Positions 1-64,000 of a stretch of 64,000 bases of DNA are shown piece after piece. The position numbers and the translations under genes are program-made. The notes beneath the pieces were generated by a model. That model was given only the letters and a program-made list of their open reading frames with translations. It had not been told where the DNA came from and did no database searches. Position 1 is the stretch's first letter. Each line of letters starts with the position of its first letter. The stretch comes from Parcubacteria group bacterium Greene0416_36. Its GTDB lineage: Bacteria; Patescibacteriota; Patescibacteriia; VMEV01. The stretch lies in assembly GCA_007375725.1 (NCBI GenBank), contig VMEV01000006.1, positions 6,929 to 70,928 on the forward strand, given 5' to 3'.

Positions 1-944
1 AAAACGTCATCGAGACTGTTAAGGCGGCTTATGCGGCTGGCAAGAATGATGAAAATATGGATCCGATCGTGATGACTGACGGAAAGGGTAATGCAGTGGG
101 GAATATCAAGGACGGGGACGTGGTGATTTTCTTCAATTTCCGTCCAGACCGCGCCCGCCAGATTGCTCGAGCCTTTGTGGCTCCTGTTTTCGATGGATTT
201 CCACGATCTAAAAAATTGGATATCCATTTTGTCGGTATGATGCAGTATGAGGCCGCCCTTCACTTACCCGTTGTTTTCCCTCCTCAAGATATCTCTCTGC
301 CTGTCGGAAAGGTGATTTCGGAGGCGGGAAAGAAGCAGCTGCGCATCGCTGAAACCGAGAAATACGCCCATGTGACTTATTTTTATAACGGTGGGGTGGA
401 AAATCCTTTCGAGGGTGAAGAGCACATAATGGTTCCGTCTCCTAATGTCGAAAGTTATGATCAAGTTCCCAAGATGAGTTCGGGGGAGGTTACGGATAAG
501 CTGATTGACGCGATTCGCACTGGGGATCATGATTTCATTTTGCTCAATTACGCCAATCCCGATATGATTGGACATACTGGCAATTGGGACGCGTGTATCG
601 AGACGATTGAGGCCACGGATGGCCACCTCAAGCGGCTCTATGACGAGTTTGTGGTGGCGAAAAATGGGATCATGCTGATCCTGGCTGATCATGGGAATAT
701 CGAGGTGATGATCGATCCCATTACCGGAAGAATCCACAAAGAACATACCAGCAATCCAGTGGGCGTTTTTTTAGTCGACCGGACGCGAAAATATGATAAG
801 CCTGAAGATCTAATCGAGATTCAAAAGCTGGACATGACCGCCATTGGTATTTTGGCGGATATTGGCCCGACCATTCTGGATATGCTGGATATTCCCAAGC
901 CGCCTGAAATGACGGGCCGCAGTATCAAAAATGATTGTGTTTAA
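1..944 (+). CDS. gpmI: 2,3-bisphosphoglycerate-independent phosphoglycerate mutase, C-terminal part (5' end outside window)
   Basis: Frame is open from position 3 (NVIETVKAAYAAG...). Motifs FRPDRARQIARAF, ANPDMIGHTGNWDA and ILADHGN are typical of iPGM. Confidence 0.8.
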   Translation, partial: NVIETVKAAYAAGKNDENMDPIVMTDGKGNAVGNIKDGDVVIFFNFRPDRARQIARAFVAPVFDGFPRSKKLDIHFVGMMQYEAALHLPVVFPPQDISLPVGKVISEAGKKQLRIAETEKYAHVTYFYNGGVENPFEGEEHIMVPSPNVESYDQVPKMSSGEVTDKLIDAIRTGDHDFILLNYANPDMIGHTGNWDACIETIEATDGHLKRLYDEFVVAKNGIMLILADHGNIEVMIDPITGRIHKEHTSNPVGVFLVDRTRKYDKPEDLIEIQKLDMTAIGILADIGPTILDMLDIPKPPEMTGRSIKNDCV

Positions 945-2250
945 ATATATGTCGGTCTCTTTTTTAGGGAGGGTGCGGGGAAGAATTGCATCTTGGATGC
1001 ATTTTTTGGAGGCTTTGGCAGCTCGAATCATTTTTTATTATCCCGGAGAGGTCAAAATCATTGGAGTCACCGGAACAGACGGAAAAACGACGACCACTTT
1101 TTTGATCGATGCGGTACTGCGCGGCGCAGGATATAAAACAGCTTTGTGCAATGGTCTGGTGTTTCGAATCGGGAGAGAAGAGTATCCCAATCCAACCGAT
1201 AATACGACGCCGAGAGCTTGGATTATTCATCAATTCATAAAAAAAGCCAAGCGGTCCGGATGCCAGTATATTATTATTGAATCGACTTCGTGGGCTATCC
1301 GCCAATGGCGCCTATGGGGAATTCCCTTTAGCACGGCGGTTTTTACGAATTTGACCCTAGAGCATCAGGATGTTCATGGATCCATGGATAAGTATAAGGA
1401 ATCCAAAGGCCTTTTATTCGCTACGGTGTCCCAGGCTAAAAATTCAACGAGTATTGTCAATAAAGATGATCCCGCTTCTGATTATTTTTTGTCTTTCCCT
1501 GTAGAAAAAAAGCTTTCCTACTCGATTAAGGATTCCTCGGCGGATCTTTGGGCTCATGATATCGTGCTGGAGCCCCATCGTTCTTTATTTAAAGTGTGTT
1601 ATTTGGGACAGGACTACCCTATTGAAATTAACTTGCCCGGAGACTATAATGTGGCTAATTCACTTGCCGCTATTTCGCTTGTTTTAGCGGAAAAAATAGA
1701 TTTTTCAATTCTCCAATCTTCTATTTTGGTGTTCACGGGTGCTCCTGGGCGTTTCGAATATGTCCAGACCGGAAAAGATTATCACGTGGTGGTTGATTTC
1801 GCGCATACACCGGGTGCCTTTCGGAATCTTTTTTCCAATGTCCGGCGCATCTATCCCAAGGCCCGCATCATCGCGGTGTTTGGCGCAGCGGGAGGGAGAG
1901 ATCCGATCAAACGCCCTTTTTTGGGAGAGGAAGCGGCAATGGGGGCGGATTTTTCAATATTGACTTCAGATGATCCACGCTTTGAAGATCCCGAGACTAT
2001 CGCACGTTCGATCATGGGAGGTTTTAGAAAAGCCGGAAAGCATGAAAATCAAGATTTTATATTTATCAAGGACCGTAAAGAGGCCATTCGGAAAGCACTC
2101 TCTATGGCCAGTGCTGGCGATGTGGTTTTGCTTCTGAGCATGGGCGCTTATGAGGCCATGTATGTGGGAGCGGGGAAAGTCCCCTGGAATGATAAAAAGG
2201 CGGTGGAAGAGATTGTGGGGCAGCAAATCCCTCCCCAACCCTCCCTTTGA
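931..2250 (+). CDS. murE: Mur ligase, UDP-N-acetylmuramoyl-tripeptide synthetase (MurE-like)
   Basis: P-loop GVTGTDGKTTTT. C-terminal TSDDPRFEDPETI matches the MurE TSDNPR.EDP motif. True start may be downstream of 931. The 3' end runs into a REP-like element (IPPQPSL). Confidence 0.75.
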   Translation: MIVFKYMSVSFLGRVRGRIASWMHFLEALAARIIFYYPGEVKIIGVTGTDGKTTTTFLIDAVLRGAGYKTALCNGLVFRIGREEYPNPTDNTTPRAWIIHQFIKKAKRSGCQYIIIESTSWAIRQWRLWGIPFSTAVFTNLTLEHQDVHGSMDKYKESKGLLFATVSQAKNSTSIVNKDDPASDYFLSFPVEKKLSYSIKDSSADLWAHDIVLEPHRSLFKVCYLGQDYPIEINLPGDYNVANSLAAISLVLAEKIDFSILQSSILVFTGAPGRFEYVQTGKDYHVVVDFAHTPGAFRNLFSNVRRIYPKARIIAVFGAAGGRDPIKRPFLGEEAAMGADFSILTSDDPRFEDPETIARSIMGGFRKAGKHENQDFIFIKDRKEAIRKALSMASAGDVVLLLSMGAYEAMYVGAGKVPWNDKKAVEEIVGQQIPPQPSL

Positions 2251-2307
2251 CAAGGGAGGGGGTAACTAGCCTCCCCCTTGTCAAAGGGGGACTGAGGGGG
2301 ATTTCTT
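2227..2307. repeat. REP/MITE-like compound hairpin element (family R1), copy 1
   Basis: atccctccccaaccctccctttgacaagggaggg..ctcccccttgtcaaagggggactgagggggattt. Two internal hairpins (CCCTCCCTT-TGACA-AAGGGAGGG and CCCCCTT-GTCA-AAGGGGGA) inside an outer inverted repeat. At least 9 copies in the window. Confidence 0.85.
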
Positions 2308-2390
2308 GCTTTAATTAAAAATGTATTGTAATAACTAACCCAAAAAAATCGCGTTTTTTATTCTATGTCCTAATTCTCGCATTAGGCTTT

Positions 2391-4403
2391 TTGCCGTCAC
2401 GAGCATTTGCCATATATCCGAATGATCCGGGGATTGTGCATCAGTGGTATCTCCGTCAAATCGGGGCGCCTGGAGCGTGGGAATATGTCACGGGTAGCCG
2501 CAATGTGGTGGTGGCAGTGTTGGATTCAGGGGTGGATATCGATCATCCCGATCTGAAAGAAAATATTTGGAAAAATACCCGCGAGATTCCGGGCGATGGG
2601 TTTGATAATGATCTCAATGGATATGTGGATGATACCGTAGGATGGGATTTTATTTTGAATTCCTCCAACCCTAGACCCAAATATACGTCTGAAGATAAAG
2701 CGAATCTCATCGCGGTATCCCATGGGACCATAGTAGCCGGACTCATTGCCTCAAAAGGAGGCAATGGTATTGGGGTTTCAGGCGTGGTCTGGGATGCTCA
2801 AATCATGCCGCTGCGAATTTTGAATAATAAAGGGTTGGGCAGTGCCAGTTTGGTGGTCTCGGCGATCGACTATGCTGTCGCCAATCGCGCGGACATTATC
2901 AATTTGAGTTTGTTTGGCATTGGAAAAAGTTCCATTATTGATGAGGCTATTTTGCGGGCCTATCGGGCGGGCGTGATAGTAGTGGCGGCCAGCGGCAATG
3001 ACGGCAATGTCTTTTCTCATCAGACTCTTAATTTGGACAAGGATCCTGGTACTCCAGTGTGTTCGTCAGCTGATAATTTGGATCACCGGATTGTTATTGG
3101 AGTAGCGGCCACTGACCCTCTTGATCAAAAAGCTCCGTTCTCTAATTATGGAAAAAATTGTATCGATATCTCCGCGCCGGGATACAGTTTTTTCTCGACC
3201 GTGGTCAAAGATCTGGCAATTGGAACATCCAGTGAATATGGCGGGCTTTTTTCCGGATCGTCTCTTGCGGCTCCTTTGGTTTCGGGATCTGCGGCACTGC
3301 TCAAATCCATGGAATTCGCTCTGACCAACTATCAGGTGATCGATTTATTGATTTCCGAAGCGGATCCTATCGAAGTCAATTCAGATTGGAAAGGATTGGT
3401 AGGTCAGGGCCGTATTAATATCGAAAAATCGGTTAAAAAAGCTATTGCCCGCTATGGATCGATACCCTCGCCGATTGTGCCAAAAAACCGTCCTTATTTA
3501 CTTTTGTCTTCCGAGGATAGAGTCTCTTCTGGTTTCTGGGTTTATTCTTTGCAGAAAGAACGCGCGGTGGCGGAAAAAAGTGCCAGCGCGTACCCTTTCT
3601 TATTTTTAAATGGCATATCCTCCGTCATGGATCGGTCCGGAACGATATTCACCCTTCCTGGAAAAGGAGGAGGTCCTCAAATTCGGTATTTTGATTTACT
3701 TGGAAAGGTGAAGGGGCAGTTTTTTGTTGGTGATTCCGCGGCTCGTTTTGGGGGGAATTTGGCACTGGTCGAAAATCCCGAAGCGGAATTGTTTGCTGTC
3801 GGGTCCGGGATTGGCGAGAGCGGCAAGGTCTCGATCTACACAAAACAGGCGAAATTATTGCGTTCGTTCCAGGCATATCCTGGGGCGTATGTCGGCGGAG
3901 TTCGAGTTTCGGTAGGTGATGTCGGGGGCGGAAATGAACCAGAAATTGTGACATCGACTCAGAGCGGCGGCGGACCGCAGATTCGCATTTGGAGCCAAGA
4001 GGGAAAATTAGCGGGTCAGTTTTTTGCCTATGTTTCCGGACATCGCGCTGGCGTGAAAATCGCTTTGGGCGATATTTATAACCAGGATAAGAAAAAGGAG
4101 ATCCTAGCGGCTATTTGGGGCAGCCGCGAGTCCATCATCCGCATTTTTGACAGAAGCGGAAAATTGCTCCGAGAATTTGCTCCATTTGGGGTGCTGTACC
4201 GGGGTGATTTGGACGTGGCGTCCGTAGATGTCAATGGCGACGGAAATGATGAAATGATCGTGCTCAAAAACGAGCCCGGCAACGCGAGCATTGCTGTATT
4301 TAATGCCTTAGGTGGGTTATTATATGAATGGAATATCGGCCGAGATATTACGGATTATTTTGGCAGGCTGAAAATTTCGGCCCAGAGCGTGGTGGAACCC
4401 TAA
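2391..4403 (+). CDS. Subtilisin-like serine protease (peptidase S8) with C-terminal FG-GAP/VCBS-like repeats
   Basis: Asp/His/Ser triad motifs VAVLDSGVD, SHGTIVAG and GSSLAAPLVSGSAALL. C-terminus has repeated GGGPQIR..G..GQFF..GD units. Confidence 0.85.
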   Translation: MPSRAFAIYPNDPGIVHQWYLRQIGAPGAWEYVTGSRNVVVAVLDSGVDIDHPDLKENIWKNTREIPGDGFDNDLNGYVDDTVGWDFILNSSNPRPKYTSEDKANLIAVSHGTIVAGLIASKGGNGIGVSGVVWDAQIMPLRILNNKGLGSASLVVSAIDYAVANRADIINLSLFGIGKSSIIDEAILRAYRAGVIVVAASGNDGNVFSHQTLNLDKDPGTPVCSSADNLDHRIVIGVAATDPLDQKAPFSNYGKNCIDISAPGYSFFSTVVKDLAIGTSSEYGGLFSGSSLAAPLVSGSAALLKSMEFALTNYQVIDLLISEADPIEVNSDWKGLVGQGRINIEKSVKKAIARYGSIPSPIVPKNRPYLLLSSEDRVSSGFWVYSLQKERAVAEKSASAYPFLFLNGISSVMDRSGTIFTLPGKGGGPQIRYFDLLGKVKGQFFVGDSAARFGGNLALVENPEAELFAVGSGIGESGKVSIYTKQAKLLRSFQAYPGAYVGGVRVSVGDVGGGNEPEIVTSTQSGGGPQIRIWSQEGKLAGQFFAYVSGHRAGVKIALGDIYNQDKKKEILAAIWGSRESIIRIFDRSGKLLREFAPFGVLYRGDLDVASVDVNGDGNDEMIVLKNEPGNASIAVFNALGGLLYEWNIGRDITDYFGRLKISAQSVVEP

Positions 4404-4428
4404 TATTTGAATAAATTTCAAAATCTAT

Positions 4429-5445
4429 ATGCCAAAGGCGATTTTTGATAAAAAAAATGTATTGGTTTTAGGGGGCGCCGGTTTTATTGGTTCCCATTTA
4501 TGCGAAGAATTGCTCCGAGAGAGCAAGGTTATTTGCGTGGATAATTTTATTTCCAGCACGCGCTCCAATATTGAGCATCTGCTCAAAAATCCTAATTTTA
4601 TTTTGCTCAAACACGATATTATCGAGCCTTTATTGCTTGAGAACCTTTCGGAACTTGATGCATTCAACTTAAAATTTCAAGGCATACAGGAAGTATATAA
4701 TTTGGCCATTCCCATGAATCCGAAAGATTTCGAGCAAGTTAAAATTCAGACATTACTGGCGAATTCTTATGGTACAAAAAATGCTTTAGACCTAGCTCTT
4801 AAATATAAGGCCAAACTATTTCATGCTTCCAGTGCGGTGGTTTATGGAGAACGAATCGACGAACACACCCTGTTCGCCGAGGATTATGTAGGAGCGCTCA
4901 ATCAATTCAGTCCCCGAAGTAATTATGATTTGGGCAAAAAATTTTCGGAGTCCATGGTCTATCATTACAACCAAGCCTATGGCGTGGATGGCCGCATCGG
5001 CAGAATTTTTAGGACCTATGGACCGAGGACTCCACTCGGAAAGGGCCACATGATACCGGATTTTATCGTCAGCGCGCTGCGGGGAGAGGATCTGGTGATT
5101 TACGGAAATGAAAATTTTACTACGACCCTTGTGTACGTGAGCGATGTTGTCGATGCCATTCTCCGGCAGATAAAGTTGGATCAGAATATCGGCGCGGTTA
5201 ATATTGGGACGGATGTATTGATACGGCTCGTGGATGTTTGCGGCCAGATCATCAGAAAAACGAATTCCAATTCTAAAATTCGTTTCGAACCCACCCTCTT
5301 ATTCATGTCCGAACTGGGGATTCCGGATATCACGCGCGCCCGAGAAAAATTGGGCTGGCTGCCGATCATGACCTTGGACAAGGGTCTGGACAAAGCTATT
5401 GAATATACCTTGGCCCATGAAGTTCTACTGGGTGTGAATCGCTAA
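4429..5445 (+). CDS. NAD-dependent epimerase/dehydratase, UDP-glucuronate decarboxylase (UXS)-like
   Basis: GGAGFIGSHL Rossmann motif. ASSAVVYG and YDLGKK catalytic motifs. RIFRTYGPRT and ..KLGWLP match the UXS/RmlB family. Confidence 0.8.
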   Translation: MPKAIFDKKNVLVLGGAGFIGSHLCEELLRESKVICVDNFISSTRSNIEHLLKNPNFILLKHDIIEPLLLENLSELDAFNLKFQGIQEVYNLAIPMNPKDFEQVKIQTLLANSYGTKNALDLALKYKAKLFHASSAVVYGERIDEHTLFAEDYVGALNQFSPRSNYDLGKKFSESMVYHYNQAYGVDGRIGRIFRTYGPRTPLGKGHMIPDFIVSALRGEDLVIYGNENFTTTLVYVSDVVDAILRQIKLDQNIGAVNIGTDVLIRLVDVCGQIIRKTNSNSKIRFEPTLLFMSELGIPDITRAREKLGWLPIMTLDKGLDKAIEYTLAHEVLLGVNR

Positions 5446-5447
5446 AT

Positions 5448-6125
5448 ATGAAGATTTTCGTCGTCATTCCCGCTTACAATGAAGAGACGAGAATCCGAAC
5501 CGTGATTGCGTCTCTTTTGTCGTTTCCTTATGAAATTGTCGTGGTCAATGATGGATCGAAGGATCGTACTTTGGCAGAACTTCAAGGTTTGGGCGGGGTG
5601 CATGTACTCTCCCATAGTATCAATCGCGGACAGGGAGCGGCACTCTCAACCGGGACCGTTTATGCCCTCAGGAATGGAGCGGATATTATTGTCCATTTCG
5701 ATGCGGACGGCCAGCATCAGGGCCATGAAATAAGAGAAATGGTGGATCTGCTTTTCAGGGGAAATCAAGATATTGTTTTGGGGTCTCGTTTTCTGGGTAA
5801 AAAAGCAAATATGCCCTTGCACCGAAAAATCGTGCTCAAGGCCGGATTGATTTTTATTTATTTTGTTTCCGGACTCAAACTGACGGACTCTCAAAACGGG
5901 TTTCGTGTGATGACTCGGGAAGCAGCCCATAAAATCACGATTACACAAGATAGAATGGGTCATGCCAATGAAATTATGGATGAGATTGGAAGTCATCATC
6001 TGAAATATGCCGAAGCGCCAATTGAGGTTATTTATGATGAATATTCTCTCCGAAAAGGCCAGAGTTCTTGGAATTTCATCCGCCTCGGCTTCGGTACTCT
6101 GTGGATGAAATGGACTAAGAAATAA
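5448..6125 (+). CDS. Glycosyltransferase family 2 (DPM1/GtrB-like polyprenol-phosphate glycosyltransferase)
   Basis: IPAYNEE...VVVNDGSKDRT and the DAD motif (FDADGQH). 225 aa. Confidence 0.8.
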   Translation: MKIFVVIPAYNEETRIRTVIASLLSFPYEIVVVNDGSKDRTLAELQGLGGVHVLSHSINRGQGAALSTGTVYALRNGADIIVHFDADGQHQGHEIREMVDLLFRGNQDIVLGSRFLGKKANMPLHRKIVLKAGLIFIYFVSGLKLTDSQNGFRVMTREAAHKITITQDRMGHANEIMDEIGSHHLKYAEAPIEVIYDEYSLRKGQSSWNFIRLGFGTLWMKWTKK

Positions 6126-6136
6126 ATAAAGAGGCT

Positions 6137-6215
6137 TTAGGCATTAGGCCATTAGCTTATTAAAAACAACCGTGGCTGTTTTCTAAGAAGCTAATTCCTA
6201 ATAGCCTAATGCCTA
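6137..6215. repeat. Palindromic intergenic element (family R2: GGCATTAGGC..TTAGCTTATTA / TAAGCTAATGCCTAATAGCCTAATGCC), copy 1
   Basis: Imperfect ~80-bp inverted repeat. Similar copies at 13108-13200 and 20612-20655. Confidence 0.75.
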
Positions 6216-6222
6216 ATTACAT

Positions 6223-6579
6223 ATGTTAGGTTTTCAACTCCTTGCTTTTATCGTAATATTGGCCATCGTCTCGAAAATTTTTGCCAGCTATCGAAAGAGA
6301 GAAATATCTTTTAGATTATTGCTGATCTGGATTGTATTTTGGTTCCTTGCTCTTTTATTTATTTGGCGACCGAATATCTCTTCAGAGATGGCGGTCCTCT
6401 TGGGAATTGGAAGAGGAACAGATTTGGTGGTTTATTTTTCAATTATATTTTTATTTTATTCTTTGTATCGGATCATGCTCCGTATGGATCGGCTGGACCG
6501 GAATGTCACGGATTTGGTGCGCCATATCGCGGTCCATAACCCTGTGGCAAAGCCCAAAGATGAAGATTCTCATAATTGA
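6223..6579 (+). CDS. Small membrane protein, DUF2304-like (GT2-associated)
   Basis: 118 aa with 3-4 TM helices, sandwiched between two GT2 genes. This pattern is typical of DUF2304. Confidence 0.55.
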   Translation: MLGFQLLAFIVILAIVSKIFASYRKREISFRLLLIWIVFWFLALLFIWRPNISSEMAVLLGIGRGTDLVVYFSIIFLFYSLYRIMLRMDRLDRNVTDLVRHIAVHNPVAKPKDEDSHN

Positions 6580-7643
6580 TCGCTATGATTCGCGTCTTTG
6601 TCAGCATCGTGACGTACAAATCCAGGCAGTACATTGAGGCCTGTTTGGAAAGTCTTTTCAAGCAGGATTTTGGGCGCGATCAATATCGGGTAGTGATTTC
6701 GGATAATGCCACGACGGACGGGACACTGGAATTTGTCCGAGCTCGGTATCCTCAAGTCGAAATCATTGAGAATAAGGCGAATTTGGGATTTGCGGGAGGG
6801 AATAATGTGGTCTTTAGAAAGGCTAAACAAGAAAAAATTCCTTATGTGGTACTCGTGAATTATGATATCGTAGCTGATCCAGGGTGGCTCCGCGAATTGA
6901 TTGCCAAGGCCGACAGCGAGCCGCGTGCGGGCTCGGTTCAGTCCTTGATTCTTCTCCATGACAAGCCACGTCTGATCAACTCGTCCGGTAACCGGATTCA
7001 TTATCTGGGATTTGGCTATACAGGAGGGTATTTGCAGGATAAAGATTCGTTTGGTTGCTCGGATTCCGACGAAATGGCCAATGCTTCGGGCTGTGCCGTT
7101 CTCTATCGCATGGAGGTACTCGACAAAACCGGATACTTTAATCCGGCATTCGTGGCTTACCATGAAGATTTGGATCTCGGCTGGAGACTGCGTTTGGCCG
7201 GCTATACCAATATTTTGGCTAAAAAATCTATTATTTATCACAAATACGAGTTCGGGCGTAGTATTTCTAAATATTATTTGATGGAAAGAAATCGCTGGAT
7301 GGTTCTTCTGACGCACTATGATTGGAGGACTTTATGGGTTATTTTGCCTATGTTTTTGGCGGTGGAAGCCGGAATGATTTTTTTTTCCATTCGCAATGGA
7401 TTCTGGAGGCAAAAAGCGAAGGCTGTTTTTTATTTTTGGAATCCGAAAAATATTTTTAGTGTTTTGGCGGACCGGGAAAGAGTTCAGTCAATCAGAAAAG
7501 TGAAGGATCGTGAAATTGTCTCTATTTTTGACAGCGAGATTTTATTTCAGGGAGACATCGCTCAAAATAGTTGGGTGACTCATCTTGGCAATCCGGTGCT
7601 CCGCTTTTATTGGACATGGGCCAAGAGACTCATTATTTGGTAA
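6576..7643 (+). CDS. Glycosyltransferase family 2 (rhamnosyltransferase/WbbL-like)
   Basis: SIVTYKS...VVISDNATTDGT GT2 N-terminal motifs. Start overlaps the upstream stop (ATGA). Confidence 0.75.
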   Translation: MIAMIRVFVSIVTYKSRQYIEACLESLFKQDFGRDQYRVVISDNATTDGTLEFVRARYPQVEIIENKANLGFAGGNNVVFRKAKQEKIPYVVLVNYDIVADPGWLRELIAKADSEPRAGSVQSLILLHDKPRLINSSGNRIHYLGFGYTGGYLQDKDSFGCSDSDEMANASGCAVLYRMEVLDKTGYFNPAFVAYHEDLDLGWRLRLAGYTNILAKKSIIYHKYEFGRSISKYYLMERNRWMVLLTHYDWRTLWVILPMFLAVEAGMIFFSIRNGFWRQKAKAVFYFWNPKNIFSVLADRERVQSIRKVKDREIVSIFDSEILFQGDIAQNSWVTHLGNPVLRFYWTWAKRLIIW

Positions 7644-7675
7644 GGCATCGTGTTTACAATGATCGTGCGAATCAT

Positions 7676-8797
7676 ATGAAAATCGCTCAAATCGTTTCCA
7701 CCTTTTGGCCTTATTTGGGCGGCATGGGCAATGTCACTCGTTTTTTTTCTCAGTATTTATCCGCGAGGGGCCATGAAGTGACGGTCATTACTCCGGAATA
7801 CAGAAAGAAAAATACCGCCGAAGGGGAAGAATCTTTTCCATTTGAAATCCAGAGAATCGCTCCGGTGTTACAATACGGCAATGCTGCGTACTTGTGGGGA
7901 CTTGGCCAATATCTCTGTCAATACGATATTTTGCATCTCCACTATCCTTTTTTCGGCGGAGTGGAACCTTTATTTTTCTACAAACTGCGGCCCAATCAGA
8001 AATTAGTGATCACTTATCACATGGAATTTATTCCCTCGTCGTTTTTTTTATCTTTGGCTTCGAGGCCGGAGAGGCTGCTCCGGGGATCGGTATTTGATCG
8101 TGCCTCTCGGGTGACGGTGTCCAGTCTGGATTATATTGAGCATTCGGGAGACCGGGCTCTCTATACCCAGACTCCGTCGAAATGGATCGAATTACCCTTT
8201 GGTTTTGATCCGCAATTTGATAAAGCGTTATGGACGGGGGGGCAAAAAAATCGTTCACAGAATCCTTTTGTTTTATTCGTGGGCGCCCTGGATCGGGCGC
8301 ATCAATTCAAAGGACTGGGCGTGCTACTGGATGCGATGTGTCTTCTGCCACGGGAGGTTCACTTACGGATCGTGGGAGAGGGGGACTGCCGTGTACTTTA
8401 TGAGAAAGAAGTCCTGACTTTGGGTCTAGCCGAGCGCGTGCGGTTTTGCGGGAGGGTCTCGGATACCATTTTGGGAGAATCTTATCGCGACTGCTTGTGT
8501 CTGGTTCTTCCTTCCACTGGGAAAGGAGAGGCTTTCGGCCTGGTTGCGGTCAATGCCATGGCCGCGGGAAAGCCAGTTATCGCCTCCAATTTGCCGGGAG
8601 TACGAACCGTGGTGGACCCTGGAGTGACCGGTTTTCTGGCCACTCCCGGAGACCCTAAAGATCTTGCCCTGCGATTATCTCATCTGACGGACGATCCTAT
8701 ACTAGCTATTTCAATGGGGGAACAAGGCTACCGGCGGGCTAAAGAAAAATATGACTGGGCTCATTTGGCTCTAAAATTAGAGGGAGTTTATTTATGA
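7676..8797 (+). CDS. Glycosyltransferase family 4
   Basis: MKIAQIVSTFWPYLGGMGN N-terminus. C-terminal GEAFGLVAVNAMAAGKPVIAS matches the GT4 E-x7-E region. ORF opens at 7571 but the ATG at 7676 is the plausible start. Confidence 0.75.
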   Translation: MKIAQIVSTFWPYLGGMGNVTRFFSQYLSARGHEVTVITPEYRKKNTAEGEESFPFEIQRIAPVLQYGNAAYLWGLGQYLCQYDILHLHYPFFGGVEPLFFYKLRPNQKLVITYHMEFIPSSFFLSLASRPERLLRGSVFDRASRVTVSSLDYIEHSGDRALYTQTPSKWIELPFGFDPQFDKALWTGGQKNRSQNPFVLFVGALDRAHQFKGLGVLLDAMCLLPREVHLRIVGEGDCRVLYEKEVLTLGLAERVRFCGRVSDTILGESYRDCLCLVLPSTGKGEAFGLVAVNAMAAGKPVIASNLPGVRTVVDPGVTGFLATPGDPKDLALRLSHLTDDPILAISMGEQGYRRAKEKYDWAHLALKLEGVYL

Positions 8798-10002
8798 AAA
8801 TATTACTCATTTCCAATTTGTATGACCCCTATATCCGGGGAGGGGCCGAGACGATTGCCAAAATTGCCGCCGACGGCCTCTCGAAAAAAGGGCATGAGGT
8901 TATTGTCTTTTCGAGCCGGCCTTACGATGGTATTACCCGCATGGGACTTCGCCAGGAGAGTGATACGATGTGGCGCCTGTGTCCGGTTAATTTATTTTCT
9001 TATTATTATATTGGGAAGTATCCGTATTGGATTCGGCTTCCTTGGCACGTAATCGACCTCTTATCTTTGTATCCTTATTTTGCGCTCCGGAATTTGATTC
9101 GCCAAATTCGTCCGGATGTAATTTTGACTCATAATCTCAAGGGATTAGGTTATCAAACGACGAAAGCGATCCATCAATCCGGCATACCCTGGATCCACAC
9201 CCTTCATGATATTCAGCTGGTGGAGCCTTCAGGCGTAAGGATTTTTGGACAGACTCCGGCCGAGAATCTATTCATCAAAGCGTATGTATCGTATTGCCGC
9301 TATTTATTCGGCAAGGCGGATATGATTGTATCGCCCTCCCAATTCCTCATTGATTTCTATCGGGAGCGAAAATTTTTTGCGGTCAGCGATGTGCGCCTTC
9401 TGCGCAATCCCGTGCCGGTATTTCCAAAAGAATCCAAAAAAACGAAAAGCGGCAAATGGAATGAGATTCATTTTCTCTATGTGGGACAAATCGAGAAGCA
9501 CAAAGGGGTAGAATTTATGTTACATGCTTTTTTTACTTATCTTTCTTTAGTTCCGGAATTCTGGAAGCCGGTCTTGCATGTGGTGGGGGATGGAAGTTTG
9601 CTCGAAGCTATGAAATTACAGTACGAGGGAGAAGGGCGCATTATTTTTTATGGCCGAATTCCACACGATTCTCTCGGGGTTTTTTTCAGCCAGAGCGATT
9701 TTCTTTTATTTCCATCATTGTGCTTCGAAAATGCTCCGGCTGTCATTCTCGAAGCTTTGGGCTCCGGCATTCCGGTTATTGCTTCAAAAATCGGAGGGAG
9801 TACGGAATTACTCGTTCACGGTGAAAATGGATTTATCTTCACTTCTAGTAACTTGAAGGAATTTTTGGACATTCTACTTTCGATTCCCAATTATTTAGAC
9901 CGTCTGGATGATCTGAAATCTGCCGCCCGAGAATCCGTGAGGCCTTATACAAAGGCGAATTATACCAAAACACTAGAAGGATTTATTGATGAATTATTAT
10001 AA
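8794..10002 (+). CDS. Glycosyltransferase family 4
   Basis: MKILLISNLYDPYIRGGAE and FENAPAVILEALGSGIPVIAS..GGSTELLVHGENGFIF. ATGA overlap with the upstream GT4. Confidence 0.8.
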   Translation: MKILLISNLYDPYIRGGAETIAKIAADGLSKKGHEVIVFSSRPYDGITRMGLRQESDTMWRLCPVNLFSYYYIGKYPYWIRLPWHVIDLLSLYPYFALRNLIRQIRPDVILTHNLKGLGYQTTKAIHQSGIPWIHTLHDIQLVEPSGVRIFGQTPAENLFIKAYVSYCRYLFGKADMIVSPSQFLIDFYRERKFFAVSDVRLLRNPVPVFPKESKKTKSGKWNEIHFLYVGQIEKHKGVEFMLHAFFTYLSLVPEFWKPVLHVVGDGSLLEAMKLQYEGEGRIIFYGRIPHDSLGVFFSQSDFLLFPSLCFENAPAVILEALGSGIPVIASKIGGSTELLVHGENGFIFTSSNLKEFLDILLSIPNYLDRLDDLKSAARESVRPYTKANYTKTLEGFIDELL

Positions 10003-10008
10003 TGATTT

Positions 10009-11157
10009 ATGAAGATTTTTGGATACAAAAAAATAGGGGGCATCATAATAATCCTTGTGTGTCTGGCCATTTGGAATGCGCGGGATTTCTTGAGAATTTC
10101 ATGGCATCAAGCAACTTATAAAGGCGGTTTCGAGCATATCAAAATTGGGGTGGAGAAAGATTTTGCCAATGTTGAATCTTTTTCAAAATTCGTGGCTGCC
10201 TCGGGTCTCGAGGGGGCGCGTTCGTTTATTTTTGGAGACCGCGGAGAAATATATGTTACGGATTCGGCCGCGGGGAAGATATGGGTCCTTCGGGATATGG
10301 ATCGGGATCTTATTTTTGAGTCGCGACAAGTATTTGCGGAGAATTTTGTGGCTCCGGAAGCGATAGTCTCCATTGATGGGAAAATTTATGTAGGGGATAA
10401 ATCTTCTGGAAAGACCTTGGTTTTTAAAATCACCGACGTCGACGGTGATTTTAAGGCTGATCAGGTTTTGCCTCTGGAGCTGGGTTTATCTCCTTTGGTG
10501 GAAGTTAGTTTTTTGTCGTGGCTCCCTTCTCGAAAAATATTTTATGTCGGGACCGTATCTCGAGCAAAGGATGATTCTCCTAAAATCGGACAAATTCTCC
10601 GCTTTGATCTGGATGGCCGTACCTTTGGACAAATCCTTACCACTCCGATTTTATTGGGATCCAATAACGGATTCAGTACCCCGGTAGCTATGGTCGAACA
10701 TCCACATACCGGAGACCTGATTGTCTTGGACCGTTCGTCAGGCCGAGAGGAAGAGCTTAATATGTTATTTGAGAATCGAGATTATGGTGCTCCGAAATGT
10801 TTTGGCCGGGATTGGGAGAATCTCTGTCCCGACAGTATCGGCAGTTTGTATGAATTCCCATTGGATATGGGTATTTCTTCCGCGGTGCTCTATACCGGAA
10901 CCCGTTTTCCGGAGGAGTTCGGAAATAATATTTTGATGGTGTCTATTGGGGTGAGTTCGGGTGATCCCAGCCTTTCTAAAAATATCATCCGTTTGAATCT
11001 AGTTCCCTTCAATGCCTCTTATGATGTGCGGCCATCCGTCTTTGCTACCGGATTCAGTCAGCCTACCGATATTGAGGTGGGGGGCGAGGGGGATATTTAT
11101 GTACTGGATGCCGAGGAAGGAGAAATTTATAGGATTGGGGTGAATTATAGGAAATAA
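10009..11157 (+). CDS. Membrane-anchored beta-propeller-like protein (NHL/SMP-30-like repeats), function unknown
   Basis: N-terminal TM helix. Repeated IYV(T/G)D..G.I.V blades (IYVTDSAAGKIWVL, IYVGDKSSGKTLVF, IYVLDAEEGEIYRI). Confidence 0.45.
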   Translation: MKIFGYKKIGGIIIILVCLAIWNARDFLRISWHQATYKGGFEHIKIGVEKDFANVESFSKFVAASGLEGARSFIFGDRGEIYVTDSAAGKIWVLRDMDRDLIFESRQVFAENFVAPEAIVSIDGKIYVGDKSSGKTLVFKITDVDGDFKADQVLPLELGLSPLVEVSFLSWLPSRKIFYVGTVSRAKDDSPKIGQILRFDLDGRTFGQILTTPILLGSNNGFSTPVAMVEHPHTGDLIVLDRSSGREEELNMLFENRDYGAPKCFGRDWENLCPDSIGSLYEFPLDMGISSAVLYTGTRFPEEFGNNILMVSIGVSSGDPSLSKNIIRLNLVPFNASYDVRPSVFATGFSQPTDIEVGGEGDIYVLDAEEGEIYRIGVNYRK

Positions 11158-11180
11158 TGGAATCATGTTGAATGCAAAAA

Positions 11181-11222
11181 GTAACGTAGGGATGCAGCAT
11201 GCTACATCCCTACGTTACTTTT
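11181..11222. terminator. Bidirectional rho-independent terminator hairpin
   Basis: gtaacgtagggatgcagcatgctacatccctacgttac followed by a T-run, between convergent genes. Confidence 0.7.
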
Positions 11223-11226
11223 TGTT

Positions 11227-11682
11227 CTACTCAATTTTCAACTCCGGATGTCGTGACTTAAAATCCATGAGATCCTGTCTTCCCAAAGCAATGATATCGA
11301 AAGCAACGATATGATCGGAGGGCCGGTAGTCGCTTTTGTTTTCGATTCTGCGGAGGGTCTTTCGAAACGGGCTGCCTTCGGTTTTGATCGTTACCGTTAC
11401 CATGGATTTGTCTATTTCTCTAAGAGCCTGCTCGAGCGTATCATTGACATCGATGAATCGTTTTTTTCCGTTTTCTTCAATATAATAAATGCGTCGAAGC
11501 TCGACCGGAGAATCAGAATTCTCGGCGAATATCTGCTCGATTTTATCTCCCGACACCTCGGTCTCGAAGGAAACTTGTGGAAGAAAAAAACGGTCGATGA
11601 ACATGTATAATGTTCCGGCGACAACGAAAATAGATAAAAATAAAAGGGTCAATAGTATTGGGATTTCTTTTTCTTCGGACAT
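11227..11682 (-). CDS. Hypothetical membrane-anchored protein
   Basis: 151 aa with an N-terminal TM helix. No recognisable domain. Confidence 0.4.
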   Translation of the reverse strand: MSEEKEIPILLTLLFLSIFVVAGTLYMFIDRFFLPQVSFETEVSGDKIEQIFAENSDSPVELRRIYYIEENGKKRFIDVNDTLEQALREIDKSMVTVTIKTEGSPFRKTLRRIENKSDYRPSDHIVAFDIIALGRQDLMDFKSRHPELKIE

Positions 11683-11770
11683 ACCTCCTAATTAGATTTT
11701 TGATAAAAATGCATTCCCTTTATAATCTGTCTGCGGAAAAAAAACAAGGTGTTTTTTCCACACAATCATT

Positions 11771-11802
11771 TTGATACGATAAAATCTTACTGTTACAATG
11801 GT
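11771..11802 (+). promoter_or_regulatory. Sigma70-like promoter (TTGATA-17-TACAAT, extended -10 TGTTACAATGG)
   Basis: Upstream of ndh. The same ctgttacaatgg.gag.atatta block recurs at 22049-22072 upstream of tkt. Confidence 0.5.
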
Positions 11803-11826
11803 GAGGATATTAAAACTTAGTTCATT

Positions 11827-13125
11827 ATGAATTCCAAACAAAGAATTGTGATTGCCGGGGCGGGTTTTGGGGGGACTTATACCTATGCCCATCTCCATAA
11901 ATATTTTCATGGCCGCCGAGACGTGGAACTGGTGATTATCAACAAGAATAATTATTTTATTTTCACGCCCCTCCTTCACGAGGTTGCCACTGGAGGAGTG
12001 GAGCCTTCCAATATCGTTGAGCCTCTGCGAAAAGTCTGCGGATGCTGTCTCCATGAATTCCATCTGGGGCAAATTGATAAAATTGATTTGGCCGCTAAGG
12101 AAGTTTGGATGGCTAATGAATCTTGCCGCCGTATTCCTTATGATCAGCTTGTTTTAGCCTTAGGAGCCACGACGGCTTATTACGGAACTCCGGGGGTGCC
12201 GGAGTGTGTATTTACTCTCAAAGACCTGGATGATGCCATTCGTATCAAAAATAACCTGATTCATTCCATAGAAGAAGCATATCATTTTCATGACTCGACG
12301 AAAGCAAAAAACAGGCTTCGATTTGTCATTGTGGGCGGAGGGGCAACCGGGGTGGAACTGGCCGCAGAACTGGCGGACTTTTGTTATGAAACTTTCTCTG
12401 CCTACTATCCTCAAGATTTAATTTCCAAAATCGAAATCATTCTTCTGTCAAAAGCAGATAGCCTTTTGGCTTCTTTTTCTCCCCATTTTCGTGAAATAGC
12501 TCATAAAATGTTACTACAAAAAGGGGTCAAAGTGCGCTTGAATGCGGGCGTTGTCCGGGTAGATTCTGATTCGATCGAATTGGATAATGGAGAAAAAATA
12601 GAAACACGAACCGTTATATGGGTCGCGGGTATAGTACCCTCAAAGTGTGATTTTATTTCGAATAAAGAAGTTCTTTTGGATCGTTCGGGCCGCATTGAGG
12701 TCAATGAATATCTGCAGATGAAGGATTATGCTGAGGTTTATGTATTGGGTGATATGGCGTGTTTCAAAAATCCTGGGGACACAAAAGTCGTGCCGGCTTT
12801 GGCTCAGGTGGCCACCAAACAATCAAAAATTGTGGCTTCCAATATCATTGCTTCGATAGACAATAAAACATATCGGCCCTTTTATTATCGTTCCTCGGGT
12901 TCTCTCCTTTCTTTAGGGCGCTGGCTCGCGGTTGCAGAAATAGGTTCTTTCCGATGGGGGGGACATTTGGCGTGGTGGATGTGGAGAACGGTTTATTTAT
13001 CGAAATTATTGTCCTGGAGCAAAAAAATGTATGTGGCGGTGGATTGGACTCTCAATTTATTTTCCCATCGCGATATTTCAGAAATTGGAGGGGGTGGGGG
13101 GAAAAAAACAGGCATTAGGCGTTAG
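11827..13125 (+). CDS. ndh: Type II NADH:quinone oxidoreductase (NDH-2)
   Basis: Two Rossmann motifs: IVIAGAGFGG and FVIVGGGATGVELAAELAD. C-terminal membrane-anchoring segment. Confidence 0.8.
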   Translation: MNSKQRIVIAGAGFGGTYTYAHLHKYFHGRRDVELVIINKNNYFIFTPLLHEVATGGVEPSNIVEPLRKVCGCCLHEFHLGQIDKIDLAAKEVWMANESCRRIPYDQLVLALGATTAYYGTPGVPECVFTLKDLDDAIRIKNNLIHSIEEAYHFHDSTKAKNRLRFVIVGGGATGVELAAELADFCYETFSAYYPQDLISKIEIILLSKADSLLASFSPHFREIAHKMLLQKGVKVRLNAGVVRVDSDSIELDNGEKIETRTVIWVAGIVPSKCDFISNKEVLLDRSGRIEVNEYLQMKDYAEVYVLGDMACFKNPGDTKVVPALAQVATKQSKIVASNIIASIDNKTYRPFYYRSSGSLLSLGRWLAVAEIGSFRWGGHLAWWMWRTVYLSKLLSWSKKMYVAVDWTLNLFSHRDISEIGGGGGKKTGIRR

Positions 13126-13200
13126 GTCATTAGCTTATTAGGAACAAGACCCAACTAGGGCTGTTCCCTAAAAAGCTAATGCCTAATAGCCTAATGCCTC
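13108..13200. repeat. Palindromic intergenic element family R2, copy 2
   Basis: ggcattaggcgttaggtcattagcttattagg...cctaaaaagctaatgcctaatagcctaatgcc. Confidence 0.75.
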
Positions 13201-13208
13201 TTGTTTAG

Positions 13209-13484
13209 CTATTCTAACTGACACTTCTCTCTCTTTTTTCCGTTTTCTTCCGTGATCGAGACTATGGTTCCTTTGTTTTTTTCACATTCCGTGCGGGCGA
13301 AATCAGGCAGGACATAGACGGGATCAGATGCAGGTAGGGCGAGCTCAATTGAATCGGCGGCTGGATTGGCGGAAATGTTATCCTCGGGAGTCGGAGTGGC
13401 CATGCGGCTCCAGATGAGCCACCCTCCCAGTCCTAAAACCAAGACGCCCCCTAGGGTGGCCAGAATAAGTCGGGTTCGATCCAT
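13209..13484 (-). CDS. Small secreted/membrane-anchored hypothetical protein
   Basis: 91 aa with an N-terminal hydrophobic segment. Confidence 0.35.
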   Translation of the reverse strand: MDRTRLILATLGGVLVLGLGGWLIWSRMATPTPEDNISANPAADSIELALPASDPVYVLPDFARTECEKNKGTIVSITEENGKKREKCQLE

Positions 13485-13495
13485 ATATTTATGAA

Positions 13496-14332
13496 TTATT
13501 TAGTATTTAAAAGCTCTTTGCATTCTTTGATGGCCCGGATCACTTCGTCTTTTTTGGCTGGCAGATTTTGAGATAATGTCACGGGGTCCTGTCTGGCCAG
13601 CTGTGAACAGAGCATGATATTTTGTTCAGAAAGAGTCCGTATCGTATGAGTGGAGAGATTATCCAGAATAGTGACGGGATACATGAGCTGAAGATCGATC
13701 ATTTGAGCGAAGGTGCGCTCATGGGGGTGGTTCCATCCAATCATGACCATGTTTTTGCAGTGGCCATACTTGAGGGATTGTTCGGAGAATTTAGCATTGG
13801 TCACGATCCAAACTTCGTCGAAATGAGGGCAAAGGCCGATGCGGTTGCCGTCGATCAAATCCATGTATCGCGCCCAAGTGGACATAGTGTCCTTGATCCC
13901 GATGAAGTCTGATGGATTGTGGCGGAACTTCGCCTCGATCATGGCCGTCCGGCCGTCTTTCTCAACCGTGACATCCACTTCATGTGTCACGCAGGCCCCC
14001 TGCAGATCTCCCGGGAGATCTGCCTTGTATCCATAGGCTGTGAGCACCGCCGCGACATATTTTTCAAAATCAAATCCCGTGGGCCCGAGGCGCAAAATCG
14101 CACTGCGGAGATTATATTTTTTGGCCAGAATCGGATGTTCTCTCCGCAAAATATGATTGAGTTCTTGTGACAATTCCCACGAGAAAATTTTCCGCCCCAA
14201 GAATTTTTTCTCCAGCTGGGCGGATATATGATTAATCGTCTCGGTCGGCGCACCCAATTTGATTAGGATTTTGGACATTTTATCTTTGGAGAAATTTTCG
14301 ATTTGTCCGTTGTTTTTGATGATGGTAAACAT
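13496..14332 (-). CDS. ATP-cone domain fused to Mrr-like PD-(D/E)xK restriction-endonuclease domain
   Basis: N-terminal MFTIIKNNGQIENFSKDKMSKILIKLG...ILAKKYNLRSAI fits ATP-cone. C-terminal FEKYVAAVLTAYGYKADLPGDLQGACVTHEVDVTVEKDGRTAMIEAKF fits the Mrr catalytic core (D..EAK). ORF is open to 14452, but the ATG at 14332 starts exactly at the ATP-cone. Confidence 0.65.
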   Translation of the reverse strand: MFTIIKNNGQIENFSKDKMSKILIKLGAPTETINHISAQLEKKFLGRKIFSWELSQELNHILRREHPILAKKYNLRSAILRLGPTGFDFEKYVAAVLTAYGYKADLPGDLQGACVTHEVDVTVEKDGRTAMIEAKFRHNPSDFIGIKDTMSTWARYMDLIDGNRIGLCPHFDEVWIVTNAKFSEQSLKYGHCKNMVMIGWNHPHERTFAQMIDLQLMYPVTILDNLSTHTIRTLSEQNIMLCSQLARQDPVTLSQNLPAKKDEVIRAIKECKELLNTK

Positions 14333-14341
14333 AGAGCTAGT

Positions 14342-14376
14342 TGAGTAGTGGGTAGGGAGTAGTGAGTAGGTAATAA
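14342..14376. repeat. Heptamer direct repeats (TGAGTAG/TGGGTAG x4-5) in the 5' leader of the ATP-cone nuclease gene
   Basis: tgagtag tgggtag ggagtag tgagtag gtaataa, immediately 5' of the start codon on the minus strand. Confidence 0.6.
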
Positions 14377-14539
14377 GGAGGGCGATGGGGATGGCTGTCA
14401 TCCTGAGCCTGTCGAAGGATCTCATGTGAGAAATCAATATTACCCAATTCATTCATATTACCAAATTGAAGGGCTCTTTGAAAACAAAAAATTGCCTCCG
14501 TTCGGGCAATTTGAGAATAGTTTTTTGCGTGACCCATAT

Positions 14540-14728
14540 CTATTTATCATAGACCCAAGCCTTGGCTTTATTCATGGCGTCTTGTAAGTCTTTTCCTGTT
14601 AGGTCGAGTTTTGTGTTTCCGGAGGATGTGCCGACGTAAATATTTTTTGTACCCTTATCCCATTTTACGGTATATGTTTTGTGCGGGGATTTTCCACCTG
14701 TAACTTTGCCGATAACTTCAGCTGACAT
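14540..14728 (-). CDS. Small hypothetical protein (62 aa)
   Basis: MSAEVIGKVTGGKSPHKTYTVKWDKG... Possibly a small beta-barrel (Tudor/KOW-like). No confident family. Confidence 0.35.
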   Translation of the reverse strand: MSAEVIGKVTGGKSPHKTYTVKWDKGTKNIYVGTSSGNTKLDLTGKDLQDAMNKAKAWVYDK

Positions 14729-14888
14729 GGTTTTCTCCTTTGTCAGAAATAGAAGGAAATATAAAAATCTGAATCGATCATATAGGAAATATCATTTTTG
14801 TCAATAGTTGCCAACCTTCGATCAATGATTTACCCTGAAATGGCGCATTCTTAAATTCTTGAAACTAAAAACTTGAAACTTATTTTCA

Positions 14889-14962
14889 GCACTCGTAGCT
14901 CAACTGGATAGAGCGCAGGCCTCCGAAGCCTGAGGTTACAAGTTCGACCCTTGTCGAGTGCA
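14889..14962 (+). tRNA. tRNA-Arg (anticodon CCG)
   Basis: Acceptor stem GCACTCG/CGAGTGC. D-arm TAGCTCAACTGGATAGAGC. Anticodon loop CTCCGAA. T-arm ACAAGTTCGACCCTTGT. Discriminator A. Confidence 0.85.
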
Positions 14963-15060
14963 CCCCACTTCGCTCTTTTGTCCGGAATTAAAACGCTGTC
15001 AATTAATTTGACAGCGTTTTTGACGCGCGATAAAATTGAGAAAATATTTTTAGAAAAACT

Positions 15061-15807
15061 ATGCACCTCATACAAAAACAAATCCTAAAAATCGCCCAGG
15101 AGCGGAATCTTCGGGAACTGAGTCTTCGCGCAATCGGCGAGCTTATTGGCGAGCCGAATAGCCCGCAGAAGATCAAGCATCATATGGAGAGTCTCATGGC
15201 CAAGGGATTGCTTGTGGCGTCTGAAGATGGTCAGTCGATCACTCCCATGTCCACGACCATTGATCCGAAGTATCGGCTGGCATCGATTCCTATCTATGGC
15301 GCGGCCAATTGCGGGCAGGCGCTCGTATTTGCCCAAGATCATATTGAAGGGTATTTGAAGTTATCTTTCGGTATTCTCGGGCCCAAGAATCTCAAGAAAG
15401 TGGGGGATCTATTCGTACTCAAGGCGGCGGGAACCTCCATGAACCGTGCGGATATAAAAGGGAAGAGTATCGATGACGGCGATTTTGTGATTATCGAGAA
15501 GACGAGCGTGCAACCGGAAGACGGGGCGTATGTGGTCTCGATCATCGACGGCTCCGCCAATATCAAGAAGTTTTTCCACAATAAAGACGAGGGGCAAATT
15601 ATTCTCCTGTCCGAATCCACGCAAAATCACCCGCCGATTTATATTCATGAAAGCGATTATTCGGATTATGTGGTGTGCGGGCGGGTGATCGATGTGATGA
15701 AAAAGCCAGATGAGCTGTGTTTCGTGCGCAACAAGGCGGCTGAGGATATTTTTCGTCAACTGGGGCCAATTTCGAGGGGCGAATATGATTATTATGAAAA
15801 TTTATGA
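15061..15807 (+). CDS. LexA-like transcriptional repressor / S24 peptidase
   Basis: N-terminal LexA-type wHTH (LIQKQILKIAQERNLRELSLRAIGELIG...HMESLMAKGLL). S24 catalytic Ser in AAGTSMN and Lys in ANIKKF. About 50-aa C-terminal extension. Confidence 0.7.
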   Translation: MHLIQKQILKIAQERNLRELSLRAIGELIGEPNSPQKIKHHMESLMAKGLLVASEDGQSITPMSTTIDPKYRLASIPIYGAANCGQALVFAQDHIEGYLKLSFGILGPKNLKKVGDLFVLKAAGTSMNRADIKGKSIDDGDFVIIEKTSVQPEDGAYVVSIIDGSANIKKFFHNKDEGQIILLSESTQNHPPIYIHESDYSDYVVCGRVIDVMKKPDELCFVRNKAAEDIFRQLGPISRGEYDYYENL

Positions 15808-16157
15808 CAAATAAACTCGAACTCCAATTCGGCGATATTGTCTGGGCGGAGTTTGCTCCCAGCGTGGCGCACCGTTATCAGGATAAGAGGCTCGCGGTTG
15901 TGATTCAATCAGCCAAACCACTCGAAAAATCGCGCCTGGTGACCGTGATTCCGCTCTCATCTCTCGTCGAGGAAAAAGGCGAGGACGATATCATGATTTT
16001 CGCCGACCTAAAAAACAAACTCAAACAAGACGCCATCGCCAAGGTCTATTGCATCTCCTCCTTCGATCACTCCCGTTTCACCAAGAAAATCGGCTCGGTC
16101 AGCCCCAAGGTTTCAGCGGATATTAAAAAATATTTGGAGAGGCATTTTGGGATTTAG
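15804..16157 (+). CDS. PemK/MazF-family toxin (putative endoribonuclease)
   Basis: GDIVWAEFAPSVAHRYQDKRLAVVIQS matches the PemK/MazF N-terminal signature. ATGA start/stop overlap with the upstream LexA-like gene. Confidence 0.65.
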   Translation: MTNKLELQFGDIVWAEFAPSVAHRYQDKRLAVVIQSAKPLEKSRLVTVIPLSSLVEEKGEDDIMIFADLKNKLKQDAIAKVYCISSFDHSRFTKKIGSVSPKVSADIKKYLERHFGI

Positions 16158-16179
16158 TTAAAAATTATTTTTTTGTTCT

Positions 16180-17193
16180 ATGATTAAAAATACTGAGCCG
16201 ACAAAAGGGGAAATTCTTATATATCAAACATCGCCCAATGAGCCCCAAATTGAAATCAAAATTGAAAGGGAAACTATTTGGTTAACCTTAAATCAGATTG
16301 CTGAATTGTTTGATGTAGATAAATCAGGTGTTTCTCGCCACATAAAGAATGTTTTTAAATCTAAGGAATTGCAAAAAGAGGCAACTGTTGCAAATTTTGC
16401 AACAGTTCAAAAAGAAGGGGGTAGGCTCCTGAATCGTACTATTGAATACTATAATTTGGATGCCATTGTTTCTGTTGGATACCGCATTAATTCGAAGAAA
16501 GGTACTCAATTCCGTATCTGGGCTAGTCAAATATTAAAGGATCATCTCGTAAAAGGCTTCACACTCAACCCAAAACGGCTTTCTCAAACCGGCCTTGGTG
16601 AATTTGAAAGAGCGCTTCGTCTTATTAAAAGCACGATTGATTCCAAAGACCTTACTGCCGGTGAGGCTAAAGGCATTTTAGATGTGATCACATCCTATGC
16701 GAATTCATGGGTTCTTCTTCAGAAATATGATGAGGGAAGTATTGGGGCTCCAAAGAAGAAAACAACTCCCTCATTCAAACTAGATTATGGAATAGCTAAA
16801 AAGGCAATCAAAAATCTCAAAGAAGATTTGTTGGATAAACAATCTGCTACTGAATTGTTTGGTGCTGAGCGAGATAAAATGCTTGAGGGCGTGTTGGGCA
16901 GTATTTACCAAACCTTTGCCAAAAAAGAGGTTTACCCTAGTATCGAAGAAAAAGCCGCGCATTTACTTTATTTCATTATAAAAGACCACCCCTTCTCTGA
17001 TGGAAACAAGCGCATCGGCGCCTTCCTCTTCATTTATTTTCTCCAGGAAAATAAATATCTCTACAACCAGCAATCCGAGCGAAAAATTAACGATAATGCC
17101 CTCGTCGCTTTGGCCCTCCTCATCGCCCAAAGTGATCCCAAGGAGAAAGAGGTGATGATCAAATTAGTTATGCATTTTTTGGGGAATAGATAA
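16180..17193 (+). CDS. RhuM-family N-terminal domain fused to Doc/Fic domain
   Basis: IWLTLNQIAELFDVDKSGVSRHIKNVF...HYNLDAIVSVGYRINSKKGTQFRIWASQ matches RhuM. C-terminal HPFSDGNKRIGAF is the Doc-type Fic motif (HxFxDGNKR). Confidence 0.65.
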   Translation: MIKNTEPTKGEILIYQTSPNEPQIEIKIERETIWLTLNQIAELFDVDKSGVSRHIKNVFKSKELQKEATVANFATVQKEGGRLLNRTIEYYNLDAIVSVGYRINSKKGTQFRIWASQILKDHLVKGFTLNPKRLSQTGLGEFERALRLIKSTIDSKDLTAGEAKGILDVITSYANSWVLLQKYDEGSIGAPKKKTTPSFKLDYGIAKKAIKNLKEDLLDKQSATELFGAERDKMLEGVLGSIYQTFAKKEVYPSIEEKAAHLLYFIIKDHPFSDGNKRIGAFLFIYFLQENKYLYNQQSERKINDNALVALALLIAQSDPKEKEVMIKLVMHFLGNR

Positions 17194-17220
17194 GAAAACA
17201 GGACGTGATTTATATTGTTA

Positions 17221-17290
17221 TCGTAGGGGCGTACCTGTGTGTGCGCCCTCAACGTGTTGTGTGGGCAGGCCCACAGGCCTGCCCCTACAC
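17221..17290. repeat. GC-rich palindromic element related to family P1 (gtaggggc...gcccctac)
   Basis: cgtaggggcgtacctgtgtgtgcgccctcaacg...gggcaggcccacaggcctgcccctacac. Followed at 17349-17385 by an AT hairpin plus T-run terminator. Confidence 0.6.
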
Positions 17291-17414
17291 AAAAACGAGC
17301 TATCCAGAATTTCCGGATAGCTCGAAAACCGCCCCTAGAACAACAACAACCTAATTGAATTAATCAAATTAGGTTGCGTTTTTTTGTTTGGGTTTCGGAA
17401 AAAAGTTGGGGGCT

Positions 17415-17969
17415 TTATTTTGATCCCTCATTTTTCGCCGCATTATCGGGGAAAATGTTTAAATAAGGGGACCTTAAAACGTAATTTGACATAATTACGT
17501 ATATGGTAAAACCCACCCCAATAATTCCCGCTACAAAATATAAAAGAAGTTTTCTCCATTTATATTTTTCTGTAAGTTCTGCCAGTTTGAACTTGTTTTC
17601 GAGCTGAATTTTTTCTTGTTCTGTTTTTTCTCGAGTTTGTTGCAACTCTATTCTTTTTTCCAGCTCGATTTGTTTCAGGCGAAGCTCCTGTTCGCGGCAT
17701 TTTTGGTAGGCCTCAATTGCCAATTTTTGTTCATTGGCTACGTGATTGAGGTAAGTATTGACGCCTACCGAATCTCCAAGAATGACTTTAAGCACCTCGG
17801 CTTCTATCTTAGGCAGACGAAGTGTATCTTCTCTATTTTCAGGGTCTTTCAGGGAAATCAGAGTCAAGTCCTGTTCTGTTTCCCTTGGGGCGACAGTCGT
17901 TTGTGGTTTTTCTGATTCTTTTTTTTCTTCCATGGCTGGGTCCCTCCCATTTAACTTTTGAAAAAACAA
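17415..17969 (-). CDS. Coiled-coil protein with C-terminal TM anchor, hypothetical
   Basis: Heptad-rich region ELRLKQIELEKRIELQQTREKTEQEK and C-terminal hydrophobic LLLYFVAGIIGVGFTIYVIM. Start possibly at 17933. Confidence 0.4.
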   Translation of the reverse strand: MFFQKLNGRDPAMEEKKESEKPQTTVAPRETEQDLTLISLKDPENREDTLRLPKIEAEVLKVILGDSVGVNTYLNHVANEQKLAIEAYQKCREQELRLKQIELEKRIELQQTREKTEQEKIQLENKFKLAELTEKYKWRKLLLYFVAGIIGVGFTIYVIMSNYVLRSPYLNIFPDNAAKNEGSK

Positions 17970-18052
17970 TATTCATTAGCAGTAATAATAGCACACCACC
18001 TTATTTTTGTCAAACAAACACGAAGTGTGTACAAGTTCCAGAGAGATCTTCA

Positions 18053-18733
18053 TTACCGGGGAGGGATGAGGTACTGGGTCCAGTTTTCTGTATTTAAATC
18101 CGCGATTTTGACGGCTTGGTCGAGTCGGATGCCCTTGGTTTCAGTGCGGATAAGGCCCGATAAATAGGCCCCGGCACCTAGTTTTTGTCCCAGATCATGG
18201 GCGATCGAACGGATGTAGGTGCCGGAGGAACAGCGGATGCGGAGCTGGGCGATAGGCCAAGTATAAGACAAGAGCTCAAGCTCCTTGATTTCAATGCCTA
18301 CGGGGGCGAGTTCCACGGGTTTATTCTGCCGGGCCAGATCATAGGCTTTTTGGCCTTTGATTTTTTTGGCCGAGAAAATAGGCGGCATTTGTTGCTGGGC
18401 GCCCAAAAATGTTTTGAGGGTTTCTTCGAGTTGGGTTTTTGAAAGGGGTTGTGGCAGAGGTTGAGTCGGCACAACTATACCCTCCGCATCATAAGTATTC
18501 GAAACCCCGCCGAAAATGATGCTGGCGATATACTCTTTGTCGGATGCCAGAAAGTCTCCCAGATGTTTGGTGGCCTCCCGTCCCACCCCCACGATCAAAA
18601 GACCCTCGGCAAGAGGGTCTAATGTGCCGGCATGTCCTATCTTCTTCGTCCCCGTGATCTTCTTGATCGCATGTATCACTCCATAGGACGTGGGGCCGGA
18701 GGGTTTGTGGATGAATAAAAATCCGCTTGGCAT
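18053..18733 (-). CDS. truB: tRNA pseudouridine(55) synthase
   Basis: FLFIHKPSGPTSYGVIHAIKKITGTKKIGHAGTLDPLAEGLL is the TruB catalytic Asp motif. Confidence 0.85.
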   Translation of the reverse strand: MPSGFLFIHKPSGPTSYGVIHAIKKITGTKKIGHAGTLDPLAEGLLIVGVGREATKHLGDFLASDKEYIASIIFGGVSNTYDAEGIVVPTQPLPQPLSKTQLEETLKTFLGAQQQMPPIFSAKKIKGQKAYDLARQNKPVELAPVGIEIKELELLSYTWPIAQLRIRCSSGTYIRSIAHDLGQKLGAGAYLSGLIRTETKGIRLDQAVKIADLNTENWTQYLIPPR

Positions 18734-18749
18734 ATTTATAAACCCCCCT

Positions 18750-18822
18750 TAGTCCCCCCTTAACAGGGGGGAAACAACTGCCCCCTCCCTTGTTAAGGGG
18801 AGGGTTGGGGTGGGGTTTGTTG
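18750..18822. repeat. REP/MITE-like element family R1, copy 2 (inverted orientation, TTAACA variant)
   Basis: ccccccttagtccccccttaacaggggggaaacaactgccccctcccttgttaaggggagggttggggtggggtttgttg. Confidence 0.8.
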
Positions 18823-18830
18823 CTTTGTTA

Positions 18831-20609
18831 TTATCTCTTAGATTTCTTCCGATCGATCTCCGTCAATCCCTTCTTTCTGAGGCGAATATTAAGCGGGGTG
18901 ATTTCGAGGTATTCGTCGTCGCCCATGATTTCCATGCCGGTTTCGATTTCGAGAATGAGGGGGGGCGCCAAGAGAATGTTTTCATCAGATCCGGCGGCGC
19001 GGATATTGGTCTGGTGTTTGGCCTTGGTGGGATTCACGACGAGCTGATCGCCTTTAGAGGTGTTCCCAATGACCATGCCCTCATAGACTTCGGTATTCTC
19101 AGGGATATAGAGCGCGCCTCGCTGCTGAATGGTATTCATGGAGTAGGCCATAGCTTTTCCGGTATTGCCGGAAATCATGGATCCGACTGAGCGCTTCTGG
19201 ATATCGCCTTTATGCGGCTGGTATTCCTTAAATCGGGAAGAAATAATGCCTTCACCGCGCGTGTCGAGCAAGAATTCGCTCTTGTATCCGAGCAGTCCTC
19301 GAGTCGGAATTTCGAATACCATGCGGCTCATTTTTCCTCGAGTTTCGAGGTTGACCATGAGGCCACGCCGCTTTCCCAATTTTTCGATGATCACACCGGA
19401 GAAGTTTTCGGGAGTATCAATAATGAGCTCTTCGATAGGCTCGCATTTCTCGCCATTGATGGTTTTGAAAATAACTTCGGGCTGAGAAACCTGGAGCTCA
19501 AAGCCCTCTCGGCGCATATTCTCAATGAGAATGCCCAAGTGTAATTCTCCTCGGCCGTAGACCTTGAGATAATCCATGCTGGAAAAGTCCACTCGGAGTC
19601 CCACATTGACTTCCAATTCTTTCTCGAGGCGTTCTCGGATCTGGCGGGAAGTGACATATTTGCCTTCGCGTCCAGCGAAAGGGGAGTTATTGACCAAAAA
19701 TTCCATGGAGATGGTCGGCTCTTCGATGGAAATGGCGGGCATGGCTTCCTGATCTTTGGACACGCAAACCGTATCTCCGATGTAAATATCCGGAAAACCA
19801 GCGATCATCACAATGTCTCCGGCAATGGCCGATGCAATCGGCACTCGTTCCATGCCGCGGAACGCAAATATCTTGGTGATTTTTCCATTGATCACAGTTC
19901 CGTCCGGTTTTTTGGCGATGAGTACATCGCCGTCCTTGATGGTCCCTTCATAAATGCGGCCCACAGCCATGCGTCCCAAGAAATTATCGTAGGCGAGGTT
20001 GAAAGACTGGAATCGGAGAGGAAGTTCGGGCTGTGATGGCGCTGGTTTGACATGTTTTAAAATCAGATCGAGCAGAGGATCCAGATTTCCATATTCATCC
20101 GCCAAATTGATCTTGGTTTTTCCTTCGCGCGCGATGGCATAGACGATCGGGAATTCCAGCTGAATGTCATTGGCACCCAAATCAATGAATAGGGAGTAGA
20201 CCTGCTCGAGCACCCACTCTGGCCGGGCCGATGCCTTATCCATCTTATTGATCACGAGAATCGGCTTGAGCCCCAATTCAAGGGATTTCTTGAGCACGAA
20301 TTTGGTCTGAGGCATGGGTCCTTCATCCGCGTCCACGAGCAAAACGACCGAATCAATGGAGCGCAAAACGCGTTCCACCTCGGATCCAAAATCCGCGTGT
20401 CCGGGAGTATCCACGATATTGACCTTCACCCCTTTATAATCAAAAGAGGCGTTTTTGGCATAAATCGTGATGCCTTTTTCCTTTTCGAGAGTATTGATAT
20501 TCATCGAAAAATCGGCATTTACCATTCCGGTTTGCTTGAGAATGGCGTCGGTCAGCGAGGTTTTCCCGTGGTTGACGTGCGCGATGATGGCGATATTACG
20601 AAATTCCAT
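18831..20609 (-). CDS. typA: Translational GTPase TypA/BipA
   Basis: [19 protein letters not shown] and DTPGHADF GTPase motifs. Length 592 aa with EF-G-like domains. Confidence 0.85.
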
Positions 20610-20611
20610 AG

Positions 20612-20655
20612 GGGGTTAGGCTTTAGGCTGTTAGGCATTAGCTTATTAGGCTAAG
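20612..20655. repeat. Palindromic element family R2, partial copy 3
   Basis: ggttaggctttaggctgttaggcattagcttattaggctaagg. Confidence 0.6.
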
Positions 20656-20778
20656 GTTTTAGAAAATTTTGCCTCAACAATAAATAGCCGCTAAATTGAT
20701 TGAAATAAATAAAAAATATCTCGGTTACCGAGGTAATTTGTAGCTTTTTAGCTTAGATTAGTTGACAATATTTATCAA

Positions 20779-20807
20779 TTGACTTTTATACTGAAATATT
20801 CTATACT
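20779..20807 (+). promoter_or_regulatory. Sigma70-like promoter TTGACT-17-TATACT
   Basis: Sits in an AT-rich 220-bp intergenic region upstream of ORF 20859. Confidence 0.5.
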
Positions 20808-20858
20808 AAATGCAGTTTTTTAGCAAATTAAGATTGTTTTTATTGAAAGGTAATAAAA

Positions 20859-21437
20859 ATGAGCCTAGAAAAGGCATTGCAGTCCTTAGTCGAAGCCAAA
20901 AATATCAAATATTTTGGTCGACTCATTACAAGATATGATAGTAGTTTCTATCTTATCTCTCGAGAAATCGAGAATTTTCGAGATCTTCTTTCTTGGTTTA
21001 TAGATCCTCGTGACCATTTTGATGGGCCAGAATGGATGATTTGGTCATCTAATTGTGAGGATATGGCAGATTTTCTTACTCGCATAAAAGGTTATCTTCC
21101 TATTAAATCTGTGGATACAGTAGTTCTAAATCAGCAAATCATTTTTTTTCAAGATGCAAAAGAAAAGTTTATTCAACTGGTTTGTGTTGATCAAGATTCT
21201 TATTTTGGGGATCGGGAAGAAGGAATAGATATCTTTTGGGGGGTAATAAAAGACATAGACAGAACTTTCTGTGAATTCCTATATGAGTGGTTACCGATTT
21301 TGTCAGATGATGACATTGACGAATTCAAAGAAGCCAAAACAAAAAGAGAAAAAAAGGAGATAATGGGCGCGATTCAATCCAATATAGAAGAGATTTTAAA
21401 GTACTGGAATATTTGGGGTTTTGTCGATAGCAACTAA
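20859..21437 (+). CDS. Hypothetical protein (192 aa), no recognisable domain, low-GC
   Basis: Acidic protein. Flanked by AT-rich DNA. Convergent with a minimal nucleotidyltransferase gene. Confidence 0.4.
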   Translation: MSLEKALQSLVEAKNIKYFGRLITRYDSSFYLISREIENFRDLLSWFIDPRDHFDGPEWMIWSSNCEDMADFLTRIKGYLPIKSVDTVVLNQQIIFFQDAKEKFIQLVCVDQDSYFGDREEGIDIFWGVIKDIDRTFCEFLYEWLPILSDDDIDEFKEAKTKREKKEIMGAIQSNIEEILKYWNIWGFVDSN

Positions 21438-21564
21438 GCCTGAAAATATCGACATGACAATAAAGAAATAAGGGAAATCAACCTTATTTTTTTGATTTCT
21501 CCATCTTTGTCAGAAATTTCGCAATATGCTTAGTAAAATCATCGAAATCACTTGGGGTGTTTTA

Positions 21565-21972
21565 TTAAACACACATATACTCCATTTTAGCCACCCGGTC
21601 ATGATAAAATTTGAGAATATTAAATTCAAACTCCACCCGCGCGTCATCATCGTGATTATATAAAATATGACCATCTTTGAGGATTTCAAATTTAAATGAT
21701 AAAGGCAATTGATCGTCCAAGATAATAACTTCTACATCCTCGCGTCCCATCATCGTACTTAAAAGATCCATCAATTTTAAACGAATTTTTAAATAATCGG
21801 GAGATTTTTTCATCTTCTTGTCCAAAAGCACAGCAAAATCAACATCACTCCGCGCCTCAGCATCTCCCCTTGCCTGCGAGCTAAAAAGATAGACGACAAT
21901 AACTCCCAATCTCTTGAGGTCAGGCGAGAAAGTTTCTAGTTGCTTTTCTAATTTTTTCAGAAATTTCTGCAT
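21565..21972 (-). CDS. Minimal nucleotidyltransferase (Pol-beta superfamily MNT)
   Basis: GVIVVYLFSSQARGDAEARSDVDFAVLL matches GS-x9-13-DxD. No HEPN partner is visible. Confidence 0.65.
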   Translation of the reverse strand: MQKFLKKLEKQLETFSPDLKRLGVIVVYLFSSQARGDAEARSDVDFAVLLDKKMKKSPDYLKIRLKLMDLLSTMMGREDVEVIILDDQLPLSFKFEILKDGHILYNHDDDARVEFEFNILKFYHDRVAKMEYMCV

Positions 21973-22083
21973 ATTTTTTCTCTAAAATAGCAGATTTTAA
22001 AGAAAAAATAAAATTTTACGGGCTTCTATTTTTTTGATTCCAAAAAATTCTGTTACAATGGAGAGAATATTATTCTCTCGACA

Positions 22084-22127
22084 CGAGATTGCTTCAGTCA
22101 CGCTAAAGCGCGTGACTTCGCAATGAC
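22084..22127. repeat. Hairpin repeat family R3 (CGAGATTGCTTC...GTCACGC..GCGTGAC..TTCGCAATGAC)
   Basis: Related copies at 23085-23130 and 24496-24617. Followed by the conserved leader cctgaatcct..cctaaatc before the ATG. Confidence 0.7.
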
Positions 22128-22171
22128 CGTTGTTCTCCTAGATCCTGAATCCTTATTCCTAAATCCTAGAT

Positions 22172-23017
22172 ATGTACACCATCGCCCAACTCCAACAAAA
22201 ATCCAACCGCCTCCGCGAGGATGTCATTGATATGCTCGTGCACGCGGGATCTGGCCACAGCGCGGGGCCGCTGGATCTCGCGGAGATTTTCACGGCGCTT
22301 TATTTTCGGATTATGGATCATGATCCGAAGAATCCTTCGTGGGAAGATCGCGACCGGCTGTATCTCTCCTGCGGCCACAATGCGCCGATTCGGTACGCGG
22401 CCATGATCGAGGCGGGGTATTTGCCTAAAAGCTATTTGAAAACTCTGCGAAAGCTTGGGTCGCCTCTCCAGGGCCACCCGAGCCGGCATGACTGGAAAGC
22501 CGTGGAAAGTTCGTCCGGTCCTTTGGGACAGGGTTCCTCGGTCGCGGTAGGAGCCGCTCTTTCCGCGCGGATGGACAAGAAGAGGCACTGGGTTTACTGC
22601 GTGGTCTCGGACGGCGAACAGAATGAGGGGCAGACATGGGAAGCGGCTATGCTTGCCGGAAAGATGAAACTGCACAATCTGATCTTCCTCATGGACCGCA
22701 ATAATATTCAGATCGATGGGTACACCGAGAATATCATGCCTCTGGAACCCATTGCCGACAAATACCGGGCCTTCAACTGGCATGTGATCGAAGTCGACGG
22801 CCACAATATCGAGGCCATCATCGACGCGGTCAATGAAGCCAAAGCCGTTTACGAGAAACCCACCATGATCATCTGCCACACCATCCCCGGCAAAGGCGTT
22901 TCCTTCATGGAGCGCGACTACCTCTGGCACGGCAAACCCCCGACCAAGGATGAGGCGAAGATTGCTTTGAGAGAGCTCCGAAGTATGAGGGGGAAGATTA
23001 TGACGGAATATGACTAG
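22172..23017 (+). CDS. tktA: Transketolase, N-terminal (TPP-binding) subunit
   Basis: HAGSGHSAGPLDLAEIFTALYF..SCGHNAPIRYAAM...DGEQNEGQTWEAAMLAG. Split transketolase arrangement. Confidence 0.85.
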   Translation: MYTIAQLQQKSNRLREDVIDMLVHAGSGHSAGPLDLAEIFTALYFRIMDHDPKNPSWEDRDRLYLSCGHNAPIRYAAMIEAGYLPKSYLKTLRKLGSPLQGHPSRHDWKAVESSSGPLGQGSSVAVGAALSARMDKKRHWVYCVVSDGEQNEGQTWEAAMLAGKMKLHNLIFLMDRNNIQIDGYTENIMPLEPIADKYRAFNWHVIEVDGHNIEAIIDAVNEAKAVYEKPTMIICHTIPGKGVSFMERDYLWHGKPPTKDEAKIALRELRSMRGKIMTEYD

Positions 23018-23084
23018 GCAGCAAATGAAGAATGAAAAATTAAAAATTAAGAATGAAACAAAGGATAAGCTGAAAGAAATGTCA

Positions 23085-23130
23085 TTGCGAGAATATGCAT
23101 TTTAGCAGAAGCGAAGCAATCTCGTATCGA
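23085..23130. repeat. Hairpin repeat family R3, copy 2
   Basis: tgtcattgcgagaatatgcattttagcagaagcgaagcaatctcgt. Confidence 0.6.
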
Positions 23131-23465
23131 AGGGGAGGATTTTATGTATATTTTCTTGAAATAAAAAAGACCATCGCGATTTTGCTAGGTCCTATAAAAC
23201 CAATGAAAATGAGTTAATGTTCTGTTTTTCAATGGTTGGTTGTTTGTTTTTTTCCTTGTTCTTCTTCCTTTTCTTTTATCCTTGTGGCTTCTCTTTTATC
23301 AGCATCTTGTCCTATTATTATAAGTAGTCGTTGGATCTCTTCTAATTCCGTTATAAGAATTATTCCAATCGTTATAATTGCACACAAAATTGCTATTTCC
23401 ATTAAATATTCCTTTAAAATATATAAAAATTAGAACCACATTATTACTATCATTTCAGAATATAT

Positions 23466-24488
23466 TTGTCAAATATGTTGAATCTCAAGATGAATCTCGA
23501 CACTAACATTTTCAATCCCGAAAAACTCAAATGGATCCCGACGCGGAATGGTTTTGGAGAGGGTTTAGTGTTGGCTGGGGAAAAGAATCCGAATGTGGTG
23601 GCGCTAACGGCGGATCTGGAGGAGTCCACTCGTTTTTTGGCATTTCATAAGAAATTTCCGGAGCGGTTTATCGATGTGGGAGTCGCGGAGCAGAATCTGA
23701 TGGGGGTGGCGGCGGGGATGGCCCTCAATGGAAAGATCCCTTTTATCGGTTCTTATGCCACATTTAGTCCTGGGAGAAATTGGGACCAACTTCGAGTCTC
23801 CGTATGCTATAATAATCTGCCCGTCAAAATCGCGGGGGCACATGCGGGTCTTTCCGTAGGTCCCGATGGCGCGACGCATCAGGCGCTCGAAGATATTGCC
23901 ATCACTCGGGTACTTCCCAACATCACGGTGATTGTCCCGTGTGATTATCACGAGGCGCGAAAAGCGGCAATGGCCGCGGCGGAAATGCCAGGCCCGGTTT
24001 ATGTCCGTTTCGCGCGTCCCAATACCGCCGTCCTGACCACGGAGAATACGCCCTTCGAAGTGGGGAAGGCGACGCTTCTGTGGGACAGCGGGGATGACGT
24101 AGCCATTGTAGGCGCGGGTCCTCAATTGTACGAGGCTCTCTTGGCCGCGAAGACTTTGAGCGAGAAAAAGCCGGCCAAGGGTGATAAGAAACTGGGCGTA
24201 AAAGTTCTCAATTTACATACGATTAAACCCATCGACGAAAAAATGCTCTTCGCTCTGGGCAAGAAAACCGGTGCCTTTGTTGTGGTGGAAGAACATCAAA
24301 TCCACGGCGGCGTCTTCGGCGCAGTCGCTGAGACCATGGCTCAAATATGTCCCATCCCCATCGAATCCGTGTCTGTGGCCGACACTTTCGGCGAATCCGG
24401 AGAACATCAAGAACTGCTCGAGAAATATGGACTCTTGGCCGAGGATATTATTGAGGCGGTGGGGAGAGTGATGAAACGAAAAGTCTAA
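23466..24488 (+). CDS. tktB: Transketolase, C-terminal (pyrimidine-binding) subunit
   Basis: GVAEQNLMGVAAGMALNGKIPFIGSYATF and C-terminal transketolase_C region. Confidence 0.85.
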   Translation: MSNMLNLKMNLDTNIFNPEKLKWIPTRNGFGEGLVLAGEKNPNVVALTADLEESTRFLAFHKKFPERFIDVGVAEQNLMGVAAGMALNGKIPFIGSYATFSPGRNWDQLRVSVCYNNLPVKIAGAHAGLSVGPDGATHQALEDIAITRVLPNITVIVPCDYHEARKAAMAAAEMPGPVYVRFARPNTAVLTTENTPFEVGKATLLWDSGDDVAIVGAGPQLYEALLAAKTLSEKKPAKGDKKLGVKVLNLHTIKPIDEKMLFALGKKTGAFVVVEEHQIHGGVFGAVAETMAQICPIPIESVSVADTFGESGEHQELLEKYGLLAEDIIEAVGRVMKRKV

Positions 24489-24495
24489 AGAGTAT

Positions 24496-24617
24496 TGTCA
24501 TTGCGAAGCCCCGCGTTTTAGCGGGGATGAAGCAATCTCGTGTCGGGTCCCTCTCTCTATTTCAATACGAGATTGCTTCGCCTCCGCTAAGGCGCGGATT
24601 CTCGCAATGACACGTAT
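24496..24617. repeat. Hairpin repeat family R3, full palindromic dimer
   Basis: gtcattgcgaagccccgcgttttagcggggatgaagcaatctcgtgtcg...acgagattgcttcgcctccgctaaggcgcggattctcgcaatgac. Confidence 0.75.
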
Positions 24618-24648
24618 CTCCTGAATCCTGACTCCTAAATCTCAATCT

Positions 24649-25830
24649 ATGATCGGACCCCTTCTCACCTTCATGCGAATCCATTTCTCCCAGGCGACTC
24701 GGGTGGAACTTTTGGAATCGATCAAAGCATCACTCCGAAGCCCAAGAAGGCTTCCTTTGTTTATTACCACTCCTAATCCGGAAATCGTACTTTTGTCTCT
24801 GGCAAATTCGGAGTATCGAAAGGTCCTTAATTCTTCGGATTATTCGATCGCGGACGGGTTTGGGTTACAGCTGGCGGCGCGAGTATTTGGATTTCCTCTG
24901 GCTGCTCGTATTGCGGGAGTAGATTTGATGGCGGATCTTTGCAATCTCGCCTCTTCATCGGGCTACCGAGTTGCTCTACTGGGCGCAGGAAAGGGTGTGG
25001 CCGCCAGGGCCAAAGAGAAATTGGAGGCCAAGTTTCCAACCTTGGAAATCGTCTACGCTGACCCCGGAATGCCCGCGGAGTCTTTTAGTTTCGATTCGCC
25101 CGAATGCATACAAGCAATCAACCAAACCCAGGCTGATTTTTTATTTTGCGCGTTCGGCGCGCCCAAACAGGAGCTCTGGATCCACAAAAATTTGTCAAAA
25201 TTGAACGTGAAACTGGCCATGGGAGTGGGGGGATCGCTCGATTGTATTTCTGGACACAAAAAAAGAGCGCCTCTTCTTATGAGAAAGATGGGCTTTGAAT
25301 GGTTATTTCGTTTTTTTTATGAGCCCACACGCGCCTTGCGGATCTGGAATGCCGTAGTTGTTTTCCCTATGACTGTAATGCTATGGAAAGCGAGGATTTT
25401 ATTTCAGTATCGTAAAAATGTCGTGGCTCTGATTTTAGATCAAGATAATCGCATTCTGATGGTCAATGCCGCACGCAATCAGGATATCAAATGGCAGTTT
25501 CCTCAAGGGGGCATTGATAGAGGAGAGGATGCCACGGTCGCGGTGATGCGCGAGATGAGAGAGGAGTTGGGCATTGCTCAACTTGAAATCATTCGGCATG
25601 TCCCACACTATAGTTCTTATATCTGGCCCCCTCAATACCAGATTATTTATGGCTATAAAGGCCAGCTCCAAGATCTGTTTATCCTACGATTTACCGGACA
25701 GGATTCGGATTTTAATCTCGAATACGATCATGAGCTCTCCAGCTGGAAATGGATGACAAAATCGGACGTTCTTGTTAATGTAGACCCGCTGCGCCGCTCG
25801 AGCGTGGAGAAAGCGTTTAGTTTTTTATAA
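24649..25830 (+). CDS. WecB/TagA/CpsF-family glycosyltransferase (GT26) fused to C-terminal NUDIX hydrolase domain
   Basis: N-terminal ...SIADGFGLQLAAR...LFCAFGAPKQELWI.. matches GT26. C-terminal Nudix box GGIDRGEDATVAVMREMREELGI. The 3' end is followed by an R1 element. Confidence 0.7.
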   Translation: MIGPLLTFMRIHFSQATRVELLESIKASLRSPRRLPLFITTPNPEIVLLSLANSEYRKVLNSSDYSIADGFGLQLAARVFGFPLAARIAGVDLMADLCNLASSSGYRVALLGAGKGVAARAKEKLEAKFPTLEIVYADPGMPAESFSFDSPECIQAINQTQADFLFCAFGAPKQELWIHKNLSKLNVKLAMGVGGSLDCISGHKKRAPLLMRKMGFEWLFRFFYEPTRALRIWNAVVVFPMTVMLWKARILFQYRKNVVALILDQDNRILMVNAARNQDIKWQFPQGGIDRGEDATVAVMREMREELGIAQLEIIRHVPHYSSYIWPPQYQIIYGYKGQLQDLFILRFTGQDSDFNLEYDHELSSWKWMTKSDVLVNVDPLRRSSVEKAFSFL

Positions 25831-25834
25831 AAAA

Positions 25835-25912
25835 AATCCCTCCCCAACCCTCCCCTTGACAAGGGAGGGCGTTGCTTCCCCCTTGTCAAAGGGGGACTGA
25901 GGGGGATTTGTT
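25835..25912. repeat. REP/MITE-like element family R1, copy 3
   Basis: atccctccccaaccctccccttgacaagggagggcgttgcttcccccttgtcaaagggggactgagggggatttgttg. Confidence 0.85.
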
Positions 25913-25937
25913 GTTTCATTCCTAATGCCTAATTTCT

Positions 25938-27434
25938 ATGATTCGAACTCGTTCCGCACCCTCTCCCACTGGATTCATGCATGTGGGAAATCTCCGCACT
26001 TCTCTTTATTGCTATTTATTCGCAAAAAAAAATAAGGGCCAATATCTCCTGCGCATAGAAGATACGGATCAGACCCGTTTTATGCCGGGAGCGACCGAGG
26101 ATATTTACGCATCTCTGCGATGGGCCGGACTTCTCTATGATGAAGGACCGGATGTCGGAGGCCCCAATGGCCCGTATATACAATCACAAAGATCAGAAAT
26201 TTATAATGCTGAGGTTTCTAAACTGCTCAACGAGGGCAAGGCTTATCGTTGTTTTTGTTCTCCCCAGAGACTGGAAGCCATGAGAGAAGAGCAGCAGGCC
26301 AAGGGAGAGGCGTCGCGATATGATGGAAAGTGCCTGAGTTTATCAAAAGAGGAGCTAATTACTCTCGAGGCTTCCAAGGCTCCGCATGTCATTCGTTTCC
26401 GAATGTCGGAAAAAGAATACAAATACATGGATATTATGCGAGGTGAATTGGCCTTTCCAGTCGGGTCTGCGGATGATTTTGTGCTCATCAAAAGCGATGG
26501 GTTTCCGGTCTATCACTTCGCCAATATTGTCGATGATCACTACATGAAAATCAGCCATGTGATCCGAGGCGAAGAATGGCTTTCTTCATTGCCCAAACAT
26601 CTGGCTTTATATGAAGCTTTCGGATGGAATCATCCTGAGTTTATTCATTTGCCTCTCCTTTTATCCAAGACTAAGAAGAAGCTGTCCAAGCGCGACGGCG
26701 ATGTTTCGGTACGGGACTACATTGCCAAGGGATATTTGCCCGAAGCCCTTCTGAATTTTATTTTACTTTTGGGCTGGAATCCTGGAACGGACAAAGAATT
26801 ATTTACGAAAGAGGAGATGATCGAGGCTTTTTCGTTTGAACGCCTCAATAAATCCGGAGCCGTATTTGATTTGGAGAAACTGGACTGGATGAATAGCCAC
26901 TACATTCGGGGGAAAAATATTTCCGAATTATTTAGTTTGTCTTTGCCCTATTTTGAATCTGCTGGGCTGATTGTAAAAACCGAAGATCCCTCTCTTTGGA
27001 AAACCGCGGCCGGACGCAATATTTCAAGGAATTATTTGGAAAAGATCGTGGGCATTGAAAAAGAGCGCGTCAAAAAACTTTCAGATTTCGCCGATACTGA
27101 CAGGGTGGGGTTTTTCTTTGCCGACTCTTTGGTATACGAGAAGGATCTGTTATTCTGGAAGAAGATGGAGACGGCTCAGGTAGTTCAAAATCTCACACAG
27201 GCCAAAATTTTGCTCGAAAAAACTTTGGAAACGGAATTCACGAAAGAGCATCTCCGCGATACAATCATGCGCTGGACCGCCGAGACGGGCATCAAAAATG
27301 GCGAGATGCTTTGGCCGCTCCGTGTGGCTCTCACCGGCATGAAAGCGTCTCCCGACCCGTTCGAGGTCGCTGATGTATTAGATAAGCCGATGTGTCTGGC
27401 GAGACTGGATCAAGCATTGGAGAAATTGACATAA
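25938..27434 (+). CDS. gltX: Glutamyl-tRNA synthetase
   Basis: RSAPSPTGFMHVGNLRTSLY (HIGH) and KLSKRDG (KMSKS). 498 aa. Confidence 0.9.
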   Translation: MIRTRSAPSPTGFMHVGNLRTSLYCYLFAKKNKGQYLLRIEDTDQTRFMPGATEDIYASLRWAGLLYDEGPDVGGPNGPYIQSQRSEIYNAEVSKLLNEGKAYRCFCSPQRLEAMREEQQAKGEASRYDGKCLSLSKEELITLEASKAPHVIRFRMSEKEYKYMDIMRGELAFPVGSADDFVLIKSDGFPVYHFANIVDDHYMKISHVIRGEEWLSSLPKHLALYEAFGWNHPEFIHLPLLLSKTKKKLSKRDGDVSVRDYIAKGYLPEALLNFILLLGWNPGTDKELFTKEEMIEAFSFERLNKSGAVFDLEKLDWMNSHYIRGKNISELFSLSLPYFESAGLIVKTEDPSLWKTAAGRNISRNYLEKIVGIEKERVKKLSDFADTDRVGFFFADSLVYEKDLLFWKKMETAQVVQNLTQAKILLEKTLETEFTKEHLRDTIMRWTAETGIKNGEMLWPLRVALTGMKASPDPFEVADVLDKPMCLARLDQALEKLT

Positions 27435-27452
27435 ATCCCTCCCTTACAAACT

Positions 27453-28727
27453 ATGCAGTTAAATTTTCAATTCTTTTTCTTAATTGTCCTGTCGATTGCC
27501 GTTCTCTTCGGCGCGGGACAGATCAATGCCCAGGTTTCTTCGGCTACGCTTTTTGATTATTATTATACGGAAAATGCCGCTGAAATCACCGCATTATCCA
27601 AAGAAATTAAACAAAAAGAATTGGAAATCAAAAAAGTAGAGGAGCAGTCCAATTCTTTTGAAGGAGAAATTAAGAAAAAGCAGGAGGAAAAGCTGACCAT
27701 CGAGAGCCAAATTGTTGATCTAGAAAATCAAATGGCTAAGAAAACATTGGAGCTCAGCCGCATCGGCAAACAAAAAGAATTGGTTAACCTGGAAACGAGA
27801 CAGGTCGAGAAACAACTGGAATCGACGCGGCGCCAGATCGATACCGGCAAATCCAGAATCTCAGAAGTCATCGGCAAAATCCATCAATTGGACAGCCGTT
27901 CCTATTTAGAAATCATGGTGTCCAACCCTGATTTTTCCTCTTTTTTTAATGATTTGGAAGCCATCGAGAGCGTGGAAAAAGGACTCTCCGTGAATATCGA
28001 AGCACAAAAAGTGCTTTATTCTCAGCAAAAATCTCAGTCTGAGGATGTGAAGGGAAAACTGCAGCGATTGGATTTGCTCAAACTGGAAGAAGAGCGGGGG
28101 AAGATCCTCTTGGAAAGCGAAAAAGAAGCAAAAATCCAACTAGTAGAAGCCACTGACAGAAACGAGAAGAAATTTCAAGAATTATTAGCTGGACTGCATC
28201 TCGAACAAAATAAGCTCGAGCAGGAAATCAAGCAAATTGAAGAAGATATACAAATTAAGTTGAAAGAGAAAAAATTAAATTTTAATTGGGACCCCGATAA
28301 TGTGCGTCTGATTTGGCCCGTACCCAATCAAGGCATTGTCACCTATTTTCATGATCCGGGGTATCCCTACAAGAGGCTAGTGGGGCCGCATTCAGGACTA
28401 GATTTGCGTACTCTCATCGGAGGTAAACCCTCCAATGGAGTACCGGTTCGGGCTGTTGCTCCGGGCGTGGTAGTCAAAGTGATCCGAGGCGGAAAATACG
28501 TGGGCAATGCGGTTTATATCGCCCACAGCGACAACTTCATGAGCATCTATTTACATCTTTCGAGAGTAAATGTGGCGGAAGATCAGGTGGTAGGGGTGGC
28601 CGAGGTGATTGCGGCCAGCGGCGGAATGCCTGGAACGGAAGGTGCTGGCCTCAGCTCCGGACCCCATCTCCATTTTGAAACCAGAGTGGACGGCGTACCG
28701 GCAGACCCTCTGCAGTATTTGCAGTAA
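27453..28727 (+). CDS. M23-family peptidase with N-terminal coiled coil (EnvC-like)
   Basis: Signal peptide, long coiled coil, C-terminal HSGLDLRT...HLHFETRVDG M23 motifs. Confidence 0.8.
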   Translation: MQLNFQFFFLIVLSIAVLFGAGQINAQVSSATLFDYYYTENAAEITALSKEIKQKELEIKKVEEQSNSFEGEIKKKQEEKLTIESQIVDLENQMAKKTLELSRIGKQKELVNLETRQVEKQLESTRRQIDTGKSRISEVIGKIHQLDSRSYLEIMVSNPDFSSFFNDLEAIESVEKGLSVNIEAQKVLYSQQKSQSEDVKGKLQRLDLLKLEEERGKILLESEKEAKIQLVEATDRNEKKFQELLAGLHLEQNKLEQEIKQIEEDIQIKLKEKKLNFNWDPDNVRLIWPVPNQGIVTYFHDPGYPYKRLVGPHSGLDLRTLIGGKPSNGVPVRAVAPGVVVKVIRGGKYVGNAVYIAHSDNFMSIYLHLSRVNVAEDQVVGVAEVIAASGGMPGTEGAGLSSGPHLHFETRVDGVPADPLQYLQ

Positions 28728-28926
28728 CCCATTTAATTTTGCTATATTATTCTTCATATGGAAGAATTCATCGTCAAAAATTCCGTGGTATTGGGACTGA
28801 CTCTCTTCTTTTCTCTTATTTTCTGGAGTTTGTCCCGTCTCGTGGGCCTTTTCTGGGCGCCTTGGATCGCCGTAATTTTTTATATCGGCATTTATTGGAT
28901 GCTGTCGGATGAATAAAATAAAAAAA

Positions 28927-28961
28927 TGTAGGGGGTCCCGCGTAACGTCCGACCCCCTACA
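28927..28961. terminator. Rho-independent terminator hairpin
   Basis: tgtagggggtcccgcgtaacgtccgaccccctaca plus T-run. Confidence 0.65.
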
Positions 28962-29015
28962 TTTTTTTATTTGTTTCTAATTTTCCCTCGTCAGTTGTAT
29001 AATTGAAAAAAACAT

Positions 29016-30317
29016 ATGTCTACAAAGATACAATCCATTCGAGCGCGCGAAATATTGGATTCGCGGGGAGATCCGACCGTGGAGGTAAGGCTGGAGTTAT
29101 CTAATGCTCAGGGTGTAAGAGCTTCCGTTCCCTCTGGGGCGTCCACTGGGGTGCATGAGGCCTTAGAACTTCGAGACGGCGACCGGGGCCGGTATGCTGG
29201 AAAAGGTGTTTTAAAAGCGTGCCACAATATCAATACCTTGATCGCACCGAAATTGGCTGGAAAAGACGTGCGTCATATCGAGGAAATCGACCGGTGGATG
29301 ATTGACCGCGACGGCACGCCCAACAAGAGCTATTTGGGTGCCAATGCCATTCTTGCGGTCTCGATGGCGGTCTGCCGCGGCGGAGCTTTGGCTGAAAATG
29401 TTGAGCTGTACCAATATATCAAAGAAAAATTTTCTTTTTCGTTTAAGAAATTTAGCCTCCCTACGCCGCTCATGAATATCCTCAATGGAGGCGCTCATGC
29501 GGACAATGACTTGTCTCTCCAAGAAATGATGATCGTGCCGCTCTCTCCCAAATTGCTCCGTGAAAAAGTGCGGGTGGGATCTGAAATTTTTCACATGCTT
29601 GGAAAAATTCTCAAATCCAAAAAAATGAATACGGCGGTAGGGAATGAAGGGGGATATGCTCCCAATGTCGGAAAATCTGAAAATGCTATCCGCTTAGTGA
29701 TCAAAGCCATAGAAGAAACCGGGTACCAAGCCGGAAAAGACGTCTCCATTGCTCTCGATGTGGCTGCGTCCGAATTTTATGATGAAAATAAAAGGCTCTA
29801 CCATATTGCGACCGATGGCTGGGACTTTAATTCTGGAGAAATGATTGATCTGTATGACAAGTGGGTGACTCAATATCCGATTATTTCGATTGAAGACGGC
29901 TTGTCTGAGGATGACTGGTCCGGATGGGAGCAATTGACCGCAGCTCTAGGGGAATCCACTATGCTGGTGGGCGATGATTTATTTGTTACTAATACGACAC
30001 GAATCCAGCGGGGTATAGAATCGAACGTGGCCAATTCGGTGCTCATCAAAATGAACCAAATCGGCTCTATTACCGAAACCATCGAGGCCATCCGACTGGC
30101 CCAAGAAAATAAGTATTCAGTGGTGATTTCCCACCGTTCCGGAGAAACCTGTGACAATACGATCGCCGATCTAGCCGTAGGCACTGGCGCCGAATATATC
30201 AAAACCGGCAGTCTCTCCCGTTCTGAACGTATTTCCAAATACAATCGCCTGATGGAAATCGAAGAGATTTTGGCAGGGAAGAAGAAATCAGGAGGGAATA
30301 CCTTTAATGTGTGTTAG
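29016..30317 (+). CDS. eno: Enolase
   Basis: IRAREILDSRGDPTVEV N-terminus. 433 aa. Confidence 0.9.
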   Translation: MSTKIQSIRAREILDSRGDPTVEVRLELSNAQGVRASVPSGASTGVHEALELRDGDRGRYAGKGVLKACHNINTLIAPKLAGKDVRHIEEIDRWMIDRDGTPNKSYLGANAILAVSMAVCRGGALAENVELYQYIKEKFSFSFKKFSLPTPLMNILNGGAHADNDLSLQEMMIVPLSPKLLREKVRVGSEIFHMLGKILKSKKMNTAVGNEGGYAPNVGKSENAIRLVIKAIEETGYQAGKDVSIALDVAASEFYDENKRLYHIATDGWDFNSGEMIDLYDKWVTQYPIISIEDGLSEDDWSGWEQLTAALGESTMLVGDDLFVTNTTRIQRGIESNVANSVLIKMNQIGSITETIEAIRLAQENKYSVVISHRSGETCDNTIADLAVGTGAEYIKTGSLSRSERISKYNRLMEIEEILAGKKKSGGNTFNVC

Positions 30318-30336
30318 AACAACAAAACAACTTTTT

Positions 30337-30747
30337 ATGAATGACTGTATTTTTTGTAAAATAATCAAAAAGGAAGTGGGGGCAGAGATAATAGCTGAAA
30401 ATGAGCATGCGTTTGCTTTTTTGGATATTTGTCCGATCAATAAAGGACATACTTTGGTGATTCCCAAGAAACATTTTGTGCTTTTGGACGAGGTTTCCAA
30501 GGAGTTATTAGGAGAATTGATGATCTTCACTCAAAAAATCGCCGGAGCCGTGTGCCGCTCTTTAGGAACCACAGACTATAATATTTTCCAGCGCAATGGC
30601 CCCTTGGCCGGGCAGGTGGTAAAACATGTGCATATCCATATCGTCCCTCGTTTCGGAGGCGACGGCCACCGCGAATGGCCCACGAAGATGTGTTACCGAG
30701 AAGGAGAAATAAAAGCCTGCGCAGATAAGATCAAGAGTTTCTTATGA
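30337..30747 (+). CDS. HIT-family hydrolase
   Basis: CIFCKII..E and histidine triad HVHIHIVPR. Confidence 0.8.
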   Translation: MNDCIFCKIIKKEVGAEIIAENEHAFAFLDICPINKGHTLVIPKKHFVLLDEVSKELLGELMIFTQKIAGAVCRSLGTTDYNIFQRNGPLAGQVVKHVHIHIVPRFGGDGHREWPTKMCYREGEIKACADKIKSFL

Positions 30748-31622
30748 AGAAAGTTTTAATTTTTGGATCAAAGGGATTATTGGGAACCGATTTAGCTCGA
30801 ATCGGGAAGGATTTGAATTATGACCTATCGGCTTTTTCTCGGCATGATCTGGATATCACCCATTATCGCATCCTGAAGGACGCGATTTTCTCTATTGAAC
30901 CTGATTTTGTGATCAATGCTGCGGCCATCACCAATCCTCTGAGATGTCAAGAGGAAAAAAATCTGGCTATGGAAGTCAATGCGACAGCCGTAAAACATAT
31001 GGCTGAGATTTGTTGGGATTTAGGATGCACCCTAGTGCACTTCAGCACGGAACAGGTATTTGATGGTTCGCAATCTTCTCCCTATGTCGAATCTCATGGG
31101 ATTTTAAAACCCGTAAATTTCTACGGCTACACGAAAGCAAAAGCAGAATCCTATATCGCGTTATTACAAAGGCTGGTGCATGCCGATCATCCCCTCCAAT
31201 ACTATTTGATTCGTTCATCTTGGCTTTTTGGTTCTGGCAGAAATAATTTTGTGGAAAATATATTTCGCGCCGTCTCTGATACGGGCCGAGCTGAGGCTTT
31301 ATATGATCAGTCTTCCATCCCGACTTTTTCTTCGGATCTGGCTAGGAGAACTTATGAAATTATTGCCTGGGAACTGCCATTTGGGATTTATCATGCGACC
31401 AATCAGGGAAGTGCCACCCAATTTGAAGTGGCAGAAGCGGTCATTAGTCTGGGGGGATTCCAAGAAGCTCAGATTCAGCCTCTGTATCGAAAAAATATCA
31501 CGGACAGAAGAGCACCTCTGGCTCCTTCGGTCATATTGGGCAATACAAAATTACCCCTCATGCGCCACTGGAAAGACGCCTTGATGGAGTATTTGACAGA
31601 TTTAAAAAATAAGGCGATATAA
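30744..31622 (+). CDS. dTDP-4-dehydrorhamnose reductase (RmlD)-like SDR
   Basis: MKKVLIFGSKGLLG Rossmann. RmlD-like length and architecture. ATGA overlap with HIT. Confidence 0.6.
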   Translation: MKKVLIFGSKGLLGTDLARIGKDLNYDLSAFSRHDLDITHYRILKDAIFSIEPDFVINAAAITNPLRCQEEKNLAMEVNATAVKHMAEICWDLGCTLVHFSTEQVFDGSQSSPYVESHGILKPVNFYGYTKAKAESYIALLQRLVHADHPLQYYLIRSSWLFGSGRNNFVENIFRAVSDTGRAEALYDQSSIPTFSSDLARRTYEIIAWELPFGIYHATNQGSATQFEVAEAVISLGGFQEAQIQPLYRKNITDRRAPLAPSVILGNTKLPLMRHWKDALMEYLTDLKNKAI

Positions 31623-32645
31623 TCCCTCTTTATCATTGATAATCCCATGGAAATACAGCCTGCGGTCTTGGTTATTTTGGATCGTGGAATAAATGATTCC
31701 CCCTTCTAAAAGCGTCCATTTATTATTGATCCCTCCGATGGGATAGATTTCAACCATAGAAATGGACTCGGCCGTGACTAAGGTCAGATAATTATCACTC
31801 TGGTCTAAATAAAATTCCAAAATATCCTTCTCGCTTTTGGTCAGTTCGATCATTTGCTTTTTTTCTTTATCTAAAAACACAATCGAATTTCCGTTTTGGC
31901 AGATAAAAGTGACGTCTTGGAGAGGAGAGAAACATTTTGTAAGAGGGGGGAACCAATTTTCCGGGCCTGCTACTGGCCAGGCTGATTCTATTAGAGAAAC
32001 CTCAGGTAATTCAGTTTTGATCGGATTGAGAAAAGTGACTCCATAAGGAGAAGACAGGCCCAAGAGGACAAATTGGAGAGCCTCTCCTTTTTTAATTTCA
32101 GCCAATACTTGACGATTTTGATAGAGCCACTCTATTTTATCCACTTTATATTCCGGCGGAATTTCTAAAATTTGCTTTTTGATGGAAAAAGGCTCAAGTT
32201 GTGTTAAAAGCAATTTGTTTCCAGACCAAATAATGGCCTCATTGGTTTCCGATGAGAAATAAATCCGGTTGATTTTGTCCGGAAAAAGCAAAACGGGCTC
32301 ATTTTTGGAAAACAATTGAATATACCGGAGCAATGTGGCAGAATTAGCCTGGACAAGAACATTTTTATTCCATTTCAAAAAACCTTCTCGGTTTACTTCT
32401 ACCGGATATATGCCCGGAGCCAGCGAGATCATCTGCAGATTTCGGCTTTTGGCATATGTTTTATTTTCAATGGCAATCGTGACTTCCTGCGGAAACGTTT
32501 TAAAAACAATGGCGCCATACTTTTCAATGCTGAGCGTCTCCCAATCAATACGGTGCCCCGTTGTATATAAAAGCAGTCCCGGAGCCGCGAGCGCGAAAAC
32601 TCCCACAAATACGAGGAAAATTAAAAATCTCTGTTTATAAGTCAT
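31602..32645 (-). CDS. PEGA domain-containing membrane-anchored protein
   Basis: N-terminal TM. SLAPGIYPVEVNREGFLKWNKNVLVQANSATLL matches the PEGA consensus. Confidence 0.55.
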   Translation of the reverse strand: MTYKQRFLIFLVFVGVFALAAPGLLLYTTGHRIDWETLSIEKYGAIVFKTFPQEVTIAIENKTYAKSRNLQMISLAPGIYPVEVNREGFLKWNKNVLVQANSATLLRYIQLFSKNEPVLLFPDKINRIYFSSETNEAIIWSGNKLLLTQLEPFSIKKQILEIPPEYKVDKIEWLYQNRQVLAEIKKGEALQFVLLGLSSPYGVTFLNPIKTELPEVSLIESAWPVAGPENWFPPLTKCFSPLQDVTFICQNGNSIVFLDKEKKQMIELTKSEKDILEFYLDQSDNYLTLVTAESISMVEIYPIGGINNKWTLLEGGIIYSTIQNNQDRRLYFHGIINDKEGLYRLIF

Positions 32646-33896
32646 ATGGATTTGACAAGAAAAAAATATTCATTTTATTTTTTCAACCATTATTTCGTGA
32701 TAGTGGCCATTATCATCGCTTTTATCGGCGGTTATTTTTTAGGCACCGAGGCCCCAAGCGACCCTGACAAAGCAGTATCGGCAATTGACAATCCCTACGG
32801 GAAACTTAATTTGCGGCAGACTTTGCCGCCCTATTTGCTCGAGAATGTTGACTTTAACATCTTCTGGAGGGTTTGGAAAGACTTGCAGACGCAGTTTGTG
32901 GATATGCCGGTTGGAGACACCCAGCTCTTTTATGGCGCGCTCCGAGGCATGACGGATTCTTTGAAAGATCCCTATACGGTTTTTTTGGATCCGGAAGTCT
33001 ACGAAGAATTCTCCAGCGATTTGGCCGGCCAGTTTGAAGGGATCGGCGCGGAAATCGGCATCAAAGAAGGCGCTCTCACGGTCATTGCCCCGATCGGCGG
33101 ATCTCCTGCTGAACGTGCCGGCATTAAGGCCGGGGATTTGATTCTCGAAATCGACGGGCGCCAGACGGCAGGAATCACTTTAGATCTGGCAGTAAAATGG
33201 ATCCGCGGACCTAAAGATAGCTCAGTGGCGATCAAATTATTTAGGAAAGGAGAAGATAAGCCGCGCGACGAAAAAATAACCCGTGGGACTATTGATATTG
33301 ACAGTGTGGAGTGGGAAAGAAAAGCGGGAAATATCTTTTATATCAAAATAACTCATTTTAACGATGATACTCAAGCCTTGCTCGGAAAAGCTGTGGCTGA
33401 AATGAAAGCCGATCGCCCTAAATCTATTATAGTGGATTTTCGCAATAATCCCGGCGGCTATTTGGAATTAGCCATTTGGATGGCGGGACTATGGGTGGAT
33501 GAAGATACGGTCGTGGTTGAAAAATTTTCTGATGGCAAGGAGCGAAAACACCGGTCCACCAATGAGAATGTTTTGAGCGGCATCAAAACCGCGTTATTGG
33601 TCAATGGAGGCAGTGCTTCAGCCTCCGAAATCGTGGCAGGGGCCTTGCAAGAGTACCATCTAGCCCGATTGTTCGGCGAAAAAACCTTTGGCAAAGGCTC
33701 GGTCCAGACTTTGGAAGAACTGCCTGACGGTTCGGCTCTCAAAATAACGGTTGCTAAATGGCTGACCCCCAAAGGCCGAAGCATCAATGAACAAGGCGTC
33801 GAACCCGATGTTCAGGTGACCAATAAGCCCCCGGCCGAGGGAGAGGAAGAGAAGGATTTGCAGCTGGAGAAGGCGATGGAGTGGGTGAGGAAATAG
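32646..33896 (+). CDS. ctpA: C-terminal processing peptidase, S41 family
   Basis: PDZ (GIKAGDLILEIDG), FRNNPGGYL and LVNGGSASASEIVAGALQ motifs. Confidence 0.85.
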   Translation: MDLTRKKYSFYFFNHYFVIVAIIIAFIGGYFLGTEAPSDPDKAVSAIDNPYGKLNLRQTLPPYLLENVDFNIFWRVWKDLQTQFVDMPVGDTQLFYGALRGMTDSLKDPYTVFLDPEVYEEFSSDLAGQFEGIGAEIGIKEGALTVIAPIGGSPAERAGIKAGDLILEIDGRQTAGITLDLAVKWIRGPKDSSVAIKLFRKGEDKPRDEKITRGTIDIDSVEWERKAGNIFYIKITHFNDDTQALLGKAVAEMKADRPKSIIVDFRNNPGGYLELAIWMAGLWVDEDTVVVEKFSDGKERKHRSTNENVLSGIKTALLVNGGSASASEIVAGALQEYHLARLFGEKTFGKGSVQTLEELPDGSALKITVAKWLTPKGRSINEQGVEPDVQVTNKPPAEGEEEKDLQLEKAMEWVRK

Positions 33897-34109
33897 GAGG
33901 GGGCGTTGTCATCCCCGCGAAAGCGGGGATCCAGGCCCTGCAGTAGTAAAATGCTACAAAAGTATTTTAGACTAATTGGGTATGTAGAGAATTTAAAATG
34001 TATTTCAATTACTACAGAATCTGTACGACCGATCATTTATTATTTACATGTTCTGTGGTCTGGATCCCCGATCCGCCCTACGGGGCTCTCGGGGATGACG
34101 TGATAATCT

Positions 34110-34487
34110 ATGACTCTCGAATTCACAAAACAACTCACACAAAATCCCGCTAATATTCTTCGAAAATGCGGGTATTTCGCGAATTTTGATCCGGTGACGG
34201 GCCACAATAGCTTTATCCGGAGACTCTCCGGCGGCCGTTATCCCCGGTTTCATATTTATATTCTGAAAGAAGGGGTCGGCTTTTTACAGCTCAATTTGCA
34301 TCTGGACATGAAAAAAGAAAGTTACGGCGATCAAACCGCCCATTCGGGAGAATATGATACCGAGGTTGTTGATACCGAGGCGACTCGCATTGGGAAAATG
34401 TTTACGTCACATTATGTGAGGCACTCTGATTCTGCCGTTCAAATTCCGCAAAAAAAGAGTTTTTGGAGGAGGATTTTTGGATTATAA
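34110..34487 (+). CDS. Hypothetical protein (125 aa)
   Basis: No recognisable family. 3' end followed by an R1 element. Confidence 0.35.
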   Translation: MTLEFTKQLTQNPANILRKCGYFANFDPVTGHNSFIRRLSGGRYPRFHIYILKEGVGFLQLNLHLDMKKESYGDQTAHSGEYDTEVVDTEATRIGKMFTSHYVRHSDSAVQIPQKKSFWRRIFGL

Positions 34488-34493
34488 AACAGC

Positions 34494-34574
34494 AAATCCC
34501 ACCCCAGCCCTCCCTTTGACAAGGGAGGGAGCAGCTTCCCCCTTGTCAAAGGGGGATTGAGGGGGATTTGTTGC
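34494..34574. repeat. REP/MITE-like element family R1, copy 4
   Basis: atcccaccccagccctccctttgacaagggagggagcagcttcccccttgtcaaagggggattgagggggatttgttg. Confidence 0.85.
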
Positions 34575-34581
34575 CAAATCT

Positions 34582-36204
34582 ATGAAAACAAAATTCATTT
34601 TCATCGTAGGCGGAGTGATGTCGGGGGTGGGGAAGGGCGTGACGGCGGCTTCGATTGGCAGGATTCTCACGAATAAGGGATATTCCGTGAGCGCGGTCAA
34701 AATCGATCCGTACATCAATGTGGACGCGGGGACCATGAACCCGGTCGAACATGGCGAGGTGTTTGTCACCCAAGACGGGGACGAAACCGACCAGGATATT
34801 GGAAACTATGAGCGATTTTTGGGGAAGGATATTCTTTCATCCAACTACATGACCACGGGTCGCGTGTATCTGTCCGTGATTGAGAAGGAGAGGAAACTCG
34901 CCTACCGAGGCAAATGCGTCGAGGTCGTGCCTCACATTCCGGAAGAAGTGATTCTGAGGATCAAAACCGCGGTCAAAGACAGCGGAGCGGAGATCATGAT
35001 CGTCGAAATCGGCGGGACGGTCGGCGAATACCAAAATATTCTCTTCCTCGAAGCCGCCCGCATGATGCATCTCCGCGCCAAAAAAGACGTGCAGTTCATC
35101 TTGGTAAGCTATTTGCCTATTCCGGGCAATCTCGGCGAGATGAAGACCAAGCCCACTCAATACGCCATCCGAACCCTGAACTCCGCCGGAATCCAGCCGG
35201 ATTTTGTGGTCTGCCGCGCGGAAAAAGACCTCGATATTCCGCGTCGCCACAAACTCGAACTTTTCGGCAATATGGCTTCGGGCAGTGTGATTTCTGCTCC
35301 AGATGTCGCCAGTATCTACGATGTCCCGGGGGTTCTGGAAGATCAGCATATGGGCAATAAACTCCTCCGTAATTTTGGCATTCGCCCGCGCAAAAATAAC
35401 TGGACCAGCTGGAAAAAACTCACTCACAATATTCATAATCCCGGCAAACCGGTCCGCATCGCCATGGTCGGGAAATATTTTGGGAGCGGCGATTTTGTCC
35501 TGCCAGATGCCTATATTTCCGTGATCGAATCGGTCAAACATGCAGCATGGAGCCAGAATTTGAAACCGGAATTGGCTTGGATCGATTCGGAAAAGTTTGA
35601 AAACGGCCAAGCACCTAAAGATATTTTGAAAGACTTCGACGGTGTCATTGTGCCTGGAGGATTCGGCAAGAGGGGAGTGGAAGGTAAAATCAAAGCCATC
35701 GAGTATTGCCGTACGCATAAAGTGCCGTATTTCGGCCTTTGCTACGGCATGCAGCTCGCCGCCGTAGAATTCGCCCGACATGTCCTAGGCCATAAAAAAG
35801 CCCATACCACGGAAATCGACCCCTCGACTCCCGACCCCCTCATCTACATCATCCCGAATAAGATATTCGAGGAAACAAAAAAATATGGCGGGACCATGAG
35901 GCTCGGCGCCTATCCCTGCCAAATAGATAAAAATTCTAAGGCCTTCGAGTATTACGGATCGGAAATGATCTCTGAACGACATCGCCACCGATACGAATTC
36001 AACAATGATTACAAAGACGCATTCAATAAAAAGGGATTTAAAACTGTAGGTATTTGTCCCGACAACGGTCTTGTTGAAATACTTGAGCTTGAGGGCCACC
36101 CGTTCTTCATCGGCACCCAATTTCATCCGGAGTTTAAGTCGCGGCCGCTGGATCCACATCCCTTGTTTGTGGGGTTTGTGAGGGCGGCGGCAACAGTCAA
36201 TTAA
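34582..36204 (+). CDS. pyrG: CTP synthase
   Basis: FIFIVGGVMSGVGKGVTAASIG N-terminus and glutamine amidotransferase motifs (GLCYGMQ). Confidence 0.9.
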   Translation: MKTKFIFIVGGVMSGVGKGVTAASIGRILTNKGYSVSAVKIDPYINVDAGTMNPVEHGEVFVTQDGDETDQDIGNYERFLGKDILSSNYMTTGRVYLSVIEKERKLAYRGKCVEVVPHIPEEVILRIKTAVKDSGAEIMIVEIGGTVGEYQNILFLEAARMMHLRAKKDVQFILVSYLPIPGNLGEMKTKPTQYAIRTLNSAGIQPDFVVCRAEKDLDIPRRHKLELFGNMASGSVISAPDVASIYDVPGVLEDQHMGNKLLRNFGIRPRKNNWTSWKKLTHNIHNPGKPVRIAMVGKYFGSGDFVLPDAYISVIESVKHAAWSQNLKPELAWIDSEKFENGQAPKDILKDFDGVIVPGGFGKRGVEGKIKAIEYCRTHKVPYFGLCYGMQLAAVEFARHVLGHKKAHTTEIDPSTPDPLIYIIPNKIFEETKKYGGTMRLGAYPCQIDKNSKAFEYYGSEMISERHRHRYEFNNDYKDAFNKKGFKTVGICPDNGLVEILELEGHPFFIGTQFHPEFKSRPLDPHPLFVGFVRAAATVN

Positions 36205-36235
36205 AAATTAAGAATGAAGAATTAAAAATGAGCAA

Positions 36236-36267
36236 CAAAAAACATGACTTTTCCAAGTCATGTTTTT
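36236..36267. terminator. Bidirectional terminator hairpin between pyrG and rpmA
   Basis: aaaaaacatgacttttccaagtcatgtttttt. Confidence 0.65.
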
Positions 36268-36285
36268 TGTTTGAATTCAGAAGAT

Positions 36286-36573
36286 TTACTTCTTCACCTG
36301 CTCGTCTACATGGACGAACACACCTTCTTTCAAGGCGCCCGAGAATGATCGGACTTGTTTCTTGTTGAAGCGGACAACTCCGGGGACCAAGGCAAAAAGA
36401 GTATCGTCTTTGCCGATTCCCACGTTTTTGCCGGGTCGATATTTGGTTCCGCGCTGGCGGGCCAAGATATTGCCGGCGGCTGCGATTTCACCCGCGAATA
36501 ATTTGATTCCAAGGCGTTGGCCGGGCGAATTTCGGCCCAACTCGGTACTACCGCCTGACTTTTTAGTAGCCAT
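36286..36573 (-). CDS. rpmA: 50S ribosomal protein L27
   Basis: [54 protein letters not shown]. Confidence 0.85.
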
Positions 36574-36777
36574 AGGTTTGCTTTATAAAATTCTTGCGGC
36601 CCTGCCGTGTTTCTGGGGCAGAGAGGCTTATTCAGCCAAAGAATTTGATAGTGAGGTTAAAAAACAGTGTTATATTAGAAAATATTCGAGGGTTTGTCAA
36701 TTTTTTGGCATGCAACTGATTTTTTTGACATATATCAAAAAGATAGCTATTATATATCAATAATTATCCATTATCTT

Positions 36778-37053
36778 ATGACCACACAAGTTATCTTTAG
36801 AATCGATGAAAAGACAAAAGAACAGGCCATGAAAAAGGCACATCATTCTGGTTTGTCTTTTGCCACCGTGCTCAAACTCGCTACCTATGCTTTTGTAGAA
36901 GACAAATTCACGATCAGCCTCAATCAAGTAGAGCCCTTCAATTTACAAACACGGAAGAAACTCAATAAAATCCAAAAAGATCTTTCTTTGCGTAAAAATT
37001 TATCGCCACGGTTCAAATCTGCCAAAGATGCTATGGGATATCTCATGAAATAG
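36778..37053 (+). CDS. RelB/DinJ-family antitoxin (ribbon-helix-helix)
   Basis: TQVIFRIDEKTKEQAMKKAHHSGLSFATVLKLA resembles DinJ. Immediately upstream of a RelE-like gene. Confidence 0.6.
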   Translation: MTTQVIFRIDEKTKEQAMKKAHHSGLSFATVLKLATYAFVEDKFTISLNQVEPFNLQTRKKLNKIQKDLSLRKNLSPRFKSAKDAMGYLMK

Positions 37054-37057
37054 ATTT

Positions 37058-37315
37058 ATGGATGTTATTTTTCATCGGGATTTTAAAAAACAATTCAAAA
37101 AATTGCCAGTGAAAATTCAAAAGAAATTTGAAGAACGTTTGAACTTATTTTTAAATGAACCTGATAATTCAACTCTCAATAACCATTCGGTGGAAAAAGC
37201 ATACCCGAAATCGAGGAGTATCAATATAACCGGAGATTATCGAGCTATTTATCAAAAAGACGAAGACCTGATTTGTTTTATGATCATCGGCACACACTCT
37301 GAATTATATTCATGA
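37058..37315 (+). CDS. RelE/YafQ/ParE-superfamily toxin
   Basis: 85 aa. ...ITGDYRAIYQKDEDLICFMIIGTHSELY. 4-bp gap after the antitoxin. Confidence 0.6.
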   Translation: MDVIFHRDFKKQFKKLPVKIQKKFEERLNLFLNEPDNSTLNNHSVEKAYPKSRSINITGDYRAIYQKDEDLICFMIIGTHSELYS

Positions 37316-37322
37316 AACGTGT

Positions 37323-38369
37323 TTATTTCCTCCCAATCTCCGTGATCAACTGTCCGCATGCCCCTGCGATGTCGTCGCCCATGGTCTTACGGACCGTGAC
37401 GGGGATGTCGGCGGATTCGAGGCGGTCGACCATTTTTTGGATGCGAACAGGCTCGGAGCGGCGGAAAGGGGAGTCGGTGAAGTTGTAGGGGATGAGGTTC
37501 ACACGGACACGACCGACGGACTGGACGAAGCGGAGGAGTTTCTCGATGTCGGCATCGCGGTCATTGTGGCCGGAGAGGAGGACGTATTCGAAGGTGAGAT
37601 GATGACTGCGGTTGCCGAGAATTTCGAGGTATCGGCGACCCCAGTCTTGGAGCTTATTTAGAAATTCTGTTCCTCCGGACGGCACGATTTCTCCGCGCAC
37701 ATCTTTGTCCGCGCTATGAAGAGAGACGGCGAGGCGGACATGGGGCCAGGTCGTGTCCGCGAGGAGCTTCTCGAGCGGGGCCATGAGTCCCACGGTCGAA
37801 ACCGTGATTTTGGTCTCGCCCAGATCCGTGTATTCGAGCCATGTTTTGATGGCAGACTTCACATTTTCGTAATTGGCCATGGGTTCGCCCATGCCCATGA
37901 ACACGACATTGCTGATTCTCTGGGGAAGAGCCGGATGTTCTCTTAGAAATTTTACCCAAAATCGATATTGATCCACAATTTCATCCTCCGATAGATTTCG
38001 GGAAAGCCCCATTTTCCCGGTGGCGCAAAAAGTGCATTTCATGGCGCATCCGATCTGCGAAGAAACACAGATAGTCCATTGATCTCGGGCGTTTTCCATG
38101 AGCACGCTCTCAATCAGGTGGCCGTCGAAGGTGCAAAGCGCCGCCTTATAAGTGTCTTTTTTCTTGCTTTCCATCACCTTTTTGCAGTCGAGGGATATCC
38201 ATGGGATTTTATCAGCTACCACCGCTCGGATCGGCGCCGGCAGTACCGTCACATCCTTCCACCCTCCATAAGCAACATTAAAAACCGCATCCTCCAATTG
38301 TTTGGCGCGGAAGGGTTTTTCGGTGGGGAAGAGGGAGGCGAATTGTTCGGCGCGGGTTGATGGGGTCAT
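37323..38369 (-). CDS. rlmN: 23S rRNA/tRNA (adenine-C2)-methyltransferase, radical SAM (RlmN/Cfr family)
   Basis: CVSSQIGCAMKCTFCATG radical-SAM CxxxCxxC and MGMGEP..N motif. Confidence 0.85.
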   Translation of the reverse strand: MTPSTRAEQFASLFPTEKPFRAKQLEDAVFNVAYGGWKDVTVLPAPIRAVVADKIPWISLDCKKVMESKKKDTYKAALCTFDGHLIESVLMENARDQWTICVSSQIGCAMKCTFCATGKMGLSRNLSEDEIVDQYRFWVKFLREHPALPQRISNVVFMGMGEPMANYENVKSAIKTWLEYTDLGETKITVSTVGLMAPLEKLLADTTWPHVRLAVSLHSADKDVRGEIVPSGGTEFLNKLQDWGRRYLEILGNRSHHLTFEYVLLSGHNDRDADIEKLLRFVQSVGRVRVNLIPYNFTDSPFRRSEPVRIQKMVDRLESADIPVTVRKTMGDDIAGACGQLITEIGRK

Positions 38370-38611
38370 AATGATTCGAATATTTCAATATAATAGGGAA
38401 AATCGTACCCAAAAACAAGCCACTCTTAAATTTGACAATAGTCTTAATAATATGGTATATAGACTTCAGTTATTTCGACCGTCTAAACTATAGATAAAAC
38501 AGTTATAAATCCCGCATAAGTGCCATATAGAAATAGAATAAAAAAGGCTATTTTTGGGGAAATTATGCGTGGAATTTAACTGGTTTATCTATAAATAAGA
38601 AAGATAGAAAA

Positions 38612-38935
38612 ATGAAAAATTGGAAGACAACTGAAAAAAAAGCGTTCTTGAAAAAAATACAGACATTCGCAGAAAAAGCCCTATCCCAAGCTACGAAAGA
38701 GATGAGCTTCGAGGAGGCAATGAAGGCTTTGGAAAGCGGTGAGAAAAAAAAGGAGCAGACTTTTCTTGACTTGTTTTCTGCTTCTGCCGTAAACAAAATC
38801 TCCCCTCCCACAAAACCCGAGGACTCGGAATTTCTCCAAGTGGTCGGTAAAGATTTCTTGGTTCCCGCATGCGATGGCAAGGCAACGATCATCGGATCGA
38901 GCGGGGTGTTCCATTACATTGATCCCAATTTTTGA
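38612..38935 (+). CDS. Small hypothetical protein, paralog A (inverted duplicate)
   Basis: MKNWKTTEKKAFLKKIQ...PACDGKATIIGSSGVFHYIDPNF. 60-70% identical to the convergent gene 38889-39257. Confidence 0.5.
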   Translation: MKNWKTTEKKAFLKKIQTFAEKALSQATKEMSFEEAMKALESGEKKKEQTFLDLFSASAVNKISPPTKPEDSEFLQVVGKDFLVPACDGKATIIGSSGVFHYIDPNF

Positions 38936-39257
38936 AATTGGGATCAATATATGAGAAAAACCCGTTCGATCCGGCAATGGTTGCTTTGCCATCGCATGCG
39001 GGGATGACAAGATCTTTTTGGATCACTCGAAGGAATTCTGAATTCTGGGGTTTTGGGGGAGGGACATTTGTCGAGCTTGTTTTTATGGTAGAAAACAAGT
39101 CAAACAAAACCTGTTCCATTTTTCTCTCGCCATTCTCCAAAGCCCCCATTGCCTCATCAAAACTGATCTCTTTCGTGGCTTGAGATACGACTTTTTTTGT
39201 AAGTTTTTCTATTTTTTTCAAGAACATTTTTTTTTGAGCAGTTTTCCAATTTTTCAT
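38889..39257 (-). CDS. Small hypothetical protein, paralog B (inverted duplicate)
   Basis: MKNWKTAQKKMFLKKIE...PACDGKATIAGSNGFFSYIDPNF.. 3' end overlaps paralog A across the palindrome at 38918-38948. Confidence 0.5.
   Translation of the reverse strand: MKNWKTAQKKMFLKKIEKLTKKVVSQATKEISFDEAMGALENGERKMEQVLFDLFSTIKTSSTNVPPPKPQNSEFLRVIQKDLVIPACDGKATIAGSNGFFSYIDPNFKNWDQCNGTPRSIR
38918..38948. repeat. Perfect 13-bp inverted repeat (attgatcccaatt / aattgggatcaat, 5-nt spacer) at the junction of the two inverted paralogs
   Basis: Each arm encodes the IDPNF C-terminus of one paralog. Confidence 0.85.
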
Positions 39258-39434
39258 TTTTGATCCTTTTTTTATTGCTTTTAACCAAAATCAGCCACAA
39301 ACAATATGGCAGAAATAATTTTGATTTTTTAAAAATGAAGCAGAGTATATTTACCACACTATTGCATATATTGTCAAGAATAAATTATAAATAAAGCCAA
39401 TCTTAGTATTTTTCTGTAAAATTCCAATAAAATG

Positions 39435-39463
39435 TTGACGAAATTTCGATTTCACCCTAGTAT
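39435..39463 (+). promoter_or_regulatory. Sigma70-like promoter TTGACG-17-TAGTAT, followed by a ~190-nt structured leader (candidate L10 leader) upstream of rplJ
   Basis: Consensus -35/-10 hexamers with 17-bp spacing. Leader 39464-39649 is GC-structured, as expected for L10(L12)4 autoregulation. Confidence 0.55.
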
Positions 39464-39649
39464 TTGCTCATACCGTAGACAGCAGGCTTGGTGCGCCGAA
39501 ACCCGAAAGGGTGAAGGCGACGAGTACCATATAAGTCCTGCCGAGGCATATTCATATCATTTTCGCATAATTGCGGGGAGAAATATGGATTTACCCCATT
39601 TTTTAAAAGTCGATTACGGTATGGTTATAAACCATATTTTTTTATTTCT

Positions 39650-40192
39650 ATGGCAAAAAGTAAACAAGCCAAAGCCCAAACCATGGAAACTTTAGTGACG
39701 GGATTTGCCAATTCCAAATCCGCGATTTTCGCTAATTTCATGGGACTCAAAGTCAAGGACATGATCAAATTGCGACGTACTTGCCGCAAGGAGAATGTTC
39801 AGTGCTTGGTTCTCAAAAAGAGCCTACTTCGAAAGAGTCTGGCTGATGCCAAACTGCATCCTGATTTCGACACCTCGGTTATTTCAAAAGGAGTTGCCGT
39901 ATTTTTGGGTGCGGATGAGGTAGGACCGGCCAAAATCATCAAGGAATTCGCCAAGGATCATCCCGTGGTCGAATTCTACGGCGGAGTGCTCAATGATCCC
40001 AATATGGCCGACAAAATGTTGTCCATTGAGGCGGTCAAAGCCTTGGCTTCCATCCCCAGCCGAGCCGAACTCTATGGCAAACTGGTCGGGACGCTCAATG
40101 CGCCGATGTCCGGTTTCGTCAATGTTCTCTCGGGCAATTTGCGCGGACTGGTCAATACGCTCAAGGCGGTAGCGGATAAGAAGACGGCTTAA
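39650..40192 (+). CDS. rplJ: 50S ribosomal protein L10
   Basis: AKSKQAKAQTMETLVTGFANSKSAIFANFMGLKVKDMIKLRR.. matches L10. Confidence 0.85.
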   Translation: MAKSKQAKAQTMETLVTGFANSKSAIFANFMGLKVKDMIKLRRTCRKENVQCLVLKKSLLRKSLADAKLHPDFDTSVISKGVAVFLGADEVGPAKIIKEFAKDHPVVEFYGGVLNDPNMADKMLSIEAVKALASIPSRAELYGKLVGTLNAPMSGFVNVLSGNLRGLVNTLKAVADKKTA

Positions 40193-40200
40193 ATTCGAAA

Positions 40201-40283
40201 CAAATCCCACCCCAACCCTCCCTTTGACAAGGGAGGGAGCAGCAGCCTCCCCCTTGTCAAAGGGGGACTGAGGGGGATTTGTT
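40201..40283. repeat. REP/MITE-like element family R1, copy 5 (between rplJ and rplL)
   Basis: caaatcccaccccaaccctccctttgacaagggagggagcagcagcctcccccttgtcaaagggggactgagggggatttgttg. Confidence 0.85.
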
Positions 40284-40325
40284 GTTATCATTCAACATCA
40301 CTTATAAATTTTTAATTTAAATTTT

Positions 40326-40724
40326 ATGGAAGAGAAAAAAGAAGTCGTAGTTCCCGAGAAGTTTAAATCTTTCGTGGAAACTGTAGAAAAAATGTCCGTT
40401 TTGGACTTGTCTGAATTGGTCAAAATTTTGGAAGAGAAGTTTGGCGTGTCTGCCGCTGCTCCCATGATGATGGCCGGCGCCGCTCCTGTAGCCGCTGCCG
40501 CCGCTGAAGAGAAGACCTCCTTCAATGTCGAGCTCACTGAATCCGGAGCCAATAAGATCAATGTGATCAAAGCCGTCCGAGAAGCCACGGGTCTTGGCCT
40601 CAAAGAAGCCAAGGACATGGTTGACGCCGCTCCCAAGATGATCAAAGAAGGCGTGAACAAAGAAGACGCCGAGAAGATGAAGAAAGCTTTCGAAGCCGCT
40701 GGGGCGAAGGTAACTCTCAAATAA
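40326..40724 (+). CDS. rplL: 50S ribosomal protein L7/L12
   Basis: C-terminal ...[54 protein letters not shown]. Confidence 0.9.
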
Positions 40725-40794
40725 TAGCCAGATTTGCTACTAAAACACACTGGATTTATACCTAGTGTGTTTTAGTTTTATGCGAATCAGGCTA

Positions 40795-40885
40795 TTATAA
40801 TTAAAAATTCAAAATTAAAAATTAATAATGTGACAGCCGGTTGCTTCATTTTTAATTTTTAATTTTTAATTATTAATTGTTGTAT
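40795..40885. repeat. AT-rich ~90-bp palindrome built from AATTAAAAATTAA units
   Basis: aattaaaaattcaaaattaaaaattaataatg...cattttt aatttttaatttttaattattaatt. The related motif aattaaaaattaagaatgaa recurs at about 23045, 36205 and 43380. Confidence 0.6.
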
Positions 40886-41669
40886 GTCTACCACCTCTTG
40901 GTCCGAAGTCTCCGAATGGTATGATCAACTGCTCGAAGAAGACCCAAACTCATTTCAAAAAAAAGTGATACTGCCGAATTTAGAGAGGCTCACGGCGTGC
41001 AAAGCGGGGGACTCGGTGCTGGATCTCGCTTGCGGGCAGGGATTTTTTTCGTTCGCGCTTTCGGCTTCGGGCGCGAAATTCACGGGCATTGATTTGGGCG
41101 AGAATCTGATCGCCAAAGCCAACCAAAAACGGAAAACATTTCCCAAAAAGGAACTGGTGTCTTTTGCCGTGGGGAATGCCGAGGCTCTCCCTGAACTCAA
41201 GAACCAGTCCTTTAATAAAATTATTATCATTCTCGCCATCCAGAATATCGAAAAAGCGCATCAGGTCTTCGCTGAATGTGCGAGAGTCCTCCAGCCTGGA
41301 GGGAAGATGTGGCTTGTGATGAATCATCCCTCTTTTCGAGTGCCGCAGGGCTCGGACTGGGGTTTTGACGAAGCAAAAAAGCAGTATTATCGGAAGGTTG
41401 ACACCTACATGTCTGAGTCCAAAATCAAAATCGACATGACCCCAGGCAGCAAAATCAATAAGCAGTTCACGCTTACTTTTCATCGTCCTCTTCAATATTA
41501 CTTCAAGCTTTTGGGAAAGGCCGGGTTCAATATTACTCGCTTGGAAGAATGGATTTCCCACAAATCTCGCCAGCAAGATTCTAAGCACGAGGCTTGGGAG
41601 AAGGCGAGGCATGAGATTCCGATGTTTATGTGTTTGGAGGCGGCTAAGGGTGTGGTTGAAATTAAATAA
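40884..41669 (+). CDS. Class I SAM-dependent methyltransferase
   Basis: VLDLACGQGFFS (motif I) and type-11 methyltransferase layout. Confidence 0.75.
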   Translation: MSTTSWSEVSEWYDQLLEEDPNSFQKKVILPNLERLTACKAGDSVLDLACGQGFFSFALSASGAKFTGIDLGENLIAKANQKRKTFPKKELVSFAVGNAEALPELKNQSFNKIIIILAIQNIEKAHQVFAECARVLQPGGKMWLVMNHPSFRVPQGSDWGFDEAKKQYYRKVDTYMSESKIKIDMTPGSKINKQFTLTFHRPLQYYFKLLGKAGFNITRLEEWISHKSRQQDSKHEAWEKARHEIPMFMCLEAAKGVVEIK

Positions 41670-41707
41670 AAAATCCATCAGTTATTTTGACCAATGGAAT
41701 TTGCTAG

Positions 41708-41757
41708 CAACAAACCCATCCCCCGACCCCTTCCCTTAACAAGGAAGGGGGGAAACA
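41708..41757. repeat. REP/MITE-like element family R1, half copy (single hairpin)
   Basis: caacaaacccatcccccgaccccttcccttaacaaggaaggggggaaacatcc. Confidence 0.6.
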
Positions 41758-41772
41758 TCCATTGCTTTATTA

Positions 41773-42177
41773 TTACCTGATCCAAGTCAAAGCCTTTTTC
41801 CAGAGATCTCCACAGTAGGATAATTCCATCATTTCTTCGTCATCAATGCCATAGTGCCGGAGGGTATTATAGAGATGATCAGACAGTCGTTCATAGAGGA
41901 TGTATGGCGACGAAGATTGGGAAGATTCGTGATTTGAAACAATAAATTCCTTTTGCCGGAATAAATTGATCAAATCATAGATCCAGGGTGAACTTCCAAG
42001 GAACGAATAAATATCTTTTTTTTTCCACCCGTATTCCCATAAACTGTGATACAAATAATCCGCTTTGCCTTCTCGTCTTGCCCGTCGAGTCCAATTTTTT
42101 GCCATTTTTGTTTTCCATTTCGAATAAAAAAACCGGATATTTATATTTAAATTAGGGGGAATGGGGGGAAATTGCAA
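41773..42177 (-). CDS. Hypothetical protein (134 aa)
   Basis: Basic, Trp/Tyr-rich. No recognisable domain. Confidence 0.35.
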   Translation of the reverse strand: MQFPPIPPNLNINIRFFYSKWKTKMAKNWTRRARREGKADYLYHSLWEYGWKKKDIYSFLGSSPWIYDLINLFRQKEFIVSNHESSQSSSPYILYERLSDHLYNTLRHYGIDDEEMMELSYCGDLWKKALTWIR

Positions 42178-43365
42178 GATATTATGAAATCAAAATCTCA
42201 AATTCACTCCCCCCTTATCGCCTGGTTCGCCCTCCACCAGCGCGTTTTGCCGTGGCGCGAAATCCGCACTCCTTACCGCTCTTGGATTTCCGAAATCATG
42301 CTTCAACAGACGCAGGTGGACACGGTGGTGCCTTATTTTTTGCGTTGGATGGAGAAGTATCCAGATGTGGAAACATTGTCGAGGGCTTCGGAAGAGGAAA
42401 TAGTGAAGATGTGGGAGGGGCTGGGATATTATTCGCGCGCGAAAAATATTCTAAGAAGCGCCAAAATGATTATGGAACGATGGGGCGGACGGTTTCCGGA
42501 AAATTATGACGATATATTGTCCCTGCCCGGAATAGGGGAGTATACCGCGGGCGCGATTCTGTCGATTGCCATGAAAAAGCCCTATCCGATTGTGGACGGC
42601 AATGTCATGCGCGTGTATTCACGTCTTCTCCGAGACGACACGGACATTTCTTCGACGGCTGGCAAAAAGCATTTCTGGAAAATTGCCGAAAAATACCTGG
42701 ATCGCGAAAAACCCCATTTGTACAATGAGGCTCTTATGGAATTAGGCGCCTTGGTCTGCACTCCGGCCAATCCCAAATGCGCCGTGTGTCCGTGGCACGA
42801 TATTTGCGTAGCTCGCCGTGACAAAAAACAGTCCCTGTATCCCGTCAAAAATAAAAAAAACGACTGTCAAAAACTGAATAAAATTGCGTGGATTATTAGA
42901 AAAGAGGATTTAAAAAAAGGATCCATGATTTGGATTCAAAAAACGCCTATGGGTCAGGCGAGGGGAGGGCTGTGGGAATTCCCGACGGAGGATGTAACGG
43001 GTCAGAGCACGGTTCGTAACCCCGATGCGCCTCGGGGCGGGTTTAAAACCCGCCCCTACCGAGGAGATGCCACATACCTCTGCCGTGTCCAGCATTCCTA
43101 CACGAAATATCGGGTGACCCTGGACGCGTATTGCGTTGAAATTCCAATGGATGGGTCTGATGGTGTAGCGGCGCAGCGCGCTGTGCCCCTACAGGCTTGC
43201 ATAGATAAACAAAACGGCAAATGGGTCGTTTTGGATGAGCTAAAAAACTACACCTTTTCTTCTGGCGCCCGAAAAGTGCTAAAGTACTTACAGAGAATAA
43301 ATCCCTCCCCAACCCTCCCTTTGACAAGGGAGGGAGCTGTTTCCCCCTTGTCAAAGGGGGACTAA
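42172..43365 (+). CDS. mutY: A/G-specific adenine DNA glycosylase MutY (with C-terminal NUDIX-like domain)
   Basis: HhH-GPD region, 4Fe-4S C-x6-C-x2-C-x5-C (CTPANPKCAVCPWHDIC). Contains an in-frame P1 palindrome (43165-43194). 3' end runs into an R1 element. Confidence 0.85.
   Translation: MQDIMKSKSQIHSPLIAWFALHQRVLPWREIRTPYRSWISEIMLQQTQVDTVVPYFLRWMEKYPDVETLSRASEEEIVKMWEGLGYYSRAKNILRSAKMIMERWGGRFPENYDDILSLPGIGEYTAGAILSIAMKKPYPIVDGNVMRVYSRLLRDDTDISSTAGKKHFWKIAEKYLDREKPHLYNEALMELGALVCTPANPKCAVCPWHDICVARRDKKQSLYPVKNKKNDCQKLNKIAWIIRKEDLKKGSMIWIQKTPMGQARGGLWEFPTEDVTGQSTVRNPDAPRGGFKTRPYRGDATYLCRVQHSYTKYRVTLDAYCVEIPMDGSDGVAAQRAVPLQACIDKQNGKWVVLDELKNYTFSSGARKVLKYLQRINPSPTLPLTREGAVSPLSKGD
43165..43194. 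repeat. GC-rich palindrome family P1 (GTAGGGGCACAGCGCGCTGTGCCCCTACA), degenerate copy inside mutY
   Basis: gtagcggcgcagcgcgctgtgcccctacag, read in-frame as VAAQRAVPLQ. Confidence 0.7.
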
Positions 43366-43376
43366 GGGGGATTTGT
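43299..43376. repeat. REP/MITE-like element family R1, copy 6
   Basis: aaatccctccccaaccctccctttgacaagggagggagctgtttcccccttgtcaaagggggactaagggggatttgttg. Confidence 0.85.
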
Positions 43377-43407
43377 TGTTTCATTTTTAATTCTTAATTA
43401 TTTATCT

Positions 43408-43617
43408 ATGCAGAATATTAATTACGATTTGATCAAAGTCCTTCACATGAATCAGCGCCTCTCCTGGTTCATCGAGCATCACGCTCTCCCTGACGCCAAT
43501 ACCGCCAAATGTCACAGTGTCCCCGCGCTCGAAAAAATGCTCGCGGATCTCAAAGGCCACGAAAAGGCCATTTCCGCGGAAATCGGCATGAGAGTGGGGG
43601 CGAAGGTGTGGGAGTAG
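43408..43617 (+). CDS. Small hypothetical protein (69 aa)
   Basis: Followed by a strong hairpin terminator. No family recognised. Confidence 0.35.
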   Translation: MQNINYDLIKVLHMNQRLSWFIEHHALPDANTAKCHSVPALEKMLADLKGHEKAISAEIGMRVGAKVWE

Positions 43618-43623
43618 ATCTCA

Positions 43624-43668
43624 AAATAAATATAGGGATGTAGCATGCTACATCCCTATATTTATTTT
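43624..43668. terminator. Rho-independent terminator hairpin
   Basis: aaataaatatagggatgtagcatgctacatccctatatttatttt. Same core (gggatg(c/t)agcatgctacatccc) as the hairpin at 11181. Confidence 0.7.
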
Positions 43669-43733
43669 GAGCATTTCTTTCACGAATCTCTCTAAAATGC
43701 TATATTCAGAAAATAAAAAACTCTATTTCTGCT

Positions 43734-45155
43734 ATGAAAAAATCCACCCTCATTGCCACCATCAGCCTCATCCCTCTTGATTTCGCCGCTCTTCTTGCGG
43801 CGGGAAGTGTGGCGTATTTGATTCGTTTCGCACAATTTTTCAAGGAGGCGCGTCCCATTATTTTCAATCTGCCTTTTGAGGCTTATTTGGCTTATTTACT
43901 ACCGGCAGCTGCTATCGGAGTTGGGATATTCTCACTGTTCGGCCTCTATTCCACAAAGAAAAAAAATAAGGCGGATTTTCGAATGATTTTCGCGGCTTCA
44001 TCGGTGCTTCTGACTCTCATTGTCTTTTTATTTTTCTTCTCCCGCGAATTATTTTCTTCCCGATTTATCGTGCTGGCCGGATGGATTCTGGCGATTTTTT
44101 TTGTATTTTTGGGGAGACTGGCATTCGTCTCCATACAAAAATCACTTTTCAAAAAAGGCATTGGCACACAAAAAGTCATATTATTCGGTTCCAATTCCAG
44201 CGCGCGTGATCTGGAAATGTTTATAAACGAAAACCCGGAAGAAGGCTATGAAATCATCGGAACTTTCGACAGCTACAAAAAAGACTGGGAAACTCGGCTA
44301 TCCGTTTTTATGGCTGAGCACCCGGCGGATTTGATTTTGCAAACCGATATTTCGCTCTCGAGAGAAGATTCGCTTAGACTCCTAGCCATCAGCCAACAAA
44401 CCCACACAGATTTTCAATATGTGGCGAACATGTTCGAGACTCTCGGAGGGCGCATGAATATCGATACTCTTTTCGGACTCCCTATTATTTCAATACAAAA
44501 AACCCCGCTGGAAGGGTGGGGGACGGTTTACAAGAGAATTTACGATATTATTGTTTCCCTGTTTGCCATGATTATTTTTTCGCCCATTTTTCTATTGCTG
44601 GCGGTCTTGGTGAAACTTGACTCCAAAGGCCCGATTATCTACAAAAATGAAAGGGTGGGACGAAAAGGAAACACCTTCACCACCTACAAATTCCGCACCA
44701 TGAGAATCGAATACTGCACGGGTTCGGGATACGACAAAACCGGAACCGCCCTCGAATACGAACAGGAACTGATCCGCGCGCAGAATATGCGAAAAGGCGG
44801 GATTTATAAAATCGAGGATGATCCCCGCCGGACAGGCTTGGGGAGATTTCTCGAGCGCACCAGCCTCGATGAGCTGCCTCAGTTTTTCAATGTGCTTCTC
44901 GGAAACATGAGCATAGTCGGACCCCGTCCCCACCAGCCCCGAGAAGTCGACCATTACGGCCGCATCTATCCCAAACTCTTCGACGTCAAACCCGGCATCA
45001 CGGGACTCCCTCAAATTTCCGGCCGGTCGGATCTGGATACCGAGGATGAGGTCAAACTGGATCTCTATTACATCGAAAATTGGTCTCTTTGGCAGGATAT
45101 TGCCATCTCGATCAAGACGCCATTTATAGCGGTGTTGGGGAAGCATAAGTCATAA
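43734..45155 (+). CDS. Polyprenyl-phosphate sugar phosphotransferase (WbaP/WcaJ bacterial sugar transferase family)
   Basis: N-terminal TM block. C-terminal ...SPIFLLLAVLVKLDSKGPIIYKNERVGRKG..F..YKFRTM...DELPQFFNVLLGNMSIVGPRP. Confidence 0.85.
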   Translation: MKKSTLIATISLIPLDFAALLAAGSVAYLIRFAQFFKEARPIIFNLPFEAYLAYLLPAAAIGVGIFSLFGLYSTKKKNKADFRMIFAASSVLLTLIVFLFFFSRELFSSRFIVLAGWILAIFFVFLGRLAFVSIQKSLFKKGIGTQKVILFGSNSSARDLEMFINENPEEGYEIIGTFDSYKKDWETRLSVFMAEHPADLILQTDISLSREDSLRLLAISQQTHTDFQYVANMFETLGGRMNIDTLFGLPIISIQKTPLEGWGTVYKRIYDIIVSLFAMIIFSPIFLLLAVLVKLDSKGPIIYKNERVGRKGNTFTTYKFRTMRIEYCTGSGYDKTGTALEYEQELIRAQNMRKGGIYKIEDDPRRTGLGRFLERTSLDELPQFFNVLLGNMSIVGPRPHQPREVDHYGRIYPKLFDVKPGITGLPQISGRSDLDTEDEVKLDLYYIENWSLWQDIAISIKTPFIAVLGKHKS

Positions 45156-45185
45156 AGAGGCAAAGACAGACAAAAAAAACAGCCA

Positions 45186-45303
45186 GCAACAAACCCCATC
45201 CCAGCCTTCCCCTTAACAAGGGAAGGAGTAACAGCCATACCAATGAAATAGAGGGGCTGTTCCCTCCCTTGTTAAGGGGAGGGTTAAGGAGGGGTTTGTT
45301 GCT
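45186..45303. repeat. REP/MITE-like element family R1, TTAACA variant with internal insertion
   Basis: caacaaaccccatcccagccttccccttaacaagggaagg...ctgttccctcccttgttaaggggagggttaaggaggggtttgttg. Confidence 0.75.
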
Positions 45304-45389
45304 ATCGTCTATTGTCCCTAATTGGAATAGGCGATTTTTAAATTGATTTTTAGCGAATTTTGGTGTAAATTAGGAACAAAATATTTCAT

Positions 45390-45674
45390 ATGAAGGTCGC
45401 TTTGGTCCATGATCACCTGGCTCAGGACGGGGGATCAGAACAAGTGCTGAAAGTTTTTCACGAGCTTTTCCCTGAAGCTCCGACCTTTGTTTTGGTTCAT
45501 GACCGGGCCAAGGCTTCGCCGCAATTCCTCAAAAAAGATATCCGTACTTCTTTCATTCAAGATATCCCCATGGGACTCCGAAAATACCAGTGGTTTTTGC
45601 CGCTCATGCCGCACGCAGTGGAGCGCTACGACCTCTCGGGATTTGATATCGTCCTGTCATCATCCGCAATATGA
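45390..45674 (+). pseudogene. Glycosyltransferase family 4, N-terminal fragment (split/disrupted gene)
   Basis: MKVALVHDHLAQDGGSEQVL...FDIVLSSSAI matches the GT4 N-terminal domain and stops prematurely. The next ORF continues the family after an apparent ~60-90 codon gap and frame change. Confidence 0.45.
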
Positions 45675-46330
45675 GCGCCCAGAGAGTTGACCATTTCATC
45701 GCCAATTCAGATACCGTGCGAGGCCGTATTGAAAAATATTATGATCGGGACAGTCATGTCATTTATCCGCCGGTGCAAACCGGAATTTTTCAAATTACGC
45801 CCAAAACAGACGATTATTTTTTGGCGGGAGGAAGACTGGTTTATTACAAACGCATTGATTTGGTAGTCAAAGCTTTCAATACTACTGGAATTAAGCTCAA
45901 AATTTTCGGCGATGGGCCGGAAAGGGAAAAATTAGAGAAGATGGCTAGAGGAAATATTGAATTTGTTGGGAAAGTCGATGATAGTGTCAAAGCTCAATTA
46001 TTCTCTGGCGCAAAGGCCTATATTCACCCTCAGGAAGAAGATTTTGGTATTTCTGCGGTTGAATCCATGGCCGCCGGCCGGCCGGTATTGGCTCTTGGTC
46101 AAGGCGGGGCCCTTGAAAGCGTGATCCCGGGCGTAACCGGTGAACTGTTTTATCACCAAGGCTGGGAAGAAATCGCCGATCTGTCCGTCCGATTTGACAC
46201 CCAAAAGTATAATCCGTACCGTATCCGTGAACACGCTGAAAAGTTTTCGGTAGAGAGGTTTAAGAGGGAGATAATGGAATTTGTGAATAATAAGTATCAA
46301 GAATTTAACAAAAAATATGACTCTCAGTGA
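45671..46330 (+). CDS. Glycosyltransferase family 4, C-terminal domain fragment
   Basis: VDHFIANSDTVRGRIEKYYDRDSHVIYPPV...FGISAVESMAAGRPVLALGQGGALESV. ATGA junction with the N-fragment. Confidence 0.5.
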   Translation: MSAQRVDHFIANSDTVRGRIEKYYDRDSHVIYPPVQTGIFQITPKTDDYFLAGGRLVYYKRIDLVVKAFNTTGIKLKIFGDGPEREKLEKMARGNIEFVGKVDDSVKAQLFSGAKAYIHPQEEDFGISAVESMAAGRPVLALGQGGALESVIPGVTGELFYHQGWEEIADLSVRFDTQKYNPYRIREHAEKFSVERFKREIMEFVNNKYQEFNKKYDSQ

Positions 46331-48086
46331 ACTCAAAAAAAAGTATCTCGATTTTTTCAAATCGAAAGAACACGCGATTGTGCCGTCAGCGTCTCTCATT
46401 CCCGACAATGATCCTACTGCTCTATTCATCAATTCCGGTATGCATCCGCTGGTTCCCTATCTCTTGGGCCAGCCTCATCCGGCAGGGAAGCGGTTGGCGG
46501 ACGTGCAGAAATGCATCCGGACCGGCGATATTGAAGATGTGGGGGACAATACCCATCTAACTTTCTTCGAAATGCTCGGCAACTGGTCGCTGGGGGACTA
46601 TTTCAAAAAAGAAGCCATTGAGTGGAGTTTTGAATTTTTGACCGGCAAAGAATGGCTCAATATTCCGATTTCGAAATTGGCAGTGACCGTATTTGAAGGC
46701 GAAGAAGGAATTCCTCGGGATGAATTTTCGGCCGGAGTGTGGGAAAAGCTGGGTATGCCCAAGGACAGTATTTTTTTCATGCCTCGCGAAGACAACTGGT
46801 GGGGACCTGCCGGACAAACCGGACCCTGCGGACCGGATTCGGAGATGTTTTTCGTATTCGACAAGCCGGACTGCTCGCCCAAATGCCGCCCGGGCTGTAA
46901 ATGCGGCAAATACGTGGAGATCTGGAATGACGTATTCATGGAATTCAACAAGAACGCGGAAGGGAAGTATGTGCCCTTGGTTCAGCAGAATATCGATACG
47001 GGAATGGGTGTCGAGCGCACGGTCGTGGTCTTATCCGGAAAAAACAATGTTTATGAAATTGACGAATTCCAGGCGATTTTCAGAAAAATCGAAGAGATTT
47101 CCGGCAAGAAATACGTGGACTTCCAGAAATCCTTCCGCATCATCGGTGATCATATCCGCAGTTCGACCTTTATTTTGGGCGATCAAAAAGGTATTAGTCC
47201 CTCCAACGTCGATCAGGGCTATATTCTCCGCCGTCTCATTCGCCGCGCTTCCCGCCACGGCAAACTTTTGGGCATTACCGAACCTTTCTTGGGCCGACTC
47301 GCGGTCATCGTGATTGATCTCTATAGCAATGATTACGCGGAATTAAAACAGAATAAGGACCGAGTGATTTTAGAATTAGAAAAAGAAGAACAGAAATTTT
47401 TGGAAACCCTTGAAAAAGGACTCAAAGAATTTGAAAAACTGCTCAAAACCGGACCAGAACATACTATTGACGGCAAAACCGCCTTTGATCTTTTTGGCAC
47501 TTACGGCTTTCCTCTAGAAATGACGCGCGAGCTCGCCATGGAAAAAGGCATGAATGTGGATGAAACCGCTTTTTGGGAAGCGTATAAAGCCCACCAAGAG
47601 CTCTCCCGCGCCGGAGCCGAGCAGAAATTTAAAGGGGGACTCGCCGATCATTCGGAAATTTCAACCAAGTATCACACTGCCACTCATCTTCTCCACAAAG
47701 CTCTGCGAATGACTCTCGGCAATCATGTGGAACAGCGGGGAAGCAATATCACCCAGGAACGCATGCGCTTTGATTTTTCGCATCCGACCAAAATGACTCC
47801 GGACGAGATCAAGAAAGTCGAAGACATCGTAAACGAGGCCATCAAACGCGATATGCCCGTTTCCTGGAAAGAAATGACCGTCCCCGAAGCCAAAGCCGAA
47901 GGAGCCATCGGCCTCTTTGAAGAGAAATACGGCAATCAGGTCAAAGTCTACACCATGGGCGACTTCTCCAAAGAAATCTGCGGCGGACCTCATGTGGAAC
48001 ACACGGGAACACTCGGAACCTTCAAGATCGCGAAGGAAGAGGCCTGTTCGGCGGGGGTGAGGAGAATAAAGGCTGTATTGACATAA
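46317..48086 (+). CDS. alaS: Alanyl-tRNA synthetase, short form (catalytic + editing domains, no C-Ala domain)
   Basis: FINSGMHPLVPYLLG and GNWSLGDYFK class II motifs. Editing-site HTATHLLHKAL and CGGPHVEHTG. 589 aa. Confidence 0.85.
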   Translation: MTLSELKKKYLDFFKSKEHAIVPSASLIPDNDPTALFINSGMHPLVPYLLGQPHPAGKRLADVQKCIRTGDIEDVGDNTHLTFFEMLGNWSLGDYFKKEAIEWSFEFLTGKEWLNIPISKLAVTVFEGEEGIPRDEFSAGVWEKLGMPKDSIFFMPREDNWWGPAGQTGPCGPDSEMFFVFDKPDCSPKCRPGCKCGKYVEIWNDVFMEFNKNAEGKYVPLVQQNIDTGMGVERTVVVLSGKNNVYEIDEFQAIFRKIEEISGKKYVDFQKSFRIIGDHIRSSTFILGDQKGISPSNVDQGYILRRLIRRASRHGKLLGITEPFLGRLAVIVIDLYSNDYAELKQNKDRVILELEKEEQKFLETLEKGLKEFEKLLKTGPEHTIDGKTAFDLFGTYGFPLEMTRELAMEKGMNVDETAFWEAYKAHQELSRAGAEQKFKGGLADHSEISTKYHTATHLLHKALRMTLGNHVEQRGSNITQERMRFDFSHPTKMTPDEIKKVEDIVNEAIKRDMPVSWKEMTVPEAKAEGAIGLFEEKYGNQVKVYTMGDFSKEICGGPHVEHTGTLGTFKIAKEEACSAGVRRIKAVLT

Positions 48087-48161
48087 ATATATTTTTGTGA
48101 TAAAAAGAACCCGCGTAAAAATGGGTTCTTTTTATTTTTTTACAAAAAAAGGATATAAATA

Positions 48162-48614
48162 ATGACAGAAAATGATTTCATAAAGAAATTAGAAAGTCTA
48201 ATTTCAATATGTCCCCCGCTCTCTGAAGATTTAATGGATCAAATTATTCAGATGGTTGATTCATATAGGTGGGAATGGATTAAAACTCACAATGAATCGC
48301 ATATAAACACCTTGGATTATATACAGGCTTTGGGGCTGTTATATAAAAATTATTCTTCTGTGGTTGGTAATAAACTTAGTTCCTTTGTGGAGGAGCTAAT
48401 AAAATCATGGTTACTTACTGCGTCTGATGTGTCAGTACTGTGTCTTATAAGAAACTACTGGTTTCCAGATAACCAAGGGTTAATCTACTGGATTTTGATG
48501 ACCCCTAGATTGAAAGGGCAAGAATTATTGTCGAAAATCAGATATCTAATTCTAGAAAAAGTAGGATTAATTAGTGGGGGAATGCTTCAATTATTTGATG
48601 CTAGAGTGAATTAA
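48162..48614 (+). CDS. Hypothetical protein (150 aa), low-GC
   Basis: No recognisable domain. AT-rich flanks. Confidence 0.35.
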   Translation: MTENDFIKKLESLISICPPLSEDLMDQIIQMVDSYRWEWIKTHNESHINTLDYIQALGLLYKNYSSVVGNKLSSFVEELIKSWLLTASDVSVLCLIRNYWFPDNQGLIYWILMTPRLKGQELLSKIRYLILEKVGLISGGMLQLFDARVN

Positions 48615-48851
48615 ACAAAAATATACCCATATTCAGGAGAATATCATGTTTATTGACGAAAAGATCCTAATCGGATTTTTGATCGTAATTATCTCGATTG
48701 TTGTTTTCCTAGCTGGGCGCGGTGGTTCAGACGGTGATGACAAATACGATTATCCTAATAATAGATAAAATCATTGCCAAATTCAATATCTTGTGATAAG
48801 AAGAGCCTGGTACAAAATCAGGTTCTTTTACTTTTTCATTTAGAAAAAAGG

Positions 48852-49388
48852 ATGAAAAAAATGAAATTTTTGATCATAAATGCCTCGCCGAACAAAAGGG
48901 GAATGACCTCCAAATTCTGCAGAACCTTCGCGAAGGCAGCTAAAAAAGTCGGAGAAGTGAAGCAGTTTGACCTGCACGATGCTCCGCCGTCGTTTTGCAA
49001 AGGCAGTAAACCCAGACCGAAGAAGCTCAGCCTCTATCAAAAAGAAACATTAGACTGTGACGCTTTATTTATCGGCACCCCTCCTTATTGGTTCTCGGCG
49101 CCGTCAATACTCAAGGCTTATATAGAAGATCTCGATCCAATCGAAAACGATTTGTGGAAAAGGCCAAGACCATTAGGAATGTGCATTTACGCACCAGAAG
49201 GTGGAGAATTAGGTGTTGCGGGGCCAATCGCTCTTGCCTTCAATCATTTGAAATTCTCGCTTGTTGAATGGGGATATATCTTCAATCGAGGAATCAAAAA
49301 AGACGATTCTTGGTCTTGGGATGATATCAAGGGCATGCCCAAGCGTATGGAAAGGATCAGCCGCGCCTATAAGATGTACCCTGATTGA
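48852..49388 (+). CDS. Flavodoxin-like fold NAD(P)H-dependent FMN reductase family protein
   Basis: MKFLIINASPNKRGMTSKF..VKQFDLHD...C.G. matches the NADPH-dependent FMN reductase / iron-sulfur flavoprotein family. ORF opens at 48774. Confidence 0.5.
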   Translation: MKKMKFLIINASPNKRGMTSKFCRTFAKAAKKVGEVKQFDLHDAPPSFCKGSKPRPKKLSLYQKETLDCDALFIGTPPYWFSAPSILKAYIEDLDPIENDLWKRPRPLGMCIYAPEGGELGVAGPIALAFNHLKFSLVEWGYIFNRGIKKDDSWSWDDIKGMPKRMERISRAYKMYPD

Positions 49389-49459
49389 AATTGCAAAACC
49401 TAACAACACAAAAATCAAAGTTTCCTTCTATGCAAGGAAACTTTAATTTTTCTAAAATA

Positions 49460-51541
49460 TTACAAATCCCAAAACTCAAACACCCACACCTTCCCGCCGT
49501 CGATTGGATAAACACTATCCGCGACGGCTTTTGTATTTTGGAGGATACTCTCGAAGTGGGTCCAGTAGGGATGGAGGACGAAATAGGCTTGGTGGACGCC
49601 AGCGATGGCAGCAGCCTGTTTCATAGTCTCGCGCGAGGGCTGCTCGTAAACCATGTCGAGATATTTCTGGTAAAGAGGGGCGCCAGTGGGAATGGAGTAG
49701 AAGAAATTATCACCATAATATTTGCGGAAACCAAATTCACGGAGCGCGGCCGCGCCGAGATTTTGATTGCCGAGGACGATGTATTCTTGGCCATCACTAG
49801 ATGTAGGGGCACAGCGCGCTGTGCCCCTACATCGCGACAATTCTTCAATCTTATGAACCGCCTTGATATCCGACAGAGACACGCTGTACCCGCGTCCGGT
49901 TTCGAAAATATGATGGCGGGGGTAGGAGAAATAGAAAGAGTTAGCGAGGAGAAATACGAGAAAAAGACTTAAAAATAAATGAAACACCCGATTTTTGAGG
50001 CTTTTCTGATAAATGAAATAAAGTCCCGCTAAGAAGAAGGGGAACAGGAAATAGAAGCTCAATTGAATAAGGCGATTGGCATAATCAAGCCGCTCGTATT
50101 CGATGAGATTGCTAAAATTAATGAAGGAGGCGAGAAGGAAGGCGTTGGAGAGGAGGATGAGGAAGGAGGTGAGGAAGAGCGAACGGACCTTTTCAAGTAA
50201 GGGCGTATTGCAATACGCCCTTACGGATAGAGCTACCCCCAATACAACAACGGCCCCATAAATCCAATACACCCCCACCTTCCAAAAATACGCCAAGTCA
50301 TAAAACAGACTGAAATTTTGATTCCATGCCGACCAGTTGAGAAAAGAAAATAGGCTGGAAATAGGGGTAAATCCCTGCCAAGAAAAATTCTCAAAAGGCG
50401 CGCCGGAGAGAATGCCTTGTAGTAAAAATACTGCGGGAACAGCAAAGCAAAGCAGAATTATGGCTGATATTTGAATGAATCGAGGAAAATACTGCTTGAG
50501 TAAAATAAGTATCGGCAAAATAAGCGCGGGAATGCCGACCAGAGGGTGGATGGCGAGAGTGGCGAGGGCGAAAATCCACAGAAGTAAGGGCGTATGGCCA
50601 TACGCCCTTACGAGTAAAGCAGGCTCTATCTTCTGCAAATAAATCCATGCCTCGCACAAAACAAACACCAAAAAGACAGTCGCCAAATTATAAGGCGTGG
50701 GCATGATCCAGTAGGAGAAGGGGAGGATGAGGAGGGTGAAAGGTAATAACAACCATGTCGTGCCTTGTAGGGGCACAGCGCGCTGTGCCCCTAGACCTAG
50801 GGGCGTCGATACAAGCGCCCTCCACACAAAATACGGCACTGCAAAAATACACATCGCCAAGAGTATCTTTTCGATCCAAAAAGGAGATATCGACAAAATT
50901 TTTGCAAAAAACACGACCAAACTATACTGACCGATATAATAAAAAGGTTTGGGCGTAATCGTCCCATGATCCAGAATATATTGCTCGGTCGCTTGGTGAA
51001 TAAACGGATCAAAACCAAATCCGACCGGATAAATAATGAGAGCCGCGGAAACGGAAAAAAGAAAATGGCACGCAATCGCGAAGAGAGCCAAACGCGCCTG
51101 TACACCTTTCTTGATCAAGAGCATCAAAATCCCCGTACAGGCGAAATAGAGGGCGAAGAATTCGGAGCCGACTTGCTCCCAGGGAGAACGGATACTATCC
51201 CAGGTTCGGTGGAGATAGAGATAGTAGGTGAGACAGGCGAGGAGGGTGGCTACCCAAAACCAAGAGCATCCCCGAGGTAAGGGCGTATTGCAATACGCCC
51301 TTACCGACATGGGTAGGGCTGGTGGAAGTAAGGGTACAGCCGCGGCTTGGTGGAGCGACAGGCTCAGGATGACAAGGGTGTGGGATATTAAGGACAATAT
51401 AACAACAATAGCGAGCATCGGCGTGCTCAAATCAACAATATAAAACAGCGCCGTGCCCCAAATAGCGACTAGGGCGAAAAAAAGCATGAGGCTTCTCATC
51501 AGGCCAAATTTGCTGTATGTTTTTAATAAAGTTTTAATCAT
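49460..51541 (-). CDS. Large polytopic membrane protein (putative GT-C-type glycosyltransferase/polymerase-like) carrying five in-frame palindromic insertions
   Basis: At least 12 predicted TM helices. C-terminal soluble domain. ATG at 51541 (the ORF track starts at TTG 51547). Contains P1 copies at 49802-49831 and 50766-50794, and P2 copies at 50197-50224, 50584-50611 and 51277-51304. Confidence 0.6.
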   Translation of the reverse strand: MIKTLLKTYSKFGLMRSLMLFFALVAIWGTALFYIVDLSTPMLAIVVILSLISHTLVILSLSLHQAAAVPLLPPALPMSVRAYCNTPLPRGCSWFWVATLLACLTYYLYLHRTWDSIRSPWEQVGSEFFALYFACTGILMLLIKKGVQARLALFAIACHFLFSVSAALIIYPVGFGFDPFIHQATEQYILDHGTITPKPFYYIGQYSLVVFFAKILSISPFWIEKILLAMCIFAVPYFVWRALVSTPLGLGAQRAVPLQGTTWLLLPFTLLILPFSYWIMPTPYNLATVFLVFVLCEAWIYLQKIEPALLVRAYGHTPLLLWIFALATLAIHPLVGIPALILPILILLKQYFPRFIQISAIILLCFAVPAVFLLQGILSGAPFENFSWQGFTPISSLFSFLNWSAWNQNFSLFYDLAYFWKVGVYWIYGAVVVLGVALSVRAYCNTPLLEKVRSLFLTSFLILLSNAFLLASFINFSNLIEYERLDYANRLIQLSFYFLFPFFLAGLYFIYQKSLKNRVFHLFLSLFLVFLLANSFYFSYPRHHIFETGRGYSVSLSDIKAVHKIEELSRCRGTARCAPTSSDGQEYIVLGNQNLGAAALREFGFRKYYGDNFFYSIPTGAPLYQKYLDMVYEQPSRETMKQAAAIAGVHQAYFVLHPYWTHFESILQNTKAVADSVYPIDGGKVWVFEFWDL
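49802..49831. repeat. GC-rich palindrome family P1, copy in membrane-protein gene (read CRGTARCAPT)
   Basis: tgtaggggcacagcgcgctgtgcccctaca. Perfect 30-bp palindrome, about 70% GC. Confidence 0.85.
50197..50224. repeat. Palindrome family P2 (GTAAGGGCGTATTGCAATACGCCCTTAC), copy 1 (read VRAYCNTPL)
   Basis: Perfect 28-bp palindrome inside the CDS. Confidence 0.85.
50584..50611. repeat. Palindrome family P2, copy 2 (GTAAGGGCGTATGGCCATACGCCCTTAC; read VRAYGHTPL)
   Basis: Perfect palindrome with a centre variant. Confidence 0.85.
50766..50794. repeat. GC-rich palindrome family P1, second copy in membrane-protein gene (read GAQRAVPLQ)
   Basis: tgtaggggcacagcgcgctgtgcccctag. Confidence 0.85.
51277..51304. 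repeat. Palindrome family P2, copy 3 (read VRAYCNTPL)
   Basis: gtaagggcgtattgcaatacgcccttac. Confidence 0.85.
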
Positions 51542-53269
51542 ATGCAAGAGTCAATGCAAGCATTTATAGCTAAATTTCGTAATTTTTTAAATAGGCCGAA
51601 GGTACGAGAATACGCTCCTTTCTTTATTTTAGCGTGTTTTCTGTTTCCGCTATACTCTTACCTCTATTGGACCACGGGTAATCTATTCAATTCTCCGGAT
51701 GAGACGGCCGCTTCTTTCTTTTCACGACTTTATATTGAAACCGGGACTTTTTCATACACCGAACCTTTTAATTCACTGCTTCCCGGGTGGATCCACCCAC
51801 GAAGCATGGTGATTGAAAATGGAACCGTTCTGCCTATCTCTTTTCTGGGGATTTTATTGTTTTTAGGAACTCTTGGCGGAATAGTAGGACCGTGGAGCAT
51901 TCCCTATATCATCCCGCTCCTGTCGGCGATTATTCCTCTATTTTTCTACGGATTTGCCAAACATATTTTCTCATCAAAAACTGCTTTTTGGAGTGCGATT
52001 TTATTGGCCATACATCCGGCTATTATCTACTATAACGAAAGGAATTTTCTGCCAAATGCCTTATTTCTCGATATTTTCATTTTATTCCTCTTCTTTTTTT
52101 TCGCCTGGATATCATGGAAACAGAAGCAAAAATGGATTTTCGCGGTATCGAGTTCGTCTCTCTTGGCACTGCTTATTTCTATTCGACTCTTTGAGGCCAT
52201 ATGGCTGGGGCCGCTGGTACTGATCTTATGCATTCTGTTTTGGAAGAAGAATTCGATGAAAGAATGGCTGATGTGGGGAATATTATGCTCGCTCTTCATG
52301 ACACCTCTCTTGGCGGGTCAATGGATCACATACGGATCTCCCTTTAAAACAGGATATGGCATCACTGGGGATATTATTCCGCCGCCGGAACCATCCGAGG
52401 TAATTGGAGAGCCTGCGATACCCCCCGAACCACCGATTCCAGAACCCCCCGCATGCAAAAGCGTCGAGTGCCTGCCCGGATTCAACAAGGTCTTTCCTTT
52501 TGGCCTAGACCGATATAATATCACTCATAATTTCCAGGCTATTGGCGTGAACCTCTTGGGCATAATTTTCCTGCCTTGTCTTGTTGGGCTTCTTTTATTT
52601 TTCTGGAAAGAAAAGGCCTTTCCTCAAAGAGTTTACAGTGTTTTGGCGCTAGGCATTGCTTTGTATCTCATTGCGGTTTATGGAAGCTGGGGAGTCCGGG
52701 ATAATATCAATCCAAATATTACGACTATTGGACTATCCCATGTGCGCTATTGGCTGCCGATCTGGGCTTTCTTCCTGCCTTTTAGCGCGTACCTTTATCT
52801 CAAAATTACCCGGGGAAACAAAATAGCCATGAGCATAATTATTCTAGGACTATCCATTTACTCAGGAAAAGTCGTCTTGGGATCTTCTGAAGACAGCATT
52901 CATCATGTGTTAGCCAGCATCCGCCACTATCAGCAAGTCCAGAATGATTTTTCCGCTTTGGCTCCCGAGGACTCCATCATCATTTCCGAACGCAGCGACA
53001 AAATTTTCTTTCCCAAGTATCGCGTGATTTCAGTTCCCGATAAGAATTACGTGCATGTGTTTTCTCATATCCAAAAACTTTTAGAACAAGCTCCGATTTA
53101 TTTTTATACCCAAATGCCCGATTCCGATATCCAATACCTCCAGTCCCGGCATTTAGAATTTCAGGGGCTTTATTTTAAAGAAGTAAAGAAGTGGGAGGAT
53201 GGGTTTAGGATGCACGTCATCCGCGATCAACAAATCCCCCTTAATCCCCCTTTGACAAGGGGGACATAG
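51542..53269 (+). CDS. GT-C fold glycosyltransferase (ArnT/PMT-like, family 39/83)
   Basis: Polytopic membrane protein. First extracytoplasmic loop has NSPDETAASFF (DE motif). 575 aa. 3' end runs into an R1 element (..PLNPPLTRGT). Confidence 0.6.
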   Translation: MQESMQAFIAKFRNFLNRPKVREYAPFFILACFLFPLYSYLYWTTGNLFNSPDETAASFFSRLYIETGTFSYTEPFNSLLPGWIHPRSMVIENGTVLPISFLGILLFLGTLGGIVGPWSIPYIIPLLSAIIPLFFYGFAKHIFSSKTAFWSAILLAIHPAIIYYNERNFLPNALFLDIFILFLFFFFAWISWKQKQKWIFAVSSSSLLALLISIRLFEAIWLGPLVLILCILFWKKNSMKEWLMWGILCSLFMTPLLAGQWITYGSPFKTGYGITGDIIPPPEPSEVIGEPAIPPEPPIPEPPACKSVECLPGFNKVFPFGLDRYNITHNFQAIGVNLLGIIFLPCLVGLLLFFWKEKAFPQRVYSVLALGIALYLIAVYGSWGVRDNINPNITTIGLSHVRYWLPIWAFFLPFSAYLYLKITRGNKIAMSIIILGLSIYSGKVVLGSSEDSIHHVLASIRHYQQVQNDFSALAPEDSIIISERSDKIFFPKYRVISVPDKNYVHVFSHIQKLLEQAPIYFYTQMPDSDIQYLQSRHLEFQGLYFKEVKKWEDGFRMHVIRDQQIPLNPPLTRGT

Positions 53270-53311
53270 CGCCCTCCCTTGTCAAAGGGAGGGTTGGGGA
53301 GGGATTTGTTG
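53229..53311. repeat. REP/MITE-like element family R1, copy 9 (inverted orientation)
   Basis: aaatcccccttaatccccctttgacaagggggacatagcgccctcccttgtcaaagggagggttggggagggatttgttg. Confidence 0.85.
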
Positions 53312-53376
53312 TTTAGGATTCTTTCAAATTCGATATAACAGCCCAAATAGAAATAAACAACAAACAGCAACCTAAT

Positions 53377-54795
53377 ATGCGCCTAGCCTATCTCATTATT
53401 CTAATCATCATCCCTTTAATCGGTCTATATATATTGGCCGACCGTTATTTTATTTGGGAAGGAGAAATCACTTACCAGACAGATTTTCAAGACAAAAAAG
53501 CGGTATTATCTCGATTATTGCCGGAAGGACGAGTCCAGATCCAAGAAAATCGAGTGCGAATTCTGCAAGAACCTGTGTATGTCGATGTACGCATGCGGGA
53601 AAAATTCAAAAACGCGTCAGTGGATATGGCCTTTAGTCCCGAAAATACCCCAAATATCATCAAATTAGGCCCGCAGATAGGACCGGATTTTCAGTATGAT
53701 TTGAAGCCAGTTTACAGCCGAACCCTCGAAGAAACTCTTGTGAATCCAGAATGGGGAAATATACAGGAAGACGGAGAGATATTATTTTTTAGAAAAAAAT
53801 CGGATAACGCGAATATAAATATTACTGATTTTAAGAAAAATCTGCCGGATCAAAATAAACTAGCTGTTTTTAATATAAAATTAGAGAATCCTTTTAAAAT
53901 AGAGGCTTATCGAGCTGAAAAAGATATAAAAAAGACCTCTCTTGAACTACGAGGAAGCCATGAAATCGAGTTTTATGCAAAAAACGAAATGGTTTCAATA
54001 ACTTTCGATTATCAAGATATCAATAGACTGGAAGGGGAGGATCCTGTGAATTTGCTTCTCTTTAAAGGATCCAACCTGCTCTCCAATCAACAATCTGAGG
54101 ATGATGGTATTTCCAGTGTTATTAATAAAGCCAGTCCGATAAAAACCGTCTCACTCGAACGATTTTTCGAGGAGGGGATCTATACGCTCAAAATCAGCAC
54201 AACCGAGGATATTATTATTCGAAATATCAAAACGAATCTGTCTAGGTGGGGGATTAAGAGCCGTATTTACTTAGCCAATAATAGCGAATATAAAAATTTA
54301 TTGCCGGATTTGAATCTCTCCGCCACCCAACTATGGACCAATGGCAAATTTTTTCGAGCCAGAACCACACATGCGTCAGGCATTCAGGAGGTTCAAATAC
54401 ATAATCAAACTTTTCCAATTTCCCAAACCCATCAATTTCTGAGCCATGAGTATTTGGGCAAAGATGATTGGATCCCTATCACTATTCCTAAAAATGATCT
54501 ATATCTTGAAACCAATGGCCTTTATTTTTTTGATCCTCTGGTTGCATTTAATCCTAACCCTCTAGAAATTAATGAATTCGTGGAAACGATTCCTGATTCA
54601 GTGGATTATATCTTGGCAAAATATACCCCGGCCCAGCGGACCAACGAATCCACATGGCATTTGAATGCCGAATTTGCAGTCAAAAACGCTTGGGTTCAAG
54701 ACCAGAAATTACGATTTTTATTCTCTATTCCGCGGATAGAGGAGCAAAAGGCGGCTTTTGGCATATCCAATTTCAAGATTCGATTATCTCAATAA
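53377..54795 (+). CDS. Hypothetical membrane-anchored extracytoplasmic protein (472 aa)
   Basis: N-terminal TM. No recognisable domain. Confidence 0.4.
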   Translation: MRLAYLIILIIIPLIGLYILADRYFIWEGEITYQTDFQDKKAVLSRLLPEGRVQIQENRVRILQEPVYVDVRMREKFKNASVDMAFSPENTPNIIKLGPQIGPDFQYDLKPVYSRTLEETLVNPEWGNIQEDGEILFFRKKSDNANINITDFKKNLPDQNKLAVFNIKLENPFKIEAYRAEKDIKKTSLELRGSHEIEFYAKNEMVSITFDYQDINRLEGEDPVNLLLFKGSNLLSNQQSEDDGISSVINKASPIKTVSLERFFEEGIYTLKISTTEDIIIRNIKTNLSRWGIKSRIYLANNSEYKNLLPDLNLSATQLWTNGKFFRARTTHASGIQEVQIHNQTFPISQTHQFLSHEYLGKDDWIPITIPKNDLYLETNGLYFFDPLVAFNPNPLEINEFVETIPDSVDYILAKYTPAQRTNESTWHLNAEFAVKNAWVQDQKLRFLFSIPRIEEQKAAFGISNFKIRLSQ

Positions 54796-54798
54796 AAT

Positions 54799-54984
54799 AT
54801 GAGGCCTCAATTACAAATATTAGCCAAAGATTGTTTTTATATCGCCTTGGCGACATATATTCTCTATTTCATCGCAGAACTAGTATATCCGGGGATAATT
54901 CTCGATTATTTTGATTTGAATATCTTGTTGGTTGCGGTGGTGATTTTGGGAGCATTATCGATTGTAGAGGCTTATAAATATTAA
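54799..54984 (+). CDS. Small membrane protein (61 aa, 2 TM)
   Basis: Hydrophobic. 4 bp after the preceding gene. Confidence 0.35.
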   Translation: MRPQLQILAKDCFYIALATYILYFIAELVYPGIILDYFDLNILLVAVVILGALSIVEAYKY

Positions 54985-55127
54985 AAAACGCGCACGATTG
55001 ACTTTATTCGTTTTTTATGTTAATATTGCAGTAGTTGTTTAAAAATTATCATTTTTGAGGCATTTCTAAAGAAGAAACCTCACCTAGTTACATATCTAGG
55101 GTCTTTTTATTTAAAAAGGAGAAAAAT

Positions 55128-56249
55128 ATGGATAATATATTCGAAAAATACGGGCAATCTTGCACTTACGGCAAGAAGAAAGCGGAGGCAGAAGAGATCA
55201 TCAGTAAAATTGATCTAATGACTTTGCCAGCCCTTAAAAATGGACAGACAAAGTTTTTCGCGGCGGAAATCAACCACGAATTAAGTGGAAAGGGGAGGTT
55301 CATCGTTAATTCGACAGAGTATAGCCCCAAAGTAGGTTCGACGAAAATTCTCGGGTCAGATAGACACATTCCAAAAGACATCACGAAAATATTTCCAGAA
55401 CTTTGCAACGAAAAATTTTTCGTGGCAACAGAAGTGTTGAGGCACCATGTAAGCCAACCCACGGAAAGCCTAATCGTAGAATTTCTGGGAGATAATAAAC
55501 TCAGAGAGTGGAAAGTGACTGCAGTAGTTGATCTCTCTACAAGAGAGATTATCGACCTATTTGAATTCCTAGAGTCGAACTTAGCCTGGAGACATTCTTT
55601 GTCTGAACCTGAATTCTGCGTGGAGGGAGTCCGATTTGGTGGCAGAGGATCTCATTTTAAAGATGATGCTTTAAATGAGCTCATCACAAGATCTCTGAAG
55701 CAAAGTGGTTCAGAGTTATCAACTCGTTATCTTGTGAAAAATTTCGACAAAGAAAATTGCCTCTATGTTGAGTGGCTTAAAAAATGGGGGCTTCTGCCGA
55801 ATGGGGAAAAGAATTTTCGAAAAATTACGGGATTAAAGGGGTTAAAAGAAAACTTTAACTCCACTAAAGCCGGAAAATTTTTCAACGAACCCATCACCGG
55901 ACTTCCAGATCAATGGAATTGGTTGTCCGCAATTCCAAAAGAACGTAGAACGATCATTGTTCAGGACGGACAAGCCACATTACCCACTGGTGAAACATTT
56001 CTAGTAAAAAACGTTCGTGGTCCAGACGGCAGTTCAAGGGGATATATTCACACCAGAGAAGATGGGAGTGTGGATGTCTTCCTACGACGAGGAAGTCGTG
56101 AACTGGGTTTTTGCGGATGGTTATGGGCGCAAAAAAAAGTGGGAGAGATCATTGCCGCAATCGATCCCTTGGATAACTATGAAGGACTGAGTCAAGGCAA
56201 TGCTCCCATTGCTGGAAGAATCAACGAGTGCATTGATTTTTCCTTCTAA
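55128..56249 (+). CDS. Hypothetical protein (373 aa), no recognisable domain
   Basis: Soluble, low-GC. Strong RBS-like AGGAG upstream. Terminator hairpin downstream. Confidence 0.4.
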   Translation: MDNIFEKYGQSCTYGKKKAEAEEIISKIDLMTLPALKNGQTKFFAAEINHELSGKGRFIVNSTEYSPKVGSTKILGSDRHIPKDITKIFPELCNEKFFVATEVLRHHVSQPTESLIVEFLGDNKLREWKVTAVVDLSTREIIDLFEFLESNLAWRHSLSEPEFCVEGVRFGGRGSHFKDDALNELITRSLKQSGSELSTRYLVKNFDKENCLYVEWLKKWGLLPNGEKNFRKITGLKGLKENFNSTKAGKFFNEPITGLPDQWNWLSAIPKERRTIIVQDGQATLPTGETFLVKNVRGPDGSSRGYIHTREDGSVDVFLRRGSRELGFCGWLWAQKKVGEIIAAIDPLDNYEGLSQGNAPIAGRINECIDFSF

Positions 56250-56273
56250 GTTTTTTTTCGGTCAACTTGCACT

Positions 56274-56306
56274 AAAAAAGGTGAAGTAATAAACTTCACC
56301 TTTTTC
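56274..56306. terminator. Bidirectional terminator hairpin
   Basis: aaaaaaggtgaagtaataaacttcacctttttc. Confidence 0.65.
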
Positions 56307-56337
56307 ATTTTGTCCAAAAAAAGAGATTTTTTGTATT

Positions 56338-56970
56338 CTACACATCCATCGCCGACTTCACATTCGCATTTGTATTATCATCGAGCTGTTCGATGCGTTT
56401 CTCTCGGGCTTGGAGTATCAAATTTTCGAGGTATTGAGGTGATTTGACGCCTTCGATATCAAGCACCAAGGTCGGACCAGCCGTGCGCAGCTGAATTGTC
56501 GCATAATCAAATAGAGTTTCCATCACTCCATATTTGCGGTAGGTAATATCCTGCACGCGCTCAAGATTGGCTTCCGACATAATAATATGGAAAAATCCCT
56601 GCTGATCTTGGTCAATGATGCGCAGATTAGTCACGAAAAAAAGGGTGTGTGACCAGATATAGAGGAACCGGATAATGGCTATAAACAAAATCAGATAAAA
56701 TACAGCGAGTCCGGCCACCCCCCAAAAGGCCCATCCCCACTGAGATAAAAAGCCAATCAGAAAAGGGGAAAGGGCACCGGGCAAAACAAGAAACAAAAAT
56801 AAAAAACACAGCGGGCCAAATTGGCTCATCCAATACCAGCGATGCGCTGCGAGTACTACCTCGCCTTTCTGAAGAGGGACATTTTTGGGTTTAAGCATAA
56901 AAAATAAGTCACCAACCTTCGCCCCGCAAAAAGGCAGGGCTACGGCCTGGCAAAGAAAGTTAGAAATCAA
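56338..56970 (-). CDS. Bacterial PH-domain (bPH_2/DUF304, YdbS/YdbT-like) membrane protein
   Basis: Two TM helices followed by ...LFFVTNLRIIDQDQQGFF.....DITYRKYGVMETLFDYATIQLRTAG. True start possibly at 56898. Confidence 0.55.
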   Translation of the reverse strand: MISNFLCQAVALPFCGAKVGDLFFMLKPKNVPLQKGEVVLAAHRWYWMSQFGPLCFLFLFLVLPGALSPFLIGFLSQWGWAFWGVAGLAVFYLILFIAIIRFLYIWSHTLFFVTNLRIIDQDQQGFFHIIMSEANLERVQDITYRKYGVMETLFDYATIQLRTAGPTLVLDIEGVKSPQYLENLILQAREKRIEQLDDNTNANVKSAMDV

Positions 56971-57346
56971 AAGTCAAATTTATCCTAAACCAAAAAACTG
57001 AATTTGACAAACAATTTTATGTATGGTTAGATTTTGCGGTAGCGACATAATTTGTTGTTTGTTTGAATATAATAAACAAAAAAGGGGATGCTCAACCGAG
57101 ACACCCCTTTTTTGTTTATATTGGGTCTTAAAATGTATCTTTTACGACACATTAACCAAAACAACTTGATTTTCCAAAATAAACTGATAAGATCAACTCA
57201 TCATTCGCTTTTATCTTTAGCAAAAGATTAACCGATCAACCGATCGGTTTTTATTATTTTTATAGTAATATTGGTAATTTTCATGGCCTTAACATAAAAT
57301 TATTACGAATTCTTTAGAGTAGCTTAGGAAATTTTTTTTTATTTTT

Positions 57347-58516
57347 ATGAGGAGGCATTATCACACCTACGGCTTTTACGGGATATTCTTTTTAGCGTCT
57401 CTTTTGTCATTTGGGTCCATCCATAGCCAAACCCAATCCCTCGACCGAGACCTCTCCTCTATCCACCTGTCTCATTTATATAACAATGTTTTACGACACA
57501 ATAGAATCGTCGATGTAAAAACTGAGTATGTAAATAGGGAGAATTTTATAAAAGGACTGTACCTCACTGCGCAGACGGCGGGATCGAAGCGCCTTGCCGA
57601 CTTCATTGAACTTGCCAATAAAACCGAGATCAATGCCTTTGTGATCGATGGCAAGAATCCGAATGGCAGTCTGCCATTTATCCCGGAAGATGAATCTCTC
57701 AAGGATTATAGTGAAAAGAATAAAATGCCACTCAAAAATCTGAATGAAATTTTGAAAGACCTCAAGAAAAATAATATTTATAGCATAGCCAGAATCATCA
57801 TTTTTTTGGATCCTTTTTATGCGTCTAAGCATCCGGATCTGATTTTTTATAATAAAAATAAGCAGCCTTGGAAAGATTTTAACGGCAATAAGTGGCTCAA
57901 TCCAGTCAATCAGCAGATGTGGGACTATAACGTACGTGTCGCAAAAGAATTACACGAGAGAGGGTTCGACGAGATTCAATTCGACTATATCCGATTCCCT
58001 TCCGATGGCGTGATTCGGGATCTTACGTGGACGCACAAAGGAACCAAGGAAGAAACCATGCGAGATTTTTTCAAATACTTGCATGCAGAATTGCGCGAGA
58101 AAGAAAATATAAAAATTTCCGCAGATTTATTCGGTCTGACCTTCAATATGACCGAATTCGACCTCAATATCGGCCAGCGCCTCGAATACGCCGCCCCTTA
58201 TTTCGACGCGATCTCGCCCATGGTCTACCCGTCGCACTACCCCACCGGCTACATGGGTTTCAAAAATCCGGCCAATTATCCTTATGAAGTCATTTATCAG
58301 GCCATGGAAAAAGGAAAACCCATTTATAAAAAATTAGGACTCCCATTCACCGCCCGCCCATGGATACAGGCCTTTGATATGGGCGCCCTCTACAATCGAG
58401 AGCGAACCCGGCTTCAAATGCAGGCTATCGAGGATGCCGAAGGCGCGGGATGGATCCTATGGAATGCGCGGAATGAGTATAAAAGTGAGATATTAGATGA
58501 GGAAATACAAAAATAA
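57347..58516 (+). CDS. Putative glycoside-hydrolase-like TIM-barrel protein (DUF4015-like)
   Basis: Signal/TM N-terminus. NKWLNPVNQQMWDYNVRVAKELHERGFDEIQFDYIRFPSDG resembles DUF4015 proteins. Confidence 0.45.
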   Translation: MRRHYHTYGFYGIFFLASLLSFGSIHSQTQSLDRDLSSIHLSHLYNNVLRHNRIVDVKTEYVNRENFIKGLYLTAQTAGSKRLADFIELANKTEINAFVIDGKNPNGSLPFIPEDESLKDYSEKNKMPLKNLNEILKDLKKNNIYSIARIIIFLDPFYASKHPDLIFYNKNKQPWKDFNGNKWLNPVNQQMWDYNVRVAKELHERGFDEIQFDYIRFPSDGVIRDLTWTHKGTKEETMRDFFKYLHAELREKENIKISADLFGLTFNMTEFDLNIGQRLEYAAPYFDAISPMVYPSHYPTGYMGFKNPANYPYEVIYQAMEKGKPIYKKLGLPFTARPWIQAFDMGALYNRERTRLQMQAIEDAEGAGWILWNARNEYKSEILDEEIQK

Positions 58517-58567
58517 AAATCTCCAACTAGGGTCGGAGGTTTTTAAATGTTATGATGATCAAAATAT

Positions 58568-59758
58568 ATGCCCGCAAAAACAAATGAAAAAACTCCCATC
58601 AAAAAATCTAGCCTACGCCCCATCAAAAATTTCTTTATTCCACATGAGAGCAACAATTTTAAGGCGCACGCCCTGCACCCCAGCCATTTGATGTTCCATG
58701 CTCTGGCCGCATTTTTTTTAAAAATGTTCGTTTTTGTAGCGGTATCTTTTCTCCCTTTTTCCGCCTTGGTCGCTCCCGACTTATTGCTGAGGCAAGAACA
58801 AAAGATTATTGAACTCACCAACAATATAAGGGAGTCTCTCAATATTCCGCCCCTTAAAACAAACCCTCAACTTGCCCGGGCGGCGGCTAATAAGGCCAAG
58901 GACATGTCGGGGCTCGAGTACTTTTCCCATACCAGTCCCGATGGAAAAACCGTAGCCGATTGGATTGTAGCGGAAGGCTATGATTTCGCGGTATCCGGAG
59001 AAAATTTAGCGGTTGGTTTTTCTCTTCCTCAAAATATCATCGCCGGATGGAGAAAAAGCCAAACCCACTACGCGAATCTTATTGACGAAAATTTTAGCGA
59101 AATCGGGGTCGGCATCGCTTTGGGACGTTATAAAGAAAAAGAAACCGTCTATGTGGCGGAGTTTTTTGCCACCCCCAACCAAATTGCCTCCAGCGCTCCG
59201 GTTGCAAAAACGAAACCTGCCGTCACAAAACCCGCTCTCACTAATCTCATAGTGGAGAATAAAACCTCGCTCAAATCCGTACCCACCCGGTCCGGAAACC
59301 TGCTTGAAGCCACCGCGACTCTAAACAAGCCAGCTGAATCAGCTACAATATTCTTTGCGGATTATAAAATACCTTTACAGCCCTCGCCAACGGATTCCAA
59401 CACATGGACCGGGACCCTCGTGACGGATGCGGAAAAAAAACAAGAGTATGATCCCATAGTCCTAGCAGCCGTGGCCGTAAAAGATTCCGATGGAAAGATC
59501 TTGATGCAAGACATACCGGTCGAAAATATCAGTGTAGCCCAGCCTGGATTCATTGATATTTATAATTTCTACAAAAAAAATCCAAGTTTTTTAACCCAAT
59601 TATTTAAATTCAATAATATTTATTATGCCCTAGTTATTTCCATTATTTTTATCGCTCTATTGGGGGGAGTATTTGTAGAAATAAAACACAAACATAAAGA
59701 GGCACTCTTCCCCGCCTTTGGGTTAATGGCTTTTCTACTCATTCTCATTAGATTTTAA
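58568..59758 (+). CDS. CAP/SCP/PR-1-like domain protein with N- and C-terminal TM anchors
   Basis: SHTSPDGKTVADWIVAEGYDFAVSGENLAVGF...WRKSQTHYANLID.NFSEIGVGIALG matches the CAP domain. Confidence 0.6.
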   Translation: MPAKTNEKTPIKKSSLRPIKNFFIPHESNNFKAHALHPSHLMFHALAAFFLKMFVFVAVSFLPFSALVAPDLLLRQEQKIIELTNNIRESLNIPPLKTNPQLARAAANKAKDMSGLEYFSHTSPDGKTVADWIVAEGYDFAVSGENLAVGFSLPQNIIAGWRKSQTHYANLIDENFSEIGVGIALGRYKEKETVYVAEFFATPNQIASSAPVAKTKPAVTKPALTNLIVENKTSLKSVPTRSGNLLEATATLNKPAESATIFFADYKIPLQPSPTDSNTWTGTLVTDAEKKQEYDPIVLAAVAVKDSDGKILMQDIPVENISVAQPGFIDIYNFYKKNPSFLTQLFKFNNIYYALVISIIFIALLGGVFVEIKHKHKEALFPAFGLMAFLLILIRF

Positions 59759-59829
59759 CTTGACCGGAGGCAATAAAAGGACTAAAATTGAAAGATATAA
59801 TCAATTTTAGCTAATAAAGAAATTATTTT

Positions 59830-62800
59830 ATGATTGTAAATCAATCATTTTCAATAAAGCAGAGTATCGTCCTCCCTGCTTTATTTTTATTTGCGACTTT
59901 ATTGCCCCAGACTGTACTTGGAGCAGTTCCAAGTACACTGACCGCTACCAATGTAGAACCCGCTAGCTTGCTCGTTGGTTCTACCAATACCGTAACTGTT
60001 AATTTCACAACAGTTGGAGGCATCAACAAAAAAGATGCTATCAAAATTACATTCGGAGCTGGATTTAATATAGCCGCAGCTTCCGGAGGTGCTTGTGCTA
60101 CCTTCGATGACGCTGGCACGGTTGTGACATCCGTCGCTGGCCAAGTTGTCACCCTTACAAGACAGAACGATGGGTCCATTCAGACCGCGGCCGCCGAAAC
60201 TTGTACCATTAACAATATCGTGAACCCGGTGACTATCGGTTCTACAGGAACCTACTCTATTCAAATCGTCAATCCCAGCAATAATGTCGTGCAAGAAGAA
60301 GATCTTGCTGTCACGGCCGATACCATAGTAGCCGACACCGTAGCTCCAACCATCACAATCACGGCTCCCACGAAAACATCCGGCGCGGTGGTCACAGACA
60401 CGACGATTTTAGTGACTGATAATGCGGCGGTCACGGCAGCCAATGTGATTATCGATCCCTCATCGACCGCTACGGCAACCCTCTCGTGCATCCAAACTGA
60501 TTCAAAAACAGTAAACTGCACAACCACAATTTCTTCTTCCGGTGATCTGGTCATCAAAGCGACTGATAGTTCCACAAATATATCCACATCTACGTCGGCT
60601 GGATACACCATCACGCTTCCGGACACAACCGTTCCAATTGTAACTATCACCGCCCCTACAAAAATCTCAACTGCAGCTATTACCGATACGACCATTTTAA
60701 TTACTGATAATAAAGCTATCACTGCGACCAATATCTTAGTGGACGGGACTTCGACTGCTACAGCCACCCTCAACTGCACCCAGACGAATGCTACTACGGT
60801 TAACTGTACAACTAACATTTCCACTTCTGGAAATTTGGTTATCAAAGCCACAGACGATGCTGCAAATATTACAACTGCCACGGAAACCGGTTATTCCATC
60901 AATCTTCCTGATACAACTGCTCCAACAATCGCGATTACAGCTCCTACAAAAAATGATGTCGCTATTATTACTAATACAACTATTGCCGTTACTGACAACA
61001 AAGCTATCACAGCTGCGAATGTTGTAGTAGATGGAACCTCAACGGCTACAGCAACCATCACCTGCACTCAAACGAATGCAACTACGGTAAACTGCACCTC
61101 TACGGTCTTCACCTCAGGGAATTTAGTTATCAAAGCAACCGATGATGCAGCCAATGTAACCACCAAAACCGAGGCGGGTTATGTTATCACCATTCCAGTT
61201 GTCGACACCACTGCCCCCACAGTTGCGATCACCGCACCTACGAAGACATCGGCCGCGACTATTACCGATACAACCATTGCAGTTACCGATAATACAGCCA
61301 TCACGGCTACCAGCGTCGTCGTGGATCCCACTTCGACAGCTACAGCTACCCTCAACTGCGTCCAAACCAATGCGACAACAGTGAATTGCACCAGCAGTAT
61401 CTCTACTTCGGGCAATTTAGTGATCAAAGCAGTAGATAATGCAGCGAACGCTACAACAACTGCTGAAAACAATTATACGATCAATTTACCCGATACAACG
61501 GCCCCAGTCGCGACTATTACAGCCCCAACAAAAATAGCGGCAGCCGCGATAACCGATACCACTATTTCTATTACAGACAATAAAGGAATTACAGCCATCA
61601 ATATAACAGTTGATGTTTCCTCTACAGCTACAGCCGTTCTCAACTGTGTACAAACCAATGCCACTAAGGTTGACTGTACTACTAATATTTCTACTTCTGG
61701 AGACTTGATCATCAAATCCGCGGATGATGCTGGCAACTCCAACCTGACAACTGAAGCAGGCTATACGGTCAATCTGCCTGATACTACGGCTCCAGTTATA
61801 GTATTCAATGCCCCAACCAAGGCTTCGACTTCCAACATTACCAATACCACCATCACTATTACAGATAATAAAGCAATTACAGCAGCTAATGTCATTATTG
61901 ACCCATCCTCCACGGCCACAGCCACGATCGCCTGTACTCAAACCAATGCCACTACAGTGGACTGCACCAGCAATATCACCACCTCCGGCAATTTGACGAT
62001 CAAGGCTACGGATAACGCAGTTAATGTCAGCACGGTGAGTGAAAATGGTTATTCAATTACTCCTCCACCCATTCAGATACAAAACCAGACCTTTGGGGGT
62101 TCCCAGATTTGCCGAACTGGTGAAGGAAGCATTATAATTAATGGAAATGCTATCAGTTCCTCTTCTCGGGAAGTCATGATCTCAGTTATATTGAGTGCTA
62201 ATAATACGCCAGTTGAACTGATCGCGAGCGAATCCGCCACATTTGAAGGAGCCAATTATCGGCCTTATTCCGGACAATTCTCCTTCATCCTCAGCCCGGC
62301 CTCAGGAGAGAAAAAAGTCTATGCCATTGTCCGAACCACCTGCTTTGAAACCCCGGTTCTGTTCGATACGATCAACTTAGAAGCAGGCGCGACTGAAACG
62401 ATCTTGCCCCCCACCCCGCCAACCGAAAATACAAATATCCCCCCCGCTCCAACGGAAAACAATACCAATGTCACTCCAACCCCTACTCCCACTCCCACTG
62501 AAAATAATGCCAATCTGAATCCTAATTCCAATGCAGGATCCAATGGATCTGGAACGGAATCTGGAACAGGTGCAGGCGCTGGAATCGACAATATCCCCGG
62601 ATCAGGTACTTTGCCGGAAAATAGCGTGGTAGATAATACCCAAGCCGACGGCGAAATCTTAGGTATCAAGCTCTACGCCCCCGGACAATTGATTCGAGCG
62701 CTCGTGGACAGAAAAGTCTATATTATCAATAAGAATGGAACCAAACACCATATCTTGAATCTCAAAGAACTCGCAAAATCTTATCGGGGCAAAACAATAT

Positions 62801-62847
62801 TTAATACAACGATTGCGATGATAAAATTGTATGCCAATGAAAAATAA
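59830..62847 (+). CDS. Large surface protein with at least 7 tandem ~98-aa Ig-like repeats, Thr/Pro-rich linker and conserved C-terminal domain
   Basis: Signal peptide. Repeats (TAPT..ITAPTK.S.A.ITDTTI.VTDN.AITA.NV.VD.TSTATATL.C.QTNATTVNCT..IS.SGNLVIKATD) span about 60340-62100. PT-rich segment 62400-62520. Confidence 0.65.
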   Translation: MIVNQSFSIKQSIVLPALFLFATLLPQTVLGAVPSTLTATNVEPASLLVGSTNTVTVNFTTVGGINKKDAIKITFGAGFNIAAASGGACATFDDAGTVVTSVAGQVVTLTRQNDGSIQTAAAETCTINNIVNPVTIGSTGTYSIQIVNPSNNVVQEEDLAVTADTIVADTVAPTITITAPTKTSGAVVTDTTILVTDNAAVTAANVIIDPSSTATATLSCIQTDSKTVNCTTTISSSGDLVIKATDSSTNISTSTSAGYTITLPDTTVPIVTITAPTKISTAAITDTTILITDNKAITATNILVDGTSTATATLNCTQTNATTVNCTTNISTSGNLVIKATDDAANITTATETGYSINLPDTTAPTIAITAPTKNDVAIITNTTIAVTDNKAITAANVVVDGTSTATATITCTQTNATTVNCTSTVFTSGNLVIKATDDAANVTTKTEAGYVITIPVVDTTAPTVAITAPTKTSAATITDTTIAVTDNTAITATSVVVDPTSTATATLNCVQTNATTVNCTSSISTSGNLVIKAVDNAANATTTAENNYTINLPDTTAPVATITAPTKIAAAAITDTTISITDNKGITAINITVDVSSTATAVLNCVQTNATKVDCTTNISTSGDLIIKSADDAGNSNLTTEAGYTVNLPDTTAPVIVFNAPTKASTSNITNTTITITDNKAITAANVIIDPSSTATATIACTQTNATTVDCTSNITTSGNLTIKATDNAVNVSTVSENGYSITPPPIQIQNQTFGGSQICRTGEGSIIINGNAISSSSREVMISVILSANNTPVELIASESATFEGANYRPYSGQFSFILSPASGEKKVYAIVRTTCFETPVLFDTINLEAGATETILPPTPPTENTNIPPAPTENNTNVTPTPTPTPTENNANLNPNSNAGSNGSGTESGTGAGAGIDNIPGSGTLPENSVVDNTQADGEILGIKLYAPGQLIRALVDRKVYIINKNGTKHHILNLKELAKSYRGKTIFNTTIAMIKLYANEK

Positions 62848-62876
62848 ATCATCCCGATGATGATTTGATAAGAAGA

Positions 62877-62909
62877 AAACGGTCCGAAGCAATATCGGAC
62901 CGTTTTTTG
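62877..62909. terminator. Rho-independent terminator hairpin
   Basis: aaaacggtccgaagcaatatcggaccgtttttt. Confidence 0.7.
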
Positions 62910-63187
62910 TTCCGAATATAAAAACCCCTCGATGTTAAATCGGGGGTCAATCTTTGTTACGGGGGTGTTCGCCCCTTAAAATTAAAATCATTTCATGGCT
63001 AGACAGCCCTCTATAAAAACACACCTGAATCAAAAAATCAATAGACGAATACACTCGCTCGCATTTTTTTACTTCATATTAGCGATTTTTTAAAATTACT
63101 ATTGACTTTTTAATGCAAACAGAGTATAAAAAAATCAGTTTTCGATACTTTGACAATTTTTTACACCTTTTAAAAAAGGAATTTTCA

Positions 63188-64000
63188 ATGAAAATTCATA
63201 TCGCACTACAAAATCCGCTTCAAACAGCACTTGTTCAAGTGCTGAATCTAATTGATGGTCAAGAATTTGTCGATTTTCTATCAGCAAAACTCGTGATAGT
63301 AGAAGATAAATCGGCGCTGATTAAACTTCACTCACTGGATAAATATTTCATTGTATTTTCAGTGAAAAATCCAGGGGTATTACCCGCAAATGCAGAGTGG
63401 ATCAATCTATTGGGAGGTATAGTAACTCGACTAATGCCTTTAATTGCCGATCCAAAAGAAATCGAAAATCGAATTGCGAAGGCGACTAGTCATGTAGGGG
63501 TGCCAAGCACAAGAGACCCTATAGAGTCCGTGACCAAAGTTCGAGGTTTTGGTCCAGAAGTGAATATACTAGTCGTGGACGATCGAGAAAAAAATCGAGA
63601 AAGGGCAAAAACGGAGTTGGCTAGTCAGTATAATCTGACTATCGCCTCTACTTATATTGAGGCTATGGAGGTGCTAAACTGGGACGAACACTATGAATAT
63701 GTGTTGAGCGACCTGTATCTACCTCCGAACGACAAGAATAAAACCCTCTCACCTGAAGCTATAGAGATCGGCGCACAAATCCCGTATGGATTCCTCATTG
63801 CCCTCGAAGCGGCACGTAAAGGCAGTCACGTAGCAATCGTGACAGACGCCAACCATCATCAAGACTGCTTGTCTGCCGAACTAGACTCGCTCCGAAAAGG
63901 CTATTTGGTGAACGGTAAAAAGCTCATGCTCATCAATTATTGCGGAAAAAATTGGGCAGAAGCTTTGCAAATACTGAAGGGAGAACAAAAAGAACCAAAC
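63188..64000 (+). CDS. Hypothetical protein with CheY-like receiver domain (3' end outside window)
   Basis: Frame open from ATG 63188 to the window end. NILVVDDREKNRERAK...YVLSDLYLP resembles a response-regulator receiver (acidic pocket plus phospho-acceptor Asp). Confidence 0.4.
   Translation, partial: MKIHIALQNPLQTALVQVLNLIDGQEFVDFLSAKLVIVEDKSALIKLHSLDKYFIVFSVKNPGVLPANAEWINLLGGIVTRLMPLIADPKEIENRIAKATSHVGVPSTRDPIESVTKVRGFGPEVNILVVDDREKNRERAKTELASQYNLTIASTYIEAMEVLNWDEHYEYVLSDLYLPPNDKNKTLSPEAIEIGAQIPYGFLIALEAARKGSHVAIVTDANHHQDCLSAELDSLRKGYLVNGKKLMLINYCGKNWAEALQILKGEQKEPN

Follow-up and report, generated by a model that had tools for sequence, protein, structure and literature searches.

A dispersed palindromic repeat of the BoxC/PIT structural class, probably mobile, at gene 3′ ends in a Parcubacteria genome

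Introduction

Why does a Mur-ligase gene of a Parcubacteria genome end inside a compound hairpin, and why does the same repeat recur at the ends of other genes nearby? The question arises from a stretch of 64,000 nucleotides of Parcubacteria group bacterium Greene0416_36 (contig VMEV01000006.1; hereafter the window), in which the original prediction, made from the letters alone, listed nine places occupied by a repeat, R1, and took it for a REP/MITE-like family with a likely role as terminator, attenuator or RNA-stability element. CPR/Patescibacteria genomes are small and tightly packed; it is therefore unexpected that R1 makes up about 1–1.5% of the sequenced DNA and fills most of many intergenic spacers. 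The analysis described below indicates that R1 is a real element of a known but poorly understood kind, and that it is probably mobile.

Results

Census and distribution of R1

An nhmmer profile built from the R1 copies recovered exactly the nine listed places in the 64-kb window and no further match: seven full copies, one expanded copy and one half copy of a palindromic repeat of 84–90 bp, lying, as predicted, in both orientations. The 18-mer CCCCCTTGTCAAAGGGGG, allowing up to three mismatches, occurs 13 times in the window against 0.06 expected. A strict two-hairpin pattern matched 7 full copies within the window alone; across all GTDB species representatives it had just one exact match, in another Patescibacteria MAG. 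Copies outside this locus bear out the view of R1 as a dispersed family rather than a local duplication: an additional one lies between uvrB and uvrA just beyond the window edge, five are on contig L059 of the same MAG, two on L062/L065, where the ValRS is 100% identical to that annotated for Gr01-1014_18, and six on L060, which comes from the same metagenome and possibly from the same organism. In all, the window, the organism's other contigs and that one contig from the same metagenome hold 23 copies in ~138 kb, or about one per 6 kb of the sequence examined. Clustering within one window, and nothing more, speaks for a local duplication or assembly artefact confined to this contig, a reading of negligible probability that is already refuted by copies with unrelated flanks on several other contigs and in the independent NCBI, ENA and Logan assemblies. 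MutY and ValRS are both 100% identical to proteins of Parcubacteria Gr01-1014_18, on which ground a cyanobacterial origin, suggested at first by the style of the repeat, was rejected. Horizontal transfer between the MAGs 'Greene1014' and 'Gr01-1014_18' was considered and set aside, since the two, with identical ValRS, represent the same population.

Architecture of the arms and ends

The plan of the element can be followed in the full copy at 2221..2308 (+ strand), used here as the reference. Its terminal repeat CAGCAAAT (2221–2228) overlaps by two bases the third block of the left arm, ATCCCTCCC (2227–2235), which is followed by the connector CAA (2236–2238), the pyrimidine arm CCCTCCCTT (2239–2247), the loop TGAC (2248–2251) and the purine arm AAGGGAGGG (2252–2260). 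Beyond a central spacer (2261–2271), the right arm consists of TCCCCCTT (2272–2279), the loop GTCA (2280–2283), AAGGGGGA (2284–2291), the connector CTG (2292–2294) and the third block AGGGGGAT (2295–2302), from which the terminal repeat runs to 2308. Each R1 arm is a three-block unit of this kind, in which a third block, the mirror of a hairpin arm, is joined to the hairpin by a 3-nt connector. With a three-block finder of our own (Y-R-R or Y-Y-R, stems of 6–15 nt, loops of 1–6 nt, at most one mismatch), 17 such units were found in the window and 0 across 30 dinucleotide shuffles; all 17 are R1 arms, with stems of 8–9 nt, a connector of 3 nt and a hairpin loop of 4–6 nt. Relatives with asymmetric stems reveal mirror symmetry, not direct repetition, between third block and hairpin arm, always with a connector of 3 nt; the symmetry holds, for example, at 9/9 positions of CTCTCTCCC/CCCTCTCTC.

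Every full copy (n = 17) pairs one CCCTCCC-type arm with one CCCCC-type arm, as do the relatives L001, L027, L023 and L045, and the third blocks of the R1 pair lie on the outside (Y3-Y-R..Y-R-R3). On both sides the pair closes with a terminal inverted repeat, A/T-rich and 8–13 nt long (CAACAAAT...ATTTGTTG), and it has sharp ends (CAACAAATCCC...GGGATTTGTTG, often extended to AGCAAC.../...GTTGCT), the consensus reading CAACAAATCCCTCCCC.... Mean identity among 16 copies is 88%, and nearly all variation falls in the connectors, the central spacer and a single T/A triad position, while the stems and hairpin loops are near-invariant. The bases of the hairpin loops covary between the two arms, from G-C to A-U in three sequences; the stem covariation expected from the earlier reading was confirmed for some pairs, in which both sides change, and the TTAACA loop variant is indeed present among the copies. 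Two copies in the window depart from the common plan. The half copy at 41709..41753 (+), between convergent genes, is a single arm of a diverged subfamily B (CCCATCCCC / CCCCTTCCC / GGAAGGGG), and the expanded copy at 45187..45301 (+) consists of two inverted L-type subfamily B arms around ~33 nt of extra sequence. Further single-arm singlets occur at position 10122 of L059 and 7024 of L065; the singlets retain the third block without a partner arm.

The third blocks obey the purine-triplex code (G·G-C; A·A-T or T·A-T): opposite G-C pairs the base is C in 179 of 196 cases, and internal A-T pairs face T 41 times, A 11 times and C only twice. Such a code, with its T/A alternation opposite A-T, would suit a host element acting through DNA structure, whose cruciform or intrastrand triplex would pause replication, bind nucleoid or topology proteins, or promote recombination and variability, and the singlets that keep a third block without its partner point the same way. 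REP/BIME elements, which bind gyrase and IHF, offer a precedent. A role of this sort has already been proposed for the E. coli TM motifs, and TM_ECO forms a stable triplex in vitro and occupies unusually variable loci; in double-stranded DNA, however, Holder et al. detected no triplex, nor did in vivo footprinting show one (PMC4666352). Around the R1 copies the population assemblies are identical, with no visible instability, and a structural role leaves both the sharp common termini and the invariant hairpin loops unexplained, so that we regard it as distinctly improbable.

Folding

The minimum-energy fold of R1 is one long hairpin in which arm pairs with arm (−49.9 kcal/mol). The two hairpins within an outer stem that had been proposed come close, at −47.4 kcal/mol only about 2.5 kcal/mol less stable; folding was by ViennaRNA, which represents duplexes only and not triplexes. 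Folding energies of the copies range from −41 to −62 kcal/mol (z-scores −3.9 to −8.4), and that of the expanded copy is −79.6 kcal/mol. In most copies the sense strand folds less stably, the G·U pairs of the antisense strand being A·C mismatches there. A U-rich tail, UUUGUUG, follows the stem in both orientations and is base-paired to the A-tract in the fold. No Rfam family matches R1, and a known RNA family was rejected accordingly; only a tRNA passes the gathering score in the window, and relaxed E-values add only generic long-hairpin miRNA models.

Gene context and protein tails

Twenty-two of the 23 copies adjoin at least one gene 3′ end, and R1 is not seen within gene bodies. The copy at 18738..18824 (−) takes up 87 of the 97 intergenic bases between bipA/typA (stop 18831) and truB (ATG 18733), the truB start being 9 nt past its TAAGGGGGG and 4 nt past the copy itself. 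That at 34490..34573 (+) lies 2 nt past the stop of a 125-aa ORF and 8 nt ahead of the pyrG start, and that at 40198..40284 (+) lies in the rplJ–rplL spacer, 5 nt past the rplJ stop and with the rplL start 41 nt on. The location between rplJ and rplL had been correctly read. An attenuator at that point, given in the same reading as the normal arrangement, is not established knowledge: E. coli has its attenuator between rplL and rpoB and its L10 leader upstream of rplJ. One relative has an rplJ–rplL spacer of ~26 nt without R1, and in other Patescibacteria related copies are found at differing positions relative to pyrG and rplJ.

Four genes run into R1 copies and acquire from them proline- and glycine-rich tails of 9–35 residues, the native stop being replaced. 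The Mur-ligase ORF (931–2250) takes 9 codons from the reference copy and stops at a TGA in its first hairpin loop. The mutY ORF (42172–43365) runs 71 nt into the copy at 43295..43378 (+) and stops at the connector TAA, taking 23 codons (tail RINPSPTLPLTREGAVSPLSKGD); the tail begins where the homologues end. A 575-aa ORF (51542–53269) takes 13 codons (39 nt; tail QQIPLNPPLTRGT) and then TAG from the copy at 53228..53311 (−), whose orientation is opposite to that of the flanking genes. In a DHFR-like gene the reading frame crosses an entire R1 copy. The claim that R1 supplies C-terminal codons thus held for the Mur ligase, MutY and the 575-aa ORF, the last of which has no Pfam match to sustain its former label 'ArnT-like', and failed for the GT26-NUDIX (WecG-NUDIX) gene, which takes no codon: the copy at 25830..25913 (+), with a degenerate left terminal repeat (AAAAAAAT) and gltX 25 nt on, starts at the last base of its TAA, at 25830.

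This placement invites a functional reading, in which R1 would be an RNA element selected by the host, as a bidirectional intrinsic terminator or attenuator, a 3′ stabilizer or an RNase III site, its spread being secondary. The adjacency to gene 3′ ends in 22 of 23 copies, the very stable folds, the UUUGUUG after the stem in both orientations, stems that are kept while loops vary, and the make-up of the transcribed hairpin, which is long, G/C-rich and set between an A-tract and a U-rich tract, are all consistent with it. However, a consensus terminator scan of 34001–54000 calls other hairpins and none of the five R1 copies there; copies lie within gene pairs that are normally co-expressed or very closely set (rplJ–rplL, uvrB–uvrA, and at 8 nt from the pyrG and 4 nt from the truB start); L001 has a separate canonical terminator 10 nt past its related copy; the sense strand has the weaker fold in most copies; and four copies are translated as protein tails. 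Orientation relative to transcription seemed biased in the window (8 of 9), but with the other contigs included the count was 11 to 5, not a significant excess, and the idea was dropped. The E. coli PIT/BoxC repeats, too, have been reported to lack promoter or terminator activity (PMC4666352). The proposed terminator role is partly contradicted by these computed folds, scans and positions, and an RNA element under host selection appears unlikely as the main explanation.

R1 might alternatively be a signal for DNA uptake. CPR bacteria rely on DNA taken in from outside and their genomes commonly encode competence machinery, and R1 is abundant, occurs in both orientations and lies behind genes, as do the uptake sequences of Neisseria and Haemophilus, often as inverted pairs. 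Uptake sequences, however, are 9–12 nt long, come at ~1 per kb and are frequent inside genes, whereas R1 is 84–90 nt long with defined ends, comes at ~1 per 6 kb and does not occur within gene bodies; elements of the same architecture also occur in unrelated phyla, including Moraxella plasmids and cyanobacteria. We consider this reading very improbable.

Three further candidates were tried and rejected. An integron attC site was dismissed on inspection, the end motifs being unlike RYYYAAC/GTTRRRY and the genes on either side having housekeeping functions, unlike cassettes. A promoter formed from TTGACA loops lacks a −10 box at the right distance, and a promoter scan gave no excess. Finally, all-against-all BLAST of 43 metagenome loci revealed no gene recurrently beside the related elements, bar duplicate contigs.

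Signs of insertion

The 17 full copies have identical ends, unrelated flanks and no duplicated target. The target-site duplications that the original prediction had proposed to look for were not found: none of 19 copies is flanked by a direct repeat of at least 3 nt. The precomputed gene tables over ~138 kb contain no transposase or RAYT (Pfam Y1_Tnp, PF01797), and no parent insertion sequence with R1 ends, or arms flanking a gene, was seen in the sequence examined. All assemblies of this population from Logan, ENA and NCBI agree exactly at the copies, giving neither strain-level empty sites nor any sign of ongoing movement. We infer insertion rather than observe it, the nearest MutY being 42% and the nearest ValRS 58–59% identical.

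Discussion

The mirror-repeat third block places R1 in the BoxC/PIT/triplex-motif class, a relationship overlooked in the original prediction; earlier work on these triplex-motif repeats is reportedly that of Hoyne and Maher. The 'intrastrand triplex' repeats BoxC, PIT and TM_ECO are known from E. coli and other Enterobacteria, and G/C-rich triplex motifs from cyanobacteria (Holder et al. 2015, PMC4666352). Like them, R1 is intergenic and multi-copy and has three consecutive G/C-rich blocks of 8–9 nt, a hairpin loop of 3–6 nt and a second loop of 3 nt, and a third block in mirror symmetry to the purine arm, A or T standing opposite the A-T pair; both frequently form inverted pairs, always of two subtypes, that make a long imperfect hairpin. 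Yet the TM_ECO consensus CCCTCNCCC-N3-6-GGGNGAGGG-N3-GGGNGAGGG has 0 matches in the window, and the E. coli pairs carry their third blocks inside (Y-R-R3..Y3-Y-R), whereas those of R1 are outside. R1 also adds the sharp-ended A/T-rich terminal inverted repeat of 8–13 nt, has invariant hairpin loops that are complementary between the arms, reaches about one module per 3 kb as against 23 in 4.6 Mb in E. coli, resides in a CPR bacterium and overlaps gene 3′ ends. Judged by its sequence, R1 is a different family within the same structural class.

R1 resembles two other groups of repeats in its behaviour. REPINs are REP doublets mobilised by RAYT tyrosine transposases (Bertels and Rainey 2011, PMC3116915). 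Like these, R1 joins two inverted short palindromes across a variable spacer, folds into a long hairpin, leaves remnant-like singlets, duplicates no target and is extragenic at tens to hundreds of copies, with the loops varying most. Unlike them, it has no GTAG or CGTC tag, no RAYT in the ~138 kb examined, and arms with a mirror-repeat third block; moreover, elements of its architecture span several phyla and plasmids, whereas the REPIN-RAYT system is described as vertically inherited. Other palindromes in the window do carry GTAG. With MITEs such as Correia/NEMIS, RUP, ERIC/IRU and RU-1/2/3, R1 shares its small size (~85 bp), lack of coding capacity, terminal inverted repeats, co-transcribed hairpins and location beside or within gene ends, in some cases with added codons (compare PMC2759123); it differs in making no target-site duplication and in being palindromic throughout rather than at its termini alone. 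R1-related elements were found in other metagenomes, on Moraxella and cyanobacterial plasmids and on a viral contig, in the search of which a first pattern gave 0 matches and a second 2; phage records gave no match.

Taken together, these features lead us to lean towards R1 as a dispersed palindrome that is non-autonomous and behaves like a REPIN or MITE. The family has multiplied in this genome to roughly one copy per 6 kb and occupies, in both orientations, the narrow gaps between genes or their last codons. Copying may proceed via a folded single strand (a long hairpin, cruciform or triplex) recognized by a putative enzyme encoded elsewhere in the genome, and the near-invariant stems and loops, as against the free connectors and spacer, would then reflect the needs of that machinery or of the fold. 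When transcribed, R1 is predicted to form a hairpin (−41 to −62 kcal/mol), and any influence that this may have on the mRNA 3′ end we treat as a side effect and not as what the element exists for. Conservation of stems and loops as strong as this could equally mean a host function, and no link with mobile elements was found for the E. coli counterparts (PMC4666352). A bolder and quite tentative extension, which we put forward as a possibility that may well prove wrong, is that the BoxC/PIT 'triplex-code' modules, far from being passive structural oddities, are functional components of mobile palindromes that form a widespread class, the third block being read during single-stranded DNA copying by a putative enzyme or by the fold itself.

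With R1, the BoxC/triplex repeats known from E. coli and cyanobacteria gain a counterpart that clearly behaves like an insertion and has defined ends, and its architecture recurs across distant phyla. It is a tractable system in which to study the spread of such repeats and a possible function of the triplex code. If the mobile-palindrome reading is true, this genome, with its burst of copies, discrete termini, two arm types and few genes, would be the simplest place to look for the machinery, and the 30-year-old question of the nature of BoxC would be settled. There are practical consequences as well. Annotators should beware of R1, which creates spurious ORFs and alters the C-termini of housekeeping proteins (MutY, the Mur ligase and the DHFR-like enzyme). 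It also breaks short-read assemblies: 6 of 16 independent short-read contig ends fall within R1 copies, which make up ~1% of the sequence.

Distribution of R1 within and beyond the window

R1, an 84-90-bp palindromic repeat with two inverted arms (L and R) and A/T-rich terminal inverted repeats, is a genuine feature of this DNA. Repeat finding and an nhmmer profile made from the R1 copies themselves, applied to the whole 64-kb window, recovered all nine places of the original prediction and no match beyond them: seven full copies at 2221 (the reference copy, 2221-2308, CAGCAAATCCCTCCCCAACCCTCCCTTTGACAAGGGAGGGGGTAACTAGCCTCCCCCTTGTCAAAGGGGGACTGAGGGGGATTTCTTG), 18738 (minus strand), 25830, 34490, 40198, 43295 and 53228 (minus strand), an expanded copy at 45187-45301 and a single arm at 41709-41753. 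The core 18-mer of R1 occurs 13 times in the window, against 0.06 expected.

Two longer contigs contain the window, one of 119 kb from ENA and one of 78.7 kb from NCBI. Its MutY (42172-43365) matches a protein of 'MAG: Parcubacteria group bacterium Gr01-1014_18' at 100% identity, against 42% for the next homologue; for ValRS, the closest relatives are from Candidatus Falkowbacteria (58-59% identity). The gene content, with a short AlaRS, Mur ligases, glycosyltransferases, toxin-antitoxin pairs and ribosomal proteins, fits a CPR bacterium.

R1 had been proposed to be a dispersed family rather than a local duplication, and its presence on other contigs bears this out. One copy lies between uvrB and uvrA just outside the window (L046 17109-17195). 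Further contigs were reached by translating the R1 open frames and searching a protein collection, which returned three proteins, spurious or tail-bearing, whose contigs hold more copies: four full copies and one arm in 17.5 kb of L059, annotated as the Gr01-1014_18 MAG; one full copy and one arm on L062/L065, which encodes a ValRS identical to the Gr01-1014_18 one; and four full, one truncated and one expanded copy in 20 kb of L060, a contig of the same metagenome with a 16S rRNA gene. This gives 23 copies in ~138 kb, counting L060, which may be from another organism. R1 copies make up ~1% of the sequence and contain six of the 16 ends of independent short-read (Logan) contigs; such breaks are the usual signature of a genome-wide repeat. 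The copy number contrasts with that in other genomes: among 185,579 species-representative genomes, a stricter two-hairpin pattern had one match, on L001, from another MAG of the Patescibacteria.

The ends of the 17 full copies are exactly the same, CAACAAATCCC...GGGATTTGTTG, with a frequent extension to AGCAAC.../...GTTGCT, while their flanks are unrelated to each other; no target-site duplication was present at these copies.

The three-block arm

Each R1 arm proved to be more than the hairpin originally described: the hairpin stands, and an overlooked third block lies outside it. On the top strand the L arm reads A-TCCCTCCC, a 3-nt connector, CCCTCCCTT, the loop TGAC and AAGGGAGGG; on the bottom strand the R arm reads A-TCCCCCT, 3 nt, TCCCCCTT, 4 nt and AAGGGGGA. 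A custom finder of three-block units returned 17 in the window, every one an R1 arm, and none in 30 dinucleotide shuffles. Since the nearly symmetric stems of the window cannot tell a mirror from a direct repeat, the distinction was made on relatives from a metagenome scan (42 loci). Where the stems of these are asymmetric, the outer block mirrors the hairpin arm (TCCCCCTCCCTT with AACCCTCCCCCT, CTCTCTCCC with CCCTCTCTC, CCTCCCCCT with ACCCCCTCC), and the connector is 3 nt in all. Across 30 distinct block pairs, the outer block has C facing G-C pairs in 179 of 196 cases, and T (41), A (11) or C (2) facing internal A-T pairs. Read on the G-rich strand (G opposite G-C; A or T opposite A-T), this pattern corresponds to the antiparallel purine-triplex code. 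In other genomes singlets, though lacking a partner arm, still have the outer block, so the three-block unit is the conserved module.

The same architecture, CCCTCNCCC-N3-6-GGGNGAGGG-N3-GGGNGAGGG, is found in the BoxC / PIT / TM_ECO repeats of E. coli (PMC4666352). According to that report, E. coli K-12 has 23 TM_ECO copies, all of them between genes, which at five sites form inverted pairs, invariably of one type A and one type B motif; the loci are unusually variable, and cyanobacteria are rich in G/C-rich motifs of this type. Similarly, every full R1 copy pairs a CCCTCCC-type with a CCCCC-type arm, as do relatives on L001, L027, L023 and the viral contig L045. R1 nevertheless does not match the TM_ECO consensus and has A/T-rich terminal repeats in addition. 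The third blocks point inward in the E. coli hrpB-mrcB pair (Y-R-R3, 16 nt, Y3-Y-R; Y and R being the pyrimidine and purine hairpin arms, Y3 and R3 the third blocks) and outward in R1 (Y3-Y-R, spacer, Y-R-R3); both arrangements are present among the metagenome loci. R1 matches no Rfam family.

Doublets with the R1 architecture also occur on a cyanobacterial plasmid, between narG and narH on Moraxella plasmids, and on contigs whose genes for multihaem cytochromes or acyl-CoA metabolism mark them as non-CPR. On the plasmid of Moraxella sp. DOX410 (NZ_CP135140.1; L063 1501-1570) the doublet lies 8 nt past the narG stop codon in an unusually long narG-narH spacer of 298 nt; it was seen too on three Moraxella osloensis plasmids. 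In fragments of other uncultured bacteria, some clearly non-CPR (L018 9033-13141, L014, L025 and L032), nearly every intergenic spacer holds a three-block unit or doublet, and every singlet of the last three is oriented as the genes are.

Folding and variation

As RNA, either strand of R1 folds into a single long hairpin (-41 to -62 kcal/mol, z-scores -3.9 to -8.4); with DNA parameters the value is ~-23 kcal/mol. The predicted pair of hairpins within an outer stem is thus not the minimum, yet it is merely 2.5 kcal/mol worse (-47.4 versus -49.9), and on a 21-element alignment both folds pair equally well (93.3% and 93.7%). The loop sequences TTGACAA and TTGTCAA complement each other and do not vary, apart from a joint change from G-C to A-U in three sequences, which accounts for the TTAACA variant noticed originally. 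Sixteen copies (mean identity 88%) differ only in the 3-nt connectors, the central spacer and the outer-block T/A position. The co-varying loops and this restricted variation favour arm-to-arm pairing. The T-A-T triad, on the other hand, is arm-specific, occurring in all three blocks of the L arm and in none of the R arm, which favours co-evolution inside each arm. Arm-to-arm and within-arm structure both seem to matter. A role as a DNA-structure element, triplex or cruciform, is, beside RNA termination or stabilization, the other serious rival to mobility as an account of R1; the TM_ECO triplex forms in vitro and was not detectable in vivo (PMC4666352).

Relation to genes and proposed mode of spread

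Every R1 copy is intergenic or in a gene 3' end, and none is in a gene body. Native gene ends have been replaced, as predicted for the Mur ligase, whose ORF stops at the TGA of the first loop (...QQIPPQPSL), and for MutY, which reads 71 nt into the copy and has a 23-residue tail starting where homologues end. ORF 51542-53269 ends in ...QQIPLNPPLTRGT, and on L059 the frame of a DHFR-like gene extends across a whole copy, adding 35 residues; the WecG-NUDIX gene, also thought to take codons from R1, gains none. Many intergenic spacers are almost wholly R1 (87 of 97 nt in bipA-truB, 87 of 112 nt in uvrB-uvrA, 84 of 94 nt before pyrG), and the rplJ-rplL spacer of a related contig is ~26 nt long and without the element. 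At 18733-18760 the outer G block of an R1 copy, TAAGGGGGG, precedes the truB start codon by 9 nt; this block resembles a Shine-Dalgarno sequence, and R1 may thus have been recruited as a ribosome-binding site. On L001 a related copy lies downstream, not upstream, of pyrG.

The original prediction favoured a terminator, attenuator or RNA-stability element that is also mobile. Termination or stabilization is possible as a side effect. However, the related copy on L001 is followed by a separate canonical terminator, and the E. coli counterparts had neither promoter nor terminator activity according to an earlier study, as cited in PMC4666352. Orientation relative to transcription (11 to 5) is not significantly biased.

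The best-supported reading is that R1, made up of two BoxC/PIT-type modules, is a mobile, non-autonomous palindrome that has multiplied in this lineage and survives only at sites where its insertion does no harm. By analogy with REPIN/RAYT and IS200/IS605 we infer that copying plausibly involves a folded single-stranded intermediate handled by a trans-acting enzyme; the gene tables, covering ~138 kb, list no transposase, and no empty site was found. The class is already known but functionally unexplained, and what is new is the host clade and the unusually high density.

Other repeats and anomalies

Three more families of short perfect palindromes start with GTAG or GTAA (for example TGTAGGGGCACAGCGCGCTGTGCCCCTACA, ACGTAGGGATGCAGCATGCTACATCCCTACGT and AAGTAAGGGCGTATTGCAATACGCCCTTAC), at 43164-43193, 49802-49831 and 50766-50795; at 11177-11222 and 43623-43668; and at 50195-50233, 50582-50620 and 51275-51313. 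They resemble GTAG-tagged REPs of the classical kind, which a RAYT would naturally act on if the genome has one. Another family, GTCATTGCGA...GAAGCAATCTCGT (~50 nt, with an internal hairpin, in both orientations), surrounds the transketolase genes (22079-22134, 23074-23131, 24491-24545 and 24561-24612). Repeats of CATTAGGC/TTAGGC units lie at 6124-6169, 13102-13206 and 20610-20655, the one at 13103-13206 being a palindrome with 49-nt arms, within which the short-read contig L055 ends. An A/T-rich repeat (TTAAAAATTAAGAATGAA and its complement; 23023-23065, 36191-36247, 40798-40870, 25910-25940 and 43375-43405) immediately follows two R1 copies (25830 and 43295) at their right ends, so distinct families stack in the same spacers. 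On L060 an R1 copy (10011-10097) lies ~280 nt past the 3' end of the 16S rRNA gene (10380-11861) and has ~55 nt of extra flank in common with the tyrS-adjacent copy of L062/L065, which suggests a composite of R1 and a small AGCCTTTTGAAAA hairpin.

At 45670/45671 the NCBI assembly of this organism carries 172 additional bases (L050 15346-15517), inside a gene for a 370-aa GT4 glycosyltransferase, which is therefore frameshifted or truncated in the window to ORF 45671-46330; this reflects either variation in the population or a discrepancy between assemblies. A 1005-aa ORF (59830-62847), with no Pfam match, contains six tandem repeats of 288-294 nt, 63-70% identical (60318-62063). Finally, a large nested inverted repeat at 38597-39272 has one pair of arms of 183 nt (79% complementarity) separated by 310 nt, and another pair of 129 nt separated by only 3 nt; it is covered by short overlapping ORFs on both strands.

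What the first reader, a model, noticed from the sequence alone, without database searches (positions are those of the whole stretch)
13496..14452. ATP-cone domain fused to an Mrr-type PD-(D/E)xK nuclease, with heptamer repeats in its leader
The N-terminal ~90 aa match the nucleotide-binding ATP-cone domain, the allosteric (d)ATP sensor of ribonucleotide reductases and NrdR. The C-terminal half matches the Mrr restriction-endonuclease catalytic core (D-x13-EAK). A nucleotide-sensing domain on a nuclease suggests a (d)NTP-pool-responsive DNase, a plausible phage-defence or stress effector. It is functionally uncharacterised as far as I know. Immediately 5' of its start codon are 4-5 tandem heptamers (CTACTCA/CTACCCA on the coding strand, 14342-14376), where an RBS would normally be, together with a GTCATCCTGAGC-type hairpin repeat. 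A regulatory or phase-variable leader is possible. The flanking genes are small orphans (62 aa and 91 aa).
Basis: partly seen in the sequence, partly recalled or inferred. Interest (0 to 1): 0.7.

Follow-up and report, generated by a model that had tools for sequence, protein, structure and literature searches.

The report
ATP-cone-gated AF1548-type nuclease gene
This is a real gene for a DNA-cutting enzyme fused to an ATP/dATP sensor; it belongs to a very large, catalogued but untested family whose gene neighbours point to nucleotide recycling rather than phage defence.

Summary
The gene is real. Its true coding region is 13496-14332 (-), 278 aa, not the 318-aa maximal ORF. The catalytic residues E90/D120/E133/K135 are invariant. 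The source is a Parcubacteria (CPR) MAG. The family is large: at least 517 clusters at 50% identity with this architecture, and over 7,500 clusters at 90% identity around a Bacteroidota homologue. RefSeq names members only by domain, and I found no paper on the fusion. It matches no PADLOC or PHROG model and has no phage homologue. In CPR genomes it sits in conserved synteny among housekeeping genes. Where other lineages have a tight operon partner, that partner is a nucleotide-metabolism enzyme: beta-CASP nuclease, archaeal-type nucleoside/NMP phosphorylase, PRPP synthetase, LOG or ATP-cone NrdJ. I read it as an adenine-nucleotide-gated nuclease serving nucleotide economy or DNA turnover (inferred), not a defence effector. 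The heptamer leader exists but is not gene-specific. Period-7 mini-arrays are a feature of intergenic DNA across the window, the tract is not conserved in homologues, and no copy-number variation was seen.

The parts
13496..14332 (-). True CDS, 278 aa: ATP-cone / AF1548-type PD-(D/E)xK nuclease / (HhH)2
   Evidence: The family profile aligns from Met at 14332. Nearly all homologues listed are 260-300 aa. AF2 model: pLDDT 92.8, pTM 0.88.
14093..14332 (-). ATP-cone domain (aa 1-80)
13718..14086 (-). Conserved linker (GPxGFxFEKY) plus PD-(D/E)xK nuclease core (aa 83-205). Catalytic codons: E90 14063-14065, D120 13973-13975, E133 13934-13936, K135 13928-13930
13508..13681 (-). C-terminal AF1548-like_C domain (aa 218-275), (HhH)2 fold
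14342..14370 (-). Four imperfect heptamers CTACTCA/CTACTCC/CTACCCA/CTACTCA, ending 9 nt before the ATG
   Evidence: TRF period 7, 4.0 copies, 76% match, score 35. Repeat family D1. Not conserved in homologues.
14397..14414 (-). 18-nt motif CGACAGGCTCAGGATGAC, one of two copies in the window
   Evidence: Two exact copies against 0.01 expected. Absent from the other 104 loci. The local hairpin GGATG/CATCC is weak.
14437..14467 (-). Tandem 13-mers AATT(T/G)GGTAATAT. The upstream copy reads TGGTAATAT, an extended -10-like box, so it is a tentative promoter
   Evidence: Direct repeat D2. The sequence was read. The consensus scan found no promoter of at least 9/12 here, so the assignment is inference.
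14489..14512 (-). Terminator-like hairpin ending the upstream 62-aa gene. It separates that transcription unit from the nuclease gene
   Evidence: 8-bp stem plus T-run. Inverted repeat I2.
14540..14728 (-). 62-aa ORF with a strong SD (AAAGGAG) and a TTGACA-16-TATGAT promoter. Not co-conserved with the nuclease
   Evidence: No cluster partner in the other fetched loci.
13209..13484 (-). 91-aa ORF with an N-terminal hydrophobic segment. Not co-conserved with the nuclease
13110..13199 (.). About 90 nt long hairpin built of heptamers (AGGCATT x3 ... AATGCCT-type x3) between convergent genes. Probable bidirectional terminator or REP-like element. A second copy lies at 6132-6217

Best explanation
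The gene encodes a 278-aa three-domain enzyme. An N-terminal ATP-cone is joined by an invariant linker (GPxGFxFEKY, which carries the first catalytic Glu) to an AF1548-type PD-(D/E)xK endonuclease core and a C-terminal (HhH)2 nucleic-acid-binding domain.

Shown:
- The three folds.
- The intact catalytic tetrad.
- Retention of the residues that line the inner adenine-nucleotide pocket of NrdR.
- Strong purifying selection and syntenic, vertical-looking inheritance in Patescibacteria.
- No defence signatures.
- Recurrent tight operons with nucleotide-metabolism enzymes in other phyla.

Inferred:
- As in RNR and NrdR, binding of ATP versus dATP (or of other adenine nucleotides) to the cone changes the oligomeric or conformational state and switches the nuclease on or off.
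- The enzyme cuts DNA, or nucleic acid generally, to feed or balance the nucleotide pool (salvage or turnover), possibly overlapping with DNA repair.
- The direction of the switch, the substrate and the oligomer are unknown.

The heptamer tract and the 18-mer upstream are part of a genome-wide style of intergenic repeats. They are not a dedicated switch for this gene.
For: - Domains.
- Invariant E90/D120/E133/K135 and K6/G9 across CPR, Bacteroidota and Chlamydiota.
- NrdR ligand residues (bioRxiv 10.1101/2025.03.28.645925) map to I4, K6, E12, F14, K18, K25, S51 and L54.
- Family size and uniform length.
- Synteny: identity is equal to or above that of neighbours. L004/L006 is 76% against a median of about 77%. 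L010/L012/L013 is 78-89% against 38-50%.
- Housekeeping neighbours.
- Operon partners: cone -> beta-CASP MBL -> TP-family -> PRS in Pontibacter and Criblamydia plasmids and a TARA scaffold. beta-CASP is adjacent in 9 loci. There are overlapping or 4-nt junctions with NrdJ, LOG, TP-family and beta-CASP.
- Partner identities come from Pfam and NCBIfam.
- No PADLOC, PHROG or phage hits.
- ATP-cone mechanism precedent: PMC12051234.
Against: - No biochemical data exist for any member, AF1548 included.
- Only about 14 of 101 loci have a nucleotide-metabolism partner directly adjacent. None of the close CPR relatives does, and the 64-kb window holds no TP, PRS, MBL or RNR homologue.
- The window copy's ATP-cone is divergent: sub-threshold on Pfam, P->N at the lid, R->K at position 25.
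- The Tyr that discriminates ATP from dATP at NrdR's outer site has no clear equivalent. The sensed ligand may therefore not be the ATP/dATP pair.
- Some loci do sit near toxin-antitoxin or mobile genes: PemK/Fic/S24 in the window, PIN and DUF559 in L018, a resolvase in L019, and plasmid copies.
- DNA-repair neighbours (UDG, Y-family polymerase, PDDEXK_1, RmuC) fit a repair role equally well.
Confidence: 0.5

Rival explanations
1. DNA-repair or recombination nuclease. The nuclease-(HhH)2 layout copies the XPF/Mus81/Hef plan. The enzyme would cut branched or damaged DNA, and the ATP-cone would couple cutting to dNTP availability for repair synthesis.
For: - The C-terminal domain matches RAD51, RAD51C and NusA (HhH)2 domains. 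The core matches NucS, Hjc and Bax1.
- Neighbours include UDG (5 loci), Y-family polymerase (4), PDDEXK_1 nuclease (7), RmuC (L022) and PolX (L018).
- JGI calls some members 'Holliday junction resolvase'.
Against: - Most of these neighbours come from one or two syntenic clades. They may reflect shared ancestry rather than function.
- None of these repair-type neighbours was examined for operon junctions (one search covered only the RNR, LOG, TP-family, beta-CASP and Usp loci).
- The tight junctions that were found are with metabolic enzymes.
- No substrate data exist.
Confidence: 0.22
2. Phage-defence or abortive-infection effector. Infection perturbs ATP/dNTP pools, the cone senses this, and the Mrr-like nuclease is unleashed on phage or host DNA.
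For: - The catalytic core is of the Mrr/MspJI/AspBHI kind. It resembles ligand-gated defence nucleases: Can2, Card1, Cap4, NucC, Shedu, Avs.
- The window has S24-PemK-RhuM/Fic about 0.7-2.9 kb upstream, beyond tRNA-Arg.
- L018 has PIN and DUF559, and L019 a resolvase/primase.
- Two homologues are plasmid-borne.
Against: - No PADLOC, PHROG or phage match.
- No methyltransferase or other defence partner appeared in 101 loci.
- The gene has a stable syntenic position and housekeeping-level conservation. The family is 45-55% identical across CPR classes and uniform in length.
- The plasmid copies sit in a metabolic operon.
- BipA-x-target synteny in L001, L005 and L028 suggests the TA/Fic module is a local insertion.
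Confidence: 0.12
3. NrdR-like regulator. The protein would use the nuclease and (HhH)2 domains mainly to bind DNA. It would repress nrd or other genes according to ATP/dATP, as a Zn-ribbon-less analogue of NrdR.
For: - An ATP-cone joined to a DNA-binding module is the NrdR logic (PMC12051234).
- In L033 and L036 the gene overlaps or abuts nrdJ. From memory, this recalls the nrdR-nrdJ operon of Streptomyces.
Against: - All four catalytic residues and many other active-site-proximal residues are invariant over sequences 28-55% identical. This argues for catalysis.
- Only 2 of 101 loci are adjacent to nrd, with 2 more within 8 genes.
- There is no Zn-ribbon.
Confidence: 0.08
4. The heptamer and 18-mer leader is a gene-specific regulatory or phase-variable element controlling this nuclease.
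For: - The tract ends 9 nt before the ATG, and the gene has no Shine-Dalgarno.
- The 18-mer is non-random.
Against: - The heptamers are imperfect (76% match).
- The translated leader is identical in 4 GenBank accessions naming at least two MAGs, and in a separate 318-aa Logan member whose sequence I did not compare.
- There is no counterpart upstream of 14 homologues. Several of those look leaderless.
- The window has 17 period-7 arrays against 1.6 expected, and several abut other start codons.
- Most genes here lack an SD.
- The fold z-score is -1.26, and there is no Rfam hit.
Confidence: 0.05

Closest known systems
AF1548 of Archaeoglobus fulgidus (PDB 1Y88; Pfam PF04471 Mrr_cat + PF22357 AF1548-like_C)
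   Different: AF1548 has no ATP-cone. It is a structural-genomics protein, predicted to be a restriction endonuclease only from sequence (PMC1821046). No function is known.
NrdR and the activity site of ribonucleotide reductases (ATP-cone, PF03477)
   Different: The output domain is a nuclease, not a Zn-ribbon or an RNR barrel. The equivalent of the outer-site Tyr is not evident. There is no evidence yet for nucleotide-driven oligomerisation.
Mrr-family / type IV restriction enzymes (Mrr, MspJI, AspBHI, LlaBIII nuclease domain)
   Same: The catalytic fold and motif family are shared.
   Different: There is no modified-DNA reader domain. The gene is not in variable regions, is far more conserved than restriction enzymes, and has no R-M partners.
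Ligand-gated PD-(D/E)xK effectors (Can2, Card1, Cap4, Cdn1)
   Different: The sensor is an ATP-cone that would read housekeeping adenine nucleotides, not CARF/SAVED reading cyclic oligonucleotides. There is no CRISPR or CBASS context.
XPF/Mus81/Hef structure-specific nucleases
   Same: The domain order is the same: nuclease followed by (HhH)2.
   Different: The nuclease subfamily differs (ERCC4 was not tested here). This is only an architectural analogy.

Membership tests
ATP-cone domain (PF03477) | Profile match at or above Pfam's gathering score | tested here: inconclusive
   The window protein scores 18.0 bits against 25.8 (E=0.004). 29/30 aligned family members hit at E<=1e-3, best 2.6e-11.
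ATP-cone domain (PF03477) | Beta-hairpin lid plus four-helix cone fold | tested here: met
ATP-cone domain (PF03477) | Conserved adenine-nucleotide ligands (Lys in lid, Glu/Phe of lid, Lys of helix 1, Ser/Thr of helix 3) | tested here: met
   K6, E12, F14, K18, K25, S51 and L54 align to NrdR K53, E59, F61, K65, R72, S105 and I108. K6 is invariant and K18 is >=90% conserved.
ATP-cone domain (PF03477) | Binds ATP/dATP and changes oligomeric state | not testable with these tools
   Needs ITC/MST and SEC-MALS or mass photometry.
AF1548-like / Mrr-type PD-(D/E)xK nuclease | Significant sequence and fold similarity to AF1548 (1Y88) | tested here: met
AF1548-like / Mrr-type PD-(D/E)xK nuclease | Catalytic E...D-x(n)-E-x-K motif intact | tested here: met
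   E90, D120, E133 and K135 are invariant in A1 and A2. They align to AF1548's predicted D/E/K (PMC1821046).
AF1548-like / Mrr-type PD-(D/E)xK nuclease | Pfam Mrr_cat at or above the gathering score | tested here: not met
   19.1-19.6 bits against 21 on this copy. 22/30 members hit at E<=1e-3.
AF1548-like / Mrr-type PD-(D/E)xK nuclease | Metal-dependent nuclease activity | not testable with these tools
   No member has been assayed, as far as the literature searches show.
Type IV (Mrr-like) restriction / anti-phage defence system | Modified-DNA reader domain, or a match to a known defence model | tested here: not met
   The N-terminus is an ATP-cone, not a winged helix/SRA/PUA domain. PADLOC gives no hit at E<=1.
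Type IV (Mrr-like) restriction / anti-phage defence system | Patchy distribution in variable or defence islands | tested here: not met
   Syntenic retention, with identity at or above that of neighbours. Housekeeping or metabolic neighbours in 101 loci. A minority lie near TA or mobile genes.
NrdR | N-terminal Zn-ribbon plus C-terminal ATP-cone | tested here: not met
   There is no Zn-ribbon. The cone is N-terminal and is followed by a nuclease.
NrdR | Genomic linkage to nrd genes | tested here: inconclusive
   Adjacent to ATP-cone NrdJ in L033 and L036, and within 8 genes in L031 and L032, out of 101 loci. There is no nrd gene in the window.
Phase-variable simple-sequence-repeat switch | Repeat copy number varies between strains or reads | tested here: not met
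   The 309-aa ORF that translates through the leader is identical in 4 GenBank accessions naming at least two MAGs (8 contigs carry it). A 318-aa Logan member was not compared. Read-level data were not available.
Phase-variable simple-sequence-repeat switch | Long, near-perfect tandem tract specific to the regulated gene | tested here: not met
   4 copies at 76% match. The window has 17 period-7 arrays against 1.6 in shuffles.

The most novel reading that the evidence does not exclude
The ATP-cone nuclease is the gated entry enzyme of a nucleic-acid-to-nucleotide recycling route. The route would run: endonuclease, then beta-CASP exonuclease, then archaeal-type NMP/nucleoside phosphorylase or LOG, then PRPP synthetase. 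It would be feedback-controlled by (d)ATP in the same way as ribonucleotide reductase. In Patescibacteria, which from general knowledge largely lack de novo nucleotide synthesis, it would control how much acquired or own DNA is converted into building blocks. That would make it a second, RNR-independent, allosterically regulated source of deoxynucleotides.
Probability: 0.22. Interest if true: 0.72.

Novelty: new variant of a known kind. Interest (0 to 1): 0.48.

Why it matters
ATP-cones are understood only as switches on ribonucleotide reductases and on NrdR. A nuclease under the same switch would extend that allosteric logic to DNA or RNA breakdown.

The family is very large: thousands of clusters across Patescibacteria, Bacteroidota, Chlamydiota and some archaea. 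Databases name it only by its domains.

The operon links found here (NrdJ, AMP/thymidine-phosphorylase family, PRPP synthetase, LOG, beta-CASP nuclease) turn it into a concrete, testable hypothesis about nucleotide economy. That question is central to the biology of ultra-small CPR bacteria. Cultured Bacteroidota (Pontibacter, Sporocytophaga, Flavobacterium) carry homologues, so genetics and biochemistry are feasible.

It also corrects an over-extended GenBank start, and it removes a tempting but unsupported 'defence gene' label.

Tried and rejected
- NCBIfam gave no hit for the window protein or for the Pontibacter homologue. PADLOC and PHROGs gave none for the window protein.
- Rfam found only tRNA-Arg at gathering threshold. 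At permissive threshold on the leader it found only noise.
- The leader fold is not better than shuffles.
- Literature searches found no paper on the fusion. Terms tried: AF1548; ATP-cone with endonuclease, Mrr, nuclease or Patescibacteria; 'ATP cone domain-containing protein'. One query was malformed.
- A six-term search for the operon's gene set found nothing. The Burkholderia lxa low-oxygen locus (PMC3721108) shares themes (Usp, class II RNR, 'lysine decarboxylase', P-type ATPase). It mentions no nuclease, phosphorylase or PRS, so it is only an analogy.
- Searching the window and the CPR loci for MBL, TP, PRS and phosphoketolase found only phosphoketolase, about 4 kb away in L009 and L019.
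- No second ATP-cone protein occurs in the window or in the loci fetched by then (L001-L019).
- I looked for an att-like repeat of the tRNA-Arg 3' end to delimit an island and found none.
- The afdb50 fold library was unavailable, and PMC2632000 is not held.
- The single-protein scan of genome contigs returned only 15 loci. I used an alignment for the metagenome scan instead.
Full report
1. WHAT IS IN THE SEQUENCE

The mechanical ORF is 13496..14452 on the minus strand, 318 aa. A profile built from 30 homologues aligns to it only from residue 41, the ATG at 14332. Nearly all homologues listed in the two large searches are 260-300 aa.

The true CDS is therefore 13496-14332, 278 aa. The identical GenBank protein is annotated with 309 aa and an over-extended start. 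It is P0001, 'hypothetical protein', from Parcubacteria group bacterium Gr01-1014_18 and Greene0416_36. The window comes from a Patescibacteria (CPR) MAG.

2. DOMAINS

On the window protein alone, Pfam gives three sub-threshold hits:
- AF1548-like_C, 20.9 bits
- Mrr_cat, 19.1 bits
- ATP-cone, 18.0 bits

The family evidence is decisive.
- 29, 27 and 22 of 30 aligned members hit ATP-cone, AF1548-like_C and Mrr_cat respectively at E<=1e-3.
- PDB entry 1Y88 (AF1548) matches at E=3.3e-24 with the single sequence and E=7.3e-39 with the profile.
- An AlphaFold2 model built on the alignment is confident: pLDDT 92.8, pTM 0.88.

The catalytic motif is E90...D120-x12-E133-A-K135.

All four catalytic residues are invariant in CPR members. 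They stay invariant when Bacteroidota and Chlamydiota members at 27-32% identity are added. The linker G83-P84-x-G86-x-x-F89-E90 is also invariant.

The inner adenine-nucleotide pocket of E. coli NrdR is lined by V51, K53, E59, F61, K65, L66, R72, S105 and I108 (bioRxiv 10.1101/2025.03.28.645925). These residues align to I4, K6, E12, F14, K18, M19, K25, S51 and L54 of the window protein. The Tyr131 equivalent of the outer site is not evident.

3. HOW BIG AND HOW KNOWN THE FAMILY IS

A profile search of 1.84 billion representatives finds 517 clusters at 50% identity at E<=1e-30. Nearly all have the same length and cover the whole profile.

A search seeded with a Bacteroidota homologue returns over 7,500 clusters at 90% identity at E<=1e-20, at the candidate cap. 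Sources name them 'ATP cone domain-containing protein', 'restriction endonuclease' or 'ATPase'. Named hosts include Pontibacter, Sporocytophaga, Flavobacterium, Cyclobacterium and Saprospiraceae.

A Bathyarchaeota contig carries the cone and the nuclease in two overlapping frames. This is a frameshifted or split gene (L016).

The architecture is thus catalogued by databases. However, I found no paper that discusses it. AF1548 itself is only a structural-genomics entry, predicted to be a restriction enzyme (PMC1821046).

4. GENOMIC CONTEXT

In the window, the gene is a single copy. It has its own transcription unit.
- The upstream 62-aa gene has a strong promoter, a Shine-Dalgarno and a terminator-like hairpin at 14489-14512.
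- The downstream 91-aa gene is followed by a long hairpin at 13110-13199.
- Neither small ORF recurs next to any homologue.
- Beyond tRNA-Arg(CCG) at 14889-14964 lie an S24 repressor, a PemK toxin and a RhuM/Fic protein.

Across 101 loci there is no universal partner (ORFs clustered).

CPR relatives sit among housekeeping genes:
- PBP1, dnaN, dnaA, rpmH, rnpA
- rpsP, trmD
- RNase Y, HU
- One clade keeps the order MltG-MnmA-target-MgtC/PDDEXK_1/UDG-AlaRS

Within syntenic sets the gene keeps its place. It is as conserved as its neighbours, or more so. BipA lies upstream and co-directional in three CPR lineages including the window. This suggests the TA/Fic module in the window is a local insertion.

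Outside CPR the tight partners are nucleotide-metabolism enzymes.
- A four-gene cluster occurs on plasmids of Pontibacter actiniarum and Criblamydia sequanensis: ATP-cone nuclease, then beta-CASP MBL (RMMBL), then thymidine-phosphorylase family, then ribose-phosphate pyrophosphokinase. The four proteins are 49-60% identical between the two plasmids.
- The same cluster occurs in a TARA scaffold, there followed by PPK2 and a P-type ATPase.
- beta-CASP is directly adjacent in 9 loci.
- Gene junctions overlap or leave 4 nt with NrdJ (L033, L036), LOG (L046), TP-family (L044) and beta-CASP (L082).
- Pfam and NCBIfam confirm the partner identities. The phosphorylase is the archaeal-type PRK04350/TIGR02645 kind, related to AMP phosphorylase.
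- Several Bacteroidota loci add arrays of Usp genes upstream.

No restriction-modification or known defence gene recurs. There is no PADLOC, PHROG or phage match.

5. THE LEADER

Four imperfect heptamers (CTACTCA, CTACTCC, CTACCCA, CTACTCA) lie at 14342-14370 and end 9 nt before the ATG.

They are real but not special to this gene.
- The window has 17 period-7 TRF rows at score >=30, against 1.6 (maximum 4) in 30 dinucleotide shuffles. At score >=35 it has 10 against 0.03.
- 13 of 16 arrays are intergenic. Several others also end 3-10 nt before a start codon.
- Only about 5 of 22 nearby genes have a Shine-Dalgarno. An SD-less start is the rule here.
- None of 14 homologues has a similar leader. 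Several have a -10 box 7-11 nt before the ATG, which looks leaderless.
- The ORF that reads through the leader is identical in four GenBank accessions naming at least two MAGs. No copy-number variation is seen.
- The 18-mer CGACAGGCTCAGGATGAC occurs twice in the window against 0.01 expected, and nowhere in the other loci.
- The predicted leader fold is not better than shuffles, and Rfam finds nothing.

6. MECHANISM

Shown:
- An intact nuclease active site.
- An ATP-cone with its inner pocket preserved.
- An invariant short linker that places the first catalytic Glu about 10 residues after the cone's last helix.
- A compact predicted assembly (pTM 0.88).
- A DNA-binding-type (HhH)2 tail.

Inferred from the established behaviour of ATP-cones (ATP/dATP-dependent oligomer switching in RNR and NrdR; PMC12051234):
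- Adenine-nucleotide occupancy switches the nuclease between active and inactive assemblies.

From context I favour a role in nucleotide economy. This means cutting nucleic acid for salvage or turnover in step with the (d)ATP pool, with a DNA-repair role as the main rival. Which nucleotide activates, which substrate is cut, and the oligomeric state are all unknown.

7. COMPARISON AND NOVELTY

By sequence and fold it is a member of the AF1548 nuclease family and carries a bona fide ATP-cone.
- It is not an Mrr-type restriction enzyme in the functional sense. It has no modified-DNA reader and no variable context.
- It is not NrdR, because it has no Zn-ribbon.
- It works most like a ligand-gated PD-(D/E)xK nuclease (Can2, Card1, Cap4), but with a housekeeping-nucleotide sensor.

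The fusion is already present in databases, so the sequence is not new. The functional idea, an ATP-cone gating a nuclease tied to nucleotide-metabolism operons, appears undescribed. I rate it a new variant of a known kind, with moderate interest (0.48).

Noticed in passing
window-wide; e.g. 22136-22168, 24619-24641, 6191-6217, 20616-20641, 40848-40878, 14343-14370: Period-7 mini-arrays are strongly enriched: 17 TRF rows against 1.6 in dinucleotide shuffles, and 10 against 0.03 at score >=35. They are almost all intergenic. Several G-poor arrays on the coding strand end 3-10 nt before start codons, in a genome where most genes lack a Shine-Dalgarno. Period 10 is also enriched (10 against 2.9). 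Function unknown.
   Followed up: partly
window 6132-6217 and 13110-13199: There are two copies of a hairpin element of about 90 nt, made of AGGCATT-type heptamers and their inverted complement. The second copy lies between the convergent ndh-like gene and the 91-aa ORF. It is probably a bidirectional terminator or REP-like element.
   Followed up: partly
window 51276-51305 and 51356-51373 (inside ORF 49460-51547, - strand): A perfect 30-nt palindrome GGTAAGGGCGTATTGCAATACGCCCTTACC and the second copy of the 18-mer lie in the 5' part of a 695-aa membrane-protein ORF. The ORF translates further similar GC-rich motifs (SVRAYCNTPL twice, RGTARCAPT). This suggests repeat elements inside, or inflating, the called ORF.
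   Followed up: no
window 14889-17193: tRNA-Arg(CCG) is followed by a co-directional S24/LexA-like repressor, a PemK toxin and a RhuM/Fic-domain protein. This looks like a small mobile or toxin-antitoxin module, but no att-like repeat of the tRNA end was found within 6 kb.
   Followed up: partly
window 13496-14452; GenBank TSC56209.1 and three other accessions: The public annotation starts the protein 31 codons too early (309 aa). It translates the repeat-containing leader (MRSFDRLRMTA...).
   Followed up: yes
L020 1972-6597 (Pontibacter plasmid NZ_CP021236.1) and L021 7995-12602 (Criblamydia plasmid NZ_LK031773.1): The same four-gene cluster (ATP-cone nuclease, beta-CASP MBL, TP-family phosphorylase, PRPP synthetase) lies on plasmids of two different phyla. 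The proteins are 49-60% identical, which implies horizontal transfer of the cluster as a unit. In Criblamydia it is flanked by phosphoketolase, glgP and acetate kinase.
   Followed up: partly
L016 7727-8600 (Bathyarchaeota contig CAVYYP010000014.1): The ATP-cone (7727-8029) and the AF1548-type nuclease (7986-8600) lie in two overlapping reading frames. This is either a frameshift error in a fused gene or a naturally split version. It shows that the cone-nuclease association also exists in archaea.
   Followed up: no
L083, L095, L105, L062: In several Bacteroidota-like metagenome contigs, one to three or more tandem-Usp genes and a conserved 133-152-aa unknown protein (cluster C49, no Pfam hit; absent in L105) precede the nuclease-beta-CASP pair. 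P-type ATPase, PPK2 and LOG genes recur nearby in other loci. This is reminiscent of hypoxia or dormancy loci such as Burkholderia lxa (PMC3721108).
   Followed up: partly
window 14540-14728: The 62-aa ORF has a near-consensus promoter (TTGACA-16-TATGAT), a strong Shine-Dalgarno and a terminator-like hairpin. It looks like a genuine small gene, with no Pfam family above its curated cut-off and no PHROG hit.
   Followed up: no

Follow-up and report, generated by a model that had tools for sequence, protein, structure and literature searches.

The locus described here raises the question of what restrains a MazF/PemK-type toxin whose gene directly follows, and overlaps, that of a LexA-like repressor. 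The analysed window (the whole stretch of DNA, 64,000 nucleotides in length) originates from a MAG of the Parcubacteria (Patescibacteria) and carries, on the forward strand, genes for (i) a LexA-like repressor of 248 aa, the proposed chimeric antitoxin (15061..15807), (ii) a predicted MazF/PemK-family endoribonuclease toxin of 117 aa (15804..16157) and (iii) a RhuM/Fic/DOC family protein of 337 aa (16180..17193). The start codon of the MazF gene overlaps the stop codon of the LexA-like gene (ATGA), by which the two are translationally coupled. The third gene begins 22 nt after MazF with no terminator in between, and is therefore probably co-transcribed. A tRNA-Arg(CCG) gene, identified with Rfam, is located upstream (14889-14964), while palindromes and a T-run terminator occupy positions 17194-17395 downstream; the likely terminator of the lexA-mazF-rhuM/doc transcript is a hairpin (CAACCTAATTGAATT/AATCAAATTAGGTTG) followed by a T-run (17347..17390, forward strand). 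ORF analysis and Pfam matches bore out the original prediction as regards the three genes, the domains they encode and the ATGA overlap, and the tRNA and the palindromes with the terminator were also confirmed. Its statement that the stretch lacks both a conventional small antitoxin and an integrase was borne out by the ORF list, and no other antitoxin candidate was found in the lexA-mazF operon. Neither recA nor uvrA was found within the sequence examined around the locus.

With its wHTH and S24 domains, the 248-aa protein is a repressor of the LexA type and belongs to a LexA family found across the Patescibacteria. The Peptidase_S24 domain (PF00717) was matched with an E-value of 1.3e-15 (57.6 bits; cutoff 23.3), and the family profile aligned to residues 34-200 of E. 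coli LexA, i.e. to both of its domains (E 5e-10). In this alignment Cys84-Gly85, Ser126 and Lys169 of the window protein are paired with Ala84-Gly85, Ser119 and Lys156 of E. coli LexA, and all of these residues are invariant among 24 relatives. The Ser/Lys dyad belongs to the S24 autoprotease/dimerisation domain (Ser126, 15436-15438; Lys169, 15565-15567; both on the forward strand), and the predicted cleavage site, Cys84-Gly85, lies in the linker (15310-15315, forward strand); Cys-Gly is the dipeptide cleaved in UmuD. The N-terminal wHTH (residues ~1-60), with an invariant SPQKIKHH recognition region, was recognised as LexA-type from the family-profile alignment to LexA, which starts at residue 28, and from the structure model, in which the N-terminus forms three helices and a wing. 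The top nine PDB matches of this model were full-length LexA proteins. Among the HMM searches suggested at the outset, those for Peptidase_S24, PemK_toxin, Virulence_RhuM and Fic gave significant matches, but LexA_DNA_bind (PF01726) remained below significance on the window protein and was recorded for only three relatives. The score for the lexA equivalog TIGR00498 was also below the cutoff (65.2 bits versus 110.95). The protein thus represents a divergent, lineage-specific LexA-like family and not the curated equivalog.

This family resembles other LexA-related proteins (E. coli LexA, HdiR, UmuDAb and the non-canonical LexA of Bacteroidetes; PMC8565304) in its wHTH and S24 domains, Ser/Lys dyad, homologous cleavage position and autoregulatory-looking operator, and is widespread and apparently vertically inherited in one bacterial superphylum. 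It differs from them in that (i) the characterised LexA proteins are devoid of the 32-aa C-terminal tail of the window protein, (ii) the predicted cleavage site is Cys-Gly, as in UmuD, (iii) the stop codon overlaps a toxin gene, and (iv) the score falls below the NCBIfam LexA equivalog cutoff. The original prediction had named as its own counter-case a sole housekeeping lexA followed by an unrelated gene. The window gene does look like the LexA orthologue of its lineage; however, the gene downstream of it is not an unrelated one, as described below.

A look for an SOS box or inverted repeat in the interval 14963-15060 had been suggested, and a perfect repeat of 13 nt (AAAACGCTGTCAA / TTGACAGCGTTTT, core GTCAA-N5-TTGAC) is indeed present at 14990..15020 (forward strand). 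This candidate LexA operator overlaps the -35 box of a sigma-70-type promoter (TTGACA, 17 nt, TAAAAT; 15008..15036, forward strand), which matches 11 of 12 consensus positions and is placed 25 nt 5' of the ATG of the LexA-like gene. The TTGACA(-35)...TATAAT layout is shared by most of the related loci, and the GTCAA...TTGAC architecture was detected upstream of 56 of 80 LexA-like genes, compared with 3.3% of the regions upstream of other genes and 0.7% of windows taken at random. Judged from these sequences, the LexA-like protein probably autoregulates its expression through the GTCAA...TTGAC repeat, which could alternatively be the terminator of the upstream tRNA gene.

The assignment of the 117-aa protein to the MazF/PemK family was confirmed by a PemK_toxin match (E 6.6e-16; 58.9 bits versus a cutoff of 23.1) and by a structure model (pLDDT 85), which matched the structures of MazF-mt1 and of S. 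aureus, B. subtilis and E. coli MazF (TM 0.82-0.87, rmsd ~2 A), so that a non-MazF fold is refuted. Both catalytic positions (Arg and Thr/Ser; Arg29 and Thr52 of E. coli) are occupied by appropriate residues, Arg29 (15888-15890) and Ser52/Ser53 (15957-15962, all on the forward strand); the register was set with E. coli and B. subtilis reference sequences and corroborated by alignment to a solved M. tuberculosis MazF structure. In the family alignment (A4) Arg29 is invariant and Thr52/Ser53 are at least 90% conserved, the window copy having Ser52-Ser53. It carries substitutions at four positions that hardly vary in the family (at least 90% conserved): G22A, E24R, P30L and T52S. The second of these corresponds to Glu24 of E. 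coli MazF; the E24A form of the E. coli toxin, an attenuated mutant, was among the crystallised structures matched. The window copy may therefore be weakened, and one could go further and regard the module as decaying in this genome, with an attenuated or dead MazF and the pair kept as a LexA accessory or co-repressor that has no toxin function. We consider this quite improbable: the MazF ORF is intact and of full length and recurs without change in four deposited MAGs and in several metagenomes, its product is confidently modelled as MazF, Arg29 and a hydroxyl residue at 52/53 are retained, and neither the LexA tail nor the 4-nt overlap is disrupted.

[quoted passage not shown] This tail, the proposed MazF-neutralising element, is acidic, follows the pattern …D.lK.LGp.SkeE.dYY.NL, and was modelled as two helices (220-234 and 239-247; pLDDT ~67). 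To place it in context, LexA-like genes of 80 related species-level genomes were compared, as had been suggested for the gene pair. Tail-bearing genes were counted when they encoded the acidic ...YYxNL tail and were followed by enough downstream DNA (n=36). A gene of the same MazF subfamily was found directly 3' of 34 of them, mostly with a 4-nt overlap, whereas it was absent from this position in all of the 36 tail-less LexA genes and the four with a diverged, basic tail (0/40 together). The pair therefore occurs in many relatives. Since a crude NJ tree places the tail-bearing genes in two clades, most of this 34-versus-0 contrast goes back to a small number of ancient events. The genes with the basic tail form a clade within a tail-bearing one and have lost MazF together with the terminal motif. 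The tail was retained without an intact MazF gene at two loci, L014, which carries a MazF remnant, and L010, where another gene has replaced it; such losses among relatives are the other observation that speaks for decay of the module. At a further locus (L176) a tail-only peptide has no MazF gene alongside. Where the LexA-MazF pairing was kept, it has persisted across deep divergence, the LexA proteins sharing 44-60% and the MazF proteins 32-58% identity.

Searching from the toxin side, we observed that the overlapping upstream partners of MazF are either LexA-like proteins or XRE-HTH proteins with a Panacea domain and the same tail. An HMM built solely from LexA tails matched every assessable upstream partner of the close MazF relatives (L088-L121, with L114 left out as it has no upstream DNA), with E-values of 1e-6 to 1e-22; the partners matched included small Phd/YefM-like antitoxins. 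An exhaustive search of 1.84 billion proteins yielded 137 tail carriers. These include a RelB-domain antitoxin whose gene is overlapped by a PemK gene on its 3' side, as well as a MazE(AbrB)-domain antitoxin (P0356). Thus, the tail also ends XRE-Panacea, RelB and Phd/YefM-like scaffolds encoded 5' of the same MazF subfamily, and MazE/AbrB is probably a further scaffold of this kind. The tails of the LexA-like, XRE-Panacea and Phd/YefM-like proteins align without gaps and have a net charge of about -4.5. Across different scaffolds, tail identity tracks MazF identity (Spearman 0.30; none of 2000 permutations reached this value). Its co-occurrence with MazF, its reuse on unrelated scaffolds and this co-variation make it very probable that the 32-aa tail is a MazF-neutralising element, and we infer that it binds the toxin. 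The extension noted in the original prediction is, in other words, a portable tail, and on several antitoxin scaffolds its occurrence and its sequence go together with those of a MazF subfamily.

These results bear on the simplest alternative, in which the coupling is transcriptional only: MazF would be an SOS-regulated gene of the lexA operon, held in check by an unlinked antitoxin or tolerated at low expression, and the tail would serve some other LexA-specific role. Several SOS-regulated toxin-antitoxin loci, in which LexA and DNA damage govern the expression of the toxin, are well known, including tisB/istR, symE and dinJ-yafQ. Another, yafNO downstream of dinB, is cited in PMC7826846. In such loci LexA acts on DNA only and the antitoxin is a separate protein or RNA, whereas in the window neutralisation seems to fall to LexA itself. 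A purely transcriptional link leaves unexplained the match between tail and MazF (34/36 versus 0/40), the presence of the same tail on RelB, Phd/YefM-like, MazE and XRE-Panacea antitoxins, and the tail-MazF co-variation; moreover, no second MazF-family gene or tail carrier is present within the window. We therefore regard this explanation as very unlikely.

Since the tail marks the antitoxins of one MazF family and the MazF gene overlaps the lexA stop codon, LexA is probably an antitoxin as well. This comparative evidence lends strong support to the proposal that the LexA-like repressor itself acts as the antitoxin or controller and that the type II architecture is a non-standard one, and we consider it fairly likely that the genes constitute a type II toxin-antitoxin module with the LexA-type repressor of the organism as its antitoxin. 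The two genes are adjacent and co-directional, as expected for such modules, and overlap by ATGA in the window and by 4 nt in most of the 34 loci. The LexA-like protein is laid out like a modular antitoxin, with a wHTH, the S24 domain in the position of a sensor/accessory domain, and the 32-aa putative neutraliser at the C-terminus. We found no description of LexA as a chimeric MazF antitoxin in the searchable literature.

Among known systems, the module shares with MazE-MazF of E. coli, B. subtilis and M. tuberculosis (i) an upstream antitoxin translationally coupled to a MazF-fold RNase, (ii) an N-terminal DNA-binding/dimerisation part followed by a C-terminal segment, acidic and aromatic, that would be expected to fill the toxin, and (iii) likely autoregulation from a promoter operator; the MazE(AbrB)-domain protein P0356 even carries the very tail of the window protein. 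However, the body of MazE is an AbrB-type domain of ~50 residues, in contrast to a 216-residue LexA (wHTH plus S24 autoprotease) in this case. As the antitoxin body is an autoprotease, its destruction could be self-inflicted and signal-dependent, without reliance on Lon/ClpXP alone. A similar order of HTH, accessory/sensor domain and two-helix neutraliser is found in PanA antitoxins, e.g. that of C. doosanense with Phd-C helices (Kurata 2022, PMC8832971; Ernits 2023, PMC10440598), whose C-terminal neutraliser is common to small classical antitoxins. Such two-helix neutralisers on antitoxins with accessory domains have been demonstrated experimentally (Phd-C on PanA; PMC10440598), and XRE-Panacea proteins with exactly the tail of the window protein are alternative partners of the same MazF subfamily. 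The window protein, in turn, gave no Pfam match to Panacea (PF13274), having S24 in that place; the system would work like PanAT but is not a member of it. Neither PMC8832971 nor PMC10440598 mentions LexA or S24. The authors who characterised Panacea favoured a sensor role for it (PMC10440598).

The LexA-MazF pair bears on two questions: how type II toxins are released, and to which cues the accessory domains of large antitoxins respond. In S24/LexA domains of characterised systems the cue is RecA-ssDNA. Both the trigger and the chemistry of S24/LexA proteins (RecA-ssDNA-stimulated self-cleavage) are textbook knowledge, and a domain of this type in the sensor position opens the sensor-domain hypothesis to direct tests by means of simple constructs. 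In the proposed mechanism, a LexA dimer would bind the GTCAA...TTGAC operator over its own -35 box and repress the lexA-mazF(-rhuM/doc) operon, while its two tails would bind and inhibit the co-translated MazF endoribonuclease. RecA-ssDNA filaments, arising from DNA damage or phage replication, would stimulate self-cleavage at Cys84-Gly85 and so detach the DNA-binding domain, which would derepress the operon and probably also the rest of the LexA regulon. The tail stays on the dimeric S24 fragment after self-cleavage, and release of MazF would therefore need a further proteolysis step; the left-over S24-tail fragment would become a protease substrate, and the freed MazF would cleave RNA and bring translation to a halt, an outcome that would amount to an SOS checkpoint or to abortive infection. 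RecA-dependent cleavage of LexA in this lineage is speculative, as is the release of MazF after this cleavage or by DNA damage; RecA-independent self-cleavage is described for some LexA-like proteins (PMC7101444). A wider reading, which we hold to be somewhat less likely than not, is that in a large part of Patescibacteria the master SOS repressor is physically the MazF antitoxin, so that a single RecA-triggered cleavage would both derepress the DNA-damage regulon and, after degradation of the S24-tail fragment, free MazF.

The same observations may be read differently: tail and MazF could form a toxin-antitoxin cassette, of selfish or defensive nature, that lexA acquired at its 3' end by recombination, with S24 cleavage and DNA damage uninvolved in activating the toxin. 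The tail would still neutralise MazF, but LexA would contribute only DNA binding, dimerisation and a promoter, and MazF would be released by ordinary antitoxin turnover or by a phage cue, as proposed for Panacea antitoxins. The mobile-like behaviour of tail and MazF, which co-vary across at least five scaffolds, the two separate clades of tail-bearing LexA, and the recurrence of RhuM/Doc, Bro-N, KilA-N and DinD-like genes downstream (a defence-island or cargo flavour) are consistent with this, as is the fact that self-cleavage leaves the tail on the S24 fragment and so does not by itself free MazF. We nevertheless judge it rather unlikely. The catalytic Ser/Lys and Cys-Gly residues are invariant in the tail-bearing members, which suggests that self-cleavage is maintained, and a pairing kept over such evolutionary distances is more readily explained if MazF is integrated with LexA function than if it were a passing hitch-hiker. 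Furthermore, both cleavage fragments of E. coli LexA are rapidly degraded.

If the cleavage-dependent mechanism holds, no antitoxin "sensor domain" before S24 would have had its molecular trigger known, and a protein-level SOS checkpoint or abortive-infection switch would reside inside LexA itself. The finding also points to a single physical complex of SOS repressor and growth-arrest effector in genome-reduced CPR bacteria, which would be a new wiring of DNA-damage or phage sensing to translation shutdown. The analysis also defines a short, portable, proposed MazF-neutralising peptide on at least five scaffolds. It should be useful for annotation, because tailed LexA proteins currently go under the names "uncharacterized" or "S24 family peptidase", which makes orphan toxins of their MazF partners, and it could serve as a tool for MazF control.

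The original prediction also viewed the locus as a tRNA-adjacent islet, which would here be a horizontally acquired element at tRNA-Arg carrying two orphan toxins. The tRNA directly upstream of the LexA-like gene fits such an origin, as do the lower GC content of the RhuM/Doc gene (0.38-0.40), its rarity near LexA in relatives (2 of 80 loci) and the frequent presence of its family on plasmids. The LexA-MazF pair itself does not: its GC content (0.46-0.50) equals that of the neighbouring housekeeping genes, it is vertically conserved in dozens of Patescibacteria lineages in varied contexts, and a tRNA directly precedes only 2 of 41 related loci, a different one each time. With no integrase and no direct repeats seen in the stretch, we consider acquisition of the whole locus as an islet very improbable. 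The RhuM/Fic/DOC gene is instead variable cargo outside the conserved LexA-MazF module.

The domains of the predicted RhuM-Doc fusion are real (Virulence_RhuM, E 3e-25; Fic, E 7e-14; DOC_P1, 42.8 versus a cutoff of 38.65), with a Doc-type motif, HPFSDGNKR, at residues 270-278 (16987-17013), but to present the fusion as unusual was an overstatement, since this is the normal architecture of a catalogued family. PADLOC PDC-S23, a candidate defence system by association only, matched residues 9-335 of 337 (E 6e-134), and this RhuM/Fic/DOC family (the NCBI product name) is marked by an N-terminal RhuM region and a C-terminal Fic/Doc domain with the motif HxFx(D/N)(A/G)NKR, present in the window protein as HxFxDGNKR. 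Plasmid-borne genes annotated as "virulence protein RhuM/Fic/DOC family protein" showed 41-49% identity. The 337-aa protein, which unlike P1 Doc has no Phd partner, is thus an ordinary member of this family, and only its position 3' of the LexA-MazF pair is specific to the window organism.

The layout that the original prediction had read at this locus was confirmed by ARAGORN, Rfam and the ORF coordinates: tRNA-Arg(CCG) (14889-14964) is followed by three co-directional ORFs, which encode the 248-aa LexA-like protein (15061-15807), the 117-aa MazF (15804-16157) and the 337-aa RhuM/Doc protein (16180-17193). The stop codon of the LexA-like gene overlaps the MazF start codon (ATGA), and a 22-nt gap separates MazF from the third ORF. 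HMM searches matched Peptidase_S24 (Pfam, E 1.3e-15) in the first protein, PemK_toxin (Pfam, E 6.6e-16) in the second, and both Virulence_RhuM and Fic (Pfam) in the third, which also scored above the cutoff of NCBIfam DOC_P1. The tRNA was the sole match in the Rfam scan, and PADLOC has no model for a LexA-MazF pair. Identical proteins are encoded on VMFY01000002.1 (GCA_007376335.1, 'Parcubacteria group bacterium Gr01-1014_18'), where they are annotated, in gene order, as 'Uncharacterized protein', 'mRNA interferase' and 'Fic/DOC family protein'. The same architecture recurs in more than 50 independent assemblies, which excludes a frameshift or an error of assembly.

Over 1,500 relatives of the LexA-like protein are known, virtually all of them patescibacterial, at 48-60% identity over the full length; when genomes were scanned at one per species, 217 encoded the family. 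The recognition region SPQKIKHH, the A-N-C-G motif, Ser126 and Lys169 are invariant in a 24-member alignment. Residues 34-200 of E. coli LexA align with the family profile (E 5e-10), which places Cys84-Gly85 at the scissile bond Ala84-Gly85, Ser126 at Ser119 and Lys169 at Lys156; family position ~217 marks the end of E. coli LexA. In the AlphaFold model (pLDDT 81), the wHTH and the S24 beta-domain are followed by two helices at the C-terminus (220-234 and 239-247), which are predicted with lower confidence than the rest; full-length LexA proteins are the closest matches to this model in the PDB. The protein has LexA architecture in a divergent family and, since it scores below the cutoff of the NCBIfam LexA equivalog, it was named LexA-like. 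Many contigs with LexA of the Patescibacteria type have been deposited under other names, among them 'uncultured Gammaproteobacteria bacterium', 'Chitinophagaceae' and 'Chitinophaga pinensis' (loci L016, L040, L043, L045, L069, L072, L076, L079, L083 and others); wrong taxonomic labels or mis-binning of contigs in MAG collections are the likely cause.

The part of the protein beyond the end of E. coli LexA, i.e. the tail (residues 217-248), was compared with the presence of MazF in 80 related genomic loci. The acidic tail (...KKPDEL..a.DiLk.LGpiSkEE.dYYeNL) occurs in 37 loci, of which 36 were assessable, and in 34 of these MazF lies directly 3', mostly with a 4-nt overlap. The two others are L010, with a DinD-like gene in MazF's place, and L014, in which only a 42-aa MazF remnant is present. 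None of the 36 assessable tail-less LexA-like genes (208-227 aa) has MazF anywhere in about 12 kb, nor is it directly 3' in any of the 4 assessable loci with a diverged, lysine-rich tail end. This last group forms a four-member clade, lacking MazF, which is nested in a tail-bearing clade and has a homologous tail start. Its members (L027, L032, L033 and L035, with LexA-like genes ending at about 4391, 6750, 6741 and 6735, respectively) have tails starting with KKPEEF.DSSAGEILKYGKPI and ending in a lysine-rich stretch instead of ...EE.dYY.NL, which looks like decay or repurposing following toxin loss. Tail plus MazF appears in two separate clades when the LexA core is placed in a crude NJ tree, and the association therefore rests on several events, far fewer than 34.

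Unrelated antitoxins partnered with this MazF subfamily end in the tail, too. The subfamily has no fewer than 368 cluster representatives, whose annotations are those of ordinary PemK/MazF toxins; they were retrieved with an alignment query, which replaced the window MazF as a single query that returned only two proteins in a word-indexed search. The metagenome scan from the toxin side used a 111-aa MazF subclade as the query, so this sample is skewed to that subclade. Among four sampled representatives, two are preceded by a LexA-like gene and two by an XRE-HTH plus SocA/Panacea protein of about 280 aa, which overlaps MazF by 4 nt as in the LexA-like pairs. The C-terminal ends of these Panacea partners are ...VWQEVAAKDTLKSLGKMSDKERDYYKNL and ...VWQDVAAGDTLKSLGEMSDKEYNYYKNL. 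A tail HMM built from LexA tails alone matched every assessable upstream partner of the close MazF relatives L088-L121 (E 1e-6 to 1e-22; L114, which has no upstream DNA, was left out), whether LexA-like, XRE-Panacea or Phd/YefM-like (~85 aa). Remoter MazF relatives are paired with conventional antitoxins of 70-100 aa, whose tails are likewise acidic and aromatic but of a different kind.

A profile of the 36-residue tail, searched exhaustively against 1.84 billion representative proteins, yielded 137 carriers. One is a RelB-domain antitoxin whose gene overlaps a PemK gene (111 aa) 3' of it; in another, a MazE-domain antitoxin, the overlapping gene on the 3' side is broken off at the contig end. 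S24 fragments and many 40-60-aa proteins scarcely longer than the tail are also among the carriers. The tails of the LexA-like, XRE-Panacea and Phd/YefM-like proteins align without gaps and have a net charge of about -4.5. For pairs of different scaffolds only, tail identity correlates with the identity of the partner MazF (Spearman 0.30, a value reached by 0 of 2000 within-scaffold permutations), and for 10 of 12 non-LexA pairs the MazF of the closest-tailed LexA ranks in the top 5 of 44. The occurrence of one tail on several scaffolds, together with this correlation, argues that tail and MazF move and evolve as a cassette. In over 100 cluster representatives (P0246-P0378 in the profile search), proteins of 40-100 aa, only a short, variable N-terminal part precedes the tail; in the one case checked, P0258 (L176:780-917), the 45-aa ORF is complete and has no MazF gene 3' of it. 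Some of these short proteins may be fragments; possibly they are orphan or trans-acting anti-MazF peptides.

The MazF/PemK fold proposed for the 117-aa protein was borne out by its structural model (pLDDT 85), which superposes on MazF structures with TM 0.82-0.87. The Arg-Pro-Ala and Thr-Ser positions conserved in the family correspond in the alignment to Arg29 and Thr52, catalytic residues of E. coli MazF; this register was confirmed by a tool alignment to a solved M. tuberculosis MazF structure. The window MazF keeps Arg29 and has Ser52-Ser53; at family positions conserved in at least 90% of members it carries the substitutions G22A, E24R, P30L and T52S. Since E24A of E. coli MazF is an attenuated mutant, the window copy may be weakened. 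Its partner's tail is also slightly off consensus (DIFRQLGPISRGE versus D.lK.LGp.SkeE), and the two deviations together could represent compensatory co-evolution or toxin attenuation.

Neutralization of MazF by the tail is well supported by these sequence comparisons, and we classify the locus as a type II MazEF-like module with a LexA-bodied antitoxin. For some Panacea antitoxins, Ernits et al. (PMC10440598) demonstrated an HTH and a globular accessory domain without neutralising activity, followed at the C-terminus by a two-helix neutraliser that also occurs in a small classical antitoxin. The LexA-like protein has the same layout, with S24 as the accessory domain. In the proposed mechanism, a LexA dimer would repress the operon and hold MazF via its tails; RecA-stimulated self-cleavage at Cys84-Gly85 would remove the DNA-binding domain, and subsequent degradation of the S24-tail fragment would release MazF. 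We infer on this basis that MazF could be released by DNA damage. Production of the tail as a separate peptide from an internal start is unlikely, because Met213 varies among relatives. A search of the full-text literature did not find LexA or S24 as a MazF antitoxin; a 2017 study of the Patescibacteria SOS network, which this search did not cover, might mention the operon. The search retrieved only a predicted S24-containing antitoxin, assigned to an Xre/HipA module in Campylobacter (PMC7826846), and the Panacea/NetFlax papers (PMC8832971, PMC10440598) mention neither LexA nor S24.

A short distance 5' of the LexA-like gene is the strongest promoter match of the region (TTGACA, 17 nt, TAAAAT; 11 of 12 positions). 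Its -35 box is overlapped by a perfect 13-nt inverted repeat with the core GTCAA-N5-TTGAC (14990-15020), found where the original prediction had suggested looking for an SOS box or inverted repeat. GTCAA...TTGAC precedes 56 of the 80 LexA-like genes (32 of 37 in the tail-bearing subset), compared with 3.3% of other gene upstreams and 0.7% of random windows. Simple counting of palindromes 5' of lexA did not reveal one LexA box of fixed spacing; the conserved GTCAA...TTGAC arrangement is variable in its spacing. The exact GTCAA-N5-TTGAC form occurs only once in the window and not above chance genome-wide. The repeat is a plausible candidate autoregulatory operator, which in the window may double as the terminator of the tRNA transcript. 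A motif-based regulon search in related loci detected no recA or uvrA and returned mainly the divergent neighbours of lexA and alternative start calls; motif searches within the window for RecA, UvrA, Lon and ClpX found none. At L012, a 180-aa minus-strand ORF (from ~5901) is divergent from the LexA-like gene and has the GTCAA...TTGAC region in common with it; by eye, its product resembles the XRE-Panacea partners (...NKLLYYLDFIYFRDHKKTVTG...GYGPVP).

The combination of RhuM and Doc in one protein was upheld, yet not as an unusual fusion. The 337-aa protein matches the PADLOC PDC-S23 models end to end (E 6e-134) and is 41-49% identical to plasmid genes that carry the NCBI name 'virulence protein RhuM/Fic/DOC family protein', which indicates that such a fusion is the family norm. 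The gene, whose GC content is lower than that of its neighbours, occurs in the vicinity of LexA at just 2 of 80 loci and is variable cargo, probably co-transcribed with LexA-MazF in the window. A hairpin with a T-run (17347-17390), the predicted operon end, probably terminates this transcript. Between the RhuM/Doc gene and a convergent 184-aa gene on the minus strand, the intergenic sequence (17194-17395) folds into four strong hairpins in a row (MFE -81.7 kcal/mol, z = -7.0; no Rfam match), two of which are GC-rich palindromes (17223-17289) unique in the window. Some of the hairpins are probably bidirectional terminators.

The proposed tRNA-bounded islet was rejected for the LexA-MazF pair: a tRNA lies directly 5' in only 2 of 41 related loci, a different one in each, and the GC content of the pair equals that of the surrounding housekeeping genes. 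Bro-N, KilA-N, RhuM-like or DinD-like genes are common at the RhuM/Doc position in related loci, and such genes recur directly 3' of Patescibacteria LexA or LexA-MazF (L010:6757-7563; L092:2945-3787; L027:4491-5312; L032:6780-7793; L033:6741-7841; domains called by eye, apart from L092 and the L033 match to RhuM). In L010 the gene replaces MazF and in L033 it overlaps the LexA stop codon. This suggests a second recurrent association, of LexA with antirepressor-type or phage-type DNA-binding proteins.

Two further loci in the window were observed. Just 5' of the tRNA, a 318-aa protein (13496-14452, minus strand) gave only weak matches, all below cutoff, to an Mrr_cat restriction endonuclease, an AF1548-like C-terminal domain and an ATP-cone, and possibly represents a nuclease that carries a nucleotide-sensing domain. 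A 135-aa Polbeta/minimal nucleotidyltransferase (21565-21972, minus strand; PF18765, E 4e-15), adjoined by a 192-aa ORF without a Pfam match (20859-21437, plus strand), may be the MNT-type antitoxin of a HEPN/MNT pair.
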